From the sequence record MW394391.1: DNA of 64,000 nt, one strand, 5' to 3'. This document shows positions 1 to 64,000 of the stretch, in pieces. A model generated the notes under the pieces. The model worked only from the letters and a program-made list of their open reading frames with translations. It had not been told where the DNA came from and ran no database searches. The position numbers and the translations under genes are program-made. Within the stretch, counting starts at the first letter, position 1, and the number at the start of each line of letters is the position of its first letter. Source of the stretch: Klebsiella phage vB_KpM_FBKp24.

Positions 1-39
1 GAAGCGCAGCTGGCGATCGCCAAAAAAGCCATGAAATAA
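1..39 (+). CDS. C-terminal fragment of an upstream plus-strand gene (..EAQLAIAKKAMK*)
   Basis: Open frame 1 runs to TAA at 37-39. A terminator hairpin follows. Confidence 0.3.
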   Translation, partial: EAQLAIAKKAMK

Positions 40-56
40 AAAATAAAAGAAAACAC

Positions 57-89
57 TTTCCTCTCTCCGCTTTTGGCGGAGAGAGGAAA
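57..89. terminator. Bidirectional rho-independent terminator
   Basis: Stem TTTCCTCTCTCCGC / GCGGAGAGAGGAAA with a TTTT loop. It is flanked by an A-run (38-55) and a T-rich tract, between convergent genes. Confidence 0.6.
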
Positions 90-94
90 TATGC

Positions 95-460
95 TTATTT
101 GATAATTTTCCCGTTAAGGAGGTTTACAAGGAACAAGCGGTAGTCGGCATCTTCGACTTCAGGGAGAATTTCGCCTTGAACCGCCGCCGCTACGCTCCGG
201 TATTTCGTGATGTCAATATCGACAACGTCCTTTCCTACTTGACTATCCGAATACCCGATGATCGTAGACTCGATTTCTTTTACAATAACTTCTAAAGGTA
301 AATCAAGTTCACGCCATCTGCCTTTAGCACCGTCGTAAATATTCTGCAAAGTAGCAGACTCACTGCTGTTAGAGAAAAGTAGTTTGGTGAAAAAACCCAA
401 AACCTTTTTACTCTGTATTAGCCGCGCAAACAGTACCGAATCATAATCTTTCAGGTACAT
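95..460 (-). CDS. hypothetical protein (121 aa)
   Basis: ORF in the minus-strand array. The terminator lies downstream. Confidence 0.5.
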   Translation of the reverse strand: MYLKDYDSVLFARLIQSKKVLGFFTKLLFSNSSESATLQNIYDGAKGRWRELDLPLEVIVKEIESTIIGYSDSQVGKDVVDIDITKYRSVAAAVQGEILPEVEDADYRLFLVNLLNGKIIK

Positions 461-481
461 CTTTACTCTCCTTTATTCCCG

Positions 482-835
482 CTAATCGGTTTCTTTCACA
501 AAATACTGAGGGTTAGCTTGGAGGAACGACTCCATTAGTATTACTGCCTTGCCCAAGTCATCGCTGACTGAAAGTAAATTAGTCGATGCAACGTAACCTT
601 TTGTCCAGCGTGTCGGTTGTTCCTTCATGTAATGAACTTCACAACGAAGTAGAAAAAAGAGCCCTCCGTTAAATTTGGCATCGCCGTCGATAATGTTTTC
701 AGTCACACCGTAACTGGACCCTACGATAGAAATCCAATTTTTCATCGATTCTTTGGTCTTAAATTTCATGACATCGATGTCTTGAATACGGCTGACCTTT
801 TTACTCAGCTGGTTTAATGCCTCAGTGATATTCAT
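482..835 (-). CDS. hypothetical protein (117 aa)
   Basis: ORF tightly packed with its neighbours. Confidence 0.5.
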   Translation of the reverse strand: MNITEALNQLSKKVSRIQDIDVMKFKTKESMKNWISIVGSSYGVTENIIDGDAKFNGGLFFLLRCEVHYMKEQPTRWTKGYVASTNLLSVSDDLGKAVILMESFLQANPQYFVKETD

Positions 836-837
836 TA

Positions 838-1623
838 TTACAGATCCAAAAGTCGTTTGGTTAATGCGCGGTGTTCTTCAACTTCTTTCTGGAAATTTGA
901 GCGCTGTAACGCTAACCAACTACTCGCATACTCCGGGTATTGGAGTAAAGTTGATTCAGCAATACGATCTTCAACAGAACCTTTTCCATCCCAAGGCTCT
1001 GCATAGTAGAAAACTTTGTGGTCATCGATCAAGGGGTTAATAGGAAACTCATCGCGGCGAACCATGCGCGTTGAGGCGTAACCTTGCCAATAGGCATATT
1101 TCGGTTTCGGGAAATTATGAACGGCGTCGGTTTTGTAAATAGGCCCTTCGAGTTCATAGCGGATCATCCGATGACAACCCCGATGGTGGTAGTGCTTGTA
1201 ATATTCAGACCACTTCCAATCAGTAGGGTTATTAGTTAAAGGCCGCGGGGATTGCCCGGTGGCCAGTAATTCTACCGCCCGCATAACCTTAGGAGAGAGT
1301 TCCTTTAAACCCGCTTTCTTTTGCGCTAGCAGAATAGATTGCATCAACGGAAAACGGGAAGGGTCATCGGTCAAATCGCGAGTGGAAAATGATTCCATGA
1401 AAGAACGAAATTGACTAAAAATGACCGATAATAATTTGACTTGAAACTGCGGTGTGATTTCATGAATAAATTGTTTTTCATTTTCAGTTAAATCCGCACC
1501 GTCGAGATAAATTTTATTCTTCGCCATTTTGTTCACTCCCAATTGATAAAGAGAATAAATGGACGGGAACGACCCGTCCATATCATGTTTAACGCCCGTT
1601 AAAAATCTTTCGTGTAAAATCAC
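838..1623 (-). CDS. hypothetical protein (261 aa; the start may be the internal Met at 1584)
   Basis: Long ORF. The listed start overlaps the upstream gene by 35 nt. Confidence 0.5.
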   Translation of the reverse strand: MILHERFLTGVKHDMDGSFPSIYSLYQLGVNKMAKNKIYLDGADLTENEKQFIHEITPQFQVKLLSVIFSQFRSFMESFSTRDLTDDPSRFPLMQSILLAQKKAGLKELSPKVMRAVELLATGQSPRPLTNNPTDWKWSEYYKHYHHRGCHRMIRYELEGPIYKTDAVHNFPKPKYAYWQGYASTRMVRRDEFPINPLIDDHKVFYYAEPWDGKGSVEDRIAESTLLQYPEYASSWLALQRSNFQKEVEEHRALTKRLLDL

Positions 1624-2161
1624 GCTCTACGTCGACCGTAGTGAGGCCGTAAGCACAAAGGATACCTTGGATATAACCTAACCATCTGTGCTTCTTAGAG
1701 AGGCTCTGAAGAAGGTCATTTTCCAGCGTCTCTAACATCCCCAGCAGATGCTCCGCGTTAAGATAAGGTGTAGTAGGTAAAGCGCCACCTTTCTCTTTAA
1801 TCAGTGAACGATACCGGTTAAGGATGGTTGGGTAAAACGCCTTTGGTACCAGATGAAAATCGCTGAGACTCCCGTGTAACATACAGTCGGTGTTAATGGG
1901 AGTATCTTCTGGAACGTAATCTGTTTCAGGTTCATTCTCGTGGAAATAGGCAATCTCTGATGCTGGGTGTGCCTCCACGACCAGTGTAATAGGAGTCGGA
2001 GTTTCTGAGTTCCCTACACCATCCAGAAGGGTAAGGAATTGATGCGCCATTAGTTCACACGCTTCCTCGACCGTCCCAGTATTACGAGCCACGTAACGAG
2101 CAATTCCTTTCACGTCAGAAAGGAATCCTTCCAATAACGCTTCTTTGGTTAATTCAGGCAT
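1589..2161 (-). CDS. hypothetical protein (190 aa)
   Basis: ORF. Its stop abuts the next gene. Confidence 0.5.
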   Translation of the reverse strand: MPELTKEALLEGFLSDVKGIARYVARNTGTVEEACELMAHQFLTLLDGVGNSETPTPITLVVEAHPASEIAYFHENEPETDYVPEDTPINTDCMLHGSLSDFHLVPKAFYPTILNRYRSLIKEKGGALPTTPYLNAEHLLGMLETLENDLLQSLSKKHRWLGYIQGILCAYGLTTVDVERDFTRKIFNGR

Positions 2162-2162
2162 C

Positions 2163-2426
2163 TTAGTACCTCATCAGAAAGAGTGACCATGAACCCATCG
2201 AAAGGGAAAGAAGCAAGTAAAAATACGCCCACTTCACATTCTTTAGATTTTCTTTTCTCATTTCCCGGTGAAAAATAAAGTAGAATAAGAAACTTAAAAG
2301 TACACCAATAACCAACACGGACAACGCAAGGGTTTTTGGAATAAAACCGTCTGTATTTAAACCAACCATCGCCCCCACAGTGTTAGTAATAATAAATAAA
2401 TAAAACATAAGGTTAAGTGACTTCAT
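2163..2426 (-). CDS. small membrane protein (start re-assigned to MKSLNLMFYLFI..)
   Basis: Two hydrophobic segments. The listed 2513 start would overlap the C-terminus of tk, whereas the internal ATG gives an ATGA-type junction with the tk stop. Confidence 0.45.
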   Translation of the reverse strand: MKSLNLMFYLFIITNTVGAMVGLNTDGFIPKTLALSVLVIGVLLSFLFYFIFHREMRKENLKNVKWAYFYLLLSLSMGSWSLFLMRY

Positions 2427-2427
2427 G

Positions 2428-3018
2428 TTATTTTTTATCCACCTCTGATTCACTGGGTTGTTGTAACGCCCAATGTTTCGAACACACGGAAATATAGCTG
2501 TCGTTCCCGCCAATTTGTACCTGTGGACCTACAACCACGACTTCACCTTTGTCGTTGAGCCGTAAAACGAAACGGGCTTTCTTTCCACACCAACAAACGG
2601 TGGGGATTTCCTCTAGCTTATCGGCAATCGCTAGAAGAATAGCCGATGCAGGAAACGCTTCTCGCTGAAAGTCTGTCCGCAATCCATAACACAGAACAGT
2701 GACATCGTTAAGGTCAGCAAGCGACCGCAATTCGTAAACATGGAAGGGTTCCAGGAATTGCGCTTCATCGACTAAAATAACCTTAGGATATTGGCGGTCT
2801 TTGTAGATGTCCGTTAAAAACGAAGTGTTCTTATCGAGCATAACACAATCGCCAGATAACCCGATACGAGAACTCACTTTTCCTTTCTCGTCCCGCGTAT
2901 CGATAGCCGGTTTGAAAATATCAACCTCCATTCCGCGCTCACGATAATTATACGCAGTTTGTAGGAGATTAGAAGACTTCGAGGAATTCATAGCGCCGAA
3001 ACGATAAATTAAAGCCAT
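2428..3018 (-). CDS. tk: thymidine kinase
   Basis: P-loop GAMNSSKSS, VILVDEAQF, a C-terminal CWCG..C zinc ribbon, and the ~195 aa length typical of bacterial/phage TK1. Confidence 0.9.
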   Translation of the reverse strand: MALIYRFGAMNSSKSSNLLQTAYNYRERGMEVDIFKPAIDTRDEKGKVSSRIGLSGDCVMLDKNTSFLTDIYKDRQYPKVILVDEAQFLEPFHVYELRSLADLNDVTVLCYGLRTDFQREAFPASAILLAIADKLEEIPTVCWCGKKARFVLRLNDKGEVVVVGPQVQIGGNDSYISVCSKHWALQQPSESEVDKK

Positions 3019-3019
3019 G

Positions 3020-3295
3020 TTACAATCCTAATGTAATTGAGGTTAAAATCACAACCAGTCCGAATAAGACCGCACCCAAATAATACCAGCGACATACGAT
3101 TTCTGTTTTAGGGTTACCATCGTTTTTAACGAGTTGCCGTATACAGAAAAACAACCCAACCGTCCCTATTAAAGCCACTAAAGCAGCCGTGATTGGATTA
3201 GGCTCTATCTGGTGTATTGCCTTAGAGGACGCCGCCACAACGAGGATGACAAAAAACATGACAAATGATAAGTAAGTATTAGGAGCCCATTTCAT
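3020..3295 (-). CDS. small membrane protein (91 aa)
   Basis: Three predicted TM helices. Confidence 0.5.
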   Translation of the reverse strand: MKWAPNTYLSFVMFFVILVVAASSKAIHQIEPNPITAALVALIGTVGLFFCIRQLVKNDGNPKTEIVCRWYYLGAVLFGLVVILTSITLGL

Positions 3296-3651
3296 CCTTT
3301 GTTTTTCCCGTATAATTTAGTACATTCCACTAACCAAACCTCAGCAATATTTCTTGCTTCGGTTGTTTCAAATTCAATGATAGGATTCATTGAATCACCC
3401 ATTATCATCAGGCTAGTATCGACGTTTTCCCGCCGGTCCCCGTCAACAAAGCTGCCGATATAGCGAATATTTCTCCACGGAATGAAGAAATTTCTGTTGC
3501 TAGGCACAGTATCCTTCACTGGACCAAGAGAAAGGATCAAACGCGTTTCGTCCGAATCCTCACTTAATTGGAAGAAAAGAGCCATGTCACAAATTGTAAC
3601 TTTCTCTTTTTTTGCAATATGTTGGTATTTTTGAATATCGAAGGGAATCAT
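3292..3651 (-). CDS. hypothetical protein (119 aa)
   Basis: ORF with a 4-nt overlap with its neighbour. Confidence 0.5.
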   Translation of the reverse strand: MIPFDIQKYQHIAKKEKVTICDMALFFQLSEDSDETRLILSLGPVKDTVPSNRNFFIPWRNIRYIGSFVDGDRRENVDTSLMIMGDSMNPIIEFETTEARNIAEVWLVECTKLYGKNKG

Positions 3652-3704
3652 GAAAAATCCTTATTAGACAAAAGAAAAAAAGAGGGACTTGTCCCTCTTT
3701 TCTA

Positions 3705-4367
3705 CTAACCGTAGTAATCTACGCATTCAGTTACCCATGCGTGAAAAGCAATAGCCGCGCTCTCTGTTTGGAAAGGGATTTGATGATCGTTAATGAACAC
3801 CGTATTTTCATGGTACGCGACGACATTGACATCTTTCCAACGTACGTAAACGACCGTCCCGTGGGCGACGGTATTATCGATATAGCTAAACTTTTTCTCG
3901 TCAACCTCGTCTTCAACTTCAGAGAAGAATTGGAGGTCTTTTTCCGAGTAGGGCTCTGCATCTTCCCCAATGAAGTATGCAGAAGGAGACGGCATAGGTT
4001 TGGCGTCATCTACAATCCCATAGGTCTTCAACCAAAGATCGGCGATGATAGTTTTCGCCAGCTCTGCACATTGATCTGTAGGGTATTGTAAAATGACCTC
4101 TGCTTCTTCTAGAAATTCGAGTATCACCATCTGAGGAGATTGTAGGGAAATCTCGCGCAGTTCGCTGAAAGGGATAACTTTCAAACTTCCCCGGGTCCGA
4201 ACTGCCAAACCACCTACCCCGAGATTATTGATCAGACCAAGAAGAGAATTAAGTTCAATGTCGCTCAGTTGGATATCGTCAGGAATGTATTTATCGAGAC
4301 TAAAAGCCATTACATCACCCCTTATCAAGTGTATAAGTAAATAAGACACGGTACGGAAAAATTTCAC
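3705..4367 (-). CDS. hypothetical protein (220 aa)
   Basis: Long ORF with an acidic C-terminal half. The internal overlapping ORFs in other frames are rejected. Confidence 0.55.
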   Translation of the reverse strand: MKFFRTVSYLLIHLIRGDVMAFSLDKYIPDDIQLSDIELNSLLGLINNLGVGGLAVRTRGSLKVIPFSELREISLQSPQMVILEFLEEAEVILQYPTDQCAELAKTIIADLWLKTYGIVDDAKPMPSPSAYFIGEDAEPYSEKDLQFFSEVEDEVDEKKFSYIDNTVAHGTVVYVRWKDVNVVAYHENTVFINDHQIPFQTESAAIAFHAWVTECVDYYG

Positions 4368-4683
4368 TACTCCCGCGCCATTTCCGATTTGGGTCGTTGA
4401 GTTTTATTGTTTCGTTGATACGCTGCCGCAATAAGTTGACCTGCGTTTCCAGAATGTAATTGAAATCGGGTTGATCCCCTCCCCATATCGCCTGACCCTT
4501 GGCTTTTACATCAAGGGTAATGACGCCCTCGATAAAAATACAAGTGAAAAATATTTCAGAGCCAAGAGACCCGGTGCGCGAGCCGTAGTCTGCATCTTTC
4601 GCCAGAAAACCTTCCATGGCGCGAATTAAAAATTCGCAGGTTTCGTTATACGCTTTGGCGCGTAAAAGGGCAGTTGTTGTCAT
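4315..4683 (-). CDS. hypothetical protein (122 aa; start uncertain)
   Basis: ORF. It overlaps the upstream gene at the listed start. Confidence 0.45.
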   Translation of the reverse strand: MTTTALLRAKAYNETCEFLIRAMEGFLAKDADYGSRTGSLGSEIFFTCIFIEGVITLDVKAKGQAIWGGDQPDFNYILETQVNLLRQRINETIKLNDPNRKWRGSSEIFPYRVLFTYTLDKG

Positions 4684-5267
4684 CGTAATTCCCCCATGAC
4701 TTTTTCAAGCCAATCGTAAACCATTTGATGAGATAGATCGTATATGTTGATACAGGGAATTCCCCTGTCCAACGCAATTTTGTACGCGGACCGTGTACCG
4801 CCTTTAGGTAAACCCTCTTTGTCTTGCGGCGCGCAAGCAATGAGAAAAGAAGAGGGGCTTTCACAGTCTTCCCCTAAAATCTGGAAGACATTTCTGATAT
4901 GAAAAACTTTTTGTCCGTCAGTGAGTCTGTCCCATACCGGATGAACGTCTTTGATAATTTCACTTGCCTTATTGATATTTTCAGCAGTGTAATTAAAATG
5001 ATCGTAGCGGTCGGAAACAAAAACGTTGTGTCGTTCAAAGGTTTTCCACGGAAGGAATATTTGCGGGTCACGTATGTAGTCATTATCGCGAAGGGCTTTC
5101 TCGAAGCCTACTTGGTACGCTTGGTCTGCCCCCGGCGCTTTTCCTGACCGCATTGAATAACCCTGCTCACAAATGAAGAAACCGAGTTCCTCACAAAAGG
5201 AAAAATGTGCATGTCCAATATCAGTTGCACCAATAGTGGTGACGTAGGAGAATTCGGCGTTCTTCAT
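4680..5267 (-). CDS. Rossmann-fold SLOG/DprA-like nucleotide-binding protein (putative)
   Basis: Motif SGKAPGADQAY resembles the DprA/LOG-family SGxAxGxDxxA motif. ~195 aa. Confidence 0.35.
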   Translation of the reverse strand: MKNAEFSYVTTIGATDIGHAHFSFCEELGFFICEQGYSMRSGKAPGADQAYQVGFEKALRDNDYIRDPQIFLPWKTFERHNVFVSDRYDHFNYTAENINKASEIIKDVHPVWDRLTDGQKVFHIRNVFQILGEDCESPSSFLIACAPQDKEGLPKGGTRSAYKIALDRGIPCINIYDLSHQMVYDWLEKVMGELR

Positions 5268-5280
5268 CGTGTATTCCTTC

Positions 5281-5568
5281 TTAATAGAGCCTTATTAACA
5301 TAGTGACACCGGAGGTGATTTTCACCACCCCGGCTAAGAAGGTGATGAACATCGCTCTGGCATACGTTCGGTTATACGACCAAAAGGAGAGCTGAAAAGC
5401 TAATACTCCCCACCCTAAACCCAATAGAATAATAATGACGGCAATGATCGACTGTTCCATGACGGACCAATTTCCGAGGAATCGACTGACGTTGATTCCT
5501 ATCCAGAGCCCGCCAAGAAAAGCAAGCGTTGTCAACGCCGCCAACATCAATTTATTCTTCGTCGTCAT
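5281..5568 (-). CDS. membrane protein (96 aa; start at MTTKNK)
   Basis: Three TM helices. AAGAGG lies 6 nt upstream of ATG 5568. The listed start is further upstream. Confidence 0.5.
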   Translation of the reverse strand: MTTKNKLMLAALTTLAFLGGLWIGINVSRFLGNWSVMEQSIIAVIIILLGLGWGVLAFQLSFWSYNRTYARAMFITFLAGVVKITSGVTMLIRLY

Positions 5569-5635
5569 CGTCATCCTCTTCGTCGTTAGATTGACCCAGA
5601 AATGCAAGGACGATTAAATCGAGTAAATCAGACAT
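5552..5635 (-). CDS. 27-aa acidic leader ORF (MSDLLDLIVLAFLGQSNDEEDDDDEE)
   Basis: ATG 5635 with an upstream GGAG. Its stop overlaps the start of the membrane-protein gene. Confidence 0.25.
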   Translation of the reverse strand: MSDLLDLIVLAFLGQSNDEEDDDDDEE

Positions 5636-5681
5636 AGTGTTTTAAAGCTCCATTGTTGTTAGTTGGACTAATTCCAATAGA

Positions 5682-5694
5682 GTGATATAGGTGT
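5682..5694 (-). promoter_or_regulatory. GTGATATAGGTGT copy of the recurrent intergenic motif (candidate phage promoter element)
   Basis: Motif copy ~47 nt upstream of the minus-strand leader ATG. It is also 48 nt upstream of the plus-strand tailspike ATG. Confidence 0.35.
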
Positions 5695-5737
5695 CAAATT
5701 AATTGGATTCCTCGTTAAAAGAGATGGCAAGTTTCCT

Positions 5738-8416
5738 ATGACTTTTGACCTATGTGATAAGGTAAATGAAATGAGTGATTTCGGGAATAAGATCAGCGAA
5801 TTAAATCCGTTGAGCGCAGGAAATATGGCGGGGGAAATTCCGTTAAGTTTAACACTGTCTAGCGGTACTTTGGCAACCAATAAAATCACGTTGAGCCAAC
5901 TCAGAGATCTTTTTGACTTCGATAGCGCATACAGCAGCGTAGAAGAAGGGATCGCTGCGACGGTAGAAAACCAAATGTTCTACGTTTACGTAGACAATAA
6001 TAAATTATCGGTCAATGAATACATCCGAACTAGCATTGGTGCGAACGCAGTCATCGGTAAAAGCGGCACTAAGAAAATTATTTATATTCCTGAACTACTG
6101 AAGCACGTCAAAGTGCAAGTAGAGAGTTTTACTGCACTGCGGGAGTTTAAACCGTGGTGGGAAGGTCAGGTAGTTTATCTGAAAGGGTACTACTCGGAGA
6201 GTACATCGGGGAGTGGTGACTTCATTGGTCATTTAGGAACAGCAACGGATGACGGCGGTGTCATCGCAGCGGGGTCGGGGTATTACTGGGAACGAAATGA
6301 CAGTAAGAATGTTATAGATGCTCAATGGTTTGGCGTTACAGCCGATGGCACCAATAAAGGGACTGAAATTAGTCGTGCACTCGATTTCATCTCTGTTCGT
6401 GGTGGGGAATTAAAATTCCCTAATGGCGAAATAAACTGGGGTACGCTCAGGAAAGTTTTTAACTATTCCGCCACTTTGAAACCGTTCACTTTATCAGGTA
6501 ACGGAGACAGCACCGTTTTTACGTTTGACGACGTCCCGCCCCCTACGCTACAAACTGGCGCTAATTGGGTTAAAGAATCACCGTTAATATCTTTTATCGG
6601 AACTAGCGGCGACAAATTCATTCCGAAGGTAGCCCTGAAGAATTTCTCTATGGACTATTCGCGACAGAAGAATAAAGGCGGGACGGATTTAACTACGCTC
6701 TCTGTGACACATCCTACTCCATATTCACTCGGGGTCTGGGGAATTTATTTCTTCTATGCCGATAGTCCGACGATTGAAAACGTGACCCTAAACAATATTT
6801 ACGGTGATGGGGTCATCATTAGGAAGTCATTCGAGCCGACAGTAAGAAACTGTCAGTTTTATAATGTTTCCGCTGGGAATATTATTGCGAGAACCGATGG
6901 TAACATGGCATCGGATTCGAACGGTGGGGCTATTTTCTTTTGGGCTTGCGTTGGTGGTCTTATCGATAATGTAACTGCTTGGAACCAACGGACTTATCAA
7001 GTTCATGTTAACTCAACCGATAACGGTACGGACGTATTTAACACATTGTGCGGTTACATTGGTATCTGGACAGAGTACCCGTGGGATCAAAACATGACAG
7101 CTAGTTCGCCAGAGACCGCACCGCCAAGAATGACTTCTATAATTTCATCAAGTAATTTGACAAACAATTGGGACAACGAAGCCAAGGGATGTACTATTCG
7201 AAATTGTACTGTTTATGGATATACTATCGGGATTAAATCGGAAGGATTTAGCGAAACCAATATTGTCAACAATATGGTTCTTAATTGCTACCTTCCTATT
7301 TTCCCGGCCAGTACTCGTGCAACTGTAGCCGATAATTTTACAGATATGCTCTACTGCGACAACCGGACTTGTCCGCAAGGTGGTTATCAAAGTATCCGTG
7401 GTCATCTTGTCTGCCATAACTACAGTACCGTCGATGACGGTGCGCGCAGAGGCGTTGAGTTCAGAGGTAATAAGTGCTATTGCGTATCGTACCCTGCTTT
7501 TAGGAGTAACCGGTCAGGATCGCTCTTCGTCGGCAATATGTTCAGGTTCGCACGTGGCGCGGCTGTTGCGATCGATACGACTATTAGTACTCTTGTTAAA
7601 GGCGTCATTGTTAGAGATAACACGTTTTTCTTTGATAGTACAATCAGCAGTACCGTGACTTCTAATATTTCTTATCATGACGGGCTTGTATTCAGTGGCA
7701 ACCGATTTGTCAATAAGTCGACCTCGTTAGTTACGATCGCATTTAGAAATAATTCAAAGAATGTTAAAATAGAAAATAACTTCTTTGAGGGTTGGTTTTT
7801 TGTAGCGTTACAGTGTACGGGTATTTTCGATAAGAACACTGTAGATGTTCAAAATCAACCGATTGCTAACAGTTATCATTTAGGTAATGTTTTTCAGGCC
7901 ACGGCGAGGGCGGTAATATCAAGGAATGAATTCAGAATTAACTCTTCTGCGACTAGTTCGCAAATTGTAGTTTCTTCAGATAATAGCGTATTTGAACGTA
8001 ATATTATACATGTACAAAATACGGGAACACCGACCTTGAATGGTTTAGTTTCATCTGAGTCCAGCGGAGCAAACCAAATTTTTGAAGGTAATTTGGTTAC
8101 GCAGAACCCGTTTAATACCGCCCTGTTCTACTTGAATACCCCGCACGCACCAACGTTTATCGGAAATGTCAATAGCGGTAATCTGATTTATATTTTCGGC
8201 ACCACTATTTATTCTCCTATAACTCTCGAACGTAACAGATGCACAGGGATATTTACTGCCCTAGCAACAGAAAAAAATACAGGTGTCAATCTTTCGTCTA
8301 AAGTGACGCCCTATGTTGGAATGAAGATGTATTACATTCTCCCTAATGCTAATGGAGCAGAAGGGGAAATATATACTGCGCAAGGATGGAAAACATTTGG
8401 TAGTATTACTGCTTAA
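5738..8416 (+). CDS. tailspike/depolymerase with a right-handed beta-helix (892 aa)
   Basis: Beta-helix-type repeats (NIYGDGVIIRKS, NCTVYGYTIGIKS) and an N-terminal module homologous to the second tailspike. Confidence 0.7.
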   Translation: MTFDLCDKVNEMSDFGNKISELNPLSAGNMAGEIPLSLTLSSGTLATNKITLSQLRDLFDFDSAYSSVEEGIAATVENQMFYVYVDNNKLSVNEYIRTSIGANAVIGKSGTKKIIYIPELLKHVKVQVESFTALREFKPWWEGQVVYLKGYYSESTSGSGDFIGHLGTATDDGGVIAAGSGYYWERNDSKNVIDAQWFGVTADGTNKGTEISRALDFISVRGGELKFPNGEINWGTLRKVFNYSATLKPFTLSGNGDSTVFTFDDVPPPTLQTGANWVKESPLISFIGTSGDKFIPKVALKNFSMDYSRQKNKGGTDLTTLSVTHPTPYSLGVWGIYFFYADSPTIENVTLNNIYGDGVIIRKSFEPTVRNCQFYNVSAGNIIARTDGNMASDSNGGAIFFWACVGGLIDNVTAWNQRTYQVHVNSTDNGTDVFNTLCGYIGIWTEYPWDQNMTASSPETAPPRMTSIISSSNLTNNWDNEAKGCTIRNCTVYGYTIGIKSEGFSETNIVNNMVLNCYLPIFPASTRATVADNFTDMLYCDNRTCPQGGYQSIRGHLVCHNYSTVDDGARRGVEFRGNKCYCVSYPAFRSNRSGSLFVGNMFRFARGAAVAIDTTISTLVKGVIVRDNTFFFDSTISSTVTSNISYHDGLVFSGNRFVNKSTSLVTIAFRNNSKNVKIENNFFEGWFFVALQCTGIFDKNTVDVQNQPIANSYHLGNVFQATARAVISRNEFRINSSATSSQIVVSSDNSVFERNIIHVQNTGTPTLNGLVSSESSGANQIFEGNLVTQNPFNTALFYLNTPHAPTFIGNVNSGNLIYIFGTTIYSPITLERNRCTGIFTALATEKNTGVNLSSKVTPYVGMKMYYILPNANGAEGEIYTAQGWKTFGSITA

Positions 8417-8426
8417 AATAAATAAA

Positions 8427-8456
8427 GGGTGGGCCATTTGGCCCACCCTTTATTTT
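8427..8456. terminator. Bidirectional rho-independent terminator
   Basis: GGGTGGGCC-ATTT-GGCCCACCC followed by TTTATTTT, between convergent genes. Confidence 0.8.
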
Positions 8457-8710
8457 CTCTTTAATGCCACCACTACCAGACCCAACACCGGATCCGCAGA
8501 ATCAGTGCGTACTAACCCGTAACGAGGAAGTTCAATTACTAGTTGAGTGATACGATGTTTTTCTTGTTCACTTAACGCACTTAAATCCAAAGCGTGAAAA
8601 TCCTCTACCACCTTAACATCGTCATCGGAGTAAGGGAAAGACCATTCGAGTTTGTTCTGTTCTTTATTCCCCGGTAAATAAAGGACATGCACCTTTTTGT
8701 ATACGTTCAT
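8450..8710 (-). CDS. hypothetical protein (86 aa)
   Basis: ORF. Confidence 0.45.
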   Translation of the reverse strand: MNVYKKVHVLYLPGNKEQNKLEWSFPYSDDDVKVVEDFHALDLSALSEQEKHRITQLVIELPRYGLVRTDSADPVLGLVVVALKRK

Positions 8711-9111
8711 TCTCTTACTACCTTTTTAAACTCGGAAACAAATTCATGTTCAGGAATCGTCACTGCTTCACGTACTAACGAAACGTAAGTCCCTACCACA
8801 GACCATTGGACAGGGAAATTGTTAGTCATTACGCGGTTAAACCCTTGAAAAAGGCGTTGGGTCTTGATGCAAAAATAATAGGCGTGAGGATCAATGTCTT
8901 TAACGTCCGCTAAACGTAAATTTCTTTCTGGTCCGTACGTTAATTGATACAGGTCGTCAGGTATTGCTTTTACTTTCTTTTCCACCAAAGAAAACAAATA
9001 ATGCAACTTACAACCCCCGTCGAAATCTCCACTGCGTAAGTATAAGAAAATATCTCCAAGTGTATTATCCTTGACAAATACCGCGGGGTCATTGCGTTTA
9101 CTTTTAAACAT
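8707..9111 (-). CDS. hypothetical protein (134 aa)
   Basis: AAGGAG lies 8 nt upstream of ATG 9111. Confidence 0.55.
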   Translation of the reverse strand: MFKSKRNDPAVFVKDNTLGDIFLYLRSGDFDGGCKLHYLFSLVEKKVKAIPDDLYQLTYGPERNLRLADVKDIDPHAYYFCIKTQRLFQGFNRVMTNNFPVQWSVVGTYVSLVREAVTIPEHEFVSEFKKVVRE

Positions 9112-9134
9112 ACGCCATGCTCCTTTTAATAGAA

Positions 9135-9160
9135 TGGAGAGTGGTTTTTACCACTCTCCA
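9135..9160 (-). terminator. stem-loop / terminator after the phoH-like gene
   Basis: TGGAGAGTGG-TTTTTA-CCACTCTCCA. Confidence 0.45.
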
Positions 9161-9165
9161 TATAT

Positions 9166-9987
9166 TCATTCTGCGTAGATCGCTAAGGCAGTTTGGCAAA
9201 TCGGAGAACGTACACAATCGGCATCGGTAAAGTTAATTACCGGGATACCTAACTGTTTACGCTCTATTCGTTCAAGTAGGTCTGCTAACCCCGACTTGAC
9301 ACCTTTAGGAAGATCGCACTGTTTTAAGTCACCATTAATGATGACCGTGGAATTGTCACCGATACGCGTCAGGAAGAGACGCATCTGATTTACCGTGACG
9401 TTTTGGGCTTCGTCAAGGATAACCACAGCATCGTCGAAAGTTCGTCCGCGCAAGAAACTGAAAGGGGCTACTTCAATTTTCTCGATTTCGGGGCGAAGGC
9501 AATATTGGAGGAAACTCGCACCCATTCTCCGGCGGAGAATATCATAGACCGGTCGGAAGTAAGGAAGGAATTTCTCGTACTGTGTCCCTGGAAGGAAACC
9601 CATCTCTTCTTCCGCTGTCAGCATCGGGCGAGTCACGACGATTTTTTCGACGTTTTTCTCACTGAGTTGATCGACCGCATAAACTGTAGCTAAAAGCGTT
9701 TTCCCTGAACCTGCGGAGCCCGTAGCGATGACGATGTCTTTACTGGCAATCGCATCCATATAAAGACCTTGATTGACGTTCCTGGCTTCAATCGGCGTAC
9801 GATCCCGTTTTTCTTTTTCCATCCCGATCTTGGTAATATCCTGAGAGTTACTTCTGCCGTCGAATCGAATTAAGTCTGCACTTTCTTCGCTCGATAAGGA
9901 CCGTTGCTGGTTCAGTCTACGGCGTGATTCGCGGCGAACTTCACGGTCTAACTTAGCATTACTCTTTTGACGACTCATCAATACCAC
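9166..9987 (-). CDS. phoH: PhoH-like ATPase
   Basis: Walker A ATGSAGSGKT. VILDEAQN, and PhoH-family length and architecture. Confidence 0.85.
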   Translation of the reverse strand: MVLMSRQKSNAKLDREVRRESRRRLNQQRSLSSEESADLIRFDGRSNSQDITKIGMEKEKRDRTPIEARNVNQGLYMDAIASKDIVIATGSAGSGKTLLATVYAVDQLSEKNVEKIVVTRPMLTAEEEMGFLPGTQYEKFLPYFRPVYDILRRRMGASFLQYCLRPEIEKIEVAPFSFLRGRTFDDAVVILDEAQNVTVNQMRLFLTRIGDNSTVIINGDLKQCDLPKGVKSGLADLLERIERKQLGIPVINFTDADCVRSPICQTALAIYAE

Positions 9988-10072
9988 CTTAGCAGATTGT
10001 AAAGAGGCTCACCTTACCATTCCGAGGAGAGCTTTTTCAGAGAAACCCTTTTCTGATTCATAAAAACCTTAA

Positions 10073-10420
10073 CTAAGAATCTTTTCTGATCAGAGGTTTA
10101 AATCCCCAGCTAAAACCGGAGAACAATCTAATCCAAAATGGCGCATCGGGTTTGTATCGGTAAAACAATTTTATCCCCGGTAACCACCCGTAATAACGTA
10201 CGGTTTTAAACCAATTAGTCCTTACCTCTGTAAAGACAGAACTTAACCAGAAACGTATTGTTTCTTTGTGTGGTTCTAATTCAGGGCTGTCGACTAGAAG
10301 TTTGTTGAAAAAATCAGTGAAGAGTAAATTGGGATCGGAATGTGTAAACTCGAGCCGTTTATTAATCGTCGGCTGATCTTCTCCCTCGATCAAGATTTCG
10401 AGAACGTGTTTCTTATCCAT
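10073..10420 (-). CDS. hypothetical protein (115 aa)
   Basis: ORF. Confidence 0.45.
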   Translation of the reverse strand: MDKKHVLEILIEGEDQPTINKRLEFTHSDPNLLFTDFFNKLLVDSPELEPHKETIRFWLSSVFTEVRTNWFKTVRYYGWLPGIKLFYRYKPDAPFWIRLFSGFSWGFKPLIRKDS

Positions 10421-10467
10421 CGTTAGGAACCCCTCGAGGCAAAAAAAGAAAATACATAGTGAAGGTT

Positions 10468-10490
10468 TGGCTCAGGGATTCCCTGAGCCA
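10468..10490 (-). terminator. hairpin terminator
   Basis: TGGCTCAGGGA / TCCCTGAGCCA. An A-run lies upstream on the plus strand. Confidence 0.45.
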
Positions 10491-10498
10491 AATAACGA

Positions 10499-10867
10499 TT
10501 ACGTTTTACTGATCACGCTAAACTGTCCTGCTAGTACTCTGTTATCGTAGAGATACTTTTTAGTACGGGCATTGTAAAGACGTACTTGATAAACGTCGGT
10601 GTTAGTATAATGCTTCAAAACGAAGATGATACGGTTACCGCACTCATACGCCGCCGCAGAAAAAACTAACCCATCGTCATCAATTTCTTCCGGCAAATTG
10701 ATACCAAACTCACAGACGTACTTCTTCCCGTCAACGTACGCTACCGTTCTTTTTTCGCCGATAGTAAAGTTACTTTTATCGTCTTTAAATGAAACGGTGG
10801 TCGCCAACGCCAGAGAAGGTATCAACAGAACAATAACTGCCATAATAAATTTTTTCATCATCAACAT
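10499..10867 (-). CDS. secreted/periplasmic protein with a signal peptide (122 aa)
   Basis: N-terminus MLMMKKFIMAVIVLLIPSLALATT. Confidence 0.5.
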   Translation of the reverse strand: MLMMKKFIMAVIVLLIPSLALATTVSFKDDKSNFTIGEKRTVAYVDGKKYVCEFGINLPEEIDDDGLVFSAAAYECGNRIIFVLKHYTNTDVYQVRLYNARTKKYLYDNRVLAGQFSVISKT

Positions 10868-10873
10868 TCCAAA

Positions 10874-11173
10874 TTAGTGATAAGTACCAGATAACCAGTA
10901 TAGACACTCTTCTTGCTGAGCGACTTCCAGTTTCATTTTCATTTCCGTGAAGCATTTGATGTCATCACGGTGCTGAGAAACAACCGACGGGTCGAATTGT
11001 TCACCCAGTTCGACTAGCATCTCCAGCGACGCGATAGTCCGTGAGAGTAGTTCAATCGTTTTGTTCAGTAACAGCGGCCTGTCAACCAGATCGTGCTCGT
11101 CTTTAATGTTGAACAGCGCATGGTAAACGTTAGTGAGCTCAGTGAATGTCAAATCTACGTTCTGGGTTTTCAT
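10874..11173 (-). CDS. hypothetical protein (99 aa)
   Basis: ORF. Confidence 0.45.
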   Translation of the reverse strand: MKTQNVDLTFTELTNVYHALFNIKDEHDLVDRPLLLNKTIELLSRTIASLEMLVELGEQFDPSVVSQHRDDIKCFTEMKMKLEVAQQEECLYWLSGTYH

Positions 11174-11224
11174 CGTGTACTCCTTTTTACGTTAAGGTGA
11201 AATTAACTAACGGTTTACGTGCTG

Positions 11225-11692
11225 TTATTTGGCGAGAATAGATTTACCTTTATATTCCAACATCAGCCCAGCTAAACCGATCCGTGTTTCCGCTTCCGTT
11301 ACCATTGCCTCTAAAGCAGACATCAGAGTCCGTTCTTTCGCTTTCAAGAATACCGGCTCGAAACCATCCGAGAATACATTATCGAGACTGATGCGTACCC
11401 AAACTTCACCGGTATCTTTCATGGCCACTTCCATTTCCCCGAAATCTTCACAGCGGTTCGGCGCCAAGTCTTTAAGAAACAGAATTGTTTTTCCGCACTC
11501 GTCTCCGACGATCCAGTTACTTTCGTCGAAATTCGTTAATTCTTCAAGGAGTTCGCCGGCATGATAAACAATGATAGCGTTAATACTTTCACGCATTTCA
11601 GTCACTGAGTCAGCGAATTTCTTTTCGCGTTCTTCACGAGTGTAGTTCAGAGAAGAGAAGACATTAGCAACAGCATCTTTGATCAGAGACAT
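11225..11692 (-). CDS. hypothetical protein (155 aa)
   Basis: ORF. Confidence 0.5.
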   Translation of the reverse strand: MSLIKDAVANVFSSLNYTREEREKKFADSVTEMRESINAIIVYHAGELLEELTNFDESNWIVGDECGKTILFLKDLAPNRCEDFGEMEVAMKDTGEVWVRISLDNVFSDGFEPVFLKAKERTLMSALEAMVTEAETRIGLAGLMLEYKGKSILAK

Positions 11693-11827
11693 GTTAGGAT
11701 TCCTTAATTGGTTTAGTTAAACGGAAAGGTCTTTCCTTTCCTTATTCACTCTGGCTATATATACTTTAAAAAAAGTGCATTTCGATTCTTATGAATTTTC
11801 AACTGACTAATAAAGGCTGAGCGCTTT

Positions 11828-13288
11828 ATGGACGTAATTATCGATGGTAAACGTTATATCCCGGAAGAACACGCTTCCCGTAAAATCGGTATCGCGATCT
11901 CCACGCGTAATCGACACGACGTACTAAAGAAAACCCTCGCTGAGCACGCCAAGTTCCTCCCCCCTAATGCGGTAATCTATATTGTCGATGATGGTTCGGA
12001 TACCCCGGTACAAGCTCCTGATTGGGCCGCTGTTCATCGTCATGAAAAAAGTGAAGGGATAGTAGCCGTTAAGAATACATCGCTTCGCCTTTTGATTGAC
12101 GCCGGCTGCGAGCATTTGTATCTGTGGGACGACGACGCCTACCCGATTGCTGATAACTGGTGGGTTCCGTATATGTTGTCACCAGAACCCCATCTCGGAT
12201 ATCAGTTTAAAGACCTAGCGGGAAAAAGAAAAATAAATGACGTTATTGAAGTGTATAATGACGGGAAACATTTTGCACTTTCAGGGCAGCGTGGAGTTAT
12301 GCTCTATTACCACAAATCGGCGATTGATAAAGTCGGTGGTTTCGATCCAATTTATCAACGAGGGATGTATGAGCACGTCGACCTTGCCCTGCGTATTCAT
12401 AACGCAGGTTTAACCACATTCCCGTTTGGTGACGTCGTCGGAAGTAACCGACTTATCCATTCCATGGACGAATACGAAGAGGTTGCGCGGTCTGTTCCGC
12501 CAGCGGATCGTCAACAGCAGGTGGAAAGAAACGTTAAGATTTATACGGCGCGCCGTAAGAGCCAGTACGCCGGTTATGCGCCTTATCGCAAAGCCCGTCG
12601 GGTAGTCGCCACCGCGCTATTAACCGCTTGTACTGACCCACAACGTCAGAATACTCACATGGCAGCAAGTAGTGCTCTACTACAGACGTGGGCAGAGAGT
12701 ATTAAAGGTGCAGAGAAGATTGTTTTTGCAGATCAGCTATCCGATATGTCTGGTGTGACAATAATCAAAGTACCAGAGGTAAGAAATCTTTCCCCGTATT
12801 TTCTCCGCTGGCTGCACATTTACCAGTGGCTGCGTGATAACCCAGATGTTACCCAAATATGGTGTACAGACGGCACCGATGTCAAAATGCTCAAAGAACC
12901 TTGGGATGAAATGGAACCGGGGAAAGTTTATGTCGGAAATGAACATACGACATACGCCAACCCTTGGTTTGACAAAGTCAATTACCAGAAGTATTTGAAA
13001 AACTTTATTACCGCCAACAAAAATGAACAGGTGGTCAACGCAGGGTTAATCGGCGGTTCCAGAGAAGACGTTATGCAACTGGCTCACGGAATGATTGCCC
13101 AAGTGTGGAAAATGAAATCCGAGATCTTCTGGCGAGAAGAACTCGCCCCTGAGTCAGTGACGGACATGGTTATGTTCGGTATCGAAGCGAAGAAGTTTGG
13201 CGATCGATTAGTGCACGGCCCTATTGTCAACACCGTTTTTAAAGGTAACGAACACGGTAAAGATATCGCTTGGTTTGCGCATAAATGA
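11828..13288 (+). CDS. glycosyltransferase with an N-terminal GT-A (family 2-like) domain (486 aa)
   Basis: IAISTRNR..VIYIVDDGSD, a GT2 nucleotide-sugar binding/DXD region. AAGG lies upstream of the ATG. Confidence 0.6.
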   Translation: MDVIIDGKRYIPEEHASRKIGIAISTRNRHDVLKKTLAEHAKFLPPNAVIYIVDDGSDTPVQAPDWAAVHRHEKSEGIVAVKNTSLRLLIDAGCEHLYLWDDDAYPIADNWWVPYMLSPEPHLGYQFKDLAGKRKINDVIEVYNDGKHFALSGQRGVMLYYHKSAIDKVGGFDPIYQRGMYEHVDLALRIHNAGLTTFPFGDVVGSNRLIHSMDEYEEVARSVPPADRQQQVERNVKIYTARRKSQYAGYAPYRKARRVVATALLTACTDPQRQNTHMAASSALLQTWAESIKGAEKIVFADQLSDMSGVTIIKVPEVRNLSPYFLRWLHIYQWLRDNPDVTQIWCTDGTDVKMLKEPWDEMEPGKVYVGNEHTTYANPWFDKVNYQKYLKNFITANKNEQVVNAGLIGGSREDVMQLAHGMIAQVWKMKSEIFWREELAPESVTDMVMFGIEAKKFGDRLVHGPIVNTVFKGNEHGKDIAWFAHK

Positions 13289-13306
13289 TCTTAGGAGGGG
13301 TTAAGA

Positions 13307-13897
13307 ATGAAAATTGCGGTCGTTGGCCACGTTTCAAGACTCTCTGCGATCGAAAGACTTGTTTCGGCTCTTCCGTGCGAAGTCTTTATGGACAGTGTAG
13401 GGAAAGGGGCTTTACACAATCACCTGAGGGCATTACGTTGGGCGGCAGAACAAAATGAGCGTGTAGTGATCATGGAAGATGACGCCATCCCCGTTACGTC
13501 TTTTATTGAAAAAGCAGAGAAATGGTTTTCGCTATTTCCCGATCAATTTCTTTCTTTTTATTTGGGGACGAGCCGTCCACCTCAATACCAGAAGTTAATC
13601 GATCATTCCATAGAAGACTCCAAAAAGCTCAACCGTCAATTCATTTGGTTGAACCAGTTGATTCACGGTGTCTGTTACTCCCCAGTTCCCGGGACAATTC
13701 AAGATATCGTTGATAAAATCGATATGAATAAACCAGCGGACTTCGCTATAGGTTCTGCTTGGGGTAAATCTGTCTATTACCCTATCAGGTCACTTGTAGA
13801 GCACCGTGACGGTAGATCGGTAGAGAAACACACCGATGGCAGGAAAAAATCTGGTGTGCGAGTAGCGCGCTTCCTAGACGGTAATTTACAGTACTAA
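13307..13897 (+). CDS. putative glycosyltransferase (GT25-like?) (196 aa)
   Basis: VVIMEDDAIP acidic motif. GGAGGGG RBS. Co-oriented and adjacent to the GT2-like gene. Confidence 0.35.
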   Translation: MKIAVVGHVSRLSAIERLVSALPCEVFMDSVGKGALHNHLRALRWAAEQNERVVIMEDDAIPVTSFIEKAEKWFSLFPDQFLSFYLGTSRPPQYQKLIDHSIEDSKKLNRQFIWLNQLIHGVCYSPVPGTIQDIVDKIDMNKPADFAIGSAWGKSVYYPIRSLVEHRDGRSVEKHTDGRKKSGVRVARFLDGNLQY

Positions 13898-13918
13898 AAT
13901 AAAAAGATCAGAGCACAA

Positions 13919-13949
13919 CTCCTCCCGTAGCAGAACGCTACGGGAGGAG
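13919..13949. terminator. Bidirectional terminator
   Basis: 13-bp stem CTCCTCCCGTAGC / GCTACGGGAGGAG. T-rich on the minus side. Confidence 0.7.
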
Positions 13950-13958
13950 AGTGTTATC

Positions 13959-14393
13959 TTACTGAACTAACGTCACGCCTTCAAAGCCATCGACCGAATA
14001 CCCTCGACATTTAACGAAGGTGATGTCGTACGCAAGTTTACCCAGATTGAACAGCGCGTCGCCAAGATCAATCCGTTCAACTTCGATTGCACAACTCCCT
14101 TCAAAGAGGTAGATAGGTATACCCTTCTCGGCCACAAAGACAATCCGTTTACCGGAAAGCTCGGCGTCGGCTTTCGCCTTTTTGATCTCAGCCATCAAGT
14201 CGACCGCCTTTAGTTCCCCGTGTTCGCTGTGCAAGAAGAGGATAACGTCCTCCTTTAATTCCGGTACGACACCGGAAAGGAAAGTTTCTGCTTCAGCGCA
14301 ATCTTCCCCGATAATCGACAAAGAATGTTGAGACTTTAAAAACTGAACGAATAACTGTTTAACGGGGGTCACGCAAAACTCCTTAGCTGACAA
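13959..14393 (-). CDS. hypothetical protein (144 aa)
   Basis: ORF. Confidence 0.5.
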   Translation of the reverse strand: MSAKEFCVTPVKQLFVQFLKSQHSLSIIGEDCAEAETFLSGVVPELKEDVILFLHSEHGELKAVDLMAEIKKAKADAELSGKRIVFVAEKGIPIYLFEGSCAIEVERIDLGDALFNLGKLAYDITFVKCRGYSVDGFEGVTLVQ

Positions 14394-14571
14394 AAGCCCT
14401 GAAACAAATAAAATGTAACCAGCCGAAAACCACGGCGCAGAAAAGACAACTGGAAAATGACAGCCACTTTCTCTTCAGTCCATCCCGACAAGCAATACCT
14501 ACGCTCATCAAGACCAGGTTTCCGCTGAACATGATTAGCACCCAGAGCAGCGAGTTAAGCGCGAACGTCAT
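14383..14571 (-). CDS. small membrane protein (62 aa)
   Basis: Two hydrophobic helices. Confidence 0.4.
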   Translation of the reverse strand: MTFALNSLLWVLIMFSGNLVLMSVGIACRDGLKRKWLSFSSCLFCAVVFGWLHFICFRAFVS

Positions 14572-14692
14572 CCTTTACTCCGGAGATAGTTTCTAACTTC
14601 CAATAGAGTTCTTTCCCTTCTCGCTTATCGGGATTAGGAAGTTTGCCCTTGCTCACGCGGATACGCACTGCAGCCTGAGAAATACCTAACAT
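14555..14692 (-). CDS. small putative HTH DNA-binding protein (45 aa; below the ORF-track cutoff)
   Basis: MLGISQAAVRIRVSKGKLPNPDKREG.. is an AlpA/Xis-like HTH signature. Its stop overlaps the next start (ATGACG). Confidence 0.3.
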   Translation of the reverse strand: MLGISQAAVRIRVSKGKLPNPDKREGKELYWKLETISGVKDDVRA

Positions 14693-14693
14693 T

Positions 14694-15161
14694 TTAGCGA
14701 CGTCTTTGATGTTTTTCAATGGGGTCAGTCCTTACAGAATTATCTTTAACAAAAGTGAAATCGAATCCTTCGATCGTTTCTATCTGAGCAATCCGACCGT
14801 AATCCGATTCGATGATTAAACTCTGGCTTCGCATAGCAAATCCAGAGAGGTCTGGAAATAGATTTCTGAAGCCGATGGCTTCTGGGGAAAGCGCGATGTC
14901 CGCATATAACCACATAGCGCCAGTACTGACGTTATTGACGATTTCATAACCCACTAAGTACCCGGCACTTTCATTTCGCCGAAACGATTTTTCCCAATCG
15001 TCCACCTGACAAAACGTCACGTAGCCAATACTTCCAAAGTTTAAGATGGATTGCATTTGCTTTTCCAGTTGATCTAACGTGATGTTATATTGATCATTGG
15101 AAAGATTCATCGCTGGCGAATTGAAGGTCATTAATTCAATATTGCGGACAAACTCTGACAT
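14694..15161 (-). CDS. hypothetical protein (155 aa)
   Basis: ORF. Confidence 0.5.
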   Translation of the reverse strand: MSEFVRNIELMTFNSPAMNLSNDQYNITLDQLEKQMQSILNFGSIGYVTFCQVDDWEKSFRRNESAGYLVGYEIVNNVSTGAMWLYADIALSPEAIGFRNLFPDLSGFAMRSQSLIIESDYGRIAQIETIEGFDFTFVKDNSVRTDPIEKHQRRR

Positions 15162-15179
15162 AGCACTTACCCCACGAAA

Positions 15180-15707
15180 CTAACCCCCGAAAGAATGGGA
15201 GGAAAACGAAGAATGTGACCGCGACGTTGAACCGAACCCTGAGCGAGTAACAGTCTTCACGCCCGATAAGCCGTTAGCAGTTCGGGTAGGGGAGAATTCT
15301 GTCCCTGTGCGAGAGCGAAAGGTTTCGCTATTCCTTGATCGATAGAAAGGCTGTGCGTAGCTCCCCGTACCGCCATAGGAATAATAATGCGGGTAGGGGT
15401 AGAAGTGAGCACCGCCATGGGACGTGTATTCACAACGATTCGCGTCGTTATCCTTTTCGCATTCTTCTTTGGTACGATATGACTTCCCTGTAACCTTTGC
15501 ATTATCAACCGCTGATTTATACGCATTGGTACAGTTCGAGGAATAATCGTTCAACGTCTTCTGACATTCAGAGATCGAGCCATAAGGACGATACGTGTCG
15601 TCAGAGACATCGCAACCTGATAAGAAAGCGCTGCTGATTATAATTCCGCCCGCGAGAATGATTCTTTTACGGAATCTCGCCTTAGCAATATTTTTTGTTC
15701 TTTTCAT
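15180..15707 (-). CDS. lipoprotein (175 aa)
   Basis: Signal peptide plus a lipobox LSGC. Ser/Thr/Gly-rich C-terminus. Confidence 0.55.
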   Translation of the reverse strand: MKRTKNIAKARFRKRIILAGGIIISSAFLSGCDVSDDTYRPYGSISECQKTLNDYSSNCTNAYKSAVDNAKVTGKSYRTKEECEKDNDANRCEYTSHGGAHFYPYPHYYSYGGTGSYAQPFYRSRNSETFRSRTGTEFSPTRTANGLSGVKTVTRSGFGSTSRSHSSFSSHSFGG

Positions 15708-15785
15708 TACCCTTGCCTTAAAAGTAAATAATCAAATAAATTCAGCGGTATAAAAAAATAGACAGAGATAACCCCTGTCTACACC

Positions 15786-16178
15786 TTAATGGTCCATTGC
15801 CGTAGGGGATTGGTTAGATGGCCTAGTAACAGACCATGCAAATCCCCCGCTACCTTTTTGTACTTTGATAACAATATCGGCAACAAATTTTGTTTTGTTA
15901 GTGAGCGCCCTTACGTCCAGCGTCAACCATAACTGACGGTTAGGTACTATTACCGGTTGTGGTTTCGAAGGGTGGGATAACAACGTCACAGTATCAAACG
16001 TCCCTGCTGAAGGTATCTCGGGCAGTGAATCAGAAAAAAGTTTACCTACGCTTCTTTTCGTGATCGGACCAAATTGGTCCTCTACAAAGGTGAGTAAATC
16101 ATCCTCAAGTTCCCCGATAAGCAAGACGATTTTATTTTCTTGCCACATGACCGCATTGAGCGCATCTTGACAATTCAT
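15786..16178 (-). CDS. hypothetical protein (130 aa)
   Basis: ORF. Confidence 0.45.
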   Translation of the reverse strand: MNCQDALNAVMWQENKIVLLIGELEDDLLTFVEDQFGPITKRSVGKLFSDSLPEIPSAGTFDTVTLLSHPSKPQPVIVPNRQLWLTLDVRALTNKTKFVADIVIKVQKGSGGFAWSVTRPSNQSPTAMDH

Positions 16179-16624
16179 TTGGTTTTCTCCTCAAGTTGAG
16201 CCAAACCACTTTTTCTTTCGGTGCGATCAAAACCATACACCGACAACTGACCTTCATTTAATTCAAAGTGCGCGATAATGTCGGCCTTAAACAACGTCTT
16301 GGGCGGAAAGGAATAATCCTGATAGAACCCTTTCGCAAACGAGCCCTCGGAGAGAAATAGGACAGACTCCTCACGCCCACCTATTGCCGGGAAGATTCGA
16401 TTCAGTTGTTTTGTCGCGCCAATAAATCGTTCAACCGGCTTGTAGTAAATGGCCATGTCAAAGCTCATGTGCCGTTCGATAATGATATTTCTGCGGTCAC
16501 TGGGAATGTTTTCAATTCCCAATTCCGCCAACCCCATCGCCAGTGCTTTTTCACTGTTACCAGTAATCAAAACAAACTTACCCTTGGCCGGAACCACTAA
16601 AGCTTTCAGTGTTTCAATGTTCAT
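16175..16624 (-). CDS. hypothetical protein (149 aa)
   Basis: ORF with a 4-nt overlap with its neighbour. Confidence 0.5.
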   Translation of the reverse strand: MNIETLKALVVPAKGKFVLITGNSEKALAMGLAELGIENIPSDRRNIIIERHMSFDMAIYYKPVERFIGATKQLNRIFPAIGGREESVLFLSEGSFAKGFYQDYSFPPKTLFKADIIAHFELNEGQLSVYGFDRTERKSGLAQLEEKTK

Positions 16625-16652
16625 GTTATTTCTCCTCTATTGAAAAATATAA

Positions 16653-16672
16653 GTAGGGGAAATTTCCCCTAC
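16653..16672. terminator. hairpin terminator
   Basis: GTAGGGGAAA / TTTCCCCTAC followed by TGTTTTATTT. Confidence 0.55.
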
Positions 16673-16676
16673 TGTT

Positions 16677-16976
16677 TTATTTACGATACGCTTTTGTACT
16701 ACCGTCGGTCTTTTGGTCGTACTGGTTTTCAGAAGGGCAATACGGATCACGGGCGGCGTAACTGCCTCCTAAGACAGGCGTAATACTTTTCCCTTCTACG
16801 TAAAAATATTCACAACCTGTCGCATGATCCACGATGATTCGCAGATAACCATCATCCATAGATTTCTTTTCGAATCGCCCACTGTAGTCGCCGTTAGGGT
16901 CGTCCCAAACCGTAATTGAATCAGCCAATGCGCTATGAGACAAGAACAGAAACGCAACAAGAAATAGTTTATACAT
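16677..16976 (-). CDS. secreted protein (99 aa)
   Basis: Signal peptide MYKLFLVAFLFLSHSALA. Confidence 0.5.
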   Translation of the reverse strand: MYKLFLVAFLFLSHSALADSITVWDDPNGDYSGRFEKKSMDDGYLRIIVDHATGCEYFYVEGKSITPVLGGSYAARDPYCPSENQYDQKTDGSTKAYRK

Positions 16977-17424
16977 CTAACACCACCCCCGAAGCACTGA
17001 ATTTATTTCGCCAGACAAACAGGGAAATCCCCTTTTCATTACGTTTGGCTTCTAACCAGACATCAGGTAAGATTTTTATTCTATCTCCCGCACCGCCAGT
17101 CGAAAGCCATAGTTTCTTCCCGCCGGTTTCAGCCGATAACCCAATGCCCATGGCGACGTCGTGAACCGAATCAATATAGTCGTTGAGCGGTTCTGTTACT
17201 TTATTTTCACCTAACCGGTTTTCCCAGTACGTAATGGTGTCAACCTCACCGTCGGAGGTTTTTGTAACATTACGCTGTAACAGAGCCACTTGAGCAACGT
17301 TGGTCACCTTATTACTGAATAATATATCGACCGTCGAAAGTAATAGATCCTCATCAGCAGCGGTGAGTAATAAACTGGATTTTTCTTGGGTGGTGAAGTT
17401 CTTGATAATGCTTTCGATATTCAT
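16969..17424 (-). CDS. hypothetical protein (151 aa)
   Basis: ORF. Confidence 0.5.
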   Translation of the reverse strand: MNIESIIKNFTTQEKSSLLLTAADEDLLLSTVDILFSNKVTNVAQVALLQRNVTKTSDGEVDTITYWENRLGENKVTEPLNDYIDSVHDVAMGIGLSAETGGKKLWLSTGGAGDRIKILPDVWLEAKRNEKGISLFVWRNKFSASGVVLDV

Positions 17425-17873
17425 TTTTTACTCTCCAGATATTCCTCGACATCTTCGACGACTAATCTTTCTTGGTGGGCTATTTCTTCTGCCGACATGC
17501 CAATTTTATCGCAGTTATCAATTACATTAAAATTAGTAAAAGCACCCACCAAATTAAGATCTACCGTGATATCAGATAAAACATCATCTAAAAAATCACC
17601 GCTCAAACCAACCGTTAATAACGCAGTTTCGCCCAATACTTCAGGTGCCATTAACCTTTCTTTAATTTTATCTATACCAGAAAGTGCTTCGGTCACCAAA
17701 ACCCCAGTGGGCTTATTTCGCAAATCGGTAAGAATTTTAACTGACTCGGATTTAAATTCATCGACCATTTCTGAATGGATTTCTTTTACTTCAGCGATTT
17801 TCTCCGGCGTTAATCTTCTTACGATTGCTTTTTGGGCTTCCTCGATAATCACCACATCGATATCTTTATCCAT
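17421..17873 (-). CDS. hypothetical protein (150 aa)
   Basis: Charged, well-balanced composition. The antisense 171-aa ORF is a low-complexity artefact. Confidence 0.5.
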   Translation of the reverse strand: MDKDIDVVIIEEAQKAIVRRLTPEKIAEVKEIHSEMVDEFKSESVKILTDLRNKPTGVLVTEALSGIDKIKERLMAPEVLGETALLTVGLSGDFLDDVLSDITVDLNLVGAFTNFNVIDNCDKIGMSAEEIAHQERLVVEDVEEYLESKK

Positions 17874-17874
17874 C

Positions 17875-18459
17875 TCAGAATCCTTTCGTCGAATTCATTA
17901 ACGTAAGACTCGGCATGTTAAAGTGCCGATCAGATTGAATCTGCGCAGCTAACGAGGTAATAGTTTTAGCTCGTAAAAGAGCCCATTGACCACTAATTGA
18001 AACAATTACCCCGGCGTCCTGGTTTTCCCCGACCAAAAAAGTCGTGTAAGAAAGTACAGAGCGCGTTTTCGCAATGAGGTTCTTCTGCTGTTCTTCGGGG
18101 ATAGGTTGACCTATCTCCTGGTGCGCGCTGATGAGATCGAGGACATCCTGTTCGCAGTAAACCGGGAACAACTGATCTTGCCCAGGGATACGTTTGCACC
18201 GCTGATAATAACGCGTCAGTGTAGGGAGAAAGGAAAAACGTTCTACAGTATTATCGTCTACCGTCACCTTTTCTAAGAACTCACTCTCTAAGCGAGTGTA
18301 GCGGTCATTTCTCCGGTTTATAGACGAGTAAAGAACTACCTGTTCGCCATCCGTTAAATTGTCGGCAGAGACAACGAGATCATCGACGATATAAACTCCG
18401 CCTTTGTAATGACGGAAAATATCCCACTGACGTACTTCACGTTTTACTGAGCTATACAT
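17875..18459 (-). CDS. hypothetical protein (194 aa)
   Basis: AAAGAGG RBS. Confidence 0.5.
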   Translation of the reverse strand: MYSSVKREVRQWDIFRHYKGGVYIVDDLVVSADNLTDGEQVVLYSSINRRNDRYTRLESEFLEKVTVDDNTVERFSFLPTLTRYYQRCKRIPGQDQLFPVYCEQDVLDLISAHQEIGQPIPEEQQKNLIAKTRSVLSYTTFLVGENQDAGVIVSISGQWALLRAKTITSLAAQIQSDRHFNMPSLTLMNSTKGF

Positions 18460-18486
18460 TTTATTAACCTCTTTCGTTGTAATGAG

Positions 18487-18522
18487 CGACTTTACCCGTC
18501 CGTTAGTGGACGGGTAAAGTCG
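18487..18522 (-). other. 14-bp-stem hairpin between genes
   Basis: CGACTTTACCCGTCC / GGACGGGTAAAGTCG. No T-run follows. Confidence 0.4.
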
Positions 18523-18531
18523 GGTACGGTA

Positions 18532-19173
18532 CTACTCCGCAATTTCGAAGTTGATCCCTTGCTGGATAGAGTGAATAGTTTCCTCGTAAGTCTCAGCCAA
18601 AGGTCTGCGAGAAGAGTTGAAGGAAAAAGACCGTTCTTCGTTAAAATGATACCGTCGGTCTTCGCCCGTATCAAAATAAAGAACAACGCCGTCTTTAACG
18701 AAATAACGTTCTTCAAGTCCTTCACGCGGGTAAAAAAATTCACGCCAGCTCGGCTCACGAACGTAACCTTTCAGAGCTGCTAAATTATCGAGTGAAACGT
18801 CGGTAATCCCCCATTGTATTTCTGGGCGAGGGTCACTGTACCCCAAATCGACGAAGAACTGAATGAAATCGTTCACTGTAACATTTAGTTCAACGCCGTC
18901 GAAGTGAGACGAGACGAAAGAGAGAACACCATCTTTAACCTTTACGACCATATCTCTCGGTTTAGTGACTATCGTCGCCGACTCTAATTCCAATATCGAT
19001 TTTACTCCCAAAAGGAGTTCGCCTGTTACTTCAGATTCATTGATCGCTAAGAATTCCAAAAGGCCCGCGATATAACCCTTTTCTTTTAAACGATCAAACT
19101 CGAAAATAAGGGTATGATTACCTTCAGTTAATCCGAATTTTACGCTCTCTTCTTTCAGGACAAACTTACCCAT
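18532..19173 (-). CDS. hypothetical protein (213 aa)
   Basis: ORF. Confidence 0.55.
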   Translation of the reverse strand: MGKFVLKEESVKFGLTEGNHTLIFEFDRLKEKGYIAGLLEFLAINESEVTGELLLGVKSILELESATIVTKPRDMVVKVKDGVLSFVSSHFDGVELNVTVNDFIQFFVDLGYSDPRPEIQWGITDVSLDNLAALKGYVREPSWREFFYPREGLEERYFVKDGVVLYFDTGEDRRYHFNEERSFSFNSSRRPLAETYEETIHSIQQGINFEIAE

Positions 19174-19176
19174 ATT

Positions 19177-19596
19177 TTATTCTCCGGTAGTGTTTCTGTT
19201 AGGGTCGAAAAAGCTCACAGTCTCTGAAACGGGTTTCCCGAGCGTTCCTTTTAAAACGCGCATGACGTTATAGTTGATCAGGTTTGCGACCGCTTCTGCT
19301 AAAATGGGCGATTTTAAATCAAGTTCTAAACCAACCCCTCCAGAGTGTCTAACTAGAACAGTAGAATCGCCGAAGCCACAAGCGTTCACTGCGCTGTATT
19401 TAACGTAGTACGTTCCTGAGTATTCTCCGTCCGATCCTTTCATTTTTTGGTCGATGAAGAAACCAAAAGGTAAGAAAGTATTTTCGATTCTTTCGAGTAT
19501 TTTTTGTTCTTCTTCTGAAAGAATACCTTGAATAAAATCGTTAATGGATGGATTGTCTAAAACTTTGTTTGTGATTTTCACTTCTTCCGTTTTCAT
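19177..19596 (-). CDS. hypothetical protein (139 aa)
   Basis: ORF. Confidence 0.5.
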   Translation of the reverse strand: MKTEEVKITNKVLDNPSINDFIQGILSEEEQKILERIENTFLPFGFFIDQKMKGSDGEYSGTYYVKYSAVNACGFGDSTVLVRHSGGVGLELDLKSPILAEAVANLINYNVMRVLKGTLGKPVSETVSFFDPNRNTTGE

Positions 19597-19626
19597 ATTG
19601 TCACCTTTAGTTAGAATTAAATGAGT

Positions 19627-20154
19627 TTACCACTTTAATCGAGACTGACGCAATGTCCACGGATTAGAGTAAACCGTTAATGTTTGAACCTTAATATCTT
19701 TTGGAGATAGTTCTATTGGAGGGTTTGATTTGATATTAAAGGGATGAATAGAATAGAATTCTACATTTTCCCCGGGGTTATAAATCCGCACTTTCTTTAA
19801 CAAAAACATATCCAACGGCTTCGTTACCCAAATCTCCTTTGTAAAATGGGCATCCCAAACTTGCTTTTTCTCCGTTAATACATCCGATGGAATGTGACAG
19901 ATTTTTGTTATTAACGCCTCTTCTGGGGTATAAACAAAAAAGTCCATGTATGGATATTTTTTCTCTTCGAAAAAAGTTGATACGTTTGGGTAAATAGAAC
20001 TAAAGCATTTCTCTACCGAAGGCGCTAGAGAAATACGCGGAATATTCGGTTCAGGATATTTTACATCCTTTGATTCTTTCAGTTCCATTCCATCAGGTAA
20101 CTTGGGCTTCCATAACCCTGCTAATTCGCCATTAAAACTAATGTGTAGGTACAT
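19627..20154 (-). CDS. hypothetical protein (175 aa)
   Basis: ORF. Confidence 0.5.
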   Translation of the reverse strand: MYLHISFNGELAGLWKPKLPDGMELKESKDVKYPEPNIPRISLAPSVEKCFSSIYPNVSTFFEEKKYPYMDFFVYTPEEALITKICHIPSDVLTEKKQVWDAHFTKEIWVTKPLDMFLLKKVRIYNPGENVEFYSIHPFNIKSNPPIELSPKDIKVQTLTVYSNPWTLRQSRLKW

Positions 20155-20170
20155 TAAACCTCCAAAAAAG

Positions 20171-20194
20171 AAAAGGGGCGATTTCGCCCCTTTT
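20171..20194 (-). terminator. rho-independent terminator
   Basis: AAAAGGGGCGA-TT-TCGCCCCTTTT, flanked by A/T runs. Confidence 0.7.
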
Positions 20195-20198
20195 CTAA

Positions 20199-21713
20199 TT
20201 AATAACCGAGAACTTTGTTCAGTTGCTCAATTGCCAGACCCAGCGCTGCCTGGGCATCAATCTGCGCATCGATCGCCTTCTGCGTTGCCGCAAACTGAAG
20301 AACAATCTCATCGCGAAGCGGCTTGATCGCTGCGATCAACGCTTCATTACGTTCCTTCTGCTCCAGCTCTGCCGCTACCCGTTCGAGTTCCAGAATCTGT
20401 TTACGAACATCCACAGAACTAGTCGGTGCCGGTAATTGCTCTTTGAGCTCGATCGGTGTGATAGGGTCCGGTACCGCAGATAACATTTCAGGGAGCGTTG
20501 CTAAATTTACCGGTTTAACCTCTAGTTGCGCGAGGCGATTAGGGTATTGAGAAGAATTGGGTTTGACATCGGTCGTTTTCTTCTCTAACGCTTCCATTAC
20601 CGCCTGCGCTATCGCAGTAGTAGGTTCTTCGCCACACGTTCTCACTATTTCCTCCCCGCTCGGTTTCCCTTCATCAATAGCAACCCAGCTCACTACCTTC
20701 TCCTTTGCATTGGCGTTAGGGTGAGCATCATCGTAGATTCTGATTTTACCCTCGGTCAATAACGGATTTAGGATATCGTAACGGTCTTGGGAGCTCAATG
20801 CTCCGTCGAGGCCGATATAGTTCCACACCCGGAAGAGAGGTAACGGTTTTCCTAAATTGGTCAAAAGCTCAATGACCAAAGTACCTACTGCACGCGGATC
20901 AATTTTCCGGACATCTACAACCGAAGGGATAGGATCTAACGTGAGTGTAGGTGCCGCGTGATCGAAACGCTGCTCAGAGGTAGGCAACGGCTTGCAGAAG
21001 TCACCGTGCACAAAACGGCCCACCGGGTAACGAACATTTTCGCCTTCCGGGAACTGCTCCTTGACCCCTTCGTATTTCTTCAGGTAGTTCAGTACGTCAG
21101 AGCGCGCTTGACCTTTCAAGTATTTATACTCTACCAAAGCGTTGTCGAGCTCAGTGCGCGTAAAGCCTTCTTTATTAGTTAAAAGAAGCGCTTTGATTTT
21201 AACCGCCGCATTAATGAGTTTCCCATCTTTGAGGTGCAGTTTACGCAACTCGTCGAAATTGACGAGTTTCTTTTCTTCACCAAGGAAAACGATTTCATCT
21301 TTATTTACTGGTGTTTCAGTGCTCATAGCGGGTTTATCCATGACGGGGACAATACGGTTTATCAATGTGCGTTTGCGAGTCACGAGCGTCTGTTTCCCCG
21401 GAGCTGCAATGTGGACTACCTCTCCGGAGAGTTGATGTTGCGGTGGCTGCGCGACCACGTTAATCGGGGCTGAGTGCATTTTGTGACGCAGGTGCGGAGA
21501 GCCAACGACGCCTTTCCGCGTTATCGGGGTGACAACGATACGATCTTTTGTAATCACGTAATCCAGTAACAACCCTAGCTCTTTCTTGTTCAGCGTACGG
21601 AGGGAGGGGATTTTCGTTTGGAGAAGGTCGTAGGTCATTCCGTCGGGAATACGCTCCAGAAAGCGACTCAGTTCGTTATACGGTAAGTAAAGTTTTTCTT
21701 GTAAACGGGCCAT
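20199..21713 (-). CDS. hypothetical protein with a C-terminal coiled coil (504 aa). Its N-terminal ~80 aa are paralogous to the next ORF
   Basis: L.E.SRFLE..P.G.TYD.L..KIPSLR.LNK is shared with 21772..22050. Confidence 0.55.
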   Translation of the reverse strand: MARLQEKLYLPYNELSRFLERIPDGMTYDLLQTKIPSLRTLNKKELGLLLDYVITKDRIVVTPITRKGVVGSPHLRHKMHSAPINVVAQPPQHQLSGEVVHIAAPGKQTLVTRKRTLINRIVPVMDKPAMSTETPVNKDEIVFLGEEKKLVNFDELRKLHLKDGKLINAAVKIKALLLTNKEGFTRTELDNALVEYKYLKGQARSDVLNYLKKYEGVKEQFPEGENVRYPVGRFVHGDFCKPLPTSEQRFDHAAPTLTLDPIPSVVDVRKIDPRAVGTLVIELLTNLGKPLPLFRVWNYIGLDGALSSQDRYDILNPLLTEGKIRIYDDAHPNANAKEKVVSWVAIDEGKPSGEEIVRTCGEEPTTAIAQAVMEALEKKTTDVKPNSSQYPNRLAQLEVKPVNLATLPEMLSAVPDPITPIELKEQLPAPTSSVDVRKQILELERVAAELEQKERNEALIAAIKPLRDEIVLQFAATQKAIDAQIDAQAALGLAIEQLNKVLGY

Positions 21714-21771
21714 GTGATTACTCCTTTCTTAATGAAGAGGTGTTAACTTAACTTATCTTTTATCCAAATAT

Positions 21772-22050
21772 TTACCGGAAGAAGAAAGAGGGCGATATTA
21801 ATTCATTGGTTGATAGCATATATCTTTTATGTTTCAAAAATGTTATTTCACCAGCTTCATTCTTTGTAACAGAAATAAAACCCCTTTCAACGACGTATTT
21901 AAATAAGAGATCAAAATCTTCTTTGTTTAACAAGCGAAGCGAAGGGATTTTAAGTTTTAATGTATCGTAGGTAGATCCTGCTGGGTATTTTTCTAAGAAA
22001 ATATTAAGAGAATTGAAAGAGTCGTAAAGATTTGATTTTAAGCAGGTCAT
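21772..22050 (-). CDS. hypothetical protein (92 aa), a stand-alone copy of the N-domain of the upstream gene
   Basis: Sequence similarity to the N-terminus of the 504-aa protein. Confidence 0.45.
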   Translation of the reverse strand: MTCLKSNLYDSFNSLNIFLEKYPAGSTYDTLKLKIPSLRLLNKEDFDLLFKYVVERGFISVTKNEAGEITFLKHKRYMLSTNELISPSFFFR

Positions 22051-22081
22051 TTAATCTACTCCTTGCGTGTTAGAAACGGAG

Positions 22082-22450
22082 TTATTTAACCAACGTTTGA
22101 AGAGACGCAATGATTGCTTTTATTTCTTCATTATCGAAGACAATGTAGGTTGCCTTTTCTTCGTAGAAACCATCGCGGGTGGTACATTCTAAATCCATCG
22201 GGATATTAGAAGAGATACCATTTACCCGAGTCTCTTTCTGTGCACGCTCGTCGATGTCCATCAACGTTTCCGATGAGTCTGCATCAATATCGACGAGCGC
22301 TTTGTACACGAAATCATTTGTCATGGATTCGTATTTAATGTTCAATGAGTGGATAGCCGGCTCTAACAACGCTTCCTGATACGCGGGGCCAAAAATAAAC
22401 AGCGTTCCCGAAGGTAATTTGAGGAATTCTTCTTTGTTGTAAAGCTTCAT
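22082..22450 (-). CDS. hypothetical protein (122 aa; start re-assigned to MKLYNKEEF)
   Basis: GGAGAAATCAA-ATG RBS. The listed start is a TTG. Confidence 0.45.
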   Translation of the reverse strand: MKLYNKEEFLKLPSGTLFIFGPAYQEALLEPAIHSLNIKYESMTNDFVYKALVDIDADSSETLMDIDERAQKETRVNGISSNIPMDLECTTRDGFYEEKATYIVFDNEEIKAIIASLQTLVK

Positions 22451-22514
22451 TTGATTTCTCCTATAAAAGACAACGTAAATTAGAATCGAATTTGATTCAT
22501 CTGTCAATATTACA

Positions 22515-22545
22515 TTCTGGTGATATATACATCAAAAATTATGCA
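22515..22545 (-). promoter_or_regulatory. sigma70-like promoter (TTGATG-17-TAATAT) overlapping a TATATATCAC motif variant
   Basis: Read on the minus strand. It lies ~70 nt upstream of ATG 22450. Confidence 0.35.
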
Positions 22546-22548
22546 TAA

Positions 22549-22578
22549 TTCCTTACAGCGCCTGAACGCTGTAAGGAA
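22549..22578 (-). terminator. terminator after the NAD module
   Basis: 12-bp stem TTCCTTACAGCG / CGCTGTAAGGAA. Confidence 0.5.
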
Positions 22579-22590
22579 AGTTTTATGCTA

Positions 22591-24348
22591 TCAAATCCAT
22601 TGTGCCGCACGTTCACGGATAGTACGAATACTTTCCAGAATCTTCACATCGCCGTTCAGGTAAACTGTACGCATCGCGTCTCGCTCACTTCCGCGCAACG
22701 TTTCGTACTGCTCCCGAGTCAGATCGTCTTTCAGTGTTAGCGTTCCATCATCTTCACGATAGACAATCAGATACCCTTTTGCTGACTTCTTAGTACCGTC
22801 GTCAGTTTTAGGGTTCTTCGCGATGTTGTAGTGTTTACCGTTGACTTTACCGGCGGTTGCCTTCATGGCGATGCCCAGAGTGTCGCGAGTCACAAACTGG
22901 AACTCGAAACTCCCTACCCCAAAGACAACGTTAGAGCTACAGAATCCATTCTCTTTCAAACGGGAAAGGATCCGTGTCATGGTGTTGATGTTGATCGCAT
23001 CGCCATAGATCAAACCGACGTGCGGATCCAGCTCTTTATACCCAGCGGCATTTGTGGTTCCGCCGAAGATTTCCCAGAGTATCTGTACTGCACCCTTCTG
23101 CTCTTCGATAGAAATAGGTTTCCCTGTTTTAGTCGAATAGAATTGACCATCAACACAGAAAGATTCGAAATTACCAGACGTAGCATTTTGAATCGCGACA
23201 AATTTCGTAGCATCTAAAGCAGAAGCTCCCCCTAAAACGACCATCTCTTGGGAATTGTGATTATCGCCGTCCCAAGTGTATCCGCAGAGGATATGGTACG
23301 GATTCCCGGAATCTGGACGATAGACCAGTTTACCGTCACGCGCCATAATCGCATCTTTGTTTGCGATAGCTTTGGTGGTGATGGTGTCAAAGAAGTCATT
23401 CGTATCACTGACGAAGCTGAAAACGCCAGAAGGGTAAACTTCCGTGATCAGGCGTCGTTGGAATAATTCCTCCGCCTTCGAGAGTAACTCCGCTTCTGTG
23501 ACATTAGCGTATTCAGGGGTCGCCTTCAGCTCCTCTGCGTAAACTGCAATATTCAGACAGGTTACGCTGTGTTCTGTGGCTGGGACACTACCAGCGATTT
23601 CCGAGACCGATACGTCGCCTTCTGGATTATAGAAGCGATTCGCGGTCCAGACCGAAGGGAAGCTGTCGCTCCCTTTGAAATAGATCAGCTGACCTACTGA
23701 GCTGTTCGCATCGTCAAACATCCCCGACATTCCACGTAACGCGAAGTTATGTGCCTGGTAGTCAATGAACGCTTGCGCCGCACCCGTCTCGTTAGCGTAC
23801 TGCTCCAGTACACGGCGGAAGTGTAACGCTTTCGTTGCCAACACGCACGGTTTCCAGAGTTCGTTACTCCAGAGGTCTTCGAAGTAACCGGTCAGCCACC
23901 CAAAGCCGTCGACAGTGTTTTCAATCGTCAGGAATGGAACACGAATAGGGACTAATGACCCCTCCGGTACCGCACGAATTTCGAGCGGGATATAACCCAG
24001 TTCGTGCAGCTCTTTCAGATGCGTCGATTTCACCACGCCTTTACCCAGAACCCCGTCCATGTATTCGAGGTATTCAGCCTCTACCTGATTAAACGGCGTT
24101 TTGAAGAAGTTATCAAAACTCCCGACCAACCAGCGGAGCACTAAACGCTGCAGACCCATAAATACCGAACCGTCAAAGTCCAGTGGGGTATTGAAGTACG
24201 TGTGACTTCTGGCCGTCAGGTTTTCAAAGAAGCTGTCGGTACCCAGCGGTTGTTGGTTGATGTGCCCGGTTTTATAGGCGTCACAGAGCAGGAATACCAG
24301 CGGATCTTCGGTATAGAATTTTGGGTCTTTCAGTAAAGGATTGGTCAT
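22591..24348 (-). CDS. nadV: nicotinamide phosphoribosyltransferase family protein (NadV/Nampt-like; possibly Namat of NARP1)
   Basis: Nampt-family length and overall similarity. Adjacent and overlapping (ATGA) with a Prs-like gene. Confidence 0.8.
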   Translation of the reverse strand: MTNPLLKDPKFYTEDPLVFLLCDAYKTGHINQQPLGTDSFFENLTARSHTYFNTPLDFDGSVFMGLQRLVLRWLVGSFDNFFKTPFNQVEAEYLEYMDGVLGKGVVKSTHLKELHELGYIPLEIRAVPEGSLVPIRVPFLTIENTVDGFGWLTGYFEDLWSNELWKPCVLATKALHFRRVLEQYANETGAAQAFIDYQAHNFALRGMSGMFDDANSSVGQLIYFKGSDSFPSVWTANRFYNPEGDVSVSEIAGSVPATEHSVTCLNIAVYAEELKATPEYANVTEAELLSKAEELFQRRLITEVYPSGVFSFVSDTNDFFDTITTKAIANKDAIMARDGKLVYRPDSGNPYHILCGYTWDGDNHNSQEMVVLGGASALDATKFVAIQNATSGNFESFCVDGQFYSTKTGKPISIEEQKGAVQILWEIFGGTTNAAGYKELDPHVGLIYGDAININTMTRILSRLKENGFCSSNVVFGVGSFEFQFVTRDTLGIAMKATAGKVNGKHYNIAKNPKTDDGTKKSAKGYLIVYREDDGTLTLKDDLTREQYETLRGSERDAMRTVYLNGDVKILESIRTIRERAAQWI

Positions 24349-25235
24349 TTCACGCGTCCATCTTTAGCGGTTAAATAGGATTGGGTTGGTAACCCGTCGT
24401 CGGTGATGTTTTCCCACCACACGTTAGTCGAGAAAATCTGATCGAAGGCAGCGGAAAGCTCGCCTAGTCCTTTCGAGAAAATACCGTGAGTCACGAAGAG
24501 ACTGAGCGATTTCGGGCTCTGAGTACTGAGCTTTTTCGCCAGCTCAGTGAAGGTCCACCCACCATCGCAAATGTCATCAACAACCAACAGATTACGACCT
24601 TCGATATTGTCGTTGTCCAGTAGCGTAATGTCGAGGATATTGCCGGTTTTGGTATCGCGCTTTTTGTTTGCATAAACGATAGGCGCACCACCCAAGAGTT
24701 TCGCCAGCTCTTCAGTTTTCTTCGCAGCGCCACCGTCAGGGGAAACTAACACGACGTTATTCTCCCGAATCCAATTGGCCAGGAGATTAAAGACTATTTT
24801 GGACTGCTCCAGAACGACGAGGTTTTTGATCAGGGCCGGGGTGACGTTAGAGTGCGGATCGTGTATCAACACTCGGTCTGCTTTCAGGCTGTTGAACAGC
24901 TCTGCGAATACGCCGAGGGAGAACGATTCTCCTGCATTACACACGCGGTCTTGGCGTGCGTACGGGAAATACGGTACGGTTAAATGAAGTTCTGTTTTCG
25001 CCGTATATTTACCAATACGACGAATAGCATCGACCAGCAGCAGTAAGCGGACTGCCTCACTGGAAGATTTGATACTTCCTTCTATTTTAACGATACCAAT
25101 ATCGTGCGGAGGAAGACCGTGGCGATTAATTGCAATATGTTCTTCCCCGCCCGGGAACGTTAAGTTTTCATAAAGGACGGGTTGTCCATCGAACGTAACT
25201 TTAAACATTGTAACCCCTTTAAAAATGGTAAACAA
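24345..25235 (-). CDS. ribose-phosphate pyrophosphokinase family protein (Prs-like; possibly ADPR-PP synthetase Adps)
   Basis: VPYFPYARQDR and the PRPP-binding loop LLVVDDICDGGWT. Confidence 0.8.
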   Translation of the reverse strand: MFTIFKGVTMFKVTFDGQPVLYENLTFPGGEEHIAINRHGLPPHDIGIVKIEGSIKSSSEAVRLLLLVDAIRRIGKYTAKTELHLTVPYFPYARQDRVCNAGESFSLGVFAELFNSLKADRVLIHDPHSNVTPALIKNLVVLEQSKIVFNLLANWIRENNVVLVSPDGGAAKKTEELAKLLGGAPIVYANKKRDTKTGNILDITLLDNDNIEGRNLLVVDDICDGGWTFTELAKKLSTQSPKSLSLFVTHGIFSKGLGELSAAFDQIFSTNVWWENITDDGLPTQSYLTAKDGRVK

Positions 25236-25256
25236 TAATCTTCAAAATAAATATTA

Positions 25257-25796
25257 TCAGCGTGTTATCGGATTCTGGACTTTCACGTAGGTGGAAAATC
25301 GACACCGTTCGTGCCAACTAAACTCGTGAGTTTCGAGTACCCAACCCTTATGGACCGTAGTATAAGAGAGTAGTTTACCGAGCTCCTGAATAAGGTCGAT
25401 GTCTAACTTTATATTACCGTTGGAGTGAATGGGGATTTCCGTGACGTAGATCTTCTGTACACGATCGATCAATTGTTTGTAGATACTGACCCCTCCGCAG
25501 ATAACAACCTCGTTGTAGCCTCTTCTAGAGGCATCTACGGCGATATCTTCGAATGAGCTGTAGGCAATGATATCAGGGATAGATTCGAATTGAGAAGGGT
25601 TACTTGTCAGAACGTAGTGGGTACGTCCCGGTAAAGCCCGTCCTATTCCTTTTGCTGTAGTAGAGCCCATGACAATCGCTTTATTTTTGGTTTTCCTGAC
25701 GAACCATTGCATATCTTCTTCAGAACGCCAAGGGAGTTTATCGTCTTGACCAATGACGAAATCAAGATCGTGTGCTACGATGAGAGAGAAAATCAT
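25257..25796 (-). CDS. frd: dihydrofolate reductase
   Basis: N-terminus IVAHDLDFVIGQDDKLPW, and VMGSTTAKGIGRALPGRTHYVLT. Confidence 0.9.
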   Translation of the reverse strand: MIFSLIVAHDLDFVIGQDDKLPWRSEEDMQWFVRKTKNKAIVMGSTTAKGIGRALPGRTHYVLTSNPSQFESIPDIIAYSSFEDIAVDASRRGYNEVVICGGVSIYKQLIDRVQKIYVTEIPIHSNGNIKLDIDLIQELGKLLSYTTVHKGWVLETHEFSWHERCRFSTYVKVQNPITR

Positions 25797-25840
25797 TGTG
25801 AGTTACCTTTCAGTGAGTTCAAAATAAAAAACAGAAACGT

Positions 25841-25850
25841 GATAATAGAG
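25841..25850 (-). promoter_or_regulatory. GTGATAATAG motif variant upstream of frd
   Basis: ~45 nt upstream of frd ATG 25796. The spacing matches the other motif copies. Confidence 0.3.
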
Positions 25851-25977
25851 AGAGACGAATGTCTACCTGCCTAGTTTTAAAACTAATTCCTGAATATATC
25901 GGCGTAGGATAGGTTCTACTATAGTTTGATTCTTGTGACAATAACCTCACTACTAGCCCGGTTGGGCAGGAGATGAA

Positions 25978-27960
25978 ATGAGTACCAACTTTATATTCAT
26001 GCCAAATAATCAGTTCAGGTTGGTCGATAATGGTCGTGTCGCTAACGCTGGGAAGCTTTATATCGGTAAAGCAAACACAGATCCTACAGTCGCTGCTAAT
26101 CAGATAACCGTTACTGGTCTTGCCATTGACGGTACAAACAGTATCTTAAATCAACCAATTAATTTGGACAAGCATGGTTTCCCGTTGGACGAATTGGGAA
26201 ACGTAGTGACATTATCAGTTGACTCGCACTATAGCCTTGCTATCTTTGACGCGTACAGTAAACTACAACAATCAGTCAGTGCAGTGGAAATTAATGAGGT
26301 CGAGAGTTTTTCCTCCCTGCGTACATTACCTGTTCTCCGCGCCGGTCAAAGAGTTAGAGTGAAGGCTCATACAGCCGGAACTTCCTTGGGTGGCGGGGAG
26401 TTTATCGGTGTGTTGGGTACAAAAGCTGATGACGGCGGCGTTGTGGCCTCAGGTAGCGGCTTTTACTGGGTGAGGGTTATCAACGGTGTGGTAAATGTCG
26501 ATAACTTCGGCGCGCGGGGCGACGGGAGTGCAGACGATACTAACGCTATTCTCGCCGCACTTAACTACGCCATTGCTAATGGTATCTCCGTAGAGTTTAC
26601 CGCGAATAAAACTTACAAGATTACCGGCAGTACCGGGCTCAGTTTTGATATTGGTAAAATTTCCGTTGGTTGTTACAATGGTCGGGCTAAGCTGGATTTT
26701 AGCGGCTTCACTGGTACTACCGCTATCAACGTTTATTCTTCGTTAACTTATCCAACCTCCATGTACAGAAATACCACAAACCGTTTAATAGGACTGGAGG
26801 TATTTGGTGGGTTAACTACCGGGGTAAATGGGTTGTTAGTCGGTAATGACACTTACGATTACAACGGTCAAACTATTATTCAAAACTGTTCGTTCTTCCG
26901 GTTTGATAACGTGGTACTTTGCGCGAAGAATACGTGGCGAACCAAGTTTATCGCTTGTACGATTTCTACCGGGATAAGTAATATATTTTACGCGCCATCT
27001 GGTATTCTTAATTCTGGTGAAAGTATTACATTTAGCGATTGTCAGATTAGTGATTCTAATAACGCCCCTTTCACGGTTGCTTGCTCAAACTTCGCGATCG
27101 GCTTTATTGGTTCGTCGGTATTGAACACTCGATTAGTCATCAGCGGTTCGGGTAGCGTTGTCAGTATCGAAGGGATGAGTAATTTTGAAAACCCCAATGC
27201 CAAAAACTACTATCGGTTTGCTGAAGTTACCGGCGCCGGAGCGCGGCTGATTATCAGTTACTCAACGGTGGTCTGTAACACCCCTGCTATCCAAACAAAA
27301 CCACTATTTTACGTAGGGGCAAACGCATTCATCATTTTCAATGGAGTTAAACTCCAAGGTAATAGTTATCCTTTCGAATTGGATGCTACAGGACCAGGTA
27401 ACCGCCGGTGGATAGAAGGACCAGGATTTGTTTTTGCCACGGGCTGTACTTGTGATATTCTTTCTGGTGCAGGTAATATCCCGCTACATGAATCATTATC
27501 GCCGATTCGAAATTGGGATTTTGAAAGTGGTGATTTGAGTGACTGGGCTATTAATAACTCAGGATCTTCTGCTCAAACCGCGGTAGTATCGTCGACTTCC
27601 AGTAAAGTAGGTACGTATGGTTTACGGTTAACGTCAGTTAGCGGATTGAATATCTTCGCTACGTCTACATTTAGCGTGAAACCGGGTAGGTACTTCGCCA
27701 CCAGTTTCTGGGGACGAGTTGTTACGGCTAATGCCGGGGCAACGTCTGCAGGTAACTTAACACTCAGTTTTAAAACGGACGCAGGCGTGCAGATTAATGC
27801 ATTAACTGCTAATCTTCCTTCGAGTGTTACCGACTGGGCAGTTTACGGTGCCTTCATTCAGGGAGTTGTCCCACGTGGTGCTGCGAGAGCGGAGATTTCT
27901 TTACGAGCTTCTCAGGGCGCAGTTGTTGACTTTGATTCGGTTCTTTTCAATATGTTTTAA
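25978..27960 (+). CDS. tailspike/depolymerase with a pectate-lyase-like beta-helix and a C-terminal carbohydrate-binding module (660 aa)
   Basis: VDNFGARGDGSADDTNAI (pectate-lyase-3-like). C-terminal CBM4/9-like jelly-roll signature. Strong AGGAG RBS. Confidence 0.7.
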   Translation: MSTNFIFMPNNQFRLVDNGRVANAGKLYIGKANTDPTVAANQITVTGLAIDGTNSILNQPINLDKHGFPLDELGNVVTLSVDSHYSLAIFDAYSKLQQSVSAVEINEVESFSSLRTLPVLRAGQRVRVKAHTAGTSLGGGEFIGVLGTKADDGGVVASGSGFYWVRVINGVVNVDNFGARGDGSADDTNAILAALNYAIANGISVEFTANKTYKITGSTGLSFDIGKISVGCYNGRAKLDFSGFTGTTAINVYSSLTYPTSMYRNTTNRLIGLEVFGGLTTGVNGLLVGNDTYDYNGQTIIQNCSFFRFDNVVLCAKNTWRTKFIACTISTGISNIFYAPSGILNSGESITFSDCQISDSNNAPFTVACSNFAIGFIGSSVLNTRLVISGSGSVVSIEGMSNFENPNAKNYYRFAEVTGAGARLIISYSTVVCNTPAIQTKPLFYVGANAFIIFNGVKLQGNSYPFELDATGPGNRRWIEGPGFVFATGCTCDILSGAGNIPLHESLSPIRNWDFESGDLSDWAINNSGSSAQTAVVSSTSSKVGTYGLRLTSVSGLNIFATSTFSVKPGRYFATSFWGRVVTANAGATSAGNLTLSFKTDAGVQINALTANLPSSVTDWAVYGAFIQGVVPRGAARAEISLRASQGAVVDFDSVLFNMF

Positions 27961-27983
27961 ATAAAAAAAATAAGTAGTCATAG

Positions 27984-28014
27984 CCCTAGGGGATCCGTAA
28001 TGGATCCCCTAGGG
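27984..28014. terminator. Bidirectional terminator
   Basis: 13-bp stem CCCTAGGGGATCC / GGATCCCCTAGGG. An A8 run lies upstream. Confidence 0.65.
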
Positions 28015-28037
28015 TACGTTCGCGCCGGAAAGCGGAA

Positions 28038-28760
28038 TTATTTAAACGCCGGGTGAAGTTTGATCACTTTCACTTCCGCAGCGAGAGCTTTGTCAGCTTT
28101 GGCTTCGGCGAGGTCGATGGCTTGCTGGAGGTTAACCCAGAATTCGACAGTGGTTTTGGTGGCTTTTGCCAGGCGGTAGGCGGTGCGGATGGTCAGTTTG
28201 GATTTACCGTCGAGCAGACGCGACAGCGTTGACGTTGCCAGGCCGATGTGTTTGGCGAAATCAGTCGGGGCGATACCAGCGGGTTCCAGGTACTCTTTCA
28301 GGAGAATTTCACCTGGAGTGGAGGGTTTGCGTGCTTTTGCCATTTTTTGGTATTCCTTTGGTTTATAAGGAGAAGTTAGTGGTGCGTTGTTACACAATAC
28401 TACTTCTTGACGTGAAAGATTACCCGGAAAGAGAATCGATCCGACGACGAAAATCTCTTGTTTTAAACCGTCCGGGGTATTACGGAACAGCGTAATCTGA
28501 TTTTTGTTTTTCGCCAGAAGATCGGTGAGTAGTTTCACGTAATAATCTGACGGGTTATCGAGATCGCGTAGCAGGAGAACCTCGGCTTCCGCGAAACTGA
28601 TCCTCTTCTCCTGCACTATCGACATTTGCAGCGGGAACTTCAGTTTATGGACCAGGATATCGTACGGTAACGAAATCACCTCTTTCGGATTATTCTCTTT
28701 ATCAAGAATATACCGATTGAGTTCTTCGTCTTTGATGTCTTTGTTCACGTAGTGAATCAT
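28038..28760 (-). CDS. fusion protein: unknown N-terminal domain plus a C-terminal HigA-like (XRE) HTH antitoxin domain
   Basis: PGEILLKEYLEP..FAKHIGLATSTLSRLLDGKSKLTIRTAYRLAKATKTTVEFWVNLQ matches the HigA antidote family. Confidence 0.6.
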   Translation of the reverse strand: MIHYVNKDIKDEELNRYILDKENNPKEVISLPYDILVHKLKFPLQMSIVQEKRISFAEAEVLLLRDLDNPSDYYVKLLTDLLAKNKNQITLFRNTPDGLKQEIFVVGSILFPGNLSRQEVVLCNNAPLTSPYKPKEYQKMAKARKPSTPGEILLKEYLEPAGIAPTDFAKHIGLATSTLSRLLDGKSKLTIRTAYRLAKATKTTVEFWVNLQQAIDLAEAKADKALAAEVKVIKLHPAFK

Positions 28761-28815
28761 TTTGTTCTCCTTTATTTAAAGATTGGTGACCGTTTGTTGC
28801 CACCAACCGCCAAAA

Positions 28816-29250
28816 TTATTTGGTATAAACGAACCCGCTTAATGTCATACCTACCAAAGGATACGGTTTGACATTCTCTTCGTTGTCTAACATAATGGCA
28901 ACAACGGAGAGCGTAGGATATTCAGGGTCGGTTATGCGGTATTCCCCGCCCAGAAGAACTTTCCTTTTCTGTCTTTCAACTACTCCGATATGCGGTACTA
29001 AAACAGAGAAGTTCCCTTCCCGCGTCATGACGAAAGGGACACTAACTGAGAAACCGATATACTCTTTCTCCCCAGGGGGCGCAAACATAAGAGTATCGAC
29101 GATTATAGCAGAGTGCCCCTTAAGTTCATGCCCAGAAAAATCAGCGCGAGCTTTGAGGAAATCAAGCAATGGTAAGGGACCAGGTCTAGTTATCGGTACC
29201 CAGAGGTTACTAAATTTTTTTGCTTCCACGTTATGAATTCCTTCAAACAA
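28816..29250 (-). CDS. hypothetical protein (144 aa)
   Basis: ORF. Confidence 0.5.
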   Translation of the reverse strand: MFEGIHNVEAKKFSNLWVPITRPGPLPLLDFLKARADFSGHELKGHSAIIVDTLMFAPPGEKEYIGFSVSVPFVMTREGNFSVLVPHIGVVERQKRKVLLGGEYRITDPEYPTLSVVAIMLDNEENVKPYPLVGMTLSGFVYTK

Positions 29251-29270
29251 TTAGTTAGTTACAAAGTACG

Positions 29271-29666
29271 TTATCCGATAGTGATAATACGTTCTTCAAA
29301 TCTGAGCGGGTTAGGAATGTTTACGTCATCCATTTCTGAAAGGTAATACGCGGCAAGTTCCCGCGTAAAGAGAGAAACACTCGTCTCAGATAATGCGAGA
29401 GCGTCTGCAACTTTGATGACAATATTGTTCCAGAAGTCGCTTTTTACTTTCACTTTTAGCGTAGGGAACTTCCCGTCGGCAATAAAATCTAGACCGTATT
29501 CAAACGTCAGATGGTCAGAACAACCATAATCCGTTTCGACGTGCAAATCCGATAACCTCCCTCTTAGTTTCTCCTCAGTCATCGTAGGCATGACTATACA
29601 TAGGTCGATATCATTTTCGTTCTTCTCTGCATTGCAAAGAATGAAGACCATTCGCTGACTGCTCAT
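29271..29666 (-). CDS. hypothetical protein (131 aa)
   Basis: ORF. Confidence 0.5.
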   Translation of the reverse strand: MSSQRMVFILCNAEKNENDIDLCIVMPTMTEEKLRGRLSDLHVETDYGCSDHLTFEYGLDFIADGKFPTLKVKVKSDFWNNIVIKVADALALSETSVSLFTRELAAYYLSEMDDVNIPNPLRFEERIITIG

Positions 29667-29667
29667 T

Positions 29668-30078
29668 TTATTCTCCTTTTAAGTCCCTTAAATCAATAAG
29701 ACCATCGCAGTAACAGATTTTGAGATAATGTTCCTCGCCCTGAATAAATTTTACAATAGCCTCATTTACCCCTGTATCAATTATTTCGATACAACACAAA
29801 GAGACGGATAGTTCAGGATGGGATTTTTTTATTAAGTACGATAACTTCCTTGTGTTTTCCCGAATACCTTCTAAAGGAGATAAGTACTCGACCAAGACCA
29901 CTTTGTCATCTATTCTGCCTATGATAAAGGAAGCCCCAGTCGATAAATGACTGATCGGGTCTGGTATATTGTAGGGCTTAATGGTAAATTTACGGTCGCT
30001 ACCTATCAGCGTAAAGTCATACGTCCCCTCTTGTAGACCCGGTACAACATTTAAACCAAAGATACTCTCGATATCCAT
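29668..30078 (-). CDS. hypothetical protein (136 aa)
   Basis: ORF. Confidence 0.5.
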   Translation of the reverse strand: MDIESIFGLNVVPGLQEGTYDFTLIGSDRKFTIKPYNIPDPISHLSTGASFIIGRIDDKVVLVEYLSPLEGIRENTRKLSYLIKKSHPELSVSLCCIEIIDTGVNEAIVKFIQGEEHYLKICYCDGLIDLRDLKGE

Positions 30079-30090
30079 TTTCCCTCTCTC

Positions 30091-30456
30091 TTAAGGCATG
30101 ACAACCCAATAAGGATCGTCGAGATTGTCGGCGCACCACCGCGCAACCTTTAAGAATTCTTCAAAGTCAGAAAACCCAATATTGTTGCGTTGTTCTTTCG
30201 TCATAGGCCAGCGCGTCAGTAACTGAAGTTTCTCCAGGAAGAAGTCATCTATTTTACCGTAACAAATCCCATCTTTTTCTCGTCCACTGAAAACAATATT
30301 GAGATAGTTGTTAGTGAAGTTGGCCACCGAATAATAAGTGGAATGGTTAATGAACAATGAATTATCCATTGGGCAGGTACTGGGGACTTGCGCAAAAAGT
30401 TTATTGCCGTCCTCGGTGTCTTCTTTGAGCTCACCAAATTGAAATAAGATTGCCAT
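30091..30456 (-). CDS. hypothetical protein (121 aa)
   Basis: ORF. Confidence 0.5.
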   Translation of the reverse strand: MAILFQFGELKEDTEDGNKLFAQVPSTCPMDNSLFINHSTYYSVANFTNNYLNIVFSGREKDGICYGKIDDFFLEKLQLLTRWPMTKEQRNNIGFSDFEEFLKVARWCADNLDDPYWVVMP

Positions 30457-30480
30457 TCATTTTATCCTTTATAGCACGAA

Positions 30481-30505
30481 TCCTAGGAGAGGTTATCTCC
30501 TAGGA
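30481..30505 (-). other. intergenic stem-loop (TCCTAGGAGA / TCTCCTAGGA), first of three hairpins in a 131-nt gap
   Basis: Perfect 10-bp stem. Confidence 0.4.
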
Positions 30506-30587
30506 CGATGGAGTTATTTAATGTTTTTAATTTTCTCTTAGTTGAATAAAACGCGGGTTTGACCGCCCGCTTCGGCTTATAACAGGA

Positions 30588-31394
30588 TTACATTCCTGTA
30601 ACGATTGCTTTCAACCAAGCCTCGACAATGGCCTGATTTTTAGGGTAAAGCGCCACGTTACTAAAACCTTCTTCCGTAATCGTAATCGCGTAACGTTCAT
30701 CGTACTGTGGCAAACTTAATGCGGGAGTCACGGTGAAATACCGCGCCGGTTTAAACGACCCGTTAGAATTTAACCATTTAGTCTGGTCAAAAACGTAATC
30801 AATCTCTGCCCGCATTGAAACCCTGGCTTTGATCCCGCCGAACAGCGCATGGTATTGTTCGGTTATTTTTGGTTTCAGTTGCTGCCCCGGTGAGAGATTC
30901 TCGGTATTAAATACGGGTACGATAATCCCTCTTTCCGTTACGTACTCTTCAATGACTTCGAAGAACGGCGAGAGGGTCTTCAGATTCAAGGGGTAGCGAT
31001 CATCGCACTGAAACAAACCGTACGGGCGAATATCGATGTTGGGAGTGCGCAGTAAATACTCGTAGATGAATTCCCCAAACCAACGCATGATTCGCCCTTC
31101 CGGCGAACAATCGAACCACGCGCCCTTACCAGGTGTGGAACAGGTAAAACGGACTACAACTTTTCCCTCCACCGGCCTTTCAACAATTGATAACCAATGA
31201 TAATCGTTATTTTTGGTATAAGTAAACATCGGGTAAAGTTTAGCGGCGGGATGATCGAAAAGTGACTTTTTAGGAATGACGTTAACAGTCGTACCTTCGC
31301 CATCCTTTTCCGCTAAATCAACGATCATCTCTGGAACAAGGGGGTGAACAGCGTTTTGAGTAACCACTGATTTTTCGTTTGGTAAAATAATCAT
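30588..31394 (-). CDS. hypothetical protein (268 aa)
   Basis: ORF. Confidence 0.55.
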   Translation of the reverse strand: MIILPNEKSVVTQNAVHPLVPEMIVDLAEKDGEGTTVNVIPKKSLFDHPAAKLYPMFTYTKNNDYHWLSIVERPVEGKVVVRFTCSTPGKGAWFDCSPEGRIMRWFGEFIYEYLLRTPNIDIRPYGLFQCDDRYPLNLKTLSPFFEVIEEYVTERGIIVPVFNTENLSPGQQLKPKITEQYHALFGGIKARVSMRAEIDYVFDQTKWLNSNGSFKPARYFTVTPALSLPQYDERYAITITEEGFSNVALYPKNQAIVEAWLKAIVTGM

Positions 31395-31470
31395 CGTGCA
31401 GTTTCCTTCTTCGTGACCAGTTAGTGGCCCGTTACGTTAGATAAGAGAATTTTAGATTCTCAGGTATAGA

Positions 31471-31510
31471 GTGTAGAGACTAGGTCTCTACACTTAAGTG
31501 ATATAGGCGT
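31471..31510 (-). promoter_or_regulatory. 10-bp-stem hairpin (GTGTAGAGAC/GTCTCTACAC) plus a GTGATATAGGCGT motif copy
   Basis: Motif at 31498-31510. It lies ~100 nt upstream of ATG 31394. Confidence 0.35.
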
Positions 31511-32040
31511 TAATTAACTTGGGTCTCGGTATTCTTCACGTAAATTCCCGTTTCAACAAATAACGAAAACCCTACGGCTGAAATCTCAACCTTCTCATTA
31601 CTTTCAGCAGTAACTTTTGCGCACATGTTGGTGTTTTCAGTATTGATCTCGCCAGTTACGCGAATAGTGGCTTTTTCAACGATCCCAGGTATAGCGACTT
31701 CCGCTTCGCTTTTCAAATCCAGAATCCGGAAATTGTAGTTCTCGACTTGGATAGGTGTGAATGTAGGGTAAGGGACAATTACATACCCTGCTGCCACTAG
31801 CTCATCTGCGTCATTGTATCGATTATAATGGACAAGTACCTTGTCTACATGGATCGCGGTAATCTCCCGGCGACACATTTCCTCCATTTCCATTCTTGGG
31901 AAAGATAAGAAAAAGATATTAAACCCTTCCTTAGAATCTGCTTTAAAGAAGATATCTTTCCCTGTTTCAAGAATCCCGACGAAATGATGGTGGTTTTCTC
32001 TGATGATTTTGAACTGCATTTTCTTAATGTCAGTAAACAT
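31510..32040 (-). CDS. hypothetical protein (176 aa)
   Basis: ORF. Confidence 0.5.
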   Translation of the reverse strand: MFTDIKKMQFKIIRENHHHFVGILETGKDIFFKADSKEGFNIFFLSFPRMEMEEMCRREITAIHVDKVLVHYNRYNDADELVAAGYVIVPYPTFTPIQVENYNFRILDLKSEAEVAIPGIVEKATIRVTGEINTENTNMCAKVTAESNEKVEISAVGFSLFVETGIYVKNTETQVN

Positions 32041-32058
32041 ACTTTATTTTCCTATTAT

Positions 32059-32499
32059 TTAGGGATAAATTCCGTAAGATTCCCACTCTACCAAACCCAC
32101 GGGCGTCAATAAACCCCGTCCAATTTCCTGCTCCCGATCTTTCTGTTTATCCTTTTCAGAAAAGTCGTCAATGCGCATTAACCTATTTGATGCCAAAAGG
32201 TGATTCCCTTTATTCCCGCACAGGCTTTCGTAGTGGATAACTTTAGGGGAGATTGTACGCACCCCTTCGTCAGTGTTAAAACTTAGTATAGCTGTAGTAC
32301 TAAGTTCCCCCTCCAATAACCATAGCGTTTCCGTTGTGTCCCCTGTTCCGCGAATTTTCTGATCGTGGTTTAAAAAGAAAATATGAATTTTTTCGTTTTT
32401 AGGTATTAATTCCACAACCCTGACTACTTTCCCGACGTTATCAAGGTGTTCGGGGTCGCTGATCACGAGCGCTAAACAACCCGCCTCGATTGGTTTCAT
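32059..32499 (-). CDS. hypothetical protein (146 aa)
   Basis: ORF. Confidence 0.5.
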   Translation of the reverse strand: MKPIEAGCLALVISDPEHLDNVGKVVRVVELIPKNEKIHIFFLNHDQKIRGTGDTTETLWLLEGELSTTAILSFNTDEGVRTISPKVIHYESLCGNKGNHLLASNRLMRIDDFSEKDKQKDREQEIGRGLLTPVGLVEWESYGIYP

Positions 32500-32876
32500 G
32501 CGCGTTTCTCCTGTGTAAGGAAATACTCGCGTATTCCTTCGGCTAACGGACCGAAATCGGATACCAACTGTAACAGAGCTAGTTGGTCATCGGTCTGCCG
32601 TAGTCGTTCTAACCCGATACGCGGTGGTGTTAGTCCTACCTCAGTCAGTTCCAATTTACCGAGATAGATCTTTGTCTGCCCGCGATCGAGAAAGGCGTGA
32701 AAGGACAATTCCGGCCCAGTAGCAAGAATCAGCCCATCAAAGGGATTCTTCCCGCTATACACGCTTTCCCTCTGAAAATGGAAAGACGCCGCCACTTTCT
32801 CGCCTTCCCCTAATTCCTTTTGACAATGTTTTAACCAACGTTCAGTCAATTCCGCTTCTTTGAATTTAAATTCCAT
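32496..32876 (-). CDS. hypothetical protein (126 aa)
   Basis: AAGGAG RBS. A terminator lies upstream. Confidence 0.55.
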   Translation of the reverse strand: MEFKFKEAELTERWLKHCQKELGEGEKVAASFHFQRESVYSGKNPFDGLILATGPELSFHAFLDRGQTKIYLGKLELTEVGLTPPRIGLERLRQTDDQLALLQLVSDFGPLAEGIREYFLTQEKRA

Positions 32877-32906
32877 ACCGACTCCTTATTAAACAAAATA
32901 AAAATA

Positions 32907-32930
32907 TAGGGACAAACGTCCCTATATTTC
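32907..32930 (-). terminator. rho-independent terminator
   Basis: ATATAGGGAC-AAAC-GTCCCTATAT, followed by TTTTTATTTTGTTT on the minus strand. Confidence 0.8.
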
Positions 32931-32941
32931 AGTACGTACTT

Positions 32942-34630
32942 TTAGTAGTGGCGCGTCAGCGAATAACGCACGGTAGCGCCATCTGCCATTTCAGCAACCA
33001 GATTGAAAGGTCCAGTGCTACGATAGATTTCAACACCAGTGTTCCCGGGGATCTGAATCCCTGCCGCAACAGAACCTTCCACTTCTTCCAGCTTATTCGC
33101 TTGGGAGAACGCTTCAACAACGCGACGGACATCGCGGAGTTCATGCGTCAGCTCTTCGGCAAACAGCGCAGATTGGTTTGAATTTTTGTCCTTAAATCCT
33201 TCGAGGACTAAAATCATACCGTGATCTGGAGTGTTGTACGTGAAGGTCTCTTTCCCGCCCCACGCTTGCGGAGAGAGGGTGATCCCAACCACTTTTACCG
33301 GACCCGTTGCATCCGTCCAATTCATCAGACGAGAACCACCTTGGTAGCTGTAGCAAGAAACGGAGTTGCGCTTCTCTTCCGAATCCCAGCGATGGATAGG
33401 TTTGGCATCGACAACCACGCGATCTGTCATCTGAACGGTGTTGAATCGCGAATAACCCGCATTGTGGAATTCGACGGTCAAAGATTGCGCCTTAGGCAAG
33501 ACCTCTACCATAAATTGCATTAGGGAAATCGCACCACCGTCAACAACCCGTTTCGCAGGGGCAACTTTCTCTTCTTTGGTTTTCAGGCCATCGAAGATGC
33601 TACCGACTTCTTCCGTCTCTTTTGCCGTCGCAGTCGGCTGCCATACCCATTCCTGAATATCGCTCACCAACGCGAAACGACGGCGGAACGCGGATTCGAT
33701 CCCGAGCGTTTTCACTAACGTTTTCGCCTTTTCCAACTGCTCCTCAGTTGGAGCTTCAGTGGCGCGCATGTAGTTAACACCTTCAATGCTTTCACGGAAT
33801 TTACGAATCGCGTATTGTTCGTGACCGCTTTGAATGTCGTCCATCAACACGCCGACGACCGTAGTGTGGAAATGAATGATGTCTTTGTTGTCAAAGTTCA
33901 TCGCTTCCCACACCAGGTTGTTTTTGATGTTGTTGTTTTTGGTGGCATTGAACTCGCGATGGAGTTTCGCCCAGGTTTTAAACCGGTTGGCGAATTTGGT
34001 GATATGTTTCAATTCACCGTGTTCGAACAGTTCAACAGCCCGCTGCACTGTTTCAGGCGCCCAGCGTGTCAGGCCACTGCGCAGGATACGAACCAGTTCA
34101 CGCCCTTCTGCTTCTTTACCTAAACGCTCTTCGTCGTTATCGTAAGTAAAGATCAGCGCAGTCGATGCACAGTTCAGTTTACCGTTGAAGTGGCGGAATT
34201 TACCAGAATGCTTCAGCGAGTAATCGGCGACGTTCTCCACGACGATGTCGGTTACCGGGCAACGGGCGACAATACGGTTCAATGCCTTAACCATCGCGTA
34301 TGCGTTGGTGTGCGGTTCGCCCTCTGCTTCGATATCAATATCGAAAGCCAGGCTCTTAGCTACGCCGTCATCGATGGTCACATATTGGCCAAATTTATTC
34401 AGCCAGCGTTCACAGGTTTTACAGCGGTACTGTTGACGCTGCTCTTCCGGAAACAGGCTCAGGTAATGTTGATACAGCGATTTGCCAGTGCTGGCTTCAA
34501 CATCGACTTTATAAATATCGTCATCGATATCGAAAAGAGAAAGGTTGTGCTCAATAATATCAACCAAAGAATCGTAAAAACGATCTTCAGCGACAACAGT
34601 TTCATTGGAAGCTACGATTTGTTCAGACAT
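32942..34630 (-). CDS. large hypothetical protein (562 aa)
   Basis: Long ORF with a CKTCERW Cys pair. The antisense ORFs are rejected. Confidence 0.6.
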   Translation of the reverse strand: MSEQIVASNETVVAEDRFYDSLVDIIEHNLSLFDIDDDIYKVDVEASTGKSLYQHYLSLFPEEQRQQYRCKTCERWLNKFGQYVTIDDGVAKSLAFDIDIEAEGEPHTNAYAMVKALNRIVARCPVTDIVVENVADYSLKHSGKFRHFNGKLNCASTALIFTYDNDEERLGKEAEGRELVRILRSGLTRWAPETVQRAVELFEHGELKHITKFANRFKTWAKLHREFNATKNNNIKNNLVWEAMNFDNKDIIHFHTTVVGVLMDDIQSGHEQYAIRKFRESIEGVNYMRATEAPTEEQLEKAKTLVKTLGIESAFRRRFALVSDIQEWVWQPTATAKETEEVGSIFDGLKTKEEKVAPAKRVVDGGAISLMQFMVEVLPKAQSLTVEFHNAGYSRFNTVQMTDRVVVDAKPIHRWDSEEKRNSVSCYSYQGGSRLMNWTDATGPVKVVGITLSPQAWGGKETFTYNTPDHGMILVLEGFKDKNSNQSALFAEELTHELRDVRRVVEAFSQANKLEEVEGSVAAGIQIPGNTGVEIYRSTGPFNLVAEMADGATVRYSLTRHY

Positions 34631-34684
34631 GTCATTTCCTATTTTGCAAAATAAGGGGTTTTGTTCAGAGTAATTCTAACGGGT

Positions 34685-35278
34685 TTATTTTCGGAACAGA
34701 TTTAAAAATCGGGTAAGTAAAGAAGGACGAGATTTCCGCATAACTTCAGCCCAGTACGCGCCTTCATCGACAGGGGATTTATCGGCAGCAGATGCATAAT
34801 CGGAATAATTTGCGGCGGATGCGTAATTGTCAGAGGGACTGTACTGTTTAGAATCAGTGTAGGGTCTTTTCTTTTCCTGCTTAGCGTCCTGCAGCCGTTG
34901 CCGCTGTACTGCCTCTTCAGCGATATAAGTATTTTTATTACGCATGAAATCCATCAGTGAGGCTAAAGCCAATTCCGCGCGGGCAGTGGAATTGTAGGTG
35001 ATGGAGCAATTGTTCACGTTCCGCCCATCGTTCGTTTGGAAACGGACTAGACCATCACCGTTTGACAAAGTGAACACTTCATTAGTGACCACATTCAGTG
35101 AAGCAACCGGGACCGCTATTGTAATAACGTCGCCCATAATTTCCAACTGGGTGCCGTTATCGATTATTATCCAAAAACGATTTTCCACCTGTTGAACCAG
35201 TTTCCCCAAAAAGTCCGTTCGCTCTGGAATGATCGCACCGTTTTCGTTAGGGACGTCACTACGAATGTTATCTTGCAT
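34685..35278 (-). CDS. hypothetical protein (197 aa)
   Basis: ORF. Confidence 0.5.
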   Translation of the reverse strand: MQDNIRSDVPNENGAIIPERTDFLGKLVQQVENRFWIIIDNGTQLEIMGDVITIAVPVASLNVVTNEVFTLSNGDGLVRFQTNDGRNVNNCSITYNSTARAELALASLMDFMRNKNTYIAEEAVQRQRLQDAKQEKKRPYTDSKQYSPSDNYASAANYSDYASAADKSPVDEGAYWAEVMRKSRPSLLTRFLNLFRK

Positions 35279-35636
35279 GAGGAAGCTCCGGGGTTAGATC
35301 GCCAACTTTAAGAACGGTAACAGCGCGGTCCTTTTTATCGTACGGGATAAAGGCTATACAGAAGTAGCGTTCTTCTTGCATCAACTGAACAATTTTCCCT
35401 TCTGATTTAATGTCCTTCCCTTCCCACTTGAGTCTCGTGATAGAGACATCGAAGTCAAAAACTAAATCCTCCGCGGGTTCTTTCTCTACTGCTACGGTTT
35501 CACTTTTGACCAGAATCTTTGTATCACCCGCGTACAGGAATATCTTACCGTCACGAATATAGAGTGTTGCTTCCGCATCGCGAAACGGTTGGAAATCAAT
35601 AAAATCCATTTCCTCAAGAATAAACGTCTTCGCCAT
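35268..35636 (-). CDS. hypothetical protein (122 aa)
   Basis: ORF. Confidence 0.5.
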   Translation of the reverse strand: MAKTFILEEMDFIDFQPFRDAEATLYIRDGKIFLYAGDTKILVKSETVAVEKEPAEDLVFDFDVSITRLKWEGKDIKSEGKIVQLMQEERYFCIAFIPYDKKDRAVTVLKVGDLTPELPHAR

Positions 35637-35639
35637 AGC

Positions 35640-35969
35640 TTAATCCGCCAGATCAATAATTTGCTCGGTAAAAGGGAACCGGTTCGCTAACATCTCCATA
35701 CAGGTTCCTACCGAATCGCCAATGAAATAGTAGTCGTAAAGCATCCCGCTCGTATGACGGTGCTTGACATGTAGTATCAGTCCTTTACGATCGGCTGCGT
35801 AAAAGTCATTAAACCACGCAGAGGTGATGTACTCACCTACACCAAACACCGCCCGTAAATAATCTTTCACCGTCATCTGTTCATTTTCCGGGAAAAATCC
35901 AAACGACTTTATCTCGAACAGTTCAAAGCGATGTTCTAATTGCATGTTAACTCCCTCGTTAAAGGCCAC
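35640..35969 (-). CDS. hypothetical protein (109 aa)
   Basis: ORF. Confidence 0.5.
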   Translation of the reverse strand: MAFNEGVNMQLEHRFELFEIKSFGFFPENEQMTVKDYLRAVFGVGEYITSAWFNDFYAADRKGLILHVKHRHTSGMLYDYYFIGDSVGTCMEMLANRFPFTEQIIDLAD

Positions 35970-36006
35970 AAAAAGACTCCTGAGGCAATAACCTCAGGAG
36001 ACCGTA

Positions 36007-36783
36007 CTATTTACGCTTTTTCTTTTTGGATTGCCCAGAAGCGTGTTTAGACACGCGTTTAGGACGTGCCGGTGGCGCGGTGAAAAGGTTGCGTTTTCCG
36101 CCCATACTGAATCCGCCATTGAAAGAGAAGCTGGTCTGGAACTCTGAGGGCAGAGCTTCTTTAAACTTGGTTTTCCACGCCTGACGCAGCGCTACGTGAT
36201 TAACCTGAAATGTCCCTTGAACAAACCAGTCGCCCGGGTTACGCTCAATCAGCGTTTTCCCGCCGTAGGTTGCAGTGACGGTGTTCTCTTCTTGGCTGAC
36301 AACAATACTGACAACCGGGTGTTCGATCGCTGGTTTTTCTGCATTGACCAGCTCGGAAGCACTGTCTAATTCGATGTGCTTCGTTGAAAGATCTGCAGGG
36401 GTAATTTCGTGCCGATAATATTCACCGGGGTTGTCATCAACTTCAATCCCTTTCCCGAATCGTCCGGACTGAGAATGATTTTGTACCTTTTTGGTATCAG
36501 GAATAAATGCGGGTTCGTCTACGTAAATAAGACGACTCTTTTCTTTTGGTGTTTCTGCTGCAGGTAGTACTAATCTATCGTACGGGGAACGTACATGGAA
36601 ATTGAAAGGTTTTAACTCGCGACCATCGCCCAGTACGCGCTCCAATTCTTCTTCAGAAATAAACGCCGGGTCATCTACCGGAATGGTCAGGCGTGTTTGC
36701 CCGCGGCCGTGGACGTTTTGTTTTTCTGCGAGAGTTTCAGCGGTGATCACGCCTTCTACAGCTTCGATTTTTTTACTTTCCAT
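36007..36783 (-). CDS. hypothetical protein with a polybasic C-terminal tail (258 aa)
   Basis: C-terminus ..RVSKHASGQSKKKKRK. Confidence 0.55.
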   Translation of the reverse strand: MESKKIEAVEGVITAETLAEKQNVHGRGQTRLTIPVDDPAFISEEELERVLGDGRELKPFNFHVRSPYDRLVLPAAETPKEKSRLIYVDEPAFIPDTKKVQNHSQSGRFGKGIEVDDNPGEYYRHEITPADLSTKHIELDSASELVNAEKPAIEHPVVSIVVSQEENTVTATYGGKTLIERNPGDWFVQGTFQVNHVALRQAWKTKFKEALPSEFQTSFSFNGGFSMGGKRNLFTAPPARPKRVSKHASGQSKKKKRK

Positions 36784-36810
36784 TTTATTTTCCTTCTTTT
36801 AGAAAATTGA

Positions 36811-37143
36811 TTAACGACGACGTTTTACTTTGATCGGTTTAGCACGTACCTTCTTCTTCGGTAACGGTCGACCTTTGGCGTGCTTAGAAACACGGATCGC
36901 TTCTAATTTCTCGATTTCATAATCGATAGTTTCCCCGCTGTCGTCAGTGATTCGGTTCAACACGGTAATGTCAATGTGTTTTACCTTCACCTTTAATAAC
37001 GGGAAATGTTTCTGAAAGATTTCTGCCAGAGTATCAAAGTTAATGGTCGATGTTTTTGGATCCACTGCTTCACGGAATAAACTGTGATGAAGAGAGTGGC
37101 CTTGAGTTCTGGCAGAAAGGGTGTTCTTAATCCGTTCTTTCAC
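36811..37143 (-). CDS. hypothetical protein with a polybasic C-terminal tail (110 aa; GTG start)
   Basis: C-terminus ..VSKHAKGRPLPKKKVRAKPIKVKRRR. GGGAGGA RBS. Confidence 0.5.
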   Translation of the reverse strand: MKERIKNTLSARTQGHSLHHSLFREAVDPKTSTINFDTLAEIFQKHFPLLKVKVKHIDITVLNRITDDSGETIDYEIEKLEAIRVSKHAKGRPLPKKKVRAKPIKVKRRR

Positions 37144-37210
37144 AGGTTATCCTCCCTGTCGTTTTTATTAAAAGTTGGTTCATAATCGAGTTACCAAACT
37201 AAAAAATAAA

Positions 37211-37237
37211 TTGAGGGGATCCGAAGACCCCCTCAAT
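37211..37237 (-). terminator. rho-independent terminator
   Basis: ATTGAGGGG..CCCCTCAAT, followed by T6ATTT on the minus strand. Confidence 0.7.
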
Positions 37238-37239
37238 CG

Positions 37240-37713
37240 TTAATTTACCAAATAGAAGATAACGTCTTCAGCGAGCGTAAAGTTGGTGAGTAGGGATTCA
37301 TAAGTCTTGTCCCGACGTACGCGGCTAAAATAAAAATACGCTTCGTCTACGTAAACGTGCGTAATGGGATGTTTTCGGTACGCAGCGGTATAACCCTGTT
37401 CGTACGGTTTTCCGACGATGACCCTTAAGTCTTGCGGTATTACCCCAGCGTTACGCGTAAACCGAGACAAAAGTTCTTCTTTCATTTCACTCGTCGGGAA
37501 TAAGATGAGTGAGTGGGCAGGGTCTTTTTTAGCCCGTGAAAATATCCATTCGGTCTTTCCTGTTTGCCGCGTTGCAGTAAAGCCAATAGTGCGACACTCC
37601 CGAAGTAAAATCGGTCGCCGCCAATCACAACGTTTGGCCTGCTCAGAATTCTCTGAGATAAGCGTCTTTTCTAATACCTGCGCAATTGATTCAAAATCGT
37701 TTTTATTTGCCAT
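37240..37713 (-). CDS. hypothetical protein (157 aa)
   Basis: ORF. Confidence 0.5.
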   Translation of the reverse strand: MANKNDFESIAQVLEKTLISENSEQAKRCDWRRPILLRECRTIGFTATRQTGKTEWIFSRAKKDPAHSLILFPTSEMKEELLSRFTRNAGVIPQDLRVIVGKPYEQGYTAAYRKHPITHVYVDEAYFYFSRVRRDKTYESLLTNFTLAEDVIFYLVN

Positions 37714-37731
37714 GGTGTATTTTGCCTTTTG

Positions 37732-38082
37732 TTACAGTGAATGGAACCAACCTTCATTATCTGGTTCCGAAGAAAACTCAAAGTTCACAAACTCTTTCCC
37801 TTTTGCAAACTCTGCAAAGGTATCCGTACCAATCCAAAATCCCCGGCGTTTCAACTCATATTGGTCGCCATTTAAACGAAAAGATACTTTCCCTTCATTA
37901 GCGTCAAACTCCGCGTCAATCCATTCGCCATCAGTCATTCCTTTAAACGCAGACGTAAAACGAAAGAAGCCTGACTTATACAGACTACCGATTAGTTTCC
38001 CGCCTCGTGAATTACCAATATTTTTTGGCGTAGAAAGAAAACGAAGGTTGTTTAAATCTAACTTCATTTCCTCTCCCCTCAA
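37732..38082 (-). CDS. hypothetical protein (116 aa)
   Basis: ORF. Confidence 0.5.
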   Translation of the reverse strand: MRGEEMKLDLNNLRFLSTPKNIGNSRGGKLIGSLYKSGFFRFTSAFKGMTDGEWIDAEFDANEGKVSFRLNGDQYELKRRGFWIGTDTFAEFAKGKEFVNFEFSSEPDNEGWFHSL

Positions 38083-38405
38083 TCAAGAAACTCTATTGAA
38101 AAAGTCCCTTCTTCTCGATTATAACCCACGAAAAAACGGACACCATTGGCTTTCAAGATATTACTCAAGGCAACAACCGCGGTTGTCGAATCGTCGCGGC
38201 CAAACAACGGGTTTGAAATCGTATTCTGTAATTCCCAGAAAGGGTCACCCGATTTCTTTTTTCGTTTCCACCGAGAACGAAAGGTAACCGGTTGTTTTTG
38301 CCAAAGGTATAACGGTCCTTTATTCGTTTGGACTGTCAACGAACGAATAAAGGTTGCGTCCGTATATTCTTTGCCAAATAGAAACGTTTTTATTTTTTCC
38401 AACAT
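38079..38405 (-). CDS. hypothetical protein (108 aa)
   Basis: ORF. Confidence 0.5.
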   Translation of the reverse strand: MLEKIKTFLFGKEYTDATFIRSLTVQTNKGPLYLWQKQPVTFRSRWKRKKKSGDPFWELQNTISNPLFGRDDSTTAVVALSNILKANGVRFFVGYNREEGTFSIEFLD

Positions 38406-38639
38406 TTATAGCTCCTTAGAAACAGATTTCGTCAGTGTCTGAATTTGCTCCAGAACACAGAGGTCGTTTTGAATAGATTCGACACTGATACCGTAGAAAT
38501 GCGCTATTTCCTCAGTGCGCATTCCGTTCTTGACGCCTTGTTGAATGAGTTTAGCAATACTCGGATTTTCTATCTTTGCGAGTAGCGCGTCGAAGTTGTT
38601 GAGGTAATCCTTATACGCGTTACGATCCATTAGAAACAT
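38406..38639 (-). CDS. small HTH protein (sigma region-4 / GerE-like?) (77 aa)
   Basis: ..RTEEIAHFYGISVESIQNDL.. is helix-turn-helix-like. Confidence 0.35.
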   Translation of the reverse strand: MFLMDRNAYKDYLNNFDALLAKIENPSIAKLIQQGVKNGMRTEEIAHFYGISVESIQNDLCVLEQIQTLTKSVSKEL

Positions 38640-39009
38640 CCTTTAAACGGCTTCTGGCAATGTCAGACCAACCGTGTTCACGAAAAAGACGGTCTAAAGT
38701 GGCGCTATACTCGTTTATCTTTGCCTGCAGCTCAATAGCCTCTGCAATTTTAACAGGGTCGTCAGGAATCAGAAAATCTTCTCTGATCAAAAACCAACCA
38801 GATAGCCCCTCTATTTTGACGACGAGGGAGTCAGGTAGCCCGACTCTTTTAACTCCGGGTACCCGATCGACTTCTTTAAAAACTTTCGTTACAAAAGGCG
38901 TAATATTAATAGCCTTTATACCCGTCCAGGTTTTACCAATTTTTCTTACTTTGGAAATCGTATCAGTGACGATAACTTTGTTCATAATCTTTTCCTCTTT
39001 ACTCGCCAT
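38620..39009 (-). CDS. hypothetical protein (129 aa)
   Basis: ORF. Confidence 0.5.
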   Translation of the reverse strand: MASKEEKIMNKVIVTDTISKVRKIGKTWTGIKAINITPFVTKVFKEVDRVPGVKRVGLPDSLVVKIEGLSGWFLIREDFLIPDDPVKIAEAIELQAKINEYSATLDRLFREHGWSDIARSRLKDVSNGS

Positions 39010-39011
39010 TA

Positions 39012-39455
39012 CTATTTCCTCACCTGAATACTATTAACCCACTTCTCATCCTCAGTTATTGGATAGAACTCCGTCGTTTTAATTTTACCGATTAAAGATA
39101 ACCAACGTAAATACGTTTCATCATCTACAAATAAAACCGCATTTTTTCTTTGATTAAATTCATCAGGGATTACCCTACTAATCCCACGCGTAGGAAACGG
39201 AAGAGATTTGATTAACCGCCGTTGGTTAACTTCAATCTTTACTTGTTCTATACCTCGCGAAGCTTCGTCGACCGTTGGGATATAACCAGTTTCAGCCTGA
39301 ACAAACGGTTTTATTTCAGGGCGATCAAAGTATCTGAGGCGTTCTTGCTTCGTCCAGTTTACTTTTCGATCTAGAAAAGCAATAATCGATTTGTCAGTAA
39401 AACCGAGAATAAATCCTAATCTAGTGCAATGGCGTAAATTACCCAGATTTAACAT
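39012..39455 (-). CDS. hypothetical protein (147 aa)
   Basis: ORF. Confidence 0.5.
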   Translation of the reverse strand: MLNLGNLRHCTRLGFILGFTDKSIIAFLDRKVNWTKQERLRYFDRPEIKPFVQAETGYIPTVDEASRGIEQVKIEVNQRRLIKSLPFPTRGISRVIPDEFNQRKNAVLFVDDETYLRWLSLIGKIKTTEFYPITEDEKWVNSIQVRK

Positions 39456-40453
39456 TACACCTCCTTATTCAACCCAGAAACGATAGTGGCGCGGATCCAT
39501 TTGAATTTCAGCTTTCGTACCCCGTTGACAACAGGACCGACCCAATACCCATGCCAATGGGCACGGCGAATATGCGCTGCTCTTCCGTAAGTCTTTTGTC
39601 CTTTCTTTCGCTTCTCCATTTCTTCCAGGTAATCAAACCCTACTGGAAACTTACGATGCGCATTCAGGAAACGCAAGCTGTAGTGTTTACCCGAACGTTT
39701 CATTTTGGTTAAACGAAAGGTGTTACGGAAATCAGCAGCGTCTTGCTGGTCATATTCCTGCGCGACGAATAAAGCCACATTTAACAGCTTCGTGTACGTT
39801 TCACGATAACCGTCACGCATGAGAATACCTGCCGCCTCTTCTGCGTCAAGGTTGTGCTCCTTCGCAGCACGAACAATCGTAGGGTCAGAAGCAATGACTT
39901 CTTCCAACGTCAACCCTTCATCGAACGGAAAGAAGAGCGTTTGCGGGAATCCACCGTCGTTATACGGGTAGACGATAGTCAACCCTTCTTTCCCGCTCCA
40001 ATGTGTAACCGTGGAGAGGAAAATCCCTTCAATGAGCGGTTCCTCCGGGAGTGGGTGCTTGATAGGGCAAGCTGAAAGGTCGACGTACCCCGTCCAATGA
40101 GGAATGGTTTTCAGAACGGTTAGCGGCAATTTACCGTTGAACTCGGAGTCCAGCACATCTGCCAATAATTCAGAAGGGATTTGATATTCCGGTTTCGTGA
40201 TTTGCCAGCAGTAGGTCATACTCGCGTGCCAGAACATTTCCCGGTAGTATGGATTACTGAAATCGATTCCCTTTGGGAACCCTTTATTTTCACCCCATAT
40301 TTCCAATGGGTAAAAATACGGTGGGATTTCCCCTTTCGTTTCCGTAAGGATGCGATTGAAGAAATCTTTTGCGTCCCACGCCCTCAAGCGCGGGAGTAAG
40401 GTTTTTTCTACGGTTTCAAGAATGTTCACGGAATCTTTTCTCCATTCCTTCAT
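39455..40453 (-). CDS. hypothetical protein (332 aa)
   Basis: ORF. Confidence 0.55.
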   Translation of the reverse strand: MKEWRKDSVNILETVEKTLLPRLRAWDAKDFFNRILTETKGEIPPYFYPLEIWGENKGFPKGIDFSNPYYREMFWHASMTYCWQITKPEYQIPSELLADVLDSEFNGKLPLTVLKTIPHWTGYVDLSACPIKHPLPEEPLIEGIFLSTVTHWSGKEGLTIVYPYNDGGFPQTLFFPFDEGLTLEEVIASDPTIVRAAKEHNLDAEEAAGILMRDGYRETYTKLLNVALFVAQEYDQQDAADFRNTFRLTKMKRSGKHYSLRFLNAHRKFPVGFDYLEEMEKRKKGQKTYGRAAHIRRAHWHGYWVGPVVNGVRKLKFKWIRATIVSGLNKEV

Positions 40454-40979
40454 CTACGTGCCAACAAAACAGAGAGAAAAAATGCTCTTCCATAGATTGC
40501 GGCAATAATGAGAAATTAGCGGGAGTGACGATATTGTATTTTTTCTTGTTCGATAGAGCGACGATAAAATGACTCTTGGTAACTCTAACCGAAACAATCT
40601 CGTGGCCATACATCTTATTAATTTGTTTGCCATCTCTTATTCGGAGCCCGACAATTCCTTGCCCTATGCGTAATCCATTTTTAGAGGAAGGAACAATCCA
40701 GTCCCCTTGACGATTTTTGAAGAAATTCCACCAAAGACTCACCGGGATAAACCAATGAGCATCTTTAAGATTTCTTCCCGTATGATAAGAGATAGCCTCG
40801 TACATTTCCTTTTGCGTTAAAGTCGTCCCCTCTTGGTCAGGGGTATTTATTTTTACTCCCATTTTTTCAGAGTAAACAAACATGATGATAGAGTTATCGC
40901 GAAGAAATAAATTTTCGCTTACCCACTTACCATACTCTATCTCTAACTCAAGAACTTTTTCTGCTGTACTCTTTTCCAT
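40416..40979 (-). CDS. hypothetical protein (187 aa)
   Basis: ORF. Confidence 0.5.
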   Translation of the reverse strand: MEKSTAEKVLELEIEYGKWVSENLFLRDNSIIMFVYSEKMGVKINTPDQEGTTLTQKEMYEAISYHTGRNLKDAHWFIPVSLWWNFFKNRQGDWIVPSSKNGLRIGQGIVGLRIRDGKQINKMYGHEIVSVRVTKSHFIVALSNKKKYNIVTPANFSLLPQSMEEHFFSLFCWHVDEGMEKRFREHS

Positions 40980-41005
40980 TTTTTACCCGATCAGTGCTAA
41001 TTACA

Positions 41006-41194
41006 TTAGACGTCTAACGTGGGGTTCCACCAAGTAGCAAGTCTGTCCAAATCTTTGACCACTTTGGCAGCCTGCCTTGCCGGGATACGGTACTTTCTGG
41101 CTACCCGGCGTTTTGCGCTTTGTACAGTAGTCATGCAGGTGGAAAGGTCGTAGGTGACCAAGTTATCTATTTTCTTGCGTAAAGATTCTTTCAT
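41006..41194 (-). CDS. hypothetical protein (62 aa)
   Basis: ORF. Confidence 0.35.
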   Translation of the reverse strand: MKESLRKKIDNLVTYDLSTCMTTVQSAKRRVARKYRIPARQAAKVVKDLDRLATWWNPTLDV

Positions 41195-41210
41195 TTTATT
41201 ACTCCTTTAA

Positions 41211-41486
41211 TCATTTATCGTTAATGATAACGAATGGATCATTACTTTTTTCTAATACTTGCTTACGTGTGTATAGCGTGGGATCGAAGTTAGACACCGA
41301 TACGTATACGCCGTTGCCGAAATCGGCATAGCAGCCATCACTGTAAATAACCTCTACATCACTGTATAACTTTGCGCGAAGTTTACATTGCTCGATTTCT
41401 TTTTCTTTCTTCGCGGACAATAGATACGGAGTGAATCCTAGCATCACAACAACAGCTACCCCTAAGAAAATAATTAATTTATTCAT
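41211..41486 (-). CDS. membrane-anchored/secreted protein (91 aa)
   Basis: N-terminal TM segment MNKLIIFLGVAVVVMLGF. Confidence 0.45.
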   Translation of the reverse strand: MNKLIIFLGVAVVVMLGFTPYLLSAKKEKEIEQCKLRAKLYSDVEVIYSDGCYADFGNGVYVSVSNFDPTLYTRKQVLEKSNDPFVIINDK

Positions 41487-41746
41487 TACATTTTTCCTTT
41501 AATGGTTTGGTATAACCGATCGAGGTTGTCACTGATGAGTTTCCCACGCGAAATAGTAATCGGCTTAGTCCTTGAATCGTAAAAGGTTATTTCTAATACG
41601 ACGAACGGAATCGTCCCGAGCCGCCCTTTAAAACTACGGTCTACAATAGACCGCCGAATCGTTTTAATATCGCGAATGAATAAGCAATAATAATTTTCTC
41701 CGTCAGTAATATCCACTTTCCCATTAAGTACCGTAAAGTTTGGCAT
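41486..41746 (-). CDS. hypothetical protein (86 aa)
   Basis: ORF. Confidence 0.45.
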   Translation of the reverse strand: MPNFTVLNGKVDITDGENYYCLFIRDIKTIRRSIVDRSFKGRLGTIPFVVLEITFYDSRTKPITISRGKLISDNLDRLYQTIKGKM

Positions 41747-41755
41747 AGTTTTCTC

Positions 41756-42079
41756 TTAGTGAAATAATTCGATTAAAGGAACGGTAACAGACAGAGTTTT
41801 TTTCGGTTTATTTCTGTGGTTTCCAACGCCAAAAGCCCTTAGTTTAACGCTGTCTTCCGTGTGGAAACGAAGCGACTGTAAATCCAGTAACATTCTTTCG
41901 ACAGCCCGCTCATTAGCTCTCGACCAAGTCAGAGTCGCAACGGTCTGACCGTTAAGAAGAGTTTCAAGACAAACTTGGTAAGAGTATTCCTTTTTTATAT
42001 TTTCTTTAACTATTTGCTCAATAGCGACTATCAGCCCCTGAAAAGCAGGAACCTCTTCTAAGCGAGGAACGCGTTTCAA
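41756..42079 (-). CDS. hypothetical protein (107 aa)
   Basis: ORF. Confidence 0.45.
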   Translation of the reverse strand: MKRVPRLEEVPAFQGLIVAIEQIVKENIKKEYSYQVCLETLLNGQTVATLTWSRANERAVERMLLDLQSLRFHTEDSVKLRAFGVGNHRNKPKKTLSVTVPLIELFH

Positions 42080-42081
42080 GC

Positions 42082-42588
42082 TTAACCTCCGTAACTGTTA
42101 TCGAAACCAAAAGACGTCCCCTCGATAACGAGAATGACTTTACTTTCCGGCGGATAAATAACATCCAGCGCCGATCTGATTTCTTCGTTCACGTTAAATC
42201 TGGCTTTAATGCAACCACAGATATTTTTCATTAATTCCTTACTTTTATTTTCATTGAGCATAATTCGAACAATGAGATCGGCGTCATCGTCAATAGATGC
42301 TTGCGTCTCAATCCCATCGGTTTCCACGTTATATTCGAAGCGAACGTTGTCCGCCGAAACGTTATGAACACTAAAACCTTCTGGTACCGTATGGTATTCT
42401 ACGCCAGACGAAATTAGCGCGACAATTTTCTCGATTTCATTGCGAGAGATTTTACAAACTTCCGCCTTTAAACGCTCAATGGCTTCTTTTTCACTGTTTC
42501 GGTGTTTTTGAATAGCGTCAAGAGCCATAGGGGAAGAAACGAAACTTTTGATCACTTCTGCGATTTTTGACGGTTCAGTGGATTTCAT
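42082..42588 (-). CDS. hypothetical protein (168 aa)
   Basis: ORF. Confidence 0.5.
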   Translation of the reverse strand: MKSTEPSKIAEVIKSFVSSPMALDAIQKHRNSEKEAIERLKAEVCKISRNEIEKIVALISSGVEYHTVPEGFSVHNVSADNVRFEYNVETDGIETQASIDDDADLIVRIMLNENKSKELMKNICGCIKARFNVNEEIRSALDVIYPPESKVILVIEGTSFGFDNSYGG

Positions 42589-42651
42589 GATATTTTTCCT
42601 TTTGTTGATTTCAGAACAATTAAAGAGTGAATGTTTTTCTACTTCATTAAG

Positions 42652-42660
42652 GTGATATAG
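42652..42660 (-). promoter_or_regulatory. GTGATATAG motif copy
   Basis: On the minus strand it sits ~30 nt after the terminator and ~65 nt upstream of ATG 42588. Confidence 0.35.
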
Positions 42661-42690
42661 ACTTTAAATGTAATCGAAACAAAAAATAAA

Positions 42691-42716
42691 AGAGGGGCAT
42701 CTGCCCCTCTTTTATA
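42691..42716 (-). terminator. rho-independent terminator
   Basis: AGAGGGGC-ATCT-GCCCCTCT flanked by A/T runs. Confidence 0.75.
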
Positions 42717-42724
42717 GCGTTACC

Positions 42725-44029
42725 TTAGTTCAGTTTCCTGCGCTCCTGTACGACAATCTCCCCTTCTTTCAGGTAGATTTTCTTACGCGGTTTACGCAGG
42801 GCTTTCGCCAGCGAGATGTTTTCTGAAGGCGTGACTTCGAAAGCCGGGAGTCCAGCAGCAGCGCGAGCCTCAATGGCTTCCATCGGTGTAAGCAGACGGA
42901 AATGTAATGGTTCCCCCATGTAATGACGACCATCACGCATTAACGCCGGTTCGATCTGAGTTTTGTCAGTCAGGTTAGTGGTGATGATCATTTTACGTGT
43001 AATAGCGCTTCCTACGCCATCGGTTTCGTTCAGCAGTTCAGCCATCATTTCGTTACCATGGCTACGTGGTGCGATCAGAAGATCACCGTCTTCTACGATA
43101 ATCACCGGGAATGCGGGTTCTTTCCTTTTTACCCCAATTTCTACAGTGGGAAGATTAGGTTGAGTTGCCATCTGGTCAAATATTTTACGCTCTTTAAACA
43201 AAACATCGCGGCCTGCGCCGTTAATGACCTGCGCTTTCTCCATGTAATTGTCACTGAAGTTGAAGATAGAAGAAATGAAATCTTTGTATTCGATCACTTC
43301 CTTTTTCTTCACGTAGATCGGCATGAGATTCAGCGCTGTGGCCGCAGAAGAAATAGCCGTGGATTTCCCGGTACCGGGTTCGCCCATCAGGATCAGTACT
43401 GTTTCATCGGAAGCGATAAAGTCTTCGATGAGGTTAACAATCCCACCGTCAAGGTAGGGGTAAAATGCGTTGTGAGTATGGCCAGAGTGCTGAATTTCCT
43501 TTTTCTTCAACCCCAATCCCTCACCAAACATATTTTTCTCAATGACGGTCTCGTAATAGTAACGACTGTCGTCTTTTGGCGGCTCCGTCGTGTCAAGTTT
43601 GATGTTTTCACGGACAGCCGCCCATAAGGCGTCATAGAGATCTTTTGACAGAATACCAGAGAATTGCAGTAGCGTCTTCTCCCCGCCAAGCACACGAAGA
43701 AAACCGACAGGGCGATTGTAGCGGTCCAACGCGATAAACTGGTCGTCGTCGTACTGAAAGAAACCGTGTTTTTCCAGGAATACGGAAACCCACTGTGTTT
43801 CCGAGAAGTAGTGGATAGACGCGTTTATGTAGTCGCTGGAATCAAGACCAAAAATTGGTAATTGATTGGCGGCCAGAAAGTGACGCACCATATTTTTTGG
43901 AGAGAGCTCATCATTATCGTTGCCGACCAATGCAGCGAATGCATCATAAGCCTCAGCGAATGAATCAAAAACGTCATTCAGTAATTTGTGAGAGCGAGTG
44001 AGATTTGCTACAGCATTAGAATAAGACAT
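42725..44029 (-). CDS. AAA+ ATPase (BCS1-like family)
   Basis: Walker A GEPGTGKST and second region of homology ITTN..EPALMRDGR. Confidence 0.75.
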   Translation of the reverse strand: MSYSNAVANLTRSHKLLNDVFDSFAEAYDAFAALVGNDNDELSPKNMVRHFLAANQLPIFGLDSSDYINASIHYFSETQWVSVFLEKHGFFQYDDDQFIALDRYNRPVGFLRVLGGEKTLLQFSGILSKDLYDALWAAVRENIKLDTTEPPKDDSRYYYETVIEKNMFGEGLGLKKKEIQHSGHTHNAFYPYLDGGIVNLIEDFIASDETVLILMGEPGTGKSTAISSAATALNLMPIYVKKKEVIEYKDFISSIFNFSDNYMEKAQVINGAGRDVLFKERKIFDQMATQPNLPTVEIGVKRKEPAFPVIIVEDGDLLIAPRSHGNEMMAELLNETDGVGSAITRKMIITTNLTDKTQIEPALMRDGRHYMGEPLHFRLLTPMEAIEARAAAGLPAFEVTPSENISLAKALRKPRKKIYLKEGEIVVQERRKLN

Positions 44030-44085
44030 TTCGATTCCTCATTAAGTTAGTGAAAAATGAACTTTATGTTCGTTGTATCAATGCA

Positions 44086-44097
44086 GTGATATATAAG
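44086..44097 (-). promoter_or_regulatory. GTGATATATAAG motif copy
   Basis: After the terminator and ~55 nt upstream of ATG 44029. Confidence 0.35.
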
Positions 44098-44119
44098 CAA
44101 AAATATTTTCAAAATATAA

Positions 44120-44144
44120 GATGGAGAGGCAACGCCTCTCCATC
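44120..44144 (-). terminator. rho-independent terminator
   Basis: GATGGAGAGGC-AAC-GCCTCTCCATC. T-rich on the minus side. Confidence 0.7.
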
Positions 44145-44146
44145 GA

Positions 44147-44497
44147 TCAGTGAAAATATTGATAAGACCAAAACCCCAACCATACTGAGGCCATCACCAA
44201 AGTAAAAACATTTAGCATTACGCCAAGCATAGTTGCAAAAGTATTTTTCTGGTAATGACGACGGCGTATTAAGTACCCGGGGTAATAGAGCACCCAAAAG
44301 AAACTCGGCGAGTTACCAGTTTTATTCCCTAAAACAAATTTATCCATCGCTATCAGATAAGTCATCCAGAAGAAATAAATGACAGACATCAACCAAAGCG
44401 AATTAAACGGCCAAAAGGTAACGATGGGATGATAGGCCCAGAGAAAATAATAACCGAAGGTGAGCAGGTAGCCGAGCAGGAAAAAGAAATTCTTCAT
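44147..44497 (-). CDS. membrane protein (116 aa; start re-assigned to MKNFFFLLGY)
   Basis: Four TM segments. The internal start gives a 4-nt overlap with the upstream gene. Confidence 0.5.
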   Translation of the reverse strand: MKNFFFLLGYLLTFGYYFLWAYHPIVTFWPFNSLWLMSVIYFFWMTYLIAMDKFVLGNKTGNSPSFFWVLYYPGYLIRRRHYQKNTFATMLGVMLNVFTLVMASVWLGFWSYQYFH

Positions 44498-44961
44498 TGC
44501 AGGCACTGCGTAGAAAAACCGCGAAGGAAGCGAAAGATATCTTCCCGGGATTTCAGATCGGTTAACTCTTGCCATGGCGCTTCTTTCCAGAACTGAACTG
44601 AAAGCGAGTAGCGATTGATGCAACCCGCGTAACTGTCAACGTAAACGTTTAAACGGATAGCGAAGATACTGGAGAGTCGCGGAGTTTTGATTGGTAAACG
44701 AATGACAAAATTAGCGTAGGTGCCGCTGATCGACTCGAGAAAAGTTTCCGAGAAAAATTCCAGCTTCGGAAAATAATGCGGGTCGATATAAGGAGCTTTC
44801 AGAATATTGTTGCCGCCGCCCAACCAGTTTGCGGTATCTTTCAGGGACCGCAAGAACAGTTGTTTATTCCGTTCAGGAAAATCAGGGCGGTCCAATTTAA
44901 CGAACCCTAATAATTCTTTACCAAGAACAACTTTTGTATCAAATTTCATTATTTTCTCCAA
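44494..44961 (-). CDS. hypothetical protein (155 aa)
   Basis: ORF. Confidence 0.5.
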   Translation of the reverse strand: MEKIMKFDTKVVLGKELLGFVKLDRPDFPERNKQLFLRSLKDTANWLGGGNNILKAPYIDPHYFPKLEFFSETFLESISGTYANFVIRLPIKTPRLSSIFAIRLNVYVDSYAGCINRYSLSVQFWKEAPWQELTDLKSREDIFRFLRGFSTQCLQ

Positions 44962-45257
44962 ATTAAGGGAATTGTAAACCTAGAAGGGATTTTGCGATGT
45001 TTGAGTTTAGCTTTGGCTTTACCTGAGCAAATTACCTCTAGCTCAAAACTTTCAGGTAAGAGAAGGTCCATTCGTTTAACTTTCTCGACTAGACCTTTCA
45101 CTGAGACCGGATCGCATGAAGCAATGACTCCCCCACCAATGGCCCTGTTATCTAGCAATAAATTACTTTGTAGTTTGATAGGGTCTAAAATACTCTGTAC
45201 ATCTATTACCCATTTTTCAAGGCCGGGTATTTCATGATAGTTGGGGAGCGTTTTCAT
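44949..45257 (-). CDS. hypothetical protein (102 aa)
   Basis: ORF. Confidence 0.45.
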   Translation of the reverse strand: MKTLPNYHEIPGLEKWVIDVQSILDPIKLQSNLLLDNRAIGGGVIASCDPVSVKGLVEKVKRMDLLLPESFELEVICSGKAKAKLKHRKIPSRFTIPLIWRK

Positions 45258-45260
45258 TTT

Positions 45261-46952
45261 TTATTCCTTTGGTTTTTTACCGGTGATGCGCAATGTGACA
45301 GGTTGCCAAATACCGCGTTCGGTGGCAGCGTGTTCTGCGCGTTGTAGAATAGCCGCTGTATCTGGCCATTCTGTAATAACAGGAAGAACTTCTTTGAGAG
45401 GGATGTCCATTTTCAGTTCATCTCCCTCAAACCACGCTTCACTGTTATCCGCTAACCATTCCGAATTATCAATGGTAACAGCGATTTTTTGATCCGCTTT
45501 TCGAGCAAGGTTATCCACGAGGATGTCGGCATATCCGGTAAGGAGTTCGCGGTTTTTCACCGACTCTTCGGAACTGAAAACTCGCCCAGAATGAATCGAC
45601 CAGAACTCCGCGCCAAAGTGGGCGTATCCGCTAACCTTACGCTCTCCTTTGAGGCCGGACGAACCAAAGAAGCGAATAGCCGGGGAACTTAAAAAAGCTC
45701 GCCAGCGCATTGCATCGCGTAAAAGGTCGGTAGAAAGCGGCTTTAATTTAAAACCATCGGGGTCTTTAACATACTCGCCATCTAACGTCTGGCGGAAGTA
45801 TTCGATGTCTTGTTCGGTTAAAGGTCTGAGAGTTACTGCGCCGCCGCCGTTCTTCAGATCAACGACAAGTTTACCATCTTCCTTAGAGAGGGCTCCGGTT
45901 CCTGGATCAAACCCATAAATTACCGGCGCAGGAGAATTGTCTTTCTCCGCCCGCAAAGCACGATTTTCCGATTGCTTTTGAGTCAACCGGTCATCCGTTG
46001 CTTCTTTCTCCAGCTCTGCCAAAGACTCTCTAGCTTGTCGTTGACGGGCCAACTCTTCACGGATAAACCCCTGAAGTTCCTCTGACGTTTCTGTTAGCGA
46101 GATAACGTAGTGATCGTTCTTACTGGGGGTATCCTTCAGATAAAATCCTAGCGGGTTATTAAATTCGTTATGAAAAATAACCGATATGGTGTCACCAACA
46201 GATTTAACACTGATTTCCTTAATCGGTCCGTAATAATCCTGACCGTTCAGCGTTTCATAAAGCGACCGAATTTCATCCTCAATATCTTCATTGAGTTGTG
46301 CTTTAGGGTAAGGAGCAGTCATTCCCGGCTCCATTATTCCCCAGTCCCACTCTACGATCTCTTTTATTTCCCGAGGTACTCTATTGGACAAGTTGTTCTG
46401 TAACGATCTGATTGATTCTTCAGTCGCCAAAATAACATGGTCGCTACCGGGGAGGATTACCCCTGCGCGACCTTCTAAACCCAGGTAATCTTTTACCAGT
46501 CTACGTGTGTCGAGGGTAAATGAATTTGGCCCGCATTCGATAATCGGGTTAAAACCCACAGCGCTGATCTTTCTGCGAAGGTCAGCGAGTTCCTGGGCCA
46601 TCCGGCGTACTTCGTACATGAAAACAGTACACCCTTCCGGTTGAGTGGGAAGTGTTTGGTAGTATTCAATACGGCTCAGGGGGAGTTGGTCTTGTTTGTC
46701 CATTTCAACCTCAGTGAGTTTGTCTAATAATGCGATTTCGTTGTAAGCACCAAATACAGTCTCAAGACCATATTTGAACTCATGAATTTGGTCGATAGGT
46801 AGTTTGCCGTAAAAGATATAATCGATATCGTTTTTCGGTTCGCAGATAATCCCACCTAACGCCTCAATGCGTTTAGCGTATTGCTCACGGGTAAAACGAC
46901 TAAACTCACCGACGAGCGCAATGTTCATCTTCTCTAAGCTTTCACCTGACAT
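45261..46952 (-). CDS. large hypothetical protein with a BRCT-like N-terminus, adjacent to rtcB (563 aa)
   Basis: N-terminal IALVGEFSRFTREQYAKRIEALGG is a BRCT-like pattern. Internal KEDG tetrapeptide. Its stop abuts the rtcB start. Confidence 0.55.
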   Translation of the reverse strand: MSGESLEKMNIALVGEFSRFTREQYAKRIEALGGIICEPKNDIDYIFYGKLPIDQIHEFKYGLETVFGAYNEIALLDKLTEVEMDKQDQLPLSRIEYYQTLPTQPEGCTVFMYEVRRMAQELADLRRKISAVGFNPIIECGPNSFTLDTRRLVKDYLGLEGRAGVILPGSDHVILATEESIRSLQNNLSNRVPREIKEIVEWDWGIMEPGMTAPYPKAQLNEDIEDEIRSLYETLNGQDYYGPIKEISVKSVGDTISVIFHNEFNNPLGFYLKDTPSKNDHYVISLTETSEELQGFIREELARQRQARESLAELEKEATDDRLTQKQSENRALRAEKDNSPAPVIYGFDPGTGALSKEDGKLVVDLKNGGGAVTLRPLTEQDIEYFRQTLDGEYVKDPDGFKLKPLSTDLLRDAMRWRAFLSSPAIRFFGSSGLKGERKVSGYAHFGAEFWSIHSGRVFSSEESVKNRELLTGYADILVDNLARKADQKIAVTIDNSEWLADNSEAWFEGDELKMDIPLKEVLPVITEWPDTAAILQRAEHAATERGIWQPVTLRITGKKPKE

Positions 46953-46954
46953 TT

Positions 46955-48199
46955 TTACCCCTTCACGCAGACTATTTGTTTCAACGTAAAAAGAACTTCC
47001 ACGAGATCGTCTTGCGAACGCATTACATCGTCAATGTTCTTATACGCTTTTGGTGTTTCATCGATGACATCTTTGTCTTTGCGGCATTCGACGCCTTCAG
47101 TGTCACGTATTTGATCTTCTACTGTGAAGACACGTTTTGCTTCTCCACGGGACATCAGACGACCGGCGCCATGGGAACACGAGCAGAATGATTCTGAATT
47201 CCCTTTCCCGCGTACCACAAATGTTTTTGCACCCATCGACCCGGGAATAATAGCGAGATCGGTTGTCCTGGCTCTGACCGCCCCTTTACGGGTAACAAGG
47301 ACGTTTTGATCAAAGTGATTTTCCAGCGCAACGTAGTTATGATGACAATTGATGGCGGTCACTTTATTCTCGAAGGGTTTTTGTAAAACCTTATGCAGCG
47401 CAATCAGTGTTGCATTGAGCATAATGGCGCGGTTTACAGCCGCGAAGTCCTGTGCCCATTGCACAGCTTCTAGGTAGTCTTTGTAGTAGACCGACCCTTC
47501 CGGTAAATAAGCCAGGTCGTCATCAACTAAATGGATAAAGAAACGCGCCATTTCTTCCTTTGCTTTCTCAATGAAGAAACGACCAATTGCGTTACCTATA
47601 CCGCGAGAACCGGAATGAATTACTATCCAAAGTGAGTCATTCTGGTCGAGTGATAATTCAACAAAATGATTGCCGCTACCCAACGTTCCTGCGTGTGAAG
47701 CAAAACGGTTCGCGTTACGTAACAGAGTAGGGTATTTATCAGTGATGAACTTCAAGCGATTCTCTAATGAGACTAACTCGGCTTTAAGCTGTAGCGTTAA
47801 GTTTTGAGGGTCATTATTACCCCACGCTCCCCGGTCGTTCGGCCCACCGTTATCGGTACGGCCATGGGGGATGAGTTGTTCAATCGCGCTACGAATACCG
47901 GAAAGATCTGTTGGTAAGTCCTCGCGTTTTAACGATGTCTGTTGACCCACCAACCCGCAACCAATGTCAACACCAAGCGCAGCAGGAATAATGGCCCCCT
48001 TTGTTGCAATGACAGAACCTATTGTCGCACCCATCCCCCAGTGGACATCGGGCATGACTGCGATATGCTTGAAGATAAACGGTAAGGTAGTGAGGTTATG
48101 AAGTTGTTTTTCTGCCTGCTCTTCCACTGGGACAAATTTTGTCCAAGATTTAATGTTGACTTTGTCACCTTTAATAAAAACAATATTTGAATCTGACAT
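46955..48199 (-). CDS. rtcB: RNA-splicing ligase RtcB
   Basis: MPDVHWGMGATIGSV. NCHHNYVALENH (conserved His-rich active site). ~414 aa. Confidence 0.9.
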   Translation of the reverse strand: MSDSNIVFIKGDKVNIKSWTKFVPVEEQAEKQLHNLTTLPFIFKHIAVMPDVHWGMGATIGSVIATKGAIIPAALGVDIGCGLVGQQTSLKREDLPTDLSGIRSAIEQLIPHGRTDNGGPNDRGAWGNNDPQNLTLQLKAELVSLENRLKFITDKYPTLLRNANRFASHAGTLGSGNHFVELSLDQNDSLWIVIHSGSRGIGNAIGRFFIEKAKEEMARFFIHLVDDDLAYLPEGSVYYKDYLEAVQWAQDFAAVNRAIMLNATLIALHKVLQKPFENKVTAINCHHNYVALENHFDQNVLVTRKGAVRARTTDLAIIPGSMGAKTFVVRGKGNSESFCSCSHGAGRLMSRGEAKRVFTVEDQIRDTEGVECRKDKDVIDETPKAYKNIDDVMRSQDDLVEVLFTLKQIVCVKG

Positions 48200-48213
48200 T
48201 TTTATTTCCTCAG

Positions 48214-48933
48214 TTATTTAACCATGTTACGGCATTGTTCCAGAGTGAAACCTTTCTCCATGAGATCGGCCACCATGATTTCATGTTGCATTTTATACTG
48301 CTCAAACAACACTTTTATCTCAACAACAGTACCCGCGCTGTCTACTAGTTTAACCGTGAAAGATTCTTCGTTGACGGCGTACGTATTGGTTACAAAGAAC
48401 TCCTGTAACGCTTTTAAAATCAACCCCATTAGAAAGAAGTTGGGTAAATCCAGAAACAGATCGTGATACTCCGTAAGTCCCTTGCCCCAACGATAATAAA
48501 TATCAAGGACATCTACGTTTGGCCCAGAAAAAGATATCGGACCACCTTCGTTTTTCTTTATCGTGATCACGTTCTGTTTAAGTATAACCTCCTTAAAGAA
48601 AATCTCATTAAACAAAGCGCGGTCGTAATGGTAGGGAAGAATTTTAATTTGGAAGCAGGATTCCAAATCCTCTCCGGGTAATTCGTTGACCATAGGGTAC
48701 ATGGCACGTTCCCAGTAACTATTTTTATCGTCACCTACTTCTTTTACGGTGTCGAGATAGGAAAGCCAACCCCGTAGAATGGAGTCAAACACGGGATTAG
48801 CGAAGAAGTCGGGGACAGTTGTTACTATCTTCTCCAACCTGTCAAGGAACGCCCCAGTCATCTCAAGTGGGTCAGTGTGTTCTCGATTCTCGTCCGGATC
48901 AACATCTGTTTGCGCTAATAAATTAAAGTCCAT
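48214..48933 (-). CDS. hypothetical protein (239 aa)
   Basis: ORF. Confidence 0.55.
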   Translation of the reverse strand: MDFNLLAQTDVDPDENREHTDPLEMTGAFLDRLEKIVTTVPDFFANPVFDSILRGWLSYLDTVKEVGDDKNSYWERAMYPMVNELPGEDLESCFQIKILPYHYDRALFNEIFFKEVILKQNVITIKKNEGGPISFSGPNVDVLDIYYRWGKGLTEYHDLFLDLPNFFLMGLILKALQEFFVTNTYAVNEESFTVKLVDSAGTVVEIKVLFEQYKMQHEIMVADLMEKGFTLEQCRNMVK

Positions 48934-48951
48934 CCCTTCCGCCTTTTTTAA

Positions 48952-49515
48952 TTAGAACCAATCCTCAATGACCCTTTCCAGGTCACCTACGCTACTACTC
49001 AACCATTTCGTTTCGTCCGTCCATTCTGTCCAAGGTTGAACTTCGTCTAACAAAGAACAACCTTTACGCACTTTGATAACGGAAAGATCGAGATTAAAAA
49101 CAATCTCGTGTTGAGTCAGTTGCAAATAGAAGATCCCCGTCTGTGATTCTTCATCCCAGTAGGTCCCGCTGGAGTAGGGTAAGGTAGAGCCCTCTTCATT
49201 TTTTCCTTGAACCCCTTCATCCCAAAATCGTTTTACCCATGGACCAGTTTCATCGAGATCTCTTTCAGCTCTGTCAGAAAAATCGATAAAGGTAAACTGC
49301 CACCGAGAAATGAGTTTTTTCATTTTCTCAACGAGGACTTTTCGGGTCAGGGGCTCTTCTGCAAATGTAGGCGAATTAAAGAGTGGTTCTTCTTTCCGTT
49401 CCATTTGCTCACGAATTTTCCCAGTGAGATCCCAGCGCTCGGTATGCTCCGCCAATTCACTTAGAATCTCGTCCACTACTTCACGAGTGAGTACAACCAC
49501 TTTATCGTTAAACAT
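48952..49515 (-). CDS. hypothetical protein (187 aa)
   Basis: ORF. Confidence 0.5.
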   Translation of the reverse strand: MFNDKVVVLTREVVDEILSELAEHTERWDLTGKIREQMERKEEPLFNSPTFAEEPLTRKVLVEKMKKLISRWQFTFIDFSDRAERDLDETGPWVKRFWDEGVQGKNEEGSTLPYSSGTYWDEESQTGIFYLQLTQHEIVFNLDLSVIKVRKGCSLLDEVQPWTEWTDETKWLSSSVGDLERVIEDWF

Positions 49516-49517
49516 CT

Positions 49518-49820
49518 TTAGAGCACCTTATTAATCAAATACAGTTTCACCCGGACAATAACTTCATGACAATAGTCGTTATCAGAGATCGCTTCTAAAG
49601 CAGAACATTCGATAGCAGTAAGAATCCTTCTTGGTTGCCACCCGCCTGCCAGCGCCGCATCAATGAATCCCGTCCAATCAATAGTGAATCCTGCGTTAAA
49701 TATTTTACCTACTGCGATATCTAACGGCAAACCGTGAGTAGCCACCAGGAAGAACAATTTATCTCCCGAGAACAAATTATTTTTCATTTCGCAATTTCCC
49801 TCCGATTGCATCGATTTCAT
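49518..49820 (-). CDS. hypothetical protein (100 aa)
   Basis: ORF. Confidence 0.4.
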   Translation of the reverse strand: MKSMQSEGNCEMKNNLFSGDKLFFLVATHGLPLDIAVGKIFNAGFTIDWTGFIDAALAGGWQPRRILTAIECSALEAISDNDYCHEVIVRVKLYLINKVL

Positions 49821-50304
49821 CCATCAAGGGCTTCAGTGCATAAAGGCCCTCAATCGCTTCTAACGAATGATCTGCCCGTAACCGAGACACACTCTCACGA
49901 TGACGTTCAAACCACTCAGCGTCCGTTTCAGGGACTTCTAAGATCTCCCACCAACGTGCGGTAGATTTCTTTTTCCGACCGAACCGTTTCCCTTCGCGAA
50001 GCTCTACTTCTTGAATAACAAAACGACCTCTCCCGGTGACTACTTCCTCGAGGTCACTGATGGGTGAATATTCTTCGGTGACGTTACCTGCCCACATCTC
50101 CTTGAAATTGATTTCCCAACGGCATCGACTGCCCCAAGCAAAATAAATCCCAGTAGTTTCGATTAAAATAACTTTGCCATTTTCAGAGGTAAATGATGCC
50201 GCCGGGGAAACGCCTCGCCGGAACCAAGTGCGGCTACCAATGATTAACATTTTACCGTGTTCACTGGAGACAAACGAGGCTAAGATCATTATTTTATTCT
50301 CCAC
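49777..50304 (-). CDS. hypothetical protein (175 aa)
   Basis: ORF. Confidence 0.5.
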   Translation of the reverse strand: MENKIMILASFVSSEHGKMLIIGSRTWFRRGVSPAASFTSENGKVILIETTGIYFAWGSRCRWEINFKEMWAGNVTEEYSPISDLEEVVTGRGRFVIQEVELREGKRFGRKKKSTARWWEILEVPETDAEWFERHRESVSRLRADHSLEAIEGLYALKPLMDEIDAIGGKLRNEK

Positions 50305-50663
50305 ATTCTGCGGGCTATACGTCGCTCTGCCGGACTCGTTGGCTCATGACTGCCAGTATTGTAAACGTCGAATAAATAATCACCTGTACCTTCTTCTATT
50401 AAAATCTTTCTTCCTGAGCGAAAAAATTCTGCGCGAGATTTTCGCTCATGGTCGTAAACACTTTCTATTTCCTCTACCGAGACACCAAAAACCGCACCCA
50501 GTTCTTCTAAACGCAAACCGGAGGAAATTGCTTTTTCAATGTCGACCCCGATGAGCCTCTCCGAAATTTCGAAGCGCTCCTGTCTGTGCCGGTCCATCAT
50601 TTCATGTTGCGCCTTAACAAGTCGACCTAAACTACTGTCCCAAAAATCGTCGTAGTTTGACAT
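50289..50663 (-). CDS. hypothetical protein (start re-assigned to MSNYDDFWD)
   Basis: The internal ATG removes the overlap with the upstream gene. Confidence 0.45.
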   Translation of the reverse strand: MSNYDDFWDSSLGRLVKAQHEMMDRHRQERFEISERLIGVDIEKAISSGLRLEELGAVFGVSVEEIESVYDHERKSRAEFFRSGRKILIEEGTGDYLFDVYNTGSHEPTSPAERRIARRMWRIK

Positions 50664-50664
50664 T

Positions 50665-51069
50665 TTATTCTCCGGTATCCATTGCGCCTTGGATGAGATT
50701 ATCGAGTTCCACAAATTCTTCAAATGTGGTATTTAAGTCCATAGACCCTGACATTTGGTAGTTACGGAAATTATGATACCGCTGCTCTTGATCGGTAAGA
50801 GGAGTGTATTCACCTCTCCCCTTTTTAATTTCCATTTTATAAATTTTTCGGCGATTAAGGCTCGTCAAAATACTGTCTTGAAGAGCAGTCAGACGTTGGA
50901 TGGTGATGGTTTTATCTGTTACCCGAAGCCGTGTGTCTTGTAAAGAAGATAAATTGTCACCGTTCGGCGTCACGATAATTAAATTAGGACGAGAGGCACA
51001 AAACTCACGGATTCTTTTCAGGAGACTTGTCAAAGACTCATCATTCATTTTGTTTTCCTCAGGTGCCAT
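50665..51069 (-). CDS. hypothetical protein (134 aa)
   Basis: ORF. Confidence 0.5.
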   Translation of the reverse strand: MAPEENKMNDESLTSLLKRIREFCASRPNLIIVTPNGDNLSSLQDTRLRVTDKTITIQRLTALQDSILTSLNRRKIYKMEIKKGRGEYTPLTDQEQRYHNFRNYQMSGSMDLNTTFEEFVELDNLIQGAMDTGE

Positions 51070-51290
51070 TGTACAATGATTTCTTCGTAAAGTTTATTTG
51101 CTGATTCTTGGTCGTGAAAATGAAACCACTCGAAATTGCTGGGGTTGGAATAATAAAGTACCCCGATGGACGGTTTAGATTCACCCCAGAGCGGGAAATG
51201 TTTTTGAATAGGTGGCGTGACATGTACCAATTCATCGAAATTGACGACACGGCCATTGATCACAATTTTCTTTAGGTTAGTATCGGCCAT
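51045..51290 (-). CDS. hypothetical protein (82 aa; start MADTNLKK)
   Basis: AAGGGGGT RBS 8 nt upstream of ATG 51290. Confidence 0.5.
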   Translation of the reverse strand: MADTNLKKIVINGRVVNFDELVHVTPPIQKHFPLWGESKPSIGVLYYSNPSNFEWFHFHDQESANKLYEEIIVQWHLRKTK

Positions 51291-51318
51291 GTTATGAAAC
51301 CCCCTTGTTAAGAGTGAA

Positions 51319-51657
51319 ATGAATATGAGACTGGACGACGGTATTCTAACTTTCTTTTGCCCGGGTTGCGAGACCACCCATTCTGTTTCGGTCGAACCAA
51401 CTGACCCTTGTTACTGGACGTGGAATGGGTCGTTAGAGAAACCAACGTTATCTCCGAGTGTTTTGACCCGCTCCGGTCATTACGTGGACGGTAGTCATGG
51501 TTGCTGGTGTAACTATTATACCGCGCACCCGGAAGAAGAAGTTGTCTTTAAGTGTTATCGCTGCCACAGCTTTATCCGCGACGGCAATATTGAATTCCTT
51601 TCTGACTGCAGCCATAAATTGGCAGGGCAGACTGTTCCTTTAGATCCATTAAAGTGA
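51319..51657 (+). CDS. Cys-rich (zinc-ribbon-like) protein on the plus strand (112 aa)
   Basis: CPGC, CWC and CYRCH motifs. A plus-oriented terminator hairpin follows. Confidence 0.4.
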   Translation: MNMRLDDGILTFFCPGCETTHSVSVEPTDPCYWTWNGSLEKPTLSPSVLTRSGHYVDGSHGCWCNYYTAHPEEEVVFKCYRCHSFIRDGNIEFLSDCSHKLAGQTVPLDPLK

Positions 51658-51666
51658 TATAGGCGT
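51654..51666 (-). promoter_or_regulatory. GTGATATAGGCGT motif copy
   Basis: Identical 15-mer to 31496-31510. Confidence 0.3.
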
Positions 51667-51667
51667 G

Positions 51668-51693
51668 AAACAGGGTCGATACGACCCTGTTTC
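51668..51693 (+). terminator. terminator hairpin (plus-oriented)
   Basis: AAACAGGGTCG-ATA-CGACCCTGTTT followed by CCGTTTGT. Confidence 0.55.
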
Positions 51694-51704
51694 CGTTTGT
51701 GCTA

Positions 51705-53096
51705 CTAACCCACTTTTTTCATAGTAGAATAACTGACCGCTTCCACGGGTTTAGTGACATCATATTCCCGCAAGGCAATTTCAAAGGTCTCAGGGCTATG
51801 TTTATTTAACATGAACAACGCCTGTACTGAGGCACCCGGTAAAGGCGGGAAAGGAACTGGACTACGGGGTTCTGCATCAGGAAACGCCATTTTGAAGAAG
51901 CGGCGAATCTCTTTGTCCCCCAGAACTTCAACCTCTACACGAATGTCAATTCTACCATCCCTTAGAATTGCATCGTCCAGTTTCTCAGGGTGATTCGTGG
52001 TCAAGAACACAATGACATCATTCAGACGCATTACGCCATCTAGTGCGTTGAGGAAATCAGACAAACTCCCATTCAGGTATTCGTCCATTGCCTTGTCGTC
52101 TGATTTCGTTTCTTCTAATGTCCCCGGTACCCCGTGAGGCATTTCGATAACATTCAACCCAGACGACTCTTTTTCCTTTTCTTTTAATTCAACTATTGTC
52201 TTTTCTTTACTGCGTGCTTTCGTAAAAGAGTAAGTATCAATATCCTCGATGATGACAACACCACCCGCCGCGCGCTGGAATAATGCCTGATATTGTAATC
52301 CGCCGCTCGGTTTAAGGGTATGAATGTTACGACCTAAAGCCCCAGCCAGTGCGGAAATAAGACTGCTCTTACCAGTGCCAGGTAGCCCATAAAGTAATAC
52401 TGTAAATTTATAAGGTAATCCCCGCGAATGGTACCACTCTTTACTCCGACTAAATTCAAAGACGGGTTCAATCAATCCTTTTTGTACATTATCAGTAACA
52501 ACAATAGTGTCCAGGCTCCGCTTAGGGAGACGGCAGAGGTATTCCCAATTGGCGGTATTGTTGACAAATGCACCGACTGTATTTTTAGTGTCACTTTTCA
52601 CCATGAACGCATCCATCAGTTCGAGTATTGCCTTATGGCTTCGCCCAAACTTACTGATACTCAACCGGTATTTAGAAGCATTAGACGCATTGGCGTCTAT
52701 TTCAATGATTTTAAATACAAAGAGCGTACCGCGATAGAAAAAGAAATGAGAACCCACACCCGGACCTACCGCGCCGTCCGTCCCACTACTTTCCCCATCG
52801 ATAGTAATCGTTCTGCTCCAGTGAAACCAACTGTTCAATGAGAACCAATTAAGGAAGGCAGTGTACTGCTCTGAGTTATAATTAGTCCAGTTGGTGCTGG
52901 CAGTATTGAAAATCAAACTGGTAACGAATTGCCTTTTAACCCACTGAATCACCGCTTTGGGGGTTTTGATTAAACCCCAACCGATTGCGCCTGAGACAGC
53001 TAAAGAACTCGCAGTAACAATCGCGTTCTGTGCCATGGGGTAATCTTTAAAGTTAGACAATATATGGTCGTAAAACGACATTAGCTGTTCAAGCAT
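51705..53096 (-). CDS. AAA+ ATPase, BCS1-like (463 aa)
   Basis: LLYGLPGTGKSS. LNALDGV..VIVFLTTNHPEKLDDAILRDGRID. Confidence 0.8.
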   Translation of the reverse strand: MLEQLMSFYDHILSNFKDYPMAQNAIVTASSLAVSGAIGWGLIKTPKAVIQWVKRQFVTSLIFNTASTNWTNYNSEQYTAFLNWFSLNSWFHWSRTITIDGESSGTDGAVGPGVGSHFFFYRGTLFVFKIIEIDANASNASKYRLSISKFGRSHKAILELMDAFMVKSDTKNTVGAFVNNTANWEYLCRLPKRSLDTIVVTDNVQKGLIEPVFEFSRSKEWYHSRGLPYKFTVLLYGLPGTGKSSLISALAGALGRNIHTLKPSGGLQYQALFQRAAGGVVIIEDIDTYSFTKARSKEKTIVELKEKEKESSGLNVIEMPHGVPGTLEETKSDDKAMDEYLNGSLSDFLNALDGVMRLNDVIVFLTTNHPEKLDDAILRDGRIDIRVEVEVLGDKEIRRFFKMAFPDAEPRSPVPFPPLPGASVQALFMLNKHSPETFEIALREYDVTKPVEAVSYSTMKKVG

Positions 53097-53166
53097 TGAT
53101 AATCTCCGTTACACTGGTCTGGTCGTAGCATAAGGTTACATTCCGCCGTAAAAAGCAAAAAAAAAA

Positions 53167-53190
53167 GAGGAGGGAAATCCCTCCTCTTTT
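53167..53190 (-). terminator. rho-independent terminator
   Basis: GAGGAGGG-AAAT-CCCTCCTC flanked by A10/T4. Confidence 0.75.
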
Positions 53191-53193
53191 AGC

Positions 53194-53358
53194 TTATTCT
53201 AAATCGTTGAGTTCCTGACGCACGATCTTTTTATTGATACGACGCTCGGCGCGGTGAGTGAGCAACTTGGAGTACGGTCCCGGAATAGTCGGATTACCTG
53301 GGCGGGCGCTCCAATATTCTTGGCTCTGAGCCTTACTGCCGCGTTTGGTTCTTGCCAT
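53194..53358 (-). CDS. small basic protein (54 aa, MARTKRGSKAQSQEYW..). The alternative-frame ORF-track call is 53199..53414
   Basis: GAGGA RBS 8 nt upstream. The terminator follows immediately. Confidence 0.35.
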   Translation of the reverse strand: MARTKRGSKAQSQEYWSARPGNPTIPGPYSKLLTHRAERRINKKIVRQELNDLE

Positions 53359-53417
53359 CTTTTGAGTCCTCGAGTTGAAGTATGTAATCGAGGACGGACT
53401 TGAAAGTAATGCATAGC

Positions 53418-53801
53418 TTACCCCGCTGTAAATATTAAGAGTTTCTGATCAAAGTCAAAGTCTTGATGCCGAGCCATCAAAAAAGTTGAGAGTCCTTCAT
53501 AGTCGTTCCATCGATCGTCGTTCTGTTCATTGCTACACGCAATAATTTCAGAAATAATCATTGGGATATCTTCCTTACTAACAACCCACGGACCCAGTTC
53601 GTCGTTAGGGCAGATATTAACCCGTGCCATAATTTCAACTAGTGTACGCTGATTCTTCCACGTCGCTAGCCTTTTAGGCGCCACCGCGTCGTCATCGAAA
53701 ACTTCGTCGTATTCAAGTGTTTTCCCTACACCATCTTCGCCTGTAACCGGTTCCGGTACAGTCTCTTTATCGACCGAATAAAACGTGAGATAAAAGCCCA
53801 T
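53418..53801 (-). CDS. hypothetical protein (127 aa)
   Basis: ORF. Confidence 0.5.
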   Translation of the reverse strand: MGFYLTFYSVDKETVPEPVTGEDGVGKTLEYDEVFDDDAVAPKRLATWKNQRTLVEIMARVNICPNDELGPWVVSKEDIPMIISEIIACSNEQNDDRWNDYEGLSTFLMARHQDFDFDQKLLIFTAG

Positions 53802-54167
53802 CTATTCTCCGCCCCAGAAATAAGTTAAGATTGAATCAAAGTCAGCAATCTCCCAGAAAGTATCCAATTCAAGCCACGAGTCGATAATATCTAAGGGACC
53901 TTCTTTCATCCATTTGTCCAGTAACTCCCGAATCTCTTCGCCTGTTAAAACGAAGTGTATTCCTGGACGAGGGAGATTGTATTTGGCTTGTACCAGTTTA
54001 TGAAAATCTTCTGCCTGTACCCCGCTGATCCCTCTCATCGCTAACACCGGACCAAGGTGATGGCCGTAGGTTAAATACTGACGAGTCTCTCCTGCTTCAG
54101 TTTCGTAGGTAGCGATCTTTTCAGGAATAACACGGTCACGCTGAAATTCTCTGAGCTCAACGAACAT
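53802..54167 (-). CDS. hypothetical protein (121 aa)
   Basis: ORF. Confidence 0.5.
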   Translation of the reverse strand: MFVELREFQRDRVIPEKIATYETEAGETRQYLTYGHHLGPVLAMRGISGVQAEDFHKLVQAKYNLPRPGIHFVLTGEEIRELLDKWMKEGPLDIIDSWLELDTFWEIADFDSILTYFWGGE

Positions 54168-54172
54168 AGTCT

Positions 54173-54646
54173 TTAACCCTCAAACCGATAGACGATAATT
54201 TCAAAATCAGTATCCGAAAAAACCCGCTTGATATTTTCACTCACGCGCTCCCAGTCACCACCTGCTAACCCGCACCCCAATAGAGGGAAACCGACTTTTA
54301 AAACCCTCCCTTCCTTTTTCAGGATAGAGGCCATTAGTTTCAACGCCAGATAAAGAGCAGCGTAATGGGTTTTATAGTCAGGGTGCGAATGTTCGTGATG
54401 AAATTGACCACAAAGGTTGAAGCCCCATTGATTCCCATTCTTAGCAGCAGTTAATTTCCCCAAGCGTTTGTTGTAAGGGCGCTTATCGGAAAAGTAAGAT
54501 TCCGCTAACCAAGGCAATGCTTCGAATATTTTAACAGCAATACCGCTCTTAGCGACCCCAAAGCAATTGACTTGGTGGGCTATGACGTCAACTTCCTTAT
54601 TAAGAAAGGCTTCAATCAAATCCCCTTTTATTTCAGTGTATTTCAT
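54173..54646 (-). CDS. macro domain protein (ADP-ribose binding/processing)
   Basis: VDVIAHQVNCFGVAKSGIAVKI and GFPLLGCGLAGGDWE match macro-domain signature regions. Confidence 0.65.
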   Translation of the reverse strand: MKYTEIKGDLIEAFLNKEVDVIAHQVNCFGVAKSGIAVKIFEALPWLAESYFSDKRPYNKRLGKLTAAKNGNQWGFNLCGQFHHEHSHPDYKTHYAALYLALKLMASILKKEGRVLKVGFPLLGCGLAGGDWERVSENIKRVFSDTDFEIIVYRFEG

Positions 54647-54664
54647 AGCCCGCTCTCGCCGTGG

Positions 54665-55282
54665 TTAATTGATGATGAATTTACATTTTTCGAGGTGGTA
54701 TTCTTTCCCGCCAAAGCAGAGTTTCTTAACGTAATCCGGACGAGGGAGATTAACGTTCTCTGTGTAGGCGTTATGGGATACTAACGACTTGTTAACGACT
54801 TCGCCTTTGTTGTATTCAACGAGCCGACCGGGGAATTCTTGGGAAAAACCAAACCCCGAGAATTTCAATTTTACATGCGAATGAAAAGAGAGATTTCGCC
54901 AACCTGGGAATTTCAACCCTTTCACGTGGGCAGCGATAAAACGAATCAACGCAGTGTAAACTTTACCCAGTTCACCCGTGGTAATGACTTCGTCTTCGTT
55001 ACCGAAACGGAAGATGACTTTGGAATCGTGACCATCTTTATTACGGTACCAGTCGACGACAAAACGAGAGTAGTAACCGTAGAGACCATTCTCTGGCGTA
55101 CTGCGGTTACGGTAAGACTGCGCCGTATCGGAGTCGTACCGGTAGCACGTATTGTGCTCAAAAGGCTGACCCCGTCTGAAACCGATGAACTGCGCGAGCT
55201 GGACCGCCTGGATTAATGTCAGGTGTACGATCGTACCTAACTTGTTAGTAAGAATAAAGATAGGACTTGAAGCTGTTTGCAT
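54665..55282 (-). CDS. hypothetical protein (205 aa)
   Basis: ORF. Confidence 0.5.
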   Translation of the reverse strand: MQTASSPIFILTNKLGTIVHLTLIQAVQLAQFIGFRRGQPFEHNTCYRYDSDTAQSYRNRSTPENGLYGYYSRFVVDWYRNKDGHDSKVIFRFGNEDEVITTGELGKVYTALIRFIAAHVKGLKFPGWRNLSFHSHVKLKFSGFGFSQEFPGRLVEYNKGEVVNKSLVSHNAYTENVNLPRPDYVKKLCFGGKEYHLEKCKFIIN

Positions 55283-55287
55283 TCGTT

Positions 55288-55887
55288 TTACTCCTGCAGC
55301 AGTTTGGTTATTTCACCAATGAACTCGGAATGGTCTTCTATTTTATCTCGACCAATCTCCGAGCCCGTAATTTGATCATCAACATAACGAGAGACCAAGG
55401 CGTTGATTTTCCCAGCGGGACTGGAAAGGAATTCATCTGACTCAGCGTAATCAGCATTCCAGTTACGAATATAGAATGAAGGGTTAAAGGTCTCTGTCGT
55501 TCGGAAGTCAGGGAGTTTACCCACCATTAAAAGTTCCAACGAAGGAGAATAATGTACACCGTATTCAGTTCGACCGGTGTACTCGTTAAGTTCTGCCTTT
55601 GCCCAAATATTAAAACTGTCTATAATCCATACCCTGCTACATTTTAGAGCAATCTCCCTTTTCCAATCAGCAAGCGGGCCGTCTTGTAACATCGCTGAAA
55701 TATGCTCGTCGCTCATTATGACTTCGTAATAGTTCCGCCGGTTGAAATCTTCTAATCTCCTTTTTAAAAGGGAAAACAGATTCTGCTGCTCGGCGCTGAT
55801 AAAAGCGTCGTAATACTTATTGGTAATAAGATCTCTTTCTACTTCTGACAGCGGTTCTTTAAGAAAACCGAGTTTTGTTCTGGACAT
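55288..55887 (-). CDS. hypothetical protein (199 aa)
   Basis: ORF. Confidence 0.5.
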   Translation of the reverse strand: MSRTKLGFLKEPLSEVERDLITNKYYDAFISAEQQNLFSLLKRRLEDFNRRNYYEVIMSDEHISAMLQDGPLADWKREIALKCSRVWIIDSFNIWAKAELNEYTGRTEYGVHYSPSLELLMVGKLPDFRTTETFNPSFYIRNWNADYAESDEFLSSPAGKINALVSRYVDDQITGSEIGRDKIEDHSEFIGEITKLLQE

Positions 55888-55896
55888 TTTTACTCC

Positions 55897-56304
55897 TTAA
55901 TTAAAGTTGAACACCAATCGTTCAGCGCCCGATTCTTTGAGGATGTTTAATTGTTCGAACCACCACTCCCCAAGATGTTCCCGCCAACTCGCCGTTACGC
56001 CTTCCCCTTCGGGAAGAGTACTTCTTCCATCGCCACTACGGTCTTCTACGAGCGTATCGTAGTCAAAGTCCAGTAACACTTTGACATCCAAAATATAGTT
56101 ATAATCGTAATCGTAACTGATAGGTCTCCCTGCCTTTTCCCATTTATACGGCAAAGGAGGAACGCCAGCCATATTCCTTACGTCAGCGAGCCAACCGTAA
56201 ATAAAGTAGTTCTGGAAATCAAACCAATCCGCTCCTCCAGAAATAATCTCCCATTTCCCTTCTTTGTTTTTCTTCTCAAACCGTCCCTCGATATAAGCGC
56301 CCAT
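55897..56304 (-). CDS. hypothetical protein (135 aa)
   Basis: ORF. Confidence 0.5.
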   Translation of the reverse strand: MGAYIEGRFEKKNKEGKWEIISGGADWFDFQNYFIYGWLADVRNMAGVPPLPYKWEKAGRPISYDYDYNYILDVKVLLDFDYDTLVEDRSGDGRSTLPEGEGVTASWREHLGEWWFEQLNILKESGAERLVFNFN

Positions 56305-56307
56305 GTT

Positions 56308-57525
56308 CTAGTCTCCGTAGTAATAACTGAAGGTGAAGGTAAACCCGTACTTGGTGTATTCCGGTGAAATATGGAAGATCTGTGCGGGTTTACTTTCCTT
56401 CATAGCGGGGATACGTTCTTTTAATGCATCCAGTGCGATGTCCACTTGGGTGTTACTTAGTTCAGAAAGAGTTATTGTCGCGCAATAGGTAGCGGTGAAT
56501 ATATCTTTTCTATTCCAGCCGACCGCGTGAGAGACAGATTTACCGTCGTCCCAGTCTTTAACATACTGGCGAAGTGTTTGTTCCGTAAAAGACAAATCTA
56601 ACTTCGGTACACTGATCATCTTTTCTTTAATTAATGAGACTAGCGCCCGAGTCAACGTAATTAAAGAAACCTGTTGTACTTGACCGCTGGCGCCTGAATT
56701 TAATTTTCGGATAAAATGGCCAATGAGTTGAGGGAGTTTATTGATCATTTTATTAAAAATAGTATCGTTAGGTGGTTTTACGGGAGGGAAGCAAATTGAC
56801 AATATAACTTTATCCCGATTACCCCCAATTCTTTCCACAGAGTATTCCGCGTAGAGCGAACCGTCTTCCCCGAAAGAAAGTTCAACGTCCTTTCTAACAG
56901 CTGAGGAACCTATCACATCTCGCGCGTCATCAAAAGTGATACTATAGGCTATCGGGGAAACGTTGTTATCTTTGCTCCGCCGGTAATTTGTAAGGACACT
57001 AGTAACCGCGAGGTGCGGGGCGTTGAGGTCCTCTAGGGTAGCGACGATGTCTTTCATTTTAGTCTCCTGTTTATTACTGAGGGAATTATCGACGAAGGTA
57101 AAAATAGCTTCTATTTCTTCGACGGGGTTAATAACATGACTACGGCTCATGTACGAGGTTATTAACCTATTTAGTTTTTCGATCAGTTCTTTTTCTGAGG
57201 CAACACCCACGTAACCTTTTTTCTGCCACTCAAAACGAATATCGAAATGAATAGAGTAGCGATCATTGTCAGGAAGTACTGGTCTTGTAAAATGAGTGAC
57301 AGTACCGTCTTTAATTACAATATCGATACGAACCTGATCTATCGCGTCGCTAATGAATTTTGGAACACTCCAGCTATATTCTAGCTCAGGATTCGGGGTA
57401 GTGGGTTCGCAAGACAGTGTAAATTTCGGGAAAGGAGAATAACTGACATTGGCTTTAAATAAATAAAATTTACCTGCTTGAAAATCTTTAACAATTGAAT
57501 CGTTCTGACCTTTTGAATAGTTCAT
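56308..57525 (-). CDS. hypothetical protein (405 aa)
   Basis: Long ORF. Confidence 0.6.
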   Translation of the reverse strand: MNYSKGQNDSIVKDFQAGKFYLFKANVSYSPFPKFTLSCEPTTPNPELEYSWSVPKFISDAIDQVRIDIVIKDGTVTHFTRPVLPDNDRYSIHFDIRFEWQKKGYVGVASEKELIEKLNRLITSYMSRSHVINPVEEIEAIFTFVDNSLSNKQETKMKDIVATLEDLNAPHLAVTSVLTNYRRSKDNNVSPIAYSITFDDARDVIGSSAVRKDVELSFGEDGSLYAEYSVERIGGNRDKVILSICFPPVKPPNDTIFNKMINKLPQLIGHFIRKLNSGASGQVQQVSLITLTRALVSLIKEKMISVPKLDLSFTEQTLRQYVKDWDDGKSVSHAVGWNRKDIFTATYCATITLSELSNTQVDIALDALKERIPAMKESKPAQIFHISPEYTKYGFTFTFSYYYGD

Positions 57526-57551
57526 TTTGTCACCTCACACTTTTACCGTAA

Positions 57552-57579
57552 TAGAGTCGGAGGAACTCCTCCGACTCTA
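57552..57579. other. 12-bp-stem hairpin (TAGAGTCGGAGG/CCTCCGACTCTA); the T-run is on the plus side only
   Basis: Perfect stem. Followed by GGTTTTATTTTGG on the plus strand. Confidence 0.4.
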
Positions 57580-57584
57580 AGGTT

Positions 57585-57893
57585 TTATTTTGGTCTTACA
57601 CGTAGTTCGAGTTTCACTTTCCCGATGGAATCATTTTCAATGACAATACTTCGCCAGAGACCGATCTCCCCGCCATAGGCGTAAAAGCAGATCTCGCGTT
57701 CAAGAATGTCGAAGAGTCGAGTAACCGCCCTCTTCTCATCTTCGTTGAACTCAAAGCATGGATCAAGCGATTTTTCTCGATGTACCTTTACGTTTTGAAC
57801 CAGTTCTACAGCATCGTTAAATTCCGTAGAAACTAGTCCGGCGTGAACGGCGTTATGTACGTAAACTACTGTCTCCAGTACACAGGTCGTCAT
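57585..57893 (-). CDS. hypothetical protein (102 aa; start MTTCVLET)
   Basis: TAATG overlap with the upstream small ORF. Confidence 0.45.
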   Translation of the reverse strand: MTTCVLETVVYVHNAVHAGLVSTEFNDAVELVQNVKVHREKSLDPCFEFNEDEKRAVTRLFDILEREICFYAYGGEIGLWRSIVIENDSIGKVKLELRVRPK

Positions 57894-58024
57894 TAGATTA
57901 CTCCACCCCAAACAATCGCCGCCGCAAATAACCACCAACCCCAGCTATGTTCCCCGTGAAAGAAACCATAGCCTCCAATACCGATTAACACTAAACTTAA
58001 AATACCGGCCATGAAATATTTCAT
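57893..58024 (-). CDS. small membrane protein (43 aa, MKYFMAGILSLVLIGIGGYGFFHGEHSWGWWLFAAAIVWGGVI)
   Basis: ATGA overlap with the TS stop. Two hydrophobic helices. Below the ORF-track cutoff. Confidence 0.4.
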   Translation of the reverse strand: MKYFMAGILSLVLIGIGGYGFFHGEHSWGWWLFAAAIVWGGVI

Positions 58025-59412
58025 ACCGACACCTCTATTTTAATCGCAGGGTGGTGTTTGTATTCCGTGAAGACGAAGTCCTCAAAGGTGAGTTCAAATA
58101 ATCCTTTCTTTGGAACGACCACCGCCGAATCGTAATAGTGCTCAGAACGAACAAAACATTCTACTGGTTTATACGGCTCACGAGTAAGCTGTAATTTCAC
58201 TTCCTCGATCTGGTTAAGGTAGATATGGACGTTAGTCAGATTACCAACCAACTGTTTTGGCGCCATCCCCAACTCATGGGCAAAGGCCAGTAACATGAAT
58301 GCGTAGAACGCCTGGTTATACGGTTCGCCGACGGGTAAGTCCACGGAACGCATTGAGTACTTAAGACTCAACCACTGCGTAGGGACATGATTCTCAGTGA
58401 GCCACTCCGCTTTACGTTCTGCCGACATCTTAGGTTGATTACAATGTTCTTCTGCGTAGCAGTCGGACATGTGATCTTCCCAGAGATCCTGGAAGTACGG
58501 GTTAGCGTTATTCGCGCACCAATCCAAACGCTCGCGCAGCGTCATCTCTTCCACGTAGAACTCTACGAGGAAATGACAGGGAGTGAGGCACGGTTTTCCG
58601 TTGATAACGTTTTCCTGCGGTGTCACCTTTACCGTCTTAGTTCGCGGTACCCCGTGACTGGCCAGAAAATCTTCGCAGTTATCGGTCTTACCGTGATCTT
58701 CCAGGCGCGGCCAGAAGATCGCATAAAGGTCCGGGCTGTGGGTTTTTAAATGTTCCCACATCTCGTCATTAGTGAGAGTAACTTCTTTCGTTTCCTCTGG
58801 CATCCAGAGTGGGTTCCACGCCGAGATGAGAATCCGGCGGGATTCTGGATTGTTCCGCAGCAGGTCTAAAACATATGCGACTTGATCAACGCCTTTCTTC
58901 TTAAGCGGGTCTTCCGAGAAGTTTCGCCAGGCGCTACCATACGGCGCATTCAGATCATTTACGTGATGTGCGATTACCGAGCGCGTACGCGGTACGTTAT
59001 GCGAATCCAACCACACGTGACCCTCTTCGACTGGGCGAATAGAGATCTTCTTACTGAAGAACTCGATGTACGCATCTTCGTTGTTTTCTTCCAGCCAACG
59101 CAAACGCTCGTAATTCTCCAACTCCACTTCCGTAGAGACGTTTTCCTTCAACCGCCACGGCGCCCAGAAATCCCCTTTCCCGTCCTCGGTGATCATCGAC
59201 TCCATATGGAGCTCACCATTAAGGATAGAACGGAACTCTCGCCAAGCCAGTTTACGAGAAACAAACTTTGTGGTGAGTAACGGGAACTCACCTTTTGATA
59301 GATCGTATTTTAATCTGGCATCAAAAATACCGATAGTCCCTGTCCCGGTACGATCGCCGCGCACTCGTCCTGTTTCCAAGACTTCCTGGAGTAATTCAAG
59401 GTATTGTTTCAT
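58021..59412 (-). CDS. thyA: thymidylate synthase homologue with three large insertions (463 aa)
   Basis: N-terminus MKQYLELLQEVL..GDRTGTGT. RRILISAWNP. The PCH nucleophile motif. YSMRSVD. PYNQAFYAF. C-terminus HHPAIK. Confidence 0.8.
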   Translation of the reverse strand: MKQYLELLQEVLETGRVRGDRTGTGTIGIFDARLKYDLSKGEFPLLTTKFVSRKLAWREFRSILNGELHMESMITEDGKGDFWAPWRLKENVSTEVELENYERLRWLEENNEDAYIEFFSKKISIRPVEEGHVWLDSHNVPRTRSVIAHHVNDLNAPYGSAWRNFSEDPLKKKGVDQVAYVLDLLRNNPESRRILISAWNPLWMPEETKEVTLTNDEMWEHLKTHSPDLYAIFWPRLEDHGKTDNCEDFLASHGVPRTKTVKVTPQENVINGKPCLTPCHFLVEFYVEEMTLRERLDWCANNANPYFQDLWEDHMSDCYAEEHCNQPKMSAERKAEWLTENHVPTQWLSLKYSMRSVDLPVGEPYNQAFYAFMLLAFAHELGMAPKQLVGNLTNVHIYLNQIEEVKLQLTREPYKPVECFVRSEHYYDSAVVVPKKGLFELTFEDFVFTEYKHHPAIKIEVSV

Positions 59413-59642
59413 TTATTCTCATTCTCCCCTATTTCAGTTAATTTCAACATCAAGTTATTGCGTGCGTTTAGCATAGTCTGTGTATTTTTAAAACCTATGC
59501 GCAGTTCACCACCGGAATAGAAGAGAACTTTAAAAAACGCATAATCGTTTCGGTCTTCTGGCCATGCCGGCCCAACAAACTTTATGTCGCTTAGATCAAT
59601 CATAAAACTTTGATCTGTACCATCGAGTATCGTAGTTAACAT
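59409..59642 (-). CDS. hypothetical protein (77 aa)
   Basis: ORF. Confidence 0.45.
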   Translation of the reverse strand: MLTTILDGTDQSFMIDLSDIKFVGPAWPEDRNDYAFFKVLFYSGGELRIGFKNTQTMLNARNNLMLKLTEIGENENK

Positions 59643-60031
59643 TCACTTTCCTCAGTAAAAATTTTATCGATGTACGGCGTTTTATTGACCCCAACAAATT
59701 CCCCGGTAAACCATCCGTCGGAGAGACGAACGATCTTGTAATAAAACATCCGGTTAAATCGCGTTCCGTTTTTCTTTGTGATCATGTTCGTTATTGCTGC
59801 CGGCAAACAAAAGGCACCAGACATGATCTTTCTTTCGTATCCTTTACCGACCCGGAATCGGAATTCTTCTGTGGTTGTATCAACCTCAAAGTCGATCGAT
59901 GAATACAATTCCGGTTGTAGGTCCCGGAAACCTGCGGAGAGATAACAGCTCCCACCAGGCATTAAGCGAAGGTAAATGCTCTTTTGTTTCAGCGTAAGCT
60001 TGGGAATATTCTCGAGTTTCTCAAAGGGCAT
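59636..60031 (-). CDS. hypothetical protein, paralogue of 61723..62133 (start MPFEKLEN)
   Basis: Shares MPF.K.. and IDFE..FRFRVG.GY.R...G.F.LP with the 136-aa ORF. Confidence 0.5.
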   Translation of the reverse strand: MPFEKLENIPKLTLKQKSIYLRLMPGGSCYLSAGFRDLQPELYSSIDFEVDTTTEEFRFRVGKGYERKIMSGAFCLPAAITNMITKKNGTRFNRMFYYKIVRLSDGWFTGEFVGVNKTPYIDKIFTEESEC

Positions 60032-60560
60032 CTGAGTTTGCTCCAAATTGGAAAGGTGAAAAGAAGTTGATAACCATTTCGACCTTTTCTTTGTCAATAA
60101 AGAACTTCCCAACTTCGTTATAGTCTGGGTCAAGGAAGTCGACGAGCCTTTCTTTAAAATACTCGCAAACCACATCGTTTTGTTTCATTTCACTGATGGC
60201 GGAGACTCTCAGTATAACTTCGCCTTCAATCTTGTTGATGTGGTAATTCACGGTGTACCCGCGCAGCGCGGTGTTGATTTCTCCAACATGGAGTGTTTCG
60301 ACGTAGAAGCTAGAATAGCCAAATTGACCATCCCAGTTTTCTTTTAGAACCAGTTCGAATTTCTCCTCGACTCTGCGCAGGATTTGCGTAAAATCTTTTT
60401 CAAGTTCAGGAATTACTTTTCTTTTACGCTCTTCTAATTCATCAACGTAAAGGAAAAGCTCTTTAAACTTATTCCCTCCGCGAGTAGAGAGTTCTTTTTC
60501 TTTTTTCAAAAACCAAAATATTTGATCGAGTTTCATTTTTATTCCTCCGTAATTTATCAA
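60021..60560 (-). CDS. hypothetical protein (179 aa)
   Basis: ORF. Confidence 0.5.
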   Translation of the reverse strand: MINYGGIKMKLDQIFWFLKKEKELSTRGGNKFKELFLYVDELEERKRKVIPELEKDFTQILRRVEEKFELVLKENWDGQFGYSSFYVETLHVGEINTALRGYTVNYHINKIEGEVILRVSAISEMKQNDVVCEYFKERLVDFLDPDYNEVGKFFIDKEKVEMVINFFSPFQFGANSDAL

Positions 60561-60582
60561 AATAAAACAAGACGGAATAAAA

Positions 60583-60610
60583 AGAGAGGGGGAGATTCCC
60601 CTCTCTTTTC
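60583..60610 (-). terminator. rho-independent terminator
   Basis: AGAGAGGGG-GAGATT-CCCCTCTCT flanked by A/T runs. Confidence 0.7.
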
Positions 60611-61209
60611 TATTTACCCGTGCGAGTGTTTACCCAGGAAGACAAATGCTTCAGTTTGTCACGATGAGCGAGTAGCTTGCTCCAGCTTTTCTCGGGTTTG
60701 TTGGTGGAATCTCCAACTACCCTTTGATAGGCGTAGACGATTTGATCGTAAGAAACTTCAGCCGGCATCCCGCCAGTGGCCGTACAGAAGAGAGGCATGA
60801 CAACCTCAGAAATTTTCCTGTCGGGTGTCATCTTATTGAAATAAACAATTTGACAGAATGCAGCGAGGGCCACACGGTAAGCGATATCTTTTTCTTTTGC
60901 GGGGCTAGGAAAACGCATAGTCGGCGCGTAGCACAGCTGTAGATTACCGCCTAAAGAAACAGTAATAGCTTGGCCCACCGGCATTTCTTTACCCCAGAAA
61001 CGCTCGATAGCAAATTGTACTGCATCTTGAGAATCGGGAAATTTATTCGCTATAACTTTGTCGAAGCCGCCATCCATGATCCCGAATGAATTACCTGGCG
61101 TAATAACGCAGTCGTAATCTTTTCCCGGGATCAGCGCATTAAAGTCGCCTTTCTGGTAATGTTGGCGGGGTGAAAGATTTACTCTGTCAACGATCTTTAG
61201 ATTAAACAT
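60610..61209 (-). CDS. macro-domain-like protein (second copy; 199 aa)
   Basis: ITPGNSFGIMDGGFDKVI resembles the macro-domain Gly-rich ADP-ribose-binding loop. Confidence 0.45.
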   Translation of the reverse strand: MFNLKIVDRVNLSPRQHYQKGDFNALIPGKDYDCVITPGNSFGIMDGGFDKVIANKFPDSQDAVQFAIERFWGKEMPVGQAITVSLGGNLQLCYAPTMRFPSPAKEKDIAYRVALAAFCQIVYFNKMTPDRKISEVVMPLFCTATGGMPAEVSYDQIVYAYQRVVGDSTNKPEKSWSKLLAHRDKLKHLSSWVNTRTGK

Positions 61210-61213
61210 TTTA

Positions 61214-61699
61214 TTACCTTCCTAGATTAAAGAGTGATTGTAAAGGGCTCAGTAATGGTTTCTTGTAGTTTCGATAGACGATCTCGATTGATAACTTTGC
61301 TCCGGATTTGGAGGTCAAAAGAAGTACATCTGAAATGTATCGGGTTTTCAGGAGCTTCTTCTTCTGATAAATCTCAAGAACTTTCTCGGCTTTCTCGTCG
61401 ATAAGGTAATCGCTATCTAGCCTTACTCGAATTTCTTTCAGTGCATTAGTTCGAATCGCAAGTTGAAAGTCGATAGAGAGTCGAGGCGCTGTCACCTTGA
61501 CAGACCCTTTCTCCCCGATACCGTTCTTCAACTTCTCATGGAAAGCAACGCTGGCTGATTTGTCCCGTAAATATTCGGTGACTTCGTCTATCGTCTTGGA
61601 GATAACAGCGATCAGTGCGATCTCTAGACTTTGGGGTTCTTCTTCCACCGGTTCTTCAAGTGATTGAAACAATTTAGCAAGTGGGTCGGCTGAGGTCAT
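61214..61699 (-). CDS. hypothetical protein (161 aa)
   Basis: ORF. Confidence 0.5.
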   Translation of the reverse strand: MTSADPLAKLFQSLEEPVEEEPQSLEIALIAVISKTIDEVTEYLRDKSASVAFHEKLKNGIGEKGSVKVTAPRLSIDFQLAIRTNALKEIRVRLDSDYLIDEKAEKVLEIYQKKKLLKTRYISDVLLLTSKSGAKLSIEIVYRNYKKPLLSPLQSLFNLGR

Positions 61700-61722
61700 T
61701 TTTTACTCCTACTTTTATCAGA

Positions 61723-62133
61723 TCAAATCCAACGATCGTTAGGGCGAATAAAGGTTTGGAAAACGCCGTACCACCAACCGTCGTCTTTCAAAACGGGTTG
61801 GAAGTAGGCAGAACGCCGCATTGACCCGACCTGATTTTTCCCTGCAGCAATAATATTCTTGTACCAAATAGTGCGTAGTACTGCACTAGGAAGCTGGAAT
61901 TTCCCGCCCACTAAAGGACGGTCGTAATTTTCCCCTACACGAAAACGAAACCTACCATTGTTAGGCTCGTATTCAAAGTCGATAGTATTGTTTTCCCCCT
62001 CTTCTAATCCCCAGAGAAATGTCTTTGATAATGAACAGTCCGAATCGCGCGACAGTCGAATGTAAGGTACTGTATAGACTTGCTCACGCGGAGTAGAGGT
62101 AGTGGGAGTATATGGTATCTTGATAAAAGGCAT
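61723..62133 (-). CDS. hypothetical protein, paralogue of 59636..60031 (136 aa)
   Basis: Conserved block IDFEYEPNNGRFRFRVGENYDRPLVGGKFQLP. Confidence 0.5.
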   Translation of the reverse strand: MPFIKIPYTPTTSTPREQVYTVPYIRLSRDSDCSLSKTFLWGLEEGENNTIDFEYEPNNGRFRFRVGENYDRPLVGGKFQLPSAVLRTIWYKNIIAAGKNQVGSMRRSAYFQPVLKDDGWWYGVFQTFIRPNDRWI

Positions 62134-62163
62134 GTAATTCTCCTTGACTAAAAAATAAAAGAA

Positions 62164-62187
62164 TAGAGGGGAATTAATTCCCCTCTA
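62164..62187 (-). terminator. rho-independent terminator
   Basis: TAGAGGGG-AATTAATT-CCCCTCTA. A6TA4 lies upstream on the plus strand. Confidence 0.65.
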
Positions 62188-62192
62188 CGTTA

Positions 62193-62570
62193 TTAGCAGA
62201 CGATCGAATCAACGAACAGTGCGGTATTGCTGCGAGTCGGCTGAATTTGCTTTTCGATGGTCGGGAAGAATTTACCGGCGGCGTTAATGAAAAGAAACGC
62301 GGTGTCTTTCTCGCCGCGACCTACTTTTTCGGCCGATAGAACACTAACCGGGAAAGGAACAACTTTGACTTTATCAATCACTGCCGGACCAAGGTAAAGC
62401 TCGATCATTTCCGCAAACTTTTTACGGGTCGCTGGATCACCGTAAACTTTAATTGTTTTCCCTTTTACCAGGTTATTGAGAATGAACGCTGCGTAGTGAA
62501 GCAGCGCTGTATTGTTGAAAGTACCTGTAACGCGGATCGATTGAATTCGTTTCATTTCGTGAACACCCAA
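62193..62570 (-). CDS. hypothetical protein (125 aa)
   Basis: ORF. Confidence 0.45.
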   Translation of the reverse strand: MGVHEMKRIQSIRVTGTFNNTALLHYAAFILNNLVKGKTIKVYGDPATRKKFAEMIELYLGPAVIDKVKVVPFPVSVLSAEKVGRGEKDTAFLFINAAGKFFPTIEKQIQPTRSNTALFVDSIVC

Positions 62571-63109
62571 TAAACACTGTAGAAGTTGATCGCATGAATA
62601 CCGGAAGAGAGGGTATCAAGTTCCCCTAGGTCATCAGGGTCAATAAGGTTGACCTTTAACCCTGTCGCCAACAAACGTTTCAGATTGTAAGCCACGGCTG
62701 TCTGAGGAATCCGAAACGTAATCGCTTGTTGGTTTCTGAAGTGACTAACCAAATCGCGAGGGGCATCACCTAAACGTTCTAGATACTTAGCGAACGTTTC
62801 GCCATCTAACCCGTCTAACGACCACTGCCAAACGACACCGTCTGCCGCAACGACAGCCACTCCTTTATAACGATACGGTTTTTGGTATTCTCCCCATTTG
62901 ATACTCTCTGGCTGATAGCAAGAATTGTAATCTGTGATCCTCAGTTCTTCGCCAGGTTCTGCTTCATCGACCATTTCAGCAAAAGCGGGAAGGAGAATAG
63001 TCTCACCGGCAGCGTTTTTAGCATGGGCGACAATTTCACCCTCAGTGAGCCCATAAGCATCAGCTGCGTAAACCCCACGTTCAAACTTCAATTTTATCTG
63101 CTGAGTCAT
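62552..63109 (-). CDS. hypothetical protein (185 aa)
   Basis: ORF with a 4-nt overlap with the Tpt1 gene. Confidence 0.5.
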   Translation of the reverse strand: MTQQIKLKFERGVYAADAYGLTEGEIVAHAKNAAGETILLPAFAEMVDEAEPGEELRITDYNSCYQPESIKWGEYQKPYRYKGVAVVAADGVVWQWSLDGLDGETFAKYLERLGDAPRDLVSHFRNQQAITFRIPQTAVAYNLKRLLATGLKVNLIDPDDLGELDTLSSGIHAINFYSVYWVFTK

Positions 63110-63675
63110 TCTTTCTTTTCCTCTATTTTAAAACAGCCAACCGGAACGTGCCTGACTAACCAGACCCCGTTCAACGCTTTGTAGAACACGTAGCCGAGCT
63201 CAATTAATTTCTCGGCATCTACGCTCAGTACCACGAGAGAGCCTTTCTTAGCGTACCGTAAACCCACTAACCGCGCCGTCTCAATGTGATCGGTCAAATG
63301 GACAAACTGACGAGATTGCGGATTGAGTCCGTTCTCAAAAATGCTCTCTAAGTTACCCGATGCGGTACCGTGGTACAAAACCCTAGGAGGGGTCTCTTTG
63401 CTAAAAGACATTTCATTCACTGGGAAAGAATGCCCTTGTACCGCTCTGATTGCCGAAAGGTCTTTGGAAAGACTGAATCGTTTCTTGTCGTCTGTTTCAA
63501 CGACGTACATTAACTCCTCTAAACTGACCTCTTTTTTCTGCTCACTGAAAGCAGCAATAAGATCGTCGAGTTTTACATATCCAAATTCGTCCGGCGTTAA
63601 TTTCAATGCCTGAGGGCGATGACGTAAAACAAAACAGAGCGTTTTAGACAGTTTAATGGGGTCATTCATTAGCAT
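63106..63675 (-). CDS. kptA: RNA 2'-phosphotransferase Tpt1/KptA
   Basis: LSKTLCFVLRHRP. IRAVQGHS. LYHGT. FVHLT. NGVWL. ~190 aa, typical of bacterial KptA. Confidence 0.8.
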   Translation of the reverse strand: MLMNDPIKLSKTLCFVLRHRPQALKLTPDEFGYVKLDDLIAAFSEQKKEVSLEELMYVVETDDKKRFSLSKDLSAIRAVQGHSFPVNEMSFSKETPPRVLYHGTASGNLESIFENGLNPQSRQFVHLTDHIETARLVGLRYAKKGSLVVLSVDAEKLIELGYVFYKALNGVWLVRHVPVGCFKIEEKKE

Positions 63676-63937
63676 GAATACTCTTGTTAATGTAAATATT
63701 CCACCCCGGACTCACCCATACTGGAATTTTAAAACCTAAATGGTCTTCTTCTCGATAACCCCAATCTTCCCTTTTAGTAAATGAAAAGAAACGATCGCGA
63801 TCCGCTCTCAACTTATCGTAATAGGCAAACATTTTGTGATCAATTGCCTCTGCTTTATATTTCGCATAGAGCCATTTGCGATACTGCGCTTCCATTTCAT
63901 TGTATTCCACCGGCTCATACCCAGAAAGAATCGTCAC
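63662..63937 (-). CDS. hypothetical protein (91 aa)
   Basis: ORF. Confidence 0.45.
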   Translation of the reverse strand: MTILSGYEPVEYNEMEAQYRKWLYAKYKAEAIDHKMFAYYDKLRADRDRFFSFTKREDWGYREEDHLGFKIPVWVSPGWNIYINKSIHANE

Positions 63938-64000
63938 ACCACCAGTAACATTTTCGGGGTAGCACTGGAGTCCATCCCAAATAGCGGGAAGGGGGATAAA

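Follow-up and report, generated by a model that had tools for sequence, protein, structure and literature searches.

Two macrodomain proteins of different classes in Klebsiella phage vB_KpM_FBKp24, with possible links to NAD+ rebuilding and to Tpt1

Introduction

Among the closest described systems, Adpp (gp137 of Vibrio phage Gary) acts in the extended NARP1-AP pathway as an ADP-ribose (ADPR)-1''-phosphate phosphatase. In vitro it turns ADPR-1P into ADPR; it supplies NARP1, which rebuilds NAD+ to counter aRES, and is required to overcome this defence; mutating its H24 abolishes the anti-aRES effect (bioRxiv 10.64898/2026.01.28.702374). In that study, Adpp was defined as a macrodomain gene located no more than two genes from a NARP1 pair, an aRES from K. 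pneumoniae was one of the three systems assayed for defence, and Klebsiella genomes were listed with aRES homologues (bioRxiv 10.64898/2026.01.28.702374). The AdfM proteins, PhiKZ gp104 and T4 Tk.4, both counter DarTG2; the former removes DarT2 marks in vitro (PMC13309987), and the latter is conditionally essential on DarTG2 hosts (bioRxiv 10.1101/2025.11.20.689424). In the Macro2 class, the one studied enzyme is yeast YMR087W (Ymx7; PDB 1njr), an Appr-1''-p phosphatase reported to be without de-MARylating activity (PMC6397177). A macrodomain is encoded by 56% of jumbo phages (PMC9503650), and PhiPA3 carries two of different classes, gp108 (AdfM) and gp271; thus two different macrodomain proteins within one jumbo phage are not unusual. 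Here we describe two such genes from a 64,000-nucleotide stretch of the genome of Klebsiella phage vB_KpM_FBKp24 (MW394391.1), referred to below as the window.

Results

Two macrodomains of different classes

The two genes, which the initial annotation had described as encoding distinct macro-domain proteins with Gly-rich loops, are as follows:

54173..54646, minus strand: ORF1, 157 aa, ATG start; Poa1p/Adpp-type macrodomain of the ALC1-like class, phrog_335
60610..61209, minus strand: ORF2, 199 aa, ATG start; Macro2-type (yeast YMR087W-like) macrodomain

Both had been delimited exactly, and relatives annotate the same genes: gp039 and gp047 occupy the ORF1 and ORF2 positions in KpLz-2_45, and Centimanus annotates the gene at the ORF1 position as 'phosphatase'. 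The HMM searches and structure prediction that had been proposed as checks agree with this assignment. ORF1 scored 19.1 bits against Pfam Macro, slightly below the gathering score of 22, and matched phrog_335 at 7.8e-42; ORF2 scored 26.4 bits against Macro_2 (gathering score 27), a model matched by 22 of the 24 members of its family. AlphaFold modelled a macro fold for both ORF1 (pLDDT 91.7) and ORF2 (pLDDT 94.6), and both proteins retain conserved Gly-rich loops (G124–W132 in ORF1; N40–D50 and G146 in ORF2). Since the two proteins are related at the profile level only (hhalign 93%, 18% identity), they are distinct. Their confidently predicted macro folds belong to different macrodomain classes.

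ORF1 and the NARP1-like gene pair

The signature residues of ORF1 are D9, H24, N27, G35-x-A37, G80-Q81 and P121…G124-C-G-L-A-G-G-D-W132; within the Gly-rich loop, G126, G129 and G130 are invariant across the family, and G124-C125, L127-A128 and W132 nearly so. Its family, phrog_335, comprises ALC1/Poa1p/TARG1-like macrodomains, is present in 2,206 phage records and includes the three tested phage proteins PhiKZ gp104, T4 Tk.4 and Gary gp137. A sequence search of the PDB returned TARG1 (5e-7) and Mycobacterium tuberculosis DarG (6e-6), and Foldseek placed TARG1 first (E 7e-12, TM 0.76/0.81), followed by DarG, BT1257 and Poa1p. Human TARG1/OARD1 and bacterial DarG, the best solved-structure matches (TM 0.72–0.81), share with ORF1 the ALC1-like class topology and the G-x-G-(L)-x-x-x-x-W form of loop 2; however, ORF1 has Gln81 and Ala128 in place of the catalytic Lys84 and Asp125 of TARG1, and it lacks the C-terminal DarT-binding domain of DarG.

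The similarity to Adpp extends over the full length of ORF1 (33% identity, 72 bits, E 2e-21). Both proteins have a Poa1p-like macro fold, and they agree in 17 of the 19 signature columns, including Asn27, Gly80-Gln81, the entire loop 2 (GCGLAGGDW) and His24, the residue mutated in Adpp, which is nearly invariant across the ORF1 family. Relatives of the PAK_P1 type (38% identity to ORF1) are listed as NARP1-associated macrodomains. As in phage Gary, a putative Adps+Namat pair is encoded, which the initial annotation had not noticed and which is a likelier partner of ORF1 than Tpt1:

24345..25235, minus strand: Adps-like (PRPP-synthetase-like) gene, Pfam Pribosyltran; first gene of a NARP1-like NAD+ reconstitution pair
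22591..24348, minus strand: Namat-like (Nampt-like) gene, Pfam NAPRTase and NAMPT_N; second gene of the pair

The two genes overlap by 4 bp. Their products resemble Pakpunavirus EM gp027 (43% identity, 8e-60) and gp025 (36% identity, 3e-101), respectively, and Table S1 of the Adpp study names a closely related gene of the PAK_P1 type as Adps (bioRxiv 10.64898/2026.01.28.702374). Unlike Adpp, which is encoded inside its operon, ORF1 lies 29 kb from this pair, and its nearest neighbour in the tree, a macrodomain protein of Privateer, had no NARP1 genes in the 9 kb examined. Across 80 ORF1-family loci from IMG/VR, an Adps+Namat pair was located 0.6–5 kb away in nine, and about 55 had no NARP1 genes nearby. 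The Nampt-like product may be a Nampt and not an ADPR-PP-specific Namat; NadR and PnuC also occur in this phage group, which would suit an NMN-based route instead.

ORF2 and its neighbourhood

The invariant motifs of ORF2 are T-P-G-N40-S-F-G-I-M-D-G-G-F-D50, Y94-x-P-T-M-R-x-P and G146. Searched against the whole PDB, the family profile matched yeast YMR087W only (1njr, 3.5e-11), which was also the first Foldseek match of the model, before DarG and viral macrodomains; macroH2A1.1 was among the matches. ORF2 and YMR087W have in common the P-G-N-S-x-G-x-x-x-G-G-F-D loop, in which the family-invariant N40/D50 align with N80/D90, and the P-T-x-x-x-P motif. On the other hand, ORF2 is phage-encoded, is about 85 aa shorter, has Tyr94 at the position of H145 and shows moderate structural similarity to the yeast protein (TM 0.58/0.48).

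With 2,396 cluster representatives (E <= 1e-10) and a presence in 45 phage records, the ORF2 family is a rarer phage macrodomain type than the common family of ORF1. No characterised relative of ORF2 was found among phage proteins: PhiPA3 gp271, the ORF2-type proteins of other jumbo phages and the 'macro domain-containing' proteins of Gifsy-1 and SEN4/5 belong to the family (29–37% identity), and none of them has been characterised. The PhiPA3 gene lies directly upstream of a long thymidylate synthase gene, as in FBKp24, whereas the proteins of P2-like phages are longer than ORF2 and embedded in the tail-fibre module. Unlike ORF2, neither gp271 nor the Gifsy-1, SEN4/5 and other jumbo-phage genes have Tpt1 nearby. 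The relevant neighbours of ORF2 are as follows:

63106..63675, minus strand: Tpt1/KptA (RNA 2'-phosphotransferase); Pfam PTS_2-RNA 2.7e-42, NCBIfam 2.9e-58
61214..61699, minus strand: 161-aa ORF directly upstream of ORF2, forming a two-gene cassette with it
46955..48199, minus strand: RtcB RNA ligase, an RNA-repair gene; Pfam RtcB 4e-120

Tpt1/KptA consumes NAD+ and yields ADP-ribose 1''-2'' cyclic phosphate. Its gene is syntenic with ORF2 throughout this jumbo-phage lineage: in the window and KpLz-2_45, as well as in a relative of 264 kb (~47% identity), it lies upstream of ORF2 in the same orientation at a distance of 0.8–1.9 kb, and in the last of these genomes the two genes are bracketed by RlaP and an RNA ligase. 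Nevertheless, Tpt1 was near only two of 25 ORF2-family loci; most phages with an ORF2-type macrodomain lack Tpt1, most Tpt1 phages lack an ORF2-type macrodomain, and the two coincide in the Siatvirus group and in a single uncultured phage. The link is therefore confined to this jumbo-phage lineage, and ORF2 is an accessory gene: Centimanus, the closest relative, has Tpt1 but not ORF2, with an unrelated ORF in place of the 161-aa one. The latter shares 68% identity with KpLz-2_45 gp048, and family searches gave no match for it. Relative to Centimanus, the RtcB gene is an insertion (indel map). The initial annotation had proposed the macrodomains as metabolic partners of Tpt1, which fits ORF2 in this lineage; for ORF1 it is unlikely, as its family is present in 2,206 phage records versus 96 for Tpt1, which was near just one of the 80 loci.

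Discussion

We propose, at roughly an even chance, that ORF1 and ORF2 are two different ADPR hydrolases, the former of the Adpp type working with NARP1 and the latter tied to the by-product of Tpt1. Fold, class, residue conservation, synteny and distribution are results of the analysis, whereas all substrates and physiological roles are inferred. Both enzymes would act on ADPR derivatives that carry a substituent on the 1'' carbon, setting ADPR free, and would serve the heavy NAD+ investment of the phage. ORF1 would most likely dephosphorylate ADPR-1''-phosphate, an activity that had been suggested earlier for a substrate coming from Tpt1 and that fits the sequence match to Adpp; the likelier source would be the aRES defence, in which host NAD+ phosphorylases with a RES domain destroy NAD+, with the phage's own Tpt1 as a possible further source downstream. 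From the free ADPR, Adps would make ADPR-PP, which Namat would join with nicotinamide to give NAD+. Because the NARP1-like pair is 29 kb away, ORF1 would act on its supply in trans. ORF1 may have a second, compatible role in reversing the modification of phage DNA by DarT2, which attaches ADP-ribose to thymine; its clade-mate T4 Tk.4 appears to act in this way. ORF2 would most likely clear what Tpt1 leaves as a by-product, either ADPR 1''-2''-cyclic phosphate or ADPR-1''-phosphate.

For ORF1, a possible but rather doubtful alternative is an orphan antitoxin of the AdfM type, taking DarT2-added ADP-ribose off thymine in single-stranded phage DNA and rescuing replication, with the phosphatase activity irrelevant. 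DarG structures are among its best fold matches, and DarG is its sole match in the PADLOC defence library (4.2e-12) and in NCBIfam (8e-12). Like the AdfM proteins, it is a standalone protein (~155–160 aa) of a virulent phage within phrog_335, and it keeps the loop-1 Asn (DarG N22, gp104 N23) as N27. However, the catalytic Lys of DarG (K80), gp104 (K78) and TARG1 (K84) is Gln81 in ORF1, and gp104 and DarG, with a P-T-K catalytic motif and no His24, form a clade of their own, outside which ORF1 falls. T4 Tk.4 does lie in the clade of ORF1 and Adpp (35% identity to the latter) and has the same H-N-Q signature as ORF1, but no biochemistry has been reported for it, its loop 2 is GAGIGKGNW, with a Lys, rather than the loop of Adpp and ORF1, and it scores lower against ORF1 (27% identity, 41 bits) than Adpp does (72 bits), which makes Adpp the closer match by sequence. 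Since Tk.4 shares the Adpp clade yet is genetically tied to DarTG2, sequence alone cannot separate the two activities. An anti-defence role for the macrodomains, as suggested earlier, is plausible, and its anti-DarT form has precedent in phrog_335, while the missing Lys and the similarity to Adpp argue against that form for ORF1.

ORF2 could instead serve anti-defence independently of Tpt1, by reversing the ADP-ribosylation of a protein or RNA target by a host ADP-ribosyltransferase (ART) defence or by degrading or sequestering an ADPR-derived immune signal, which we regard as a tentative minority view. Its family is almost wholly phage-borne, sits in accessory or early regions and is gained and lost among close relatives like other counter-defence cargo; its co-existence with AdfM in PhiPA3 implies a non-redundant role, and a YAcAr/SLOG gene lies near one homologue. 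Loop 1 (N-x6-G-G-F-D) also resembles the N…D arrangement that is catalytic in de-ADP-ribosylases of the MacroD type. The tail-fibre site in P2-like phages is compatible with virion delivery (PMC9503650). Against this stand the lack of de-MARylating activity reported for YMR087W, the lack of a match to any defence-system model searched, domain fusions that show no tie to ARTs, TIR or Sir2, and the Tpt1 proximity conserved in the lineage, which points elsewhere. It is unlikely that both proteins are housekeeping partners of Tpt1 RNA repair, clearing ADPR-1''-phosphate after tRNA repair like yeast Poa1p and YMR087W, although they are phage counterparts of exactly these two Appr-1''-p phosphatases, Tpt1, RtcB, ORF1 and ORF2 all lie within 17 kb, RNA ligases adjoin ORF1-family genes in 11 of the 80 loci and also in GAP52, and earlier work has put forward a repair route with KptA, 2H and Macro in jumbo phages (PMC7824862, PMC9503650). 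In phages, the ORF1 family outnumbers Tpt1 more than 20-fold and is rarely found near it. Moreover, junctions sealed by RtcB carry no 2'-phosphate that Tpt1 could remove, and within the window we found neither a ligase leaving one nor the 2H cyclic phosphodiesterase needed for opening ADPR>p, with only a weak HD-like match adjoining Tpt1. Finally, one or both proteins might be non-catalytic ADP-ribose readers or binders, as some macrodomains, such as macroH2A1.1, bind ADPR only; the strong conservation of residues that are catalytic in enzymatic relatives (H24/N27 in ORF1, N40/D50 in ORF2) makes this very improbable.

Taken together, the presence of two macrodomain proteins in FBKp24 is confirmed and is mostly consistent with known biology, as the ORF1 family has already been shown to defeat two bacterial defences, DarTG2 and aRES.

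Two macrodomain proteins of different classes

The source phage is a Klebsiella jumbo phage of ~300 kb, and the record nearest to the window is vB_KpM_Centimanus (94.5% nucleotide identity across 85% of the region), followed by Siatvirus-type phages such as KpLz-2_45. Against Centimanus, 80% of the window aligns, with about a dozen indels or replacements over the 64 kb. No tRNA genes were found in the window. Three genes are central here, including that of Tpt1/KptA, an NAD+-consuming RNA 2'-phosphotransferase whose by-product is ADPR 1''-2'' cyclic phosphate (ADPR>p):

54173..54646, minus strand: ORF1, macrodomain protein, 157 aa, ATG start
60610..61209, minus strand: ORF2, second macrodomain protein, 199 aa, ATG start
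63106..63675, minus strand: Tpt1/KptA (Pfam 2.7e-42)

ORF1 and ORF2 sit in a long same-strand gene array and are both called as genes in relatives. The initial annotation had proposed two distinct macro domains, each carrying a Gly-rich ADP-ribose-binding loop, and both points are borne out. AlphaFold predicts a confident three-layer alpha/beta/alpha macro fold for both ORF1 (pLDDT 91.7) and ORF2 (pLDDT 94.6), as the structure check suggested in that annotation called for; the top Foldseek PDB matches of both are all macrodomains at probability 1.00, and Gly-rich loops 1 and 2 are conserved within each family. The HMM search that it also proposed was less clear-cut: ORF1 scored 19.1 bits against Pfam Macro (PF01661) and ORF2 26.4 bits against Macro_2 (PF14519), just under the gathering thresholds of 22 and 27, respectively. 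On the positive side, ORF1 matched phrog_335 (7.8e-42) as well as the PDB sequences of TARG1 and DarG, several of its homologues carry precomputed PF01661 matches, and 22 of the 24 ORF2-family members matched Macro_2 (E ≤ 0.01).

In the published scheme of six macrodomain classes (PMC6500376, PMC6397177), ORF1 belongs with TARG1, DarG and Poa1p in the ALC1-like class, and ORF2 is of the Macro2 class. The ORF1 model superposes on TARG1 (TM 0.76/0.81), DarG, BT1257 and Poa1p (TM 0.76). When the ORF2-family profile was run against the whole PDB, the sole match was yeast YMR087W (1njr; 3.5e-11), which single-sequence phmmer also recovered (1.7e-6) and which heads the Foldseek matches of ORF2, DarG and viral macrodomains being found there as well. 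The relationship between ORF1 and ORF2 is detectable at the profile level only. Macro domains are encoded by 56% of jumbo phages (PMC9503650), and PhiPA3, like the window phage, combines one ALC1-like macro (gp108, an anti-DarT factor macro, AdfM) with one ORF2-type macro (gp271); it is therefore unsurprising that a jumbo phage should have two distinct macros.

Active site and clade of ORF1

ORF1 adds a member to a family whose functions are published, and which was detected by tblastn in 2,206 of 50,697 phage records (~4%). Beside ORF1, phrog_335 also contains PhiKZ gp104 and T4 Tk.4, both named AdfM: gp104 strips the ADP-ribose added by DarT2 off ssDNA and shields from DarTG2, a host defence whose DarT2 ADP-ribosylates DNA thymine (PMC13309987), and Tk.4 is conditionally essential on DarTG2 hosts (bioRxiv 10.1101/2025.11.20.689424). 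Vibrio phage Gary gp137, named Adpp, dephosphorylates ADPR-1''-phosphate, letting the phage NAD+ rebuilding pathway NARP1 restore NAD+ despite aRES, a host RES-domain defence that destroys NAD+; the anti-aRES effect was abolished whichever of the operon's three genes was inactivated, and an H24A mutant and primers of Adpp appear in Table S4 (bioRxiv 10.64898/2026.01.28.702374). The AdfM role of Tk.4 (locus L004, 6923-7390) was shown genetically and the Adpp role of Gary gp137 biochemically, and their papers report no cross-substrate tests of the two proteins.

An alignment and a neighbour-joining tree divide the aligned proteins into two clades. Clade 1 holds DarG and gp104, which share the catalytic motif P-T-K and lack a His at position 24, and clade 2, with the signature H24-N27-Q81, holds ORF1, T4 Tk.4 and all the NARP1-associated macros in Table S1 of the Adpp paper. 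The names AdfM (T4 Tk.4) and Adpp (Gary gp137) were given to members of a single clade that share one active-site signature. The catalytic Lys column (Taq DarG K80, gp104 K78) is Gln81 in ORF1, and within its clade Gln81 in 37 of the 38 aligned members and Met in the other, so ORF1 is without the lysine of DarG and TARG1. The TARG1 catalytic dyad Lys84/Asp125 corresponds to Gln81/Ala128 in ORF1, and these two residues, with Ala128 at the Asp125 position, rule out TARG1- or DarG-type Lys catalysis. The loop-1 Asn (DarG N22, gp104 N23) is N27 in ORF1 and invariant across the family; the essential Adpp His (Gary H24, Poa1p H23) is H24 in ORF1 and nearly invariant in the family. Of 19 signature columns, ORF1 shares 17 with Gary Adpp, His24 and an identical loop 2 (GCGLAGGDW) among them; loop 2 of T4 Tk.4 reads GAGIGKGNW. 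In pairwise comparisons, ORF1 and Adpp score 72 bits (33% identity), ORF1 and Tk.4 41 bits (27%), and Tk.4 and Adpp 77 bits (35%).

A probable NARP1 pathway and the role of ORF1

In NARP1, Adps converts ADPR to ADPR-PP, and Namat joins ADPR-PP and nicotinamide to form NAD+. The window contains a candidate for each enzyme:

24345..25235, minus strand: PRPP-synthetase-like (Adps-like) gene
22591..24348, minus strand: Nampt-like (Namat-like) gene, overlapping the Adps-like gene by 4 bp

Over their full lengths, the two are 43% and 36% identical to the respective genes of Pakpunavirus EM, in which Adps is followed by a small ORF, then by Namat and an ORF1-type macro; PAK_P1-type equivalents of the Adps, Namat and macro genes are included in Table S1 (bioRxiv 10.64898/2026.01.28.702374). 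Because these adjacent, overlapping genes resemble the Pakpunavirus pair, the window probably carries NARP1, with predicted Adps and Namat. Adps-like genes were found in 1,564 phage records (~3%). A DHFR gene (25257..25796) lies directly upstream of the pair, and NadR and PnuC genes were found in Centimanus past the window end.

ORF1 is separated from the pair (22591..25235) by about 29 kb and dozens of genes. The Adpp paper operationally defines Adpp as a macro within two genes of an Adps and Namat pair, and ORF1 falls outside this adjacency. Among 80 ORF1-family loci surveyed from IMG/VR, such a pair was located 0.6–5 kb from the macro in nine, an Rnl-type RNA ligase was near the macro in seven and RtcB in four; Tpt1 was nearby in a single locus, that of the Siatvirus.

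The best-supported reading of these sequence comparisons is that ORF1 is a predicted ADPR-1''-phosphate phosphatase supplying NARP1. A predicted anti-DarT2 factor, as the initial annotation had suggested, is a live alternative and is compatible with the phosphatase role: gp104 and Tk.4 provide a precedent within the family, but the catalytic Lys of DarG and gp104 is absent from ORF1. Phosphatase and de-ADP-ribosylation reactions both cleave the bond at the ribose 1'' carbon, and the H24-N27-Q81 clade may be bifunctional, acting as both ADPR-1''-P phosphatase and thymine-ADPr DNA glycohydrolase. Type II Thoeris was discarded as a system linked to ORF1 homologues, because the macrodomain described in the Migulavirinae paper is the host ThsA effector and not a phage protein.

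The ORF2 family and its link to Tpt1

ORF2 is a member of the phage branch of the known Macro2 class. ORF2-type macros were found in 45 phage records, mainly of jumbo phages (PhiPA3 gp271, Noxifer, RTH11, phiRSL1) with some temperate ones (Gifsy-1, SEN4/5), and the family comprises 2,396 cluster representatives (E ≤ 1e-10) among 1.84 billion, with all the contexts examined being phage-like. The motif T-P-G-N40-S-F-G-I-M-D-G-G-F-D50 is invariant. Taking the proposed active-site residues of YMR087W to be Asn80, Asp90 and His145, the N80 and D90 columns correspond to the invariant N40 and D50 of ORF2, and the His145 column to an invariant Tyr94. Domain fusions of ORF2-type macros were set aside as a functional clue, their partners being heterogeneous (WD40, SDR, DSP phosphatase/rhodanese, TPR). 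Membership of ORF2-type macros in NARP1 operons was likewise rejected, as Table S1 of the Adpp paper contains no ORF2 motifs; neither Adps nor Namat was found near the 25 ORF2-family loci.

In Salmonella phage SEN5 (locus L119, 4050-4874), a 274-aa ORF2-type macro is wedged between, and overlaps, the tail-fibre and tail-fibre-assembly genes. This position in the tail-fibre module of P2-like phages accounts for the "tail protein" annotations of the family and would fit with delivery by the virion. A 100-kb phage contig (L010, 4801-9160) has an ORF2 homologue flanked by an RNA ligase gene (PF09414) on one side and a gene of the YAcAr/SLOG family on the other; domains of the SLOG type are predicted binders of NAD+/ADPR derivatives.

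In the window, Tpt1 is encoded on the strand of ORF2, 1.9 kb upstream of it, and the layout in KpLz-2_45 is similar. In a 264-kb relative (~47% identity; contig L016), Tpt1 lies 0.8 kb upstream of the ORF2 homologue, and RlaP and an RNA ligase flank the pair. This neighbourhood was seen in a Siatvirus-like lineage, namely the window, the loci L003 and L018, and L016. Records with Tpt1 (96) and with ORF2-type macros (45) intersect in the Siatvirus group plus one uncultured phage. Tpt1 was nearby in just two of the 25 ORF2-family loci and absent from the neighbourhood of the other 23. Centimanus keeps Tpt1, and an unrelated gene replaces ORF2 together with the ORF upstream of it:

61214..61699, minus strand: 161-aa ORF, upstream of ORF2

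Since the cassette is lost in Centimanus and the Tpt1 link is confined to one lineage, ORF2 is an accessory gene, and its link to Tpt1 by gene neighbourhood is real yet lineage-specific. No family was detected for the 161-aa ORF, which is gained or lost together with ORF2 (68% identity in KpLz-2_45, missing from Centimanus) and is not beside the 47%-identical ORF2 homologue in L016. The Centimanus replacement ORF shares no similarity with it and was dismissed as a diverged homologue.

The suggestion that the macros act as metabolic partners of Tpt1 gains support for ORF2 in the Siatvirus-like lineage only and is unlikely for ORF1. A general coupling was rejected for the ORF1 family, which numbers 2,206 phage records against 96 for Tpt1 and has Tpt1 near one of 80 loci; for ORF2 the coupling is confined to this lineage (2/25 loci). 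Overall, the functional interpretation in the initial annotation is partly supported. The most economical reading is that ORF2 is predicted to process the Tpt1 by-product, either ADPR>p or ADPR-1''-P, a role proposed generally for macros of jumbo phages (PMC7824862, PMC9503650). A less likely alternative is an anti-defence role independent of Tpt1; ORF2 matched no defence-system model (PADLOC). In a more novel but rather unlikely reading, ORF2 would be the founding member of a distinct functional type of phage Macro2 enzyme. It might close an NAD+ cycle within the phage, in which Tpt1 would spend NAD+ for RNA repair, ORF2 would turn the ADPR>p or ADPR-1''-P into ADPR, and NARP1 would remake NAD+; or it might reverse or intercept an undescribed host defence based on ADP-ribose.

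A 2H cyclic phosphodiesterase, the enzyme that would open ADPR>p in a KptA–2H–Macro RNA-repair module, was not matched among the genes scanned around Tpt1. A Centimanus gene annotated as "phosphohydrolase" (locus L001, 25400-26128), just past the window end and two genes upstream of kptA, gave as its sole match a weak, sub-threshold HD/PDEase-like one (20.8 bits), and was rejected as a 2H enzyme on this ground; it could be a candidate cyclic phosphodiesterase of a Tpt1 pathway.

Neighbouring genes and variable sites

Two further genes of the window have counterparts near macros in other phages:

46955..48199, minus strand: RtcB RNA ligase (Pfam 4e-120)
58021..59412, minus strand: thymidylate synthase, 463 aa, unusually long, with two large inserts

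The RtcB gene is a clean insertion of 1.2 kb when compared with Centimanus, in which the flanking genes abut. In an IMG/VR contig (L034), an RtcB of 60% identity is encoded 3.5 kb away from an ORF2 homologue, and in Cronobacter phage GAP52 an RtcB gene and an ORF1-type macro gene stand directly side by side. The insert architecture of the thymidylate synthase is common to the window and PhiPA3 gp274 (476 aa; locus L120, 4348-5778), with the Macro2-type gene 0.6–1.2 kb upstream of it in both phages; in the 264-kb relative (L016/L017), an I-TevI-like homing endonuclease splits thyA. A BCS1-like AAA ATPase (51705..53096, minus strand; BCS1_N and AAA domains, phrog_7485) is conserved in the window and in the distant 264-kb relative (L017, 13594-14970), in each case within a few genes of the macro of ORF1 type. 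Other differences from Centimanus include the insertion of a 434-aa AAA-ATPase ORF (42725..44029, minus strand; 1,452 bp versus 29 bp) and a flexible site between ORF1 and ThyA, where the window has a 199-aa ORF (55288..55887, minus strand) and Centimanus an unrelated one of 120 aa (592 bp versus 359 bp).

Implications for phage NAD+ metabolism and anti-defence

ORF2 offers a tractable way into the Macro2 class in phages, and the Tpt1–Macro2 pair a testable handle on phage Tpt1 function; were the anti-defence option true, ORF2 would represent a new anti-defence family beside the AdfM/Adpp-type macros in jumbo phages. For the ORF1 clade, bifunctionality would reconcile the names Adpp and AdfM given to 35%-identical proteins. 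An Adpp-like gene away from NARP1 suggests that the pathway is under-counted. If ORF1 acts as Adpp in trans, NARP1-AP resistance to RES-based NAD+ depletion would exceed the published estimate, which would be low because only NARP1-adjacent macros were counted, and this would matter for forecasting which phages of Klebsiella, therapy candidates among them, evade aRES or DarTG2.

Follow-up and report, generated by a model that had tools for sequence, protein, structure and literature searches.

The window analysed here, 64,000 nt in full, comes from Klebsiella phage vB_KpM_FBKp24, a nucleus-forming jumbo phage, and the features considered below all lie on its minus strand (Table 1). One of them is a gene for an NAD+-dependent RNA 2'-phosphotransferase (Tpt1/KptA), whose reading frame a first-pass annotation of the window had already placed with exact coordinates and whose matches to Pfam, PHROG and PDB lie far beyond chance. 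The protein scores 145.3 bits against Pfam PF01885 (PTS_2-RNA; cutoff 26, E = 2.7e-42), a full-length match in which residues 7-175 cover profile positions 4-176 of 177, and it matches PHROG 5470 at 2.3e-56. Its best PDB match by sequence is the Runella Tpt1 7kw8 (8.8e-41, residues 7-183, spanning both lobes), with further matches to 8tfi, 9ld4, 6e3a, 1wfx and 7yw4. RefSeq starts the gene at Met3 (position 63669), which gives 187 aa and 63106..63669, and names the product YP_010298896.1 "RNA 2'-phosphotransferase [Klebsiella phage vB_KpM_FBKp24]". The NCBIfam KptA equivalog cutoffs, which are naming thresholds for specific bacterial subfamilies and not a family-defining property, are not reached (best NF002014, 196.7 bits against 239), and this sub-cutoff score marks the phage Tpt1 as a diverged lineage.

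Table 1. Features of the window discussed in the text
Feature	Position	Strand	Remarks
172-aa ORF (C-terminal part; leaves the window)	63662..64000	-	overlaps tpt1 start by 14 nt
tpt1/kptA, NAD+-dependent RNA 2'-phosphotransferase	63106..63675	-	189 aa counted from first ATG
185-aa ORF, no assigned function	62552..63109	-	ATG overlaps tpt1 stop codon (ATGA)
125-aa ORF, module member	62193..62570	-	PHROG 12807 (function unknown)
Candidate Macro-2 (YMR087W-type) protein, putative ADP-ribose-1''-phosphate phosphatase	60610..61209	-	RefSeq label 'tail protein'
Thymidylate synthase, 463 aa (expanded)	58021..59412	-	Pfam PF00303, 9.6e-61 in two stretches
Candidate TARG1/OARD1-like macro-domain protein, 157 aa	54173..54646	-	8.5 kb from tpt1
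RtcB 3'-phosphate/5'-OH RNA ligase, 414 aa	46955..48199	-	Pfam PF01139
NARP1-like pair, PRPP-synthetase-like	24345..25235	-	Pfam; adjacent to and overlapping the next
NARP1-like pair, NAMPT-like	22591..24348	-	Pfam

In the Tpt1 family, the RNA 2'-phosphate attacks C1'' of NAD+ and nicotinamide leaves, the intermediate after this release being 2'-phospho-ADP-ribosyl-RNA. The catalytic tetrad of the phage protein is intact (R18-H19-R66-R122), aligning to R16/H17/R64/R119 of the Runella enzyme (Rsl) and corresponding to R21, H22, R69 and R125 in E. coli (Eco), and all four residues are invariant across 35 phage and cellular homologues, so that the R-H-R-R alignment check proposed with the first-pass annotation came out in favour of the enzyme. 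The third tetrad residue is R66 in the motif KKRF, while R77 (in IRA) is a separate invariant arginine, kept together with the other family-invariant positions K64, H82-S83, H102-G103-T104, V125-H126-L127 and R140. Tpt1 occurs in 96 phage records and in every one of the 11 related records (ten distinct genomes). The gene is under strong purifying selection (dN/dS 0.05-0.08), equal to that on thymidylate synthase, and this includes genomes that have no RtcB. A decaying remnant left behind after ligase loss is ruled out by these dN/dS values together with the intact tetrad. At the level of sequence, the ORF is thus confirmed as a real, intact, full-length and strongly conserved Tpt1/KptA, and the tetrad and the family match together predict a catalytically competent enzyme.

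Judged by gene order, a conserved module is centred on tpt1 and consists of a predicted HD-type phosphodiesterase and its 172-aa partner, Tpt1 and Macro-2. The 172-aa ORF that runs out of the window pairs with an HD-type phosphodiesterase whose gene lies immediately past the window edge, and orthologues of the ORF occur in the relatives designated L001, L002, L007, L015, L016 and L017; in L015 (4009-5205), the HD domain and the 172-aa family are fused in a single 398-aa protein. The HD family keeps its H..HD..D residues and matches cyclic-nucleotide phosphodiesterases at 2e-5. No relative of the 172-aa family was found in Pfam or PDB, a profile search against PDB sequences included, and the L015 fusion protein used as a query likewise gave no homologues. 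On the other side of tpt1, the 185-aa ORF has homologues confined to the FBKp24 clade (11 proteins sharing 65% identity or more), with a dN/dS of 0.13 against Centimanus and no counterpart in L013-L017; AlphaFold2 on this tpt1-coupled ORF, with the 11-sequence clade alignment, gave no usable fold (mean pLDDT 38). In L015, the interval from tpt1 to the macro gene contains a homologue of the 125-aa ORF (8869-9270). Thymidylate synthase anchors the synteny downstream of the module, and the order from tpt1 to this gene is the same in L013, L014, L015 and L017. The Tpt1 loci of Erwinia phage RAY, Dickeya phage AD1 and C. difficile phage phiCD211 share no neighbours with the window within 7 kb on each side (tblastn, E<0.01), so that the module is specific to the wider FBKp24-like lineage.

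The window holds two macro-domain candidates, both of which the first-pass annotation had recognized and described as lying next to tpt1; they are present, but at distances of 1.9 and 8.5 kb. The nearer one is separated from tpt1 by four ORFs. Its protein scores 26.4 bits against Pfam Macro_2, which is 0.6 below the cutoff of 27 and covers just 42 profile positions, and it matches PDB 1njr at 1.7e-6 over residues 20-172. In the alignment, PGNSFGIMDGGFDK of the phage protein lies against PGNSYGYLGGGFDK of 1njr, with the ADP-ribose-binding loop PGNSxG..GGFD aligned. It also matches PHROG 2613 at 1.5e-31, and homologues are annotated as macro or Appr-1-p processing proteins in Gifsy-1, SEN4/5 and phiRSL1. 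Orthologues with 47-49% identity adjoin or lie near tpt1 in L013, L015, L016 and L017: in L013 and L016 the two genes are immediate neighbours, and in L015 and L017, as in the window, no more than 2 kb lies between them, so that the linkage is kept in five diverged lineages. Centimanus, the closest relative, keeps tpt1 and has no Macro-2. The only studied Macro-2 member converts ADP-ribose-1''-phosphate to ADP-ribose in the by-product pathway of tRNA splicing and has no de-MARylating activity (PMC6397177). Because the tpt1-linked macro appears to be of the Macro-2 type, canonical two-step Tpt1 chemistry would be expected here, and not capping of 5'-phosphates. The second candidate scores 19.1 bits against Pfam Macro, below the cutoff of 22, and along its full length it matches TARG1 (5e-7) and bacterial macro domains in PDB; UniRef and NCBI label the product a macro-domain protein. 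Homologues occur in 1481 phage records, as against the 96 with Tpt1, so this gene is not specific to Tpt1.

That the genome also encodes RtcB holds good: the protein matches PF01139 over profile positions 1-426 of 426 (402.3 bits, 4.1e-120). It is also established that RtcB ligation leaves no 2'-PO4 (PMC6097658), so the premise that nothing downstream of RtcB calls for Tpt1 stands. The two genes had been called near one another, which is true to the extent that they share the window; the distance between them is 14.9 kb. RtcB occurs in only 3 of the 11 related records (89.9% identity), and against Centimanus the gene is a precise single-gene indel (window 46964-48192). Since tpt1 is found in all 11 records and is equally constrained in the members that have no RtcB, the two genes are evolutionarily uncoupled, and RtcB was probably acquired independently, as an accessory ligase that does not partner Tpt1. 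The conclusion drawn earlier from the macro genes and a nearby RtcB, namely a non-canonical role for Tpt1, therefore loses its footing, given this uncoupling, the apparent Macro-2 type of the linked macro and the presence of another ligase in two sister lineages. The neighbours of tpt1 appear instead to fit ordinary Tpt1 chemistry and no exotic role.

This other ligase is an Rnl2-like ATP-dependent RNA ligase found in the tpt1 module of L015 and L017; in L017, it follows tpt1 directly and carries the motifs KIHG/GEW/EGxVW/FKVKGxKH. The nucleotidyltransferase RlaP (PF10127) is part of the module in L013, L014, L015 and L017. No homologue of the ligase was found in the window, L001 or MJ359, and none of RlaP was detectable in the FBKp24 clade. 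In the window, Pfam gave neither a Trl1-type ligase nor a 2H cyclic phosphodiesterase, nor any clear polynucleotide kinase; at E<=0.001, the 104 window ORFs gave no match to RNA_lig_T4_1, tRNA_lig_CPD, tRNA_lig_kinase or 2H, in a scan that could miss divergent proteins. A PHROG-based annotation of the whole genome of the relative MJ359 contains no RNA ligase. The same genome has a gene annotated as a polynucleotide kinase, which Pfam did not confirm (weak DUF2608 match only). A recognisable phage RNA ligase is absent from 7 of the 10 distinct relatives, so in these phages a ligation-coupled role for Tpt1 would need a host enzyme, or else the role would be independent of ligation.

A possible source of the NAD+ consumed by Tpt1 lies elsewhere in the window, in a NARP1-like gene pair that may represent the supply or recycling side of this reaction; genes for NadR and PnuC lie upstream in relatives. 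NARP1-AP, as outlined in a preprint (bioRxiv 10.64898/2026.01.28.702374), combines Adps, the macro phosphatase Adpp and Namat in NAD+ reconstitution, and the pair in the window is called NARP1-like with the proviso that Pfam does not separate Adps and Namat from Prs and Nampt. In the preprint, the macro genes counted were those no more than two genes away from NARP1; here, 29 and 35 kb separate the two macro genes from the pair.

Relatives of FBKp24 also carry, in their tRNA cluster and outside the window, two tRNA-like genes with hairpin inserts of 23 and 33 nt in the anticodon loop; their full lengths are 102 and 108 nt. GenBank lists them as tRNA-OTHER, and both have an encoded CCA end. ARAGORN calls both when introns are allowed; the Rfam tRNA model scores the first at 38.9 bits and does not detect the second. 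Excision of the 33-nt insert would yield the canonical Pro(UGG) loop AUUGGGA, and the corresponding "spliced" loop of the first element deviates from the standard (Ser GCU carrying U37, the long variable arm being absent). The elements are kept in 11 of 11 related records (ten distinct genomes), Centimanus included, and differ among relatives by loop-only or pair-restoring changes. No insert-free allele was found in IMG/VR, the elements contain no canonical bulge-helix-bulge motif, and Pfam found no tRNA splicing endonuclease in the window.

The gene itself is already named in RefSeq, and KptA with Macro and 2H domains in jumbo-phage RNA repair has been described by Iyer, Anantharaman, Krishnan, Burroughs and Aravind (Iyer et al. 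2021; PMC7824862) and by Iyer, Burroughs, Anantharaman and Aravind (Iyer et al. 2022; PMC9503650). Their KptA-centred, NAD+-dependent repair systems are an in-silico model in which KptA removes 2'-phosphates arising from cyclic-phosphate ends, and our literature searches found no experimental work on any phage Tpt1. FBKp24 resembles these systems as a jumbo phage with KptA, a Macro domain and RNA-repair genes. It differs in that the window has no detected 2H protein and the neighbour that recurs throughout is an HD-type phosphodiesterase, and in that the clade lacks the ATP-dependent ligase and RlaP of its sister lineages while RtcB is accessory. Like the yeast by-product pathway (Trl1, Tpt1, Cpd1 and Poa1p/YMR087W), it has Tpt1 and a YMR087W-type Macro-2 in synteny; unlike yeast, it has no detected Trl1-type ligase or 2H Cpd1 homologue, and its host is a bacterium, with no protein-spliced tRNA introns. 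With NARP1-AP it shares the Prs-like/NAMPT-like pair and macro genes of the ADPR-1''-P-phosphatase type, but these lie outside the NARP1 operon, are Macro-2 and TARG1-like and not Poa1p-like, and in the case of Macro-2 track tpt1. Compared with bacterial Tpt1/KptA (Runella slithyformis 7kw8; E. coli KptA), the phage enzyme has the same length, two-lobe layout and essential residues, and for neither is an endogenous pathway known that would make 2'-PO4 junctions; the phage version shares only about 42-50% identity with its cellular homologues and belongs to an HD-phosphodiesterase/Macro-2 module specific to phages. What Tpt1/KptA does in organisms that have no ligase leaving a 2'-PO4 has long been a puzzle (PMC6573784, PMC6097658). 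With tpt1 selected like thymidylate synthase and set in a compact module, a lytic jumbo phage of this kind offers convenient genetics for finding the natural substrate. To the published picture the present analysis adds the uncoupling of RtcB from tpt1, a linked macro apparently of the Appr-1''-phosphatase type, which favours canonical chemistry, the ligase beside tpt1 in sister lineages, and the insert-bearing tRNA-like genes flagged in the clade.

We propose, with a probability of about 0.6, that the Tpt1-centred module cleans up RNA ends or junctions bearing 2'-phosphates by ordinary Tpt1 chemistry. Metal-independent host RNases would attack RNA, most likely tRNA, giving rise to such ends or junctions, from which the module would then remove the 2'-phosphates. 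The HD enzyme may open a 2',3'- or 1'',2''-cyclic phosphate, and might thus stand in for 2H; Macro-2, acting as an ADP-ribose-1''-phosphatase, would let the module detoxify or recycle the ADP-ribose by-product, and NAD+ salvage could be coupled to it. The proposal draws on the enzyme family, the active site, the selection on the gene, the module kept in five lineages, the ligase and RlaP of the sister lineages, the phosphatase activity known from the Macro-2 clade, the residues and matches of the HD family, the published jumbo-phage model and the genes that the genome devotes to NAD+ supply. Against it stand the failure to find an enzyme that makes 2'-PO4 junctions (Pfam on the window; MJ359 annotation), the 7 of 10 distinct relatives with no recognisable phage RNA ligase, the absence of Macro-2 from Centimanus and the lack of neighbours shared with RAY, AD1 and phiCD211. 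The version in which ends are healed is weakened by the behaviour of the Runella enzyme, the closest solved homologue, which takes off terminal 2'-phosphates only poorly (PMC6573784).

Dispensing with ligation is all that distinguishes from this repair role another possibility, which we consider unlikely, that Tpt1 works as a counter-defence by clearing RNAs of the phage or the host of 2'-phosphate marks or of termini that a 2'-phosphate has turned into dead ends. Strong selection on tpt1 in genomes with no recognisable phage RNA ligase would suit it, as would the HD phosphodiesterase as constant neighbour and the finding that some Tpt1 enzymes can strip off terminal 2'- and 3'-phosphates (PMC6573784), an activity that the closest solved homologue lacks (same source). 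The phosphates might, at similarly low odds, be internal ones installed by the host or stem from cyclic ends processed by host phosphodiesterases, although literature searches turned up no enterobacterial defence that installs 2'-phosphates on RNA; the aim, no likelier, would be to restore RNA function or make the ends usable by host enzymes. Tpt1 could also stall after its first step and mainly ADP-ribosylate 5'-phosphate ends of RNA or DNA, with a TARG1-like macro as eraser, a role that we regard as decidedly improbable. Tpt1/KptA enzymes are documented to cap ends in this way, and macro domains of the TARG1 type and others can reverse it, according to a source that calls its physiological relevance unclear even in cells (PMC11833690). 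A TARG1-like gene is indeed present, and most clade members have no recognisable phage RNA ligase; but the TARG1-like gene is not linked to Tpt1, the macro that is syntenic appears to belong to a type reported to have no de-MARylating activity and to act on the by-product of the complete reaction, all four residues needed for both steps are intact, and sister lineages place tpt1 in an RNA-repair context beside a ligase and RlaP. Protection or marking of phage or host nucleic acids, the purpose that capping might serve, is just as doubtful.

Rather improbable, too, is that the macro and NAD+ genes have no functional connection with Tpt1 and reconstitute NAD+ as a counter-defence against RES-type depletion, with tpt1 merely sharing an early or accessory array. 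A precedent exists in the phage Adpp, a Poa1p-like macro phosphatase that dephosphorylates ADPR-1P, feeds NARP1 and defeats aRES (bioRxiv 10.64898/2026.01.28.702374), and Centimanus dispenses with Macro-2 while keeping tpt1, which together with the NARP1-like pair in the window would accord with such a division. The macro genes lie far outside the two-gene range, however, and Macro-2 follows tpt1 instead across the lineages compared. By far the slimmest chance attaches to Tpt1 maturing, with RtcB or a host ligase, the two insert-bearing tRNA-like genes, which would amount to protein-catalysed tRNA splicing in a phage; we know of nothing of this kind from bacteriophages. It is scarcely more than conceivable that the elements are short-intron pre-tRNAs and Tpt1 the remnant of a phage-encoded, protein-catalysed cleavage-and-religation pathway. 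Their place in the tRNA cluster, GenBank class, encoded CCA, ARAGORN calls and, for the first, the Rfam score speak for this reading, as do the Pro(UGG) loop and the conservation in all relatives with its pattern of changes; yet the elements are seen in relatives only, with no endonuclease, bulge-helix-bulge motif or insert-free allele found in the searches above and a non-standard product from the first, and Tpt1 would have a task here only beside a ligase that leaves a 2'-PO4, of which none was found. In predicted folds, the first element is ambiguous, and the second forms a cloverleaf with an extended anticodon arm.

The first-pass annotation read the gene at the tpt1/kptA locus as a phage Tpt1/KptA, and profile, PHROG and PDB matches agree with this assignment. 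The product matches Pfam PTS_2-RNA (PF01885; E = 2.7e-42; 145 bits, where the gathering score is 26) over positions 4 to 176 of the 177-position profile, and PHROG 5470 ("RNA 2'-phosphotransferase") at 2.3e-56. Thirteen solved Tpt1 sequences also match, the top one being that of Runella slithyformis (7kw8; 8.8e-41, residues 7 to 183). All 4 of the NCBIfam KptA equivalog models match as well, each under its naming cutoff (best 196.7 versus 239), which indicates a diverged lineage of the family rather than a non-member. Mutagenesis of Runella Tpt1 identified R16, H17, R64 and R119 as essential (PMC6097658), and in a HMMER alignment these residues correspond to R18, H19, R66 and R122 of the FBKp24 protein, so the R-H-R-R catalytic tetrad is present in full. 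Its third residue is the arginine of KKRF (R66); R77, in IRAVQGHS, is a distinct invariant position. Across 35 aligned phage and cellular homologues, R18, H19, K64, R66, R77, H82-S83 and H102-G103-T104 are invariant, as are R122, V125-H126-L127 and R140. Because the active site is intact and purifying selection is strong, FBKp24 Tpt1 is, judging from sequence, almost certainly enzymatically active.

Neither the gene, known from RefSeq annotation, nor its class, known from comparative surveys, is new. The vB_KpM_FBKp24 genome is 307 kb long, several proteins of the window match its RefSeq entries at 100% identity, and the tpt1 product, when started at Met3, is YP_010298896.1, named "RNA 2'-phosphotransferase". 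The nearest record in the phage collection, vB_KpM_Centimanus (93% nucleotide identity), already has an annotated kptA whose product is 98.4% identical in amino acids. A further relative, MJ359, has genes for a nuclear shell protein, PhuZ tubulin and split RNA polymerase subunits, which places the clade among the nucleus-forming jumbo phages. Of 50,697 phage records, 96 have a Tpt1 homologue, in most cases already annotated; the carriers are mainly Erwinia, Dickeya and Klebsiella jumbo phages, with C. difficile phiCD211 and Bacillus phage G in addition. Two comparative-genomic surveys describe jumbo-phage KptA as an NAD+-dependent RNA-repair enzyme accompanied by 2H and Macro domains (PMC7824862, PMC9503650), and we found no experimental work on any phage Tpt1 in the literature.

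Coordinates of tpt1, its neighbors and related features in the window and in relatives
Feature	Sequence	Coordinates	Size	Remarks
tpt1/kptA	window	63106..63675	189 aa	minus strand; ORF fills coordinates exactly
172-aa ORF, C-terminal part	window	63662..64000		just upstream of tpt1
185-aa ORF	window	62552..63109	185 aa	start codon overlaps tpt1 stop (ATGA)
Macro-2 protein	window	60610..61209	199 aa	four ORFs between it and tpt1
Thymidylate synthase	window	58021-59412	463 aa
TARG1/OARD1-like macro	window	54173..54646	157 aa	PDB 5e-7; Pfam Macro 19.1, cutoff 22
AAA+ ATPase	window	51705..53096		BCS1-type N-terminal domain
RtcB	window	46955..48199		Pfam 402 bits
AAA+ ATPase	window	42725..44029
Overlapping Prs-like (PRPP-synthetase-like)/NAMPT-like pair	window	22591..25235		resembles NARP1 (Adps + Namat)
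HD/172-aa pair	Centimanus (L001)	22140-23364
HD/172-aa fusion	metagenomic contig L015	4009-5205	398 aa
tRNA-like pair	MJ359 (L004)	38954-39055, 39571-39678	102, 108 nt	GenBank label tRNA-OTHER
tRNA-like pair	Centimanus (L012)	2766-2867, 2958-3065		unannotated

The proximity of rtcB had been one ground for proposing an unusual role for tpt1. RtcB is indeed encoded in the window, but it lies 14.9 kb away, and several observations indicate that the two genes are evolutionarily uncoupled in this clade. A precise indel of this one gene (window 46964-48192) sets the window apart from Centimanus, the closest relative. Only three of the 11 records of related phages, which represent ten distinct genomes, carry it (KpSz_1, KpZh_1 and KpZh_LPS_45, at 89.9% identity), so that it behaves as an accessory 'moron'-like gene; Tpt1 is present in 11 of 11. 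The distribution is similarly disjointed in the whole phage collection (RtcB in 706 records versus Tpt1 in 96) and among Erwinia phages (17 versus 61). Finally, dN/dS for tpt1 is 0.05 to 0.08 in every informative comparison, pairs of RtcB-less genomes included, a range matching that of thymidylate synthase (0.04 to 0.07). As judged from these sequence comparisons, selection on tpt1 is independent of RtcB. The accompanying statement that Tpt1 is needless for RtcB ligation holds.

The second ground, two adjacent macro-domain genes, stands as to the existence of two candidates but not as to their position, since 0 of 2 adjoins tpt1. The Macro-2 gene is 1.9 kb downstream. Its product reaches 26.4 bits against Pfam Macro_2, where the cutoff is 27, and matches PHROG 2613. 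Among PDB sequences it is related only to yeast YMR087W (1njr, 1.7e-6), in an alignment that includes the ADP-ribose-binding loop. YMR087W, the only Macro-2 clade member studied, converts ADP-ribose-1''-phosphate to ADP-ribose in the pathway of the tRNA-splicing by-product and has no de-MARylating activity (PMC6397177). RefSeq and the MJ359 annotation call this YMR087W-like gene a 'tail protein', a label inherited from PHROG 14717 that is probably a mis-annotation. Centimanus lacks the gene, the segment there being replaced. The TARG1-like gene lies 8.5 kb from tpt1 and has homologues in 1481 phage records, and thus no specific link to Tpt1.

Of all the results, the comparison with other lineages tells the most. 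Tpt1 orthologues at 53% to 62% identity are encoded by long metagenomic contigs, the largest of 264 kb, and we compared four such sister lineages (L013/L014, L015, L016 and L017) with the window clade by local tblastn. They share with it a module that runs in the order HD phosphohydrolase, 172-aa ORF, one or two small ORFs, tpt1 and Macro-2, with thymidylate synthase further downstream. Macro-2 directly adjoins tpt1 in L013 and L016 and is at most 2 kb away elsewhere. The 172-aa ORF directly precedes tpt1 in the window clade and, in L016 and L017, precedes the HD gene. The HD and 172-aa proteins, encoded separately in most lineages, form one protein in L015, a 'Rosetta-stone' fusion indicating joint action. 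No relatives of the 172-aa domain were detected outside these phages. The HD family retains H..HD..D, and a profile of the family hits class-I cyclic-nucleotide phosphodiesterases (about 2e-5). L013, L014, L015 and L017 further encode the nucleotidyltransferase RlaP (PF10127), whose name reflects its association with RNA ligases. A 326- to 338-aa protein of L015 and L017 reaches 26.4 bits against Pfam RNA_ligase (PF09414), where the cutoff is 27; we assign its motifs PKIHGxNG, GEW, EGxVW and FKVKGxKH to the Rnl2 type of covalent nucleotidyltransferases. In L017 this gene comes straight after tpt1. Local tblastn recovered no RlaP or ligase homologue in the window, the Centimanus locus or the whole MJ359 genome, and the PHROG-based annotation of MJ359 contains no RNA ligase. 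The Tpt1 loci of Erwinia RAY, Dickeya AD1 and C. difficile phiCD211 have only Tpt1 in common with the FBKp24-type module.

The first-pass observation stands, and the interpretation put on it is supported in part: rather than the non-canonical role first proposed, this context points to canonical chemistry in an RNA-repair/ADP-ribose module. The constant partners of tpt1 are an HD enzyme of the phosphodiesterase type and a macro domain whose type acts as an ADP-ribose-1''-phosphate phosphatase. With these partners, and with the ligase and RlaP of the sister lineages, the context favors ordinary removal of 2'-phosphates by Tpt1 inside an RNA-repair cassette, the role put forward in silico by Iyer et al. 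Capping of 5'-phosphate ends by Tpt1 is argued against, since capping stalls after the first step and would leave Macro-2 without the by-product that its type dephosphorylates. A 2H phosphoesterase and a Trl1-type ligase were not detected among the window ORFs with Pfam, nor was a confirmed polynucleotide kinase, and the majority of clade members have no recognizable phage RNA ligase. The substrate for 2'-phosphate removal may be, among other possibilities, a terminal 2'-phosphate that the HD enzyme or a phosphodiesterase of the host makes, or a junction formed by a host enzyme. Terminal 2'-phosphates are removed by a subset of Tpt1 enzymes, not including that of Runella, the closest solved relative (PMC6573784). 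Such a compact, conserved phage module is a place to test what Tpt1 acts on physiologically, in bacteria as in phages.

The phage also carries several NAD+ supply routes, as indicated by the NARP1-like pair and, in relatives, by NadR/NMNAT and PnuC some 8 to 10 kb upstream of tpt1, just past the window end. NARP1, as outlined in its description, makes NAD+ from ADP-ribose and nicotinamide. Tpt1 would release nicotinamide directly and ADP-ribose would follow once Macro-2 has handled the by-product, so that both products could conceivably feed the NARP1-like pair. A rival explanation, which we retain, holds that the phage macro phosphatase serves to feed NARP1, defeating RES-type NAD+ depletion; such a feeding role has been tested for phage macro phosphatases (bioRxiv 10.64898/2026.01.28.702374). 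However, distances of 29 and 35 kb separate the window macro genes from the NARP1-like pair, and it is tpt1 that the Macro-2 gene tracks.

Two tRNA-like genes were noted in the tRNA cluster of MJ359, with a counterpart pair in Centimanus; in this clade the cluster falls beyond the window. When introns are allowed, ARAGORN places an insert in the anticodon loop of each, one of 23 nt in a Ser(gct) and one of 33 nt in a Pro(tgg); the first gene scores 38.9 bits on the Rfam tRNA model. The inserts are GC-rich hairpins, both genes have an encoded CCA end and neighbor-like spacing, and excision of the 33-nt insert would yield the canonical Pro loop AUUGGGA. Conservation of the pair is at least 98% across ten related records, which stand for nine distinct genomes, and the differences in Centimanus are confined to loops or restore pairing. 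No insert-free allele, canonical bulge-helix-bulge motif or splicing endonuclease was found for the pair. These RNAs may undergo splicing, be decoys or have another function; a tie to Tpt1 or RtcB is a speculation of low probability.

Immediately downstream of tpt1, the 185-aa ORF occurs in the FBKp24 clade alone, and its dN/dS of 0.13 shows constraint. Pfam, PHROG and NCBIfam give no match for it, its AlphaFold model is unusable, and local tblastn finds no counterpart in the sister lineages, which places it outside the module core. The small genes of the long minus-strand array form a gene-turnover hotspot. In Centimanus, unrelated sequence takes the place of window 55296-55887 (a 199-aa ORF) and 60634-61728 (the macro gene and a 161-aa ORF), and segment 42695-44146, which contains one of two AAA+ ATPase genes, is missing. 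Thymidylate synthase is strongly constrained and conserved clade-wide; its match to the 266-position Pfam model falls into two separate stretches, indicating large insertions, and the L017 orthologue instead has an intein with a LAGLIDADG domain.
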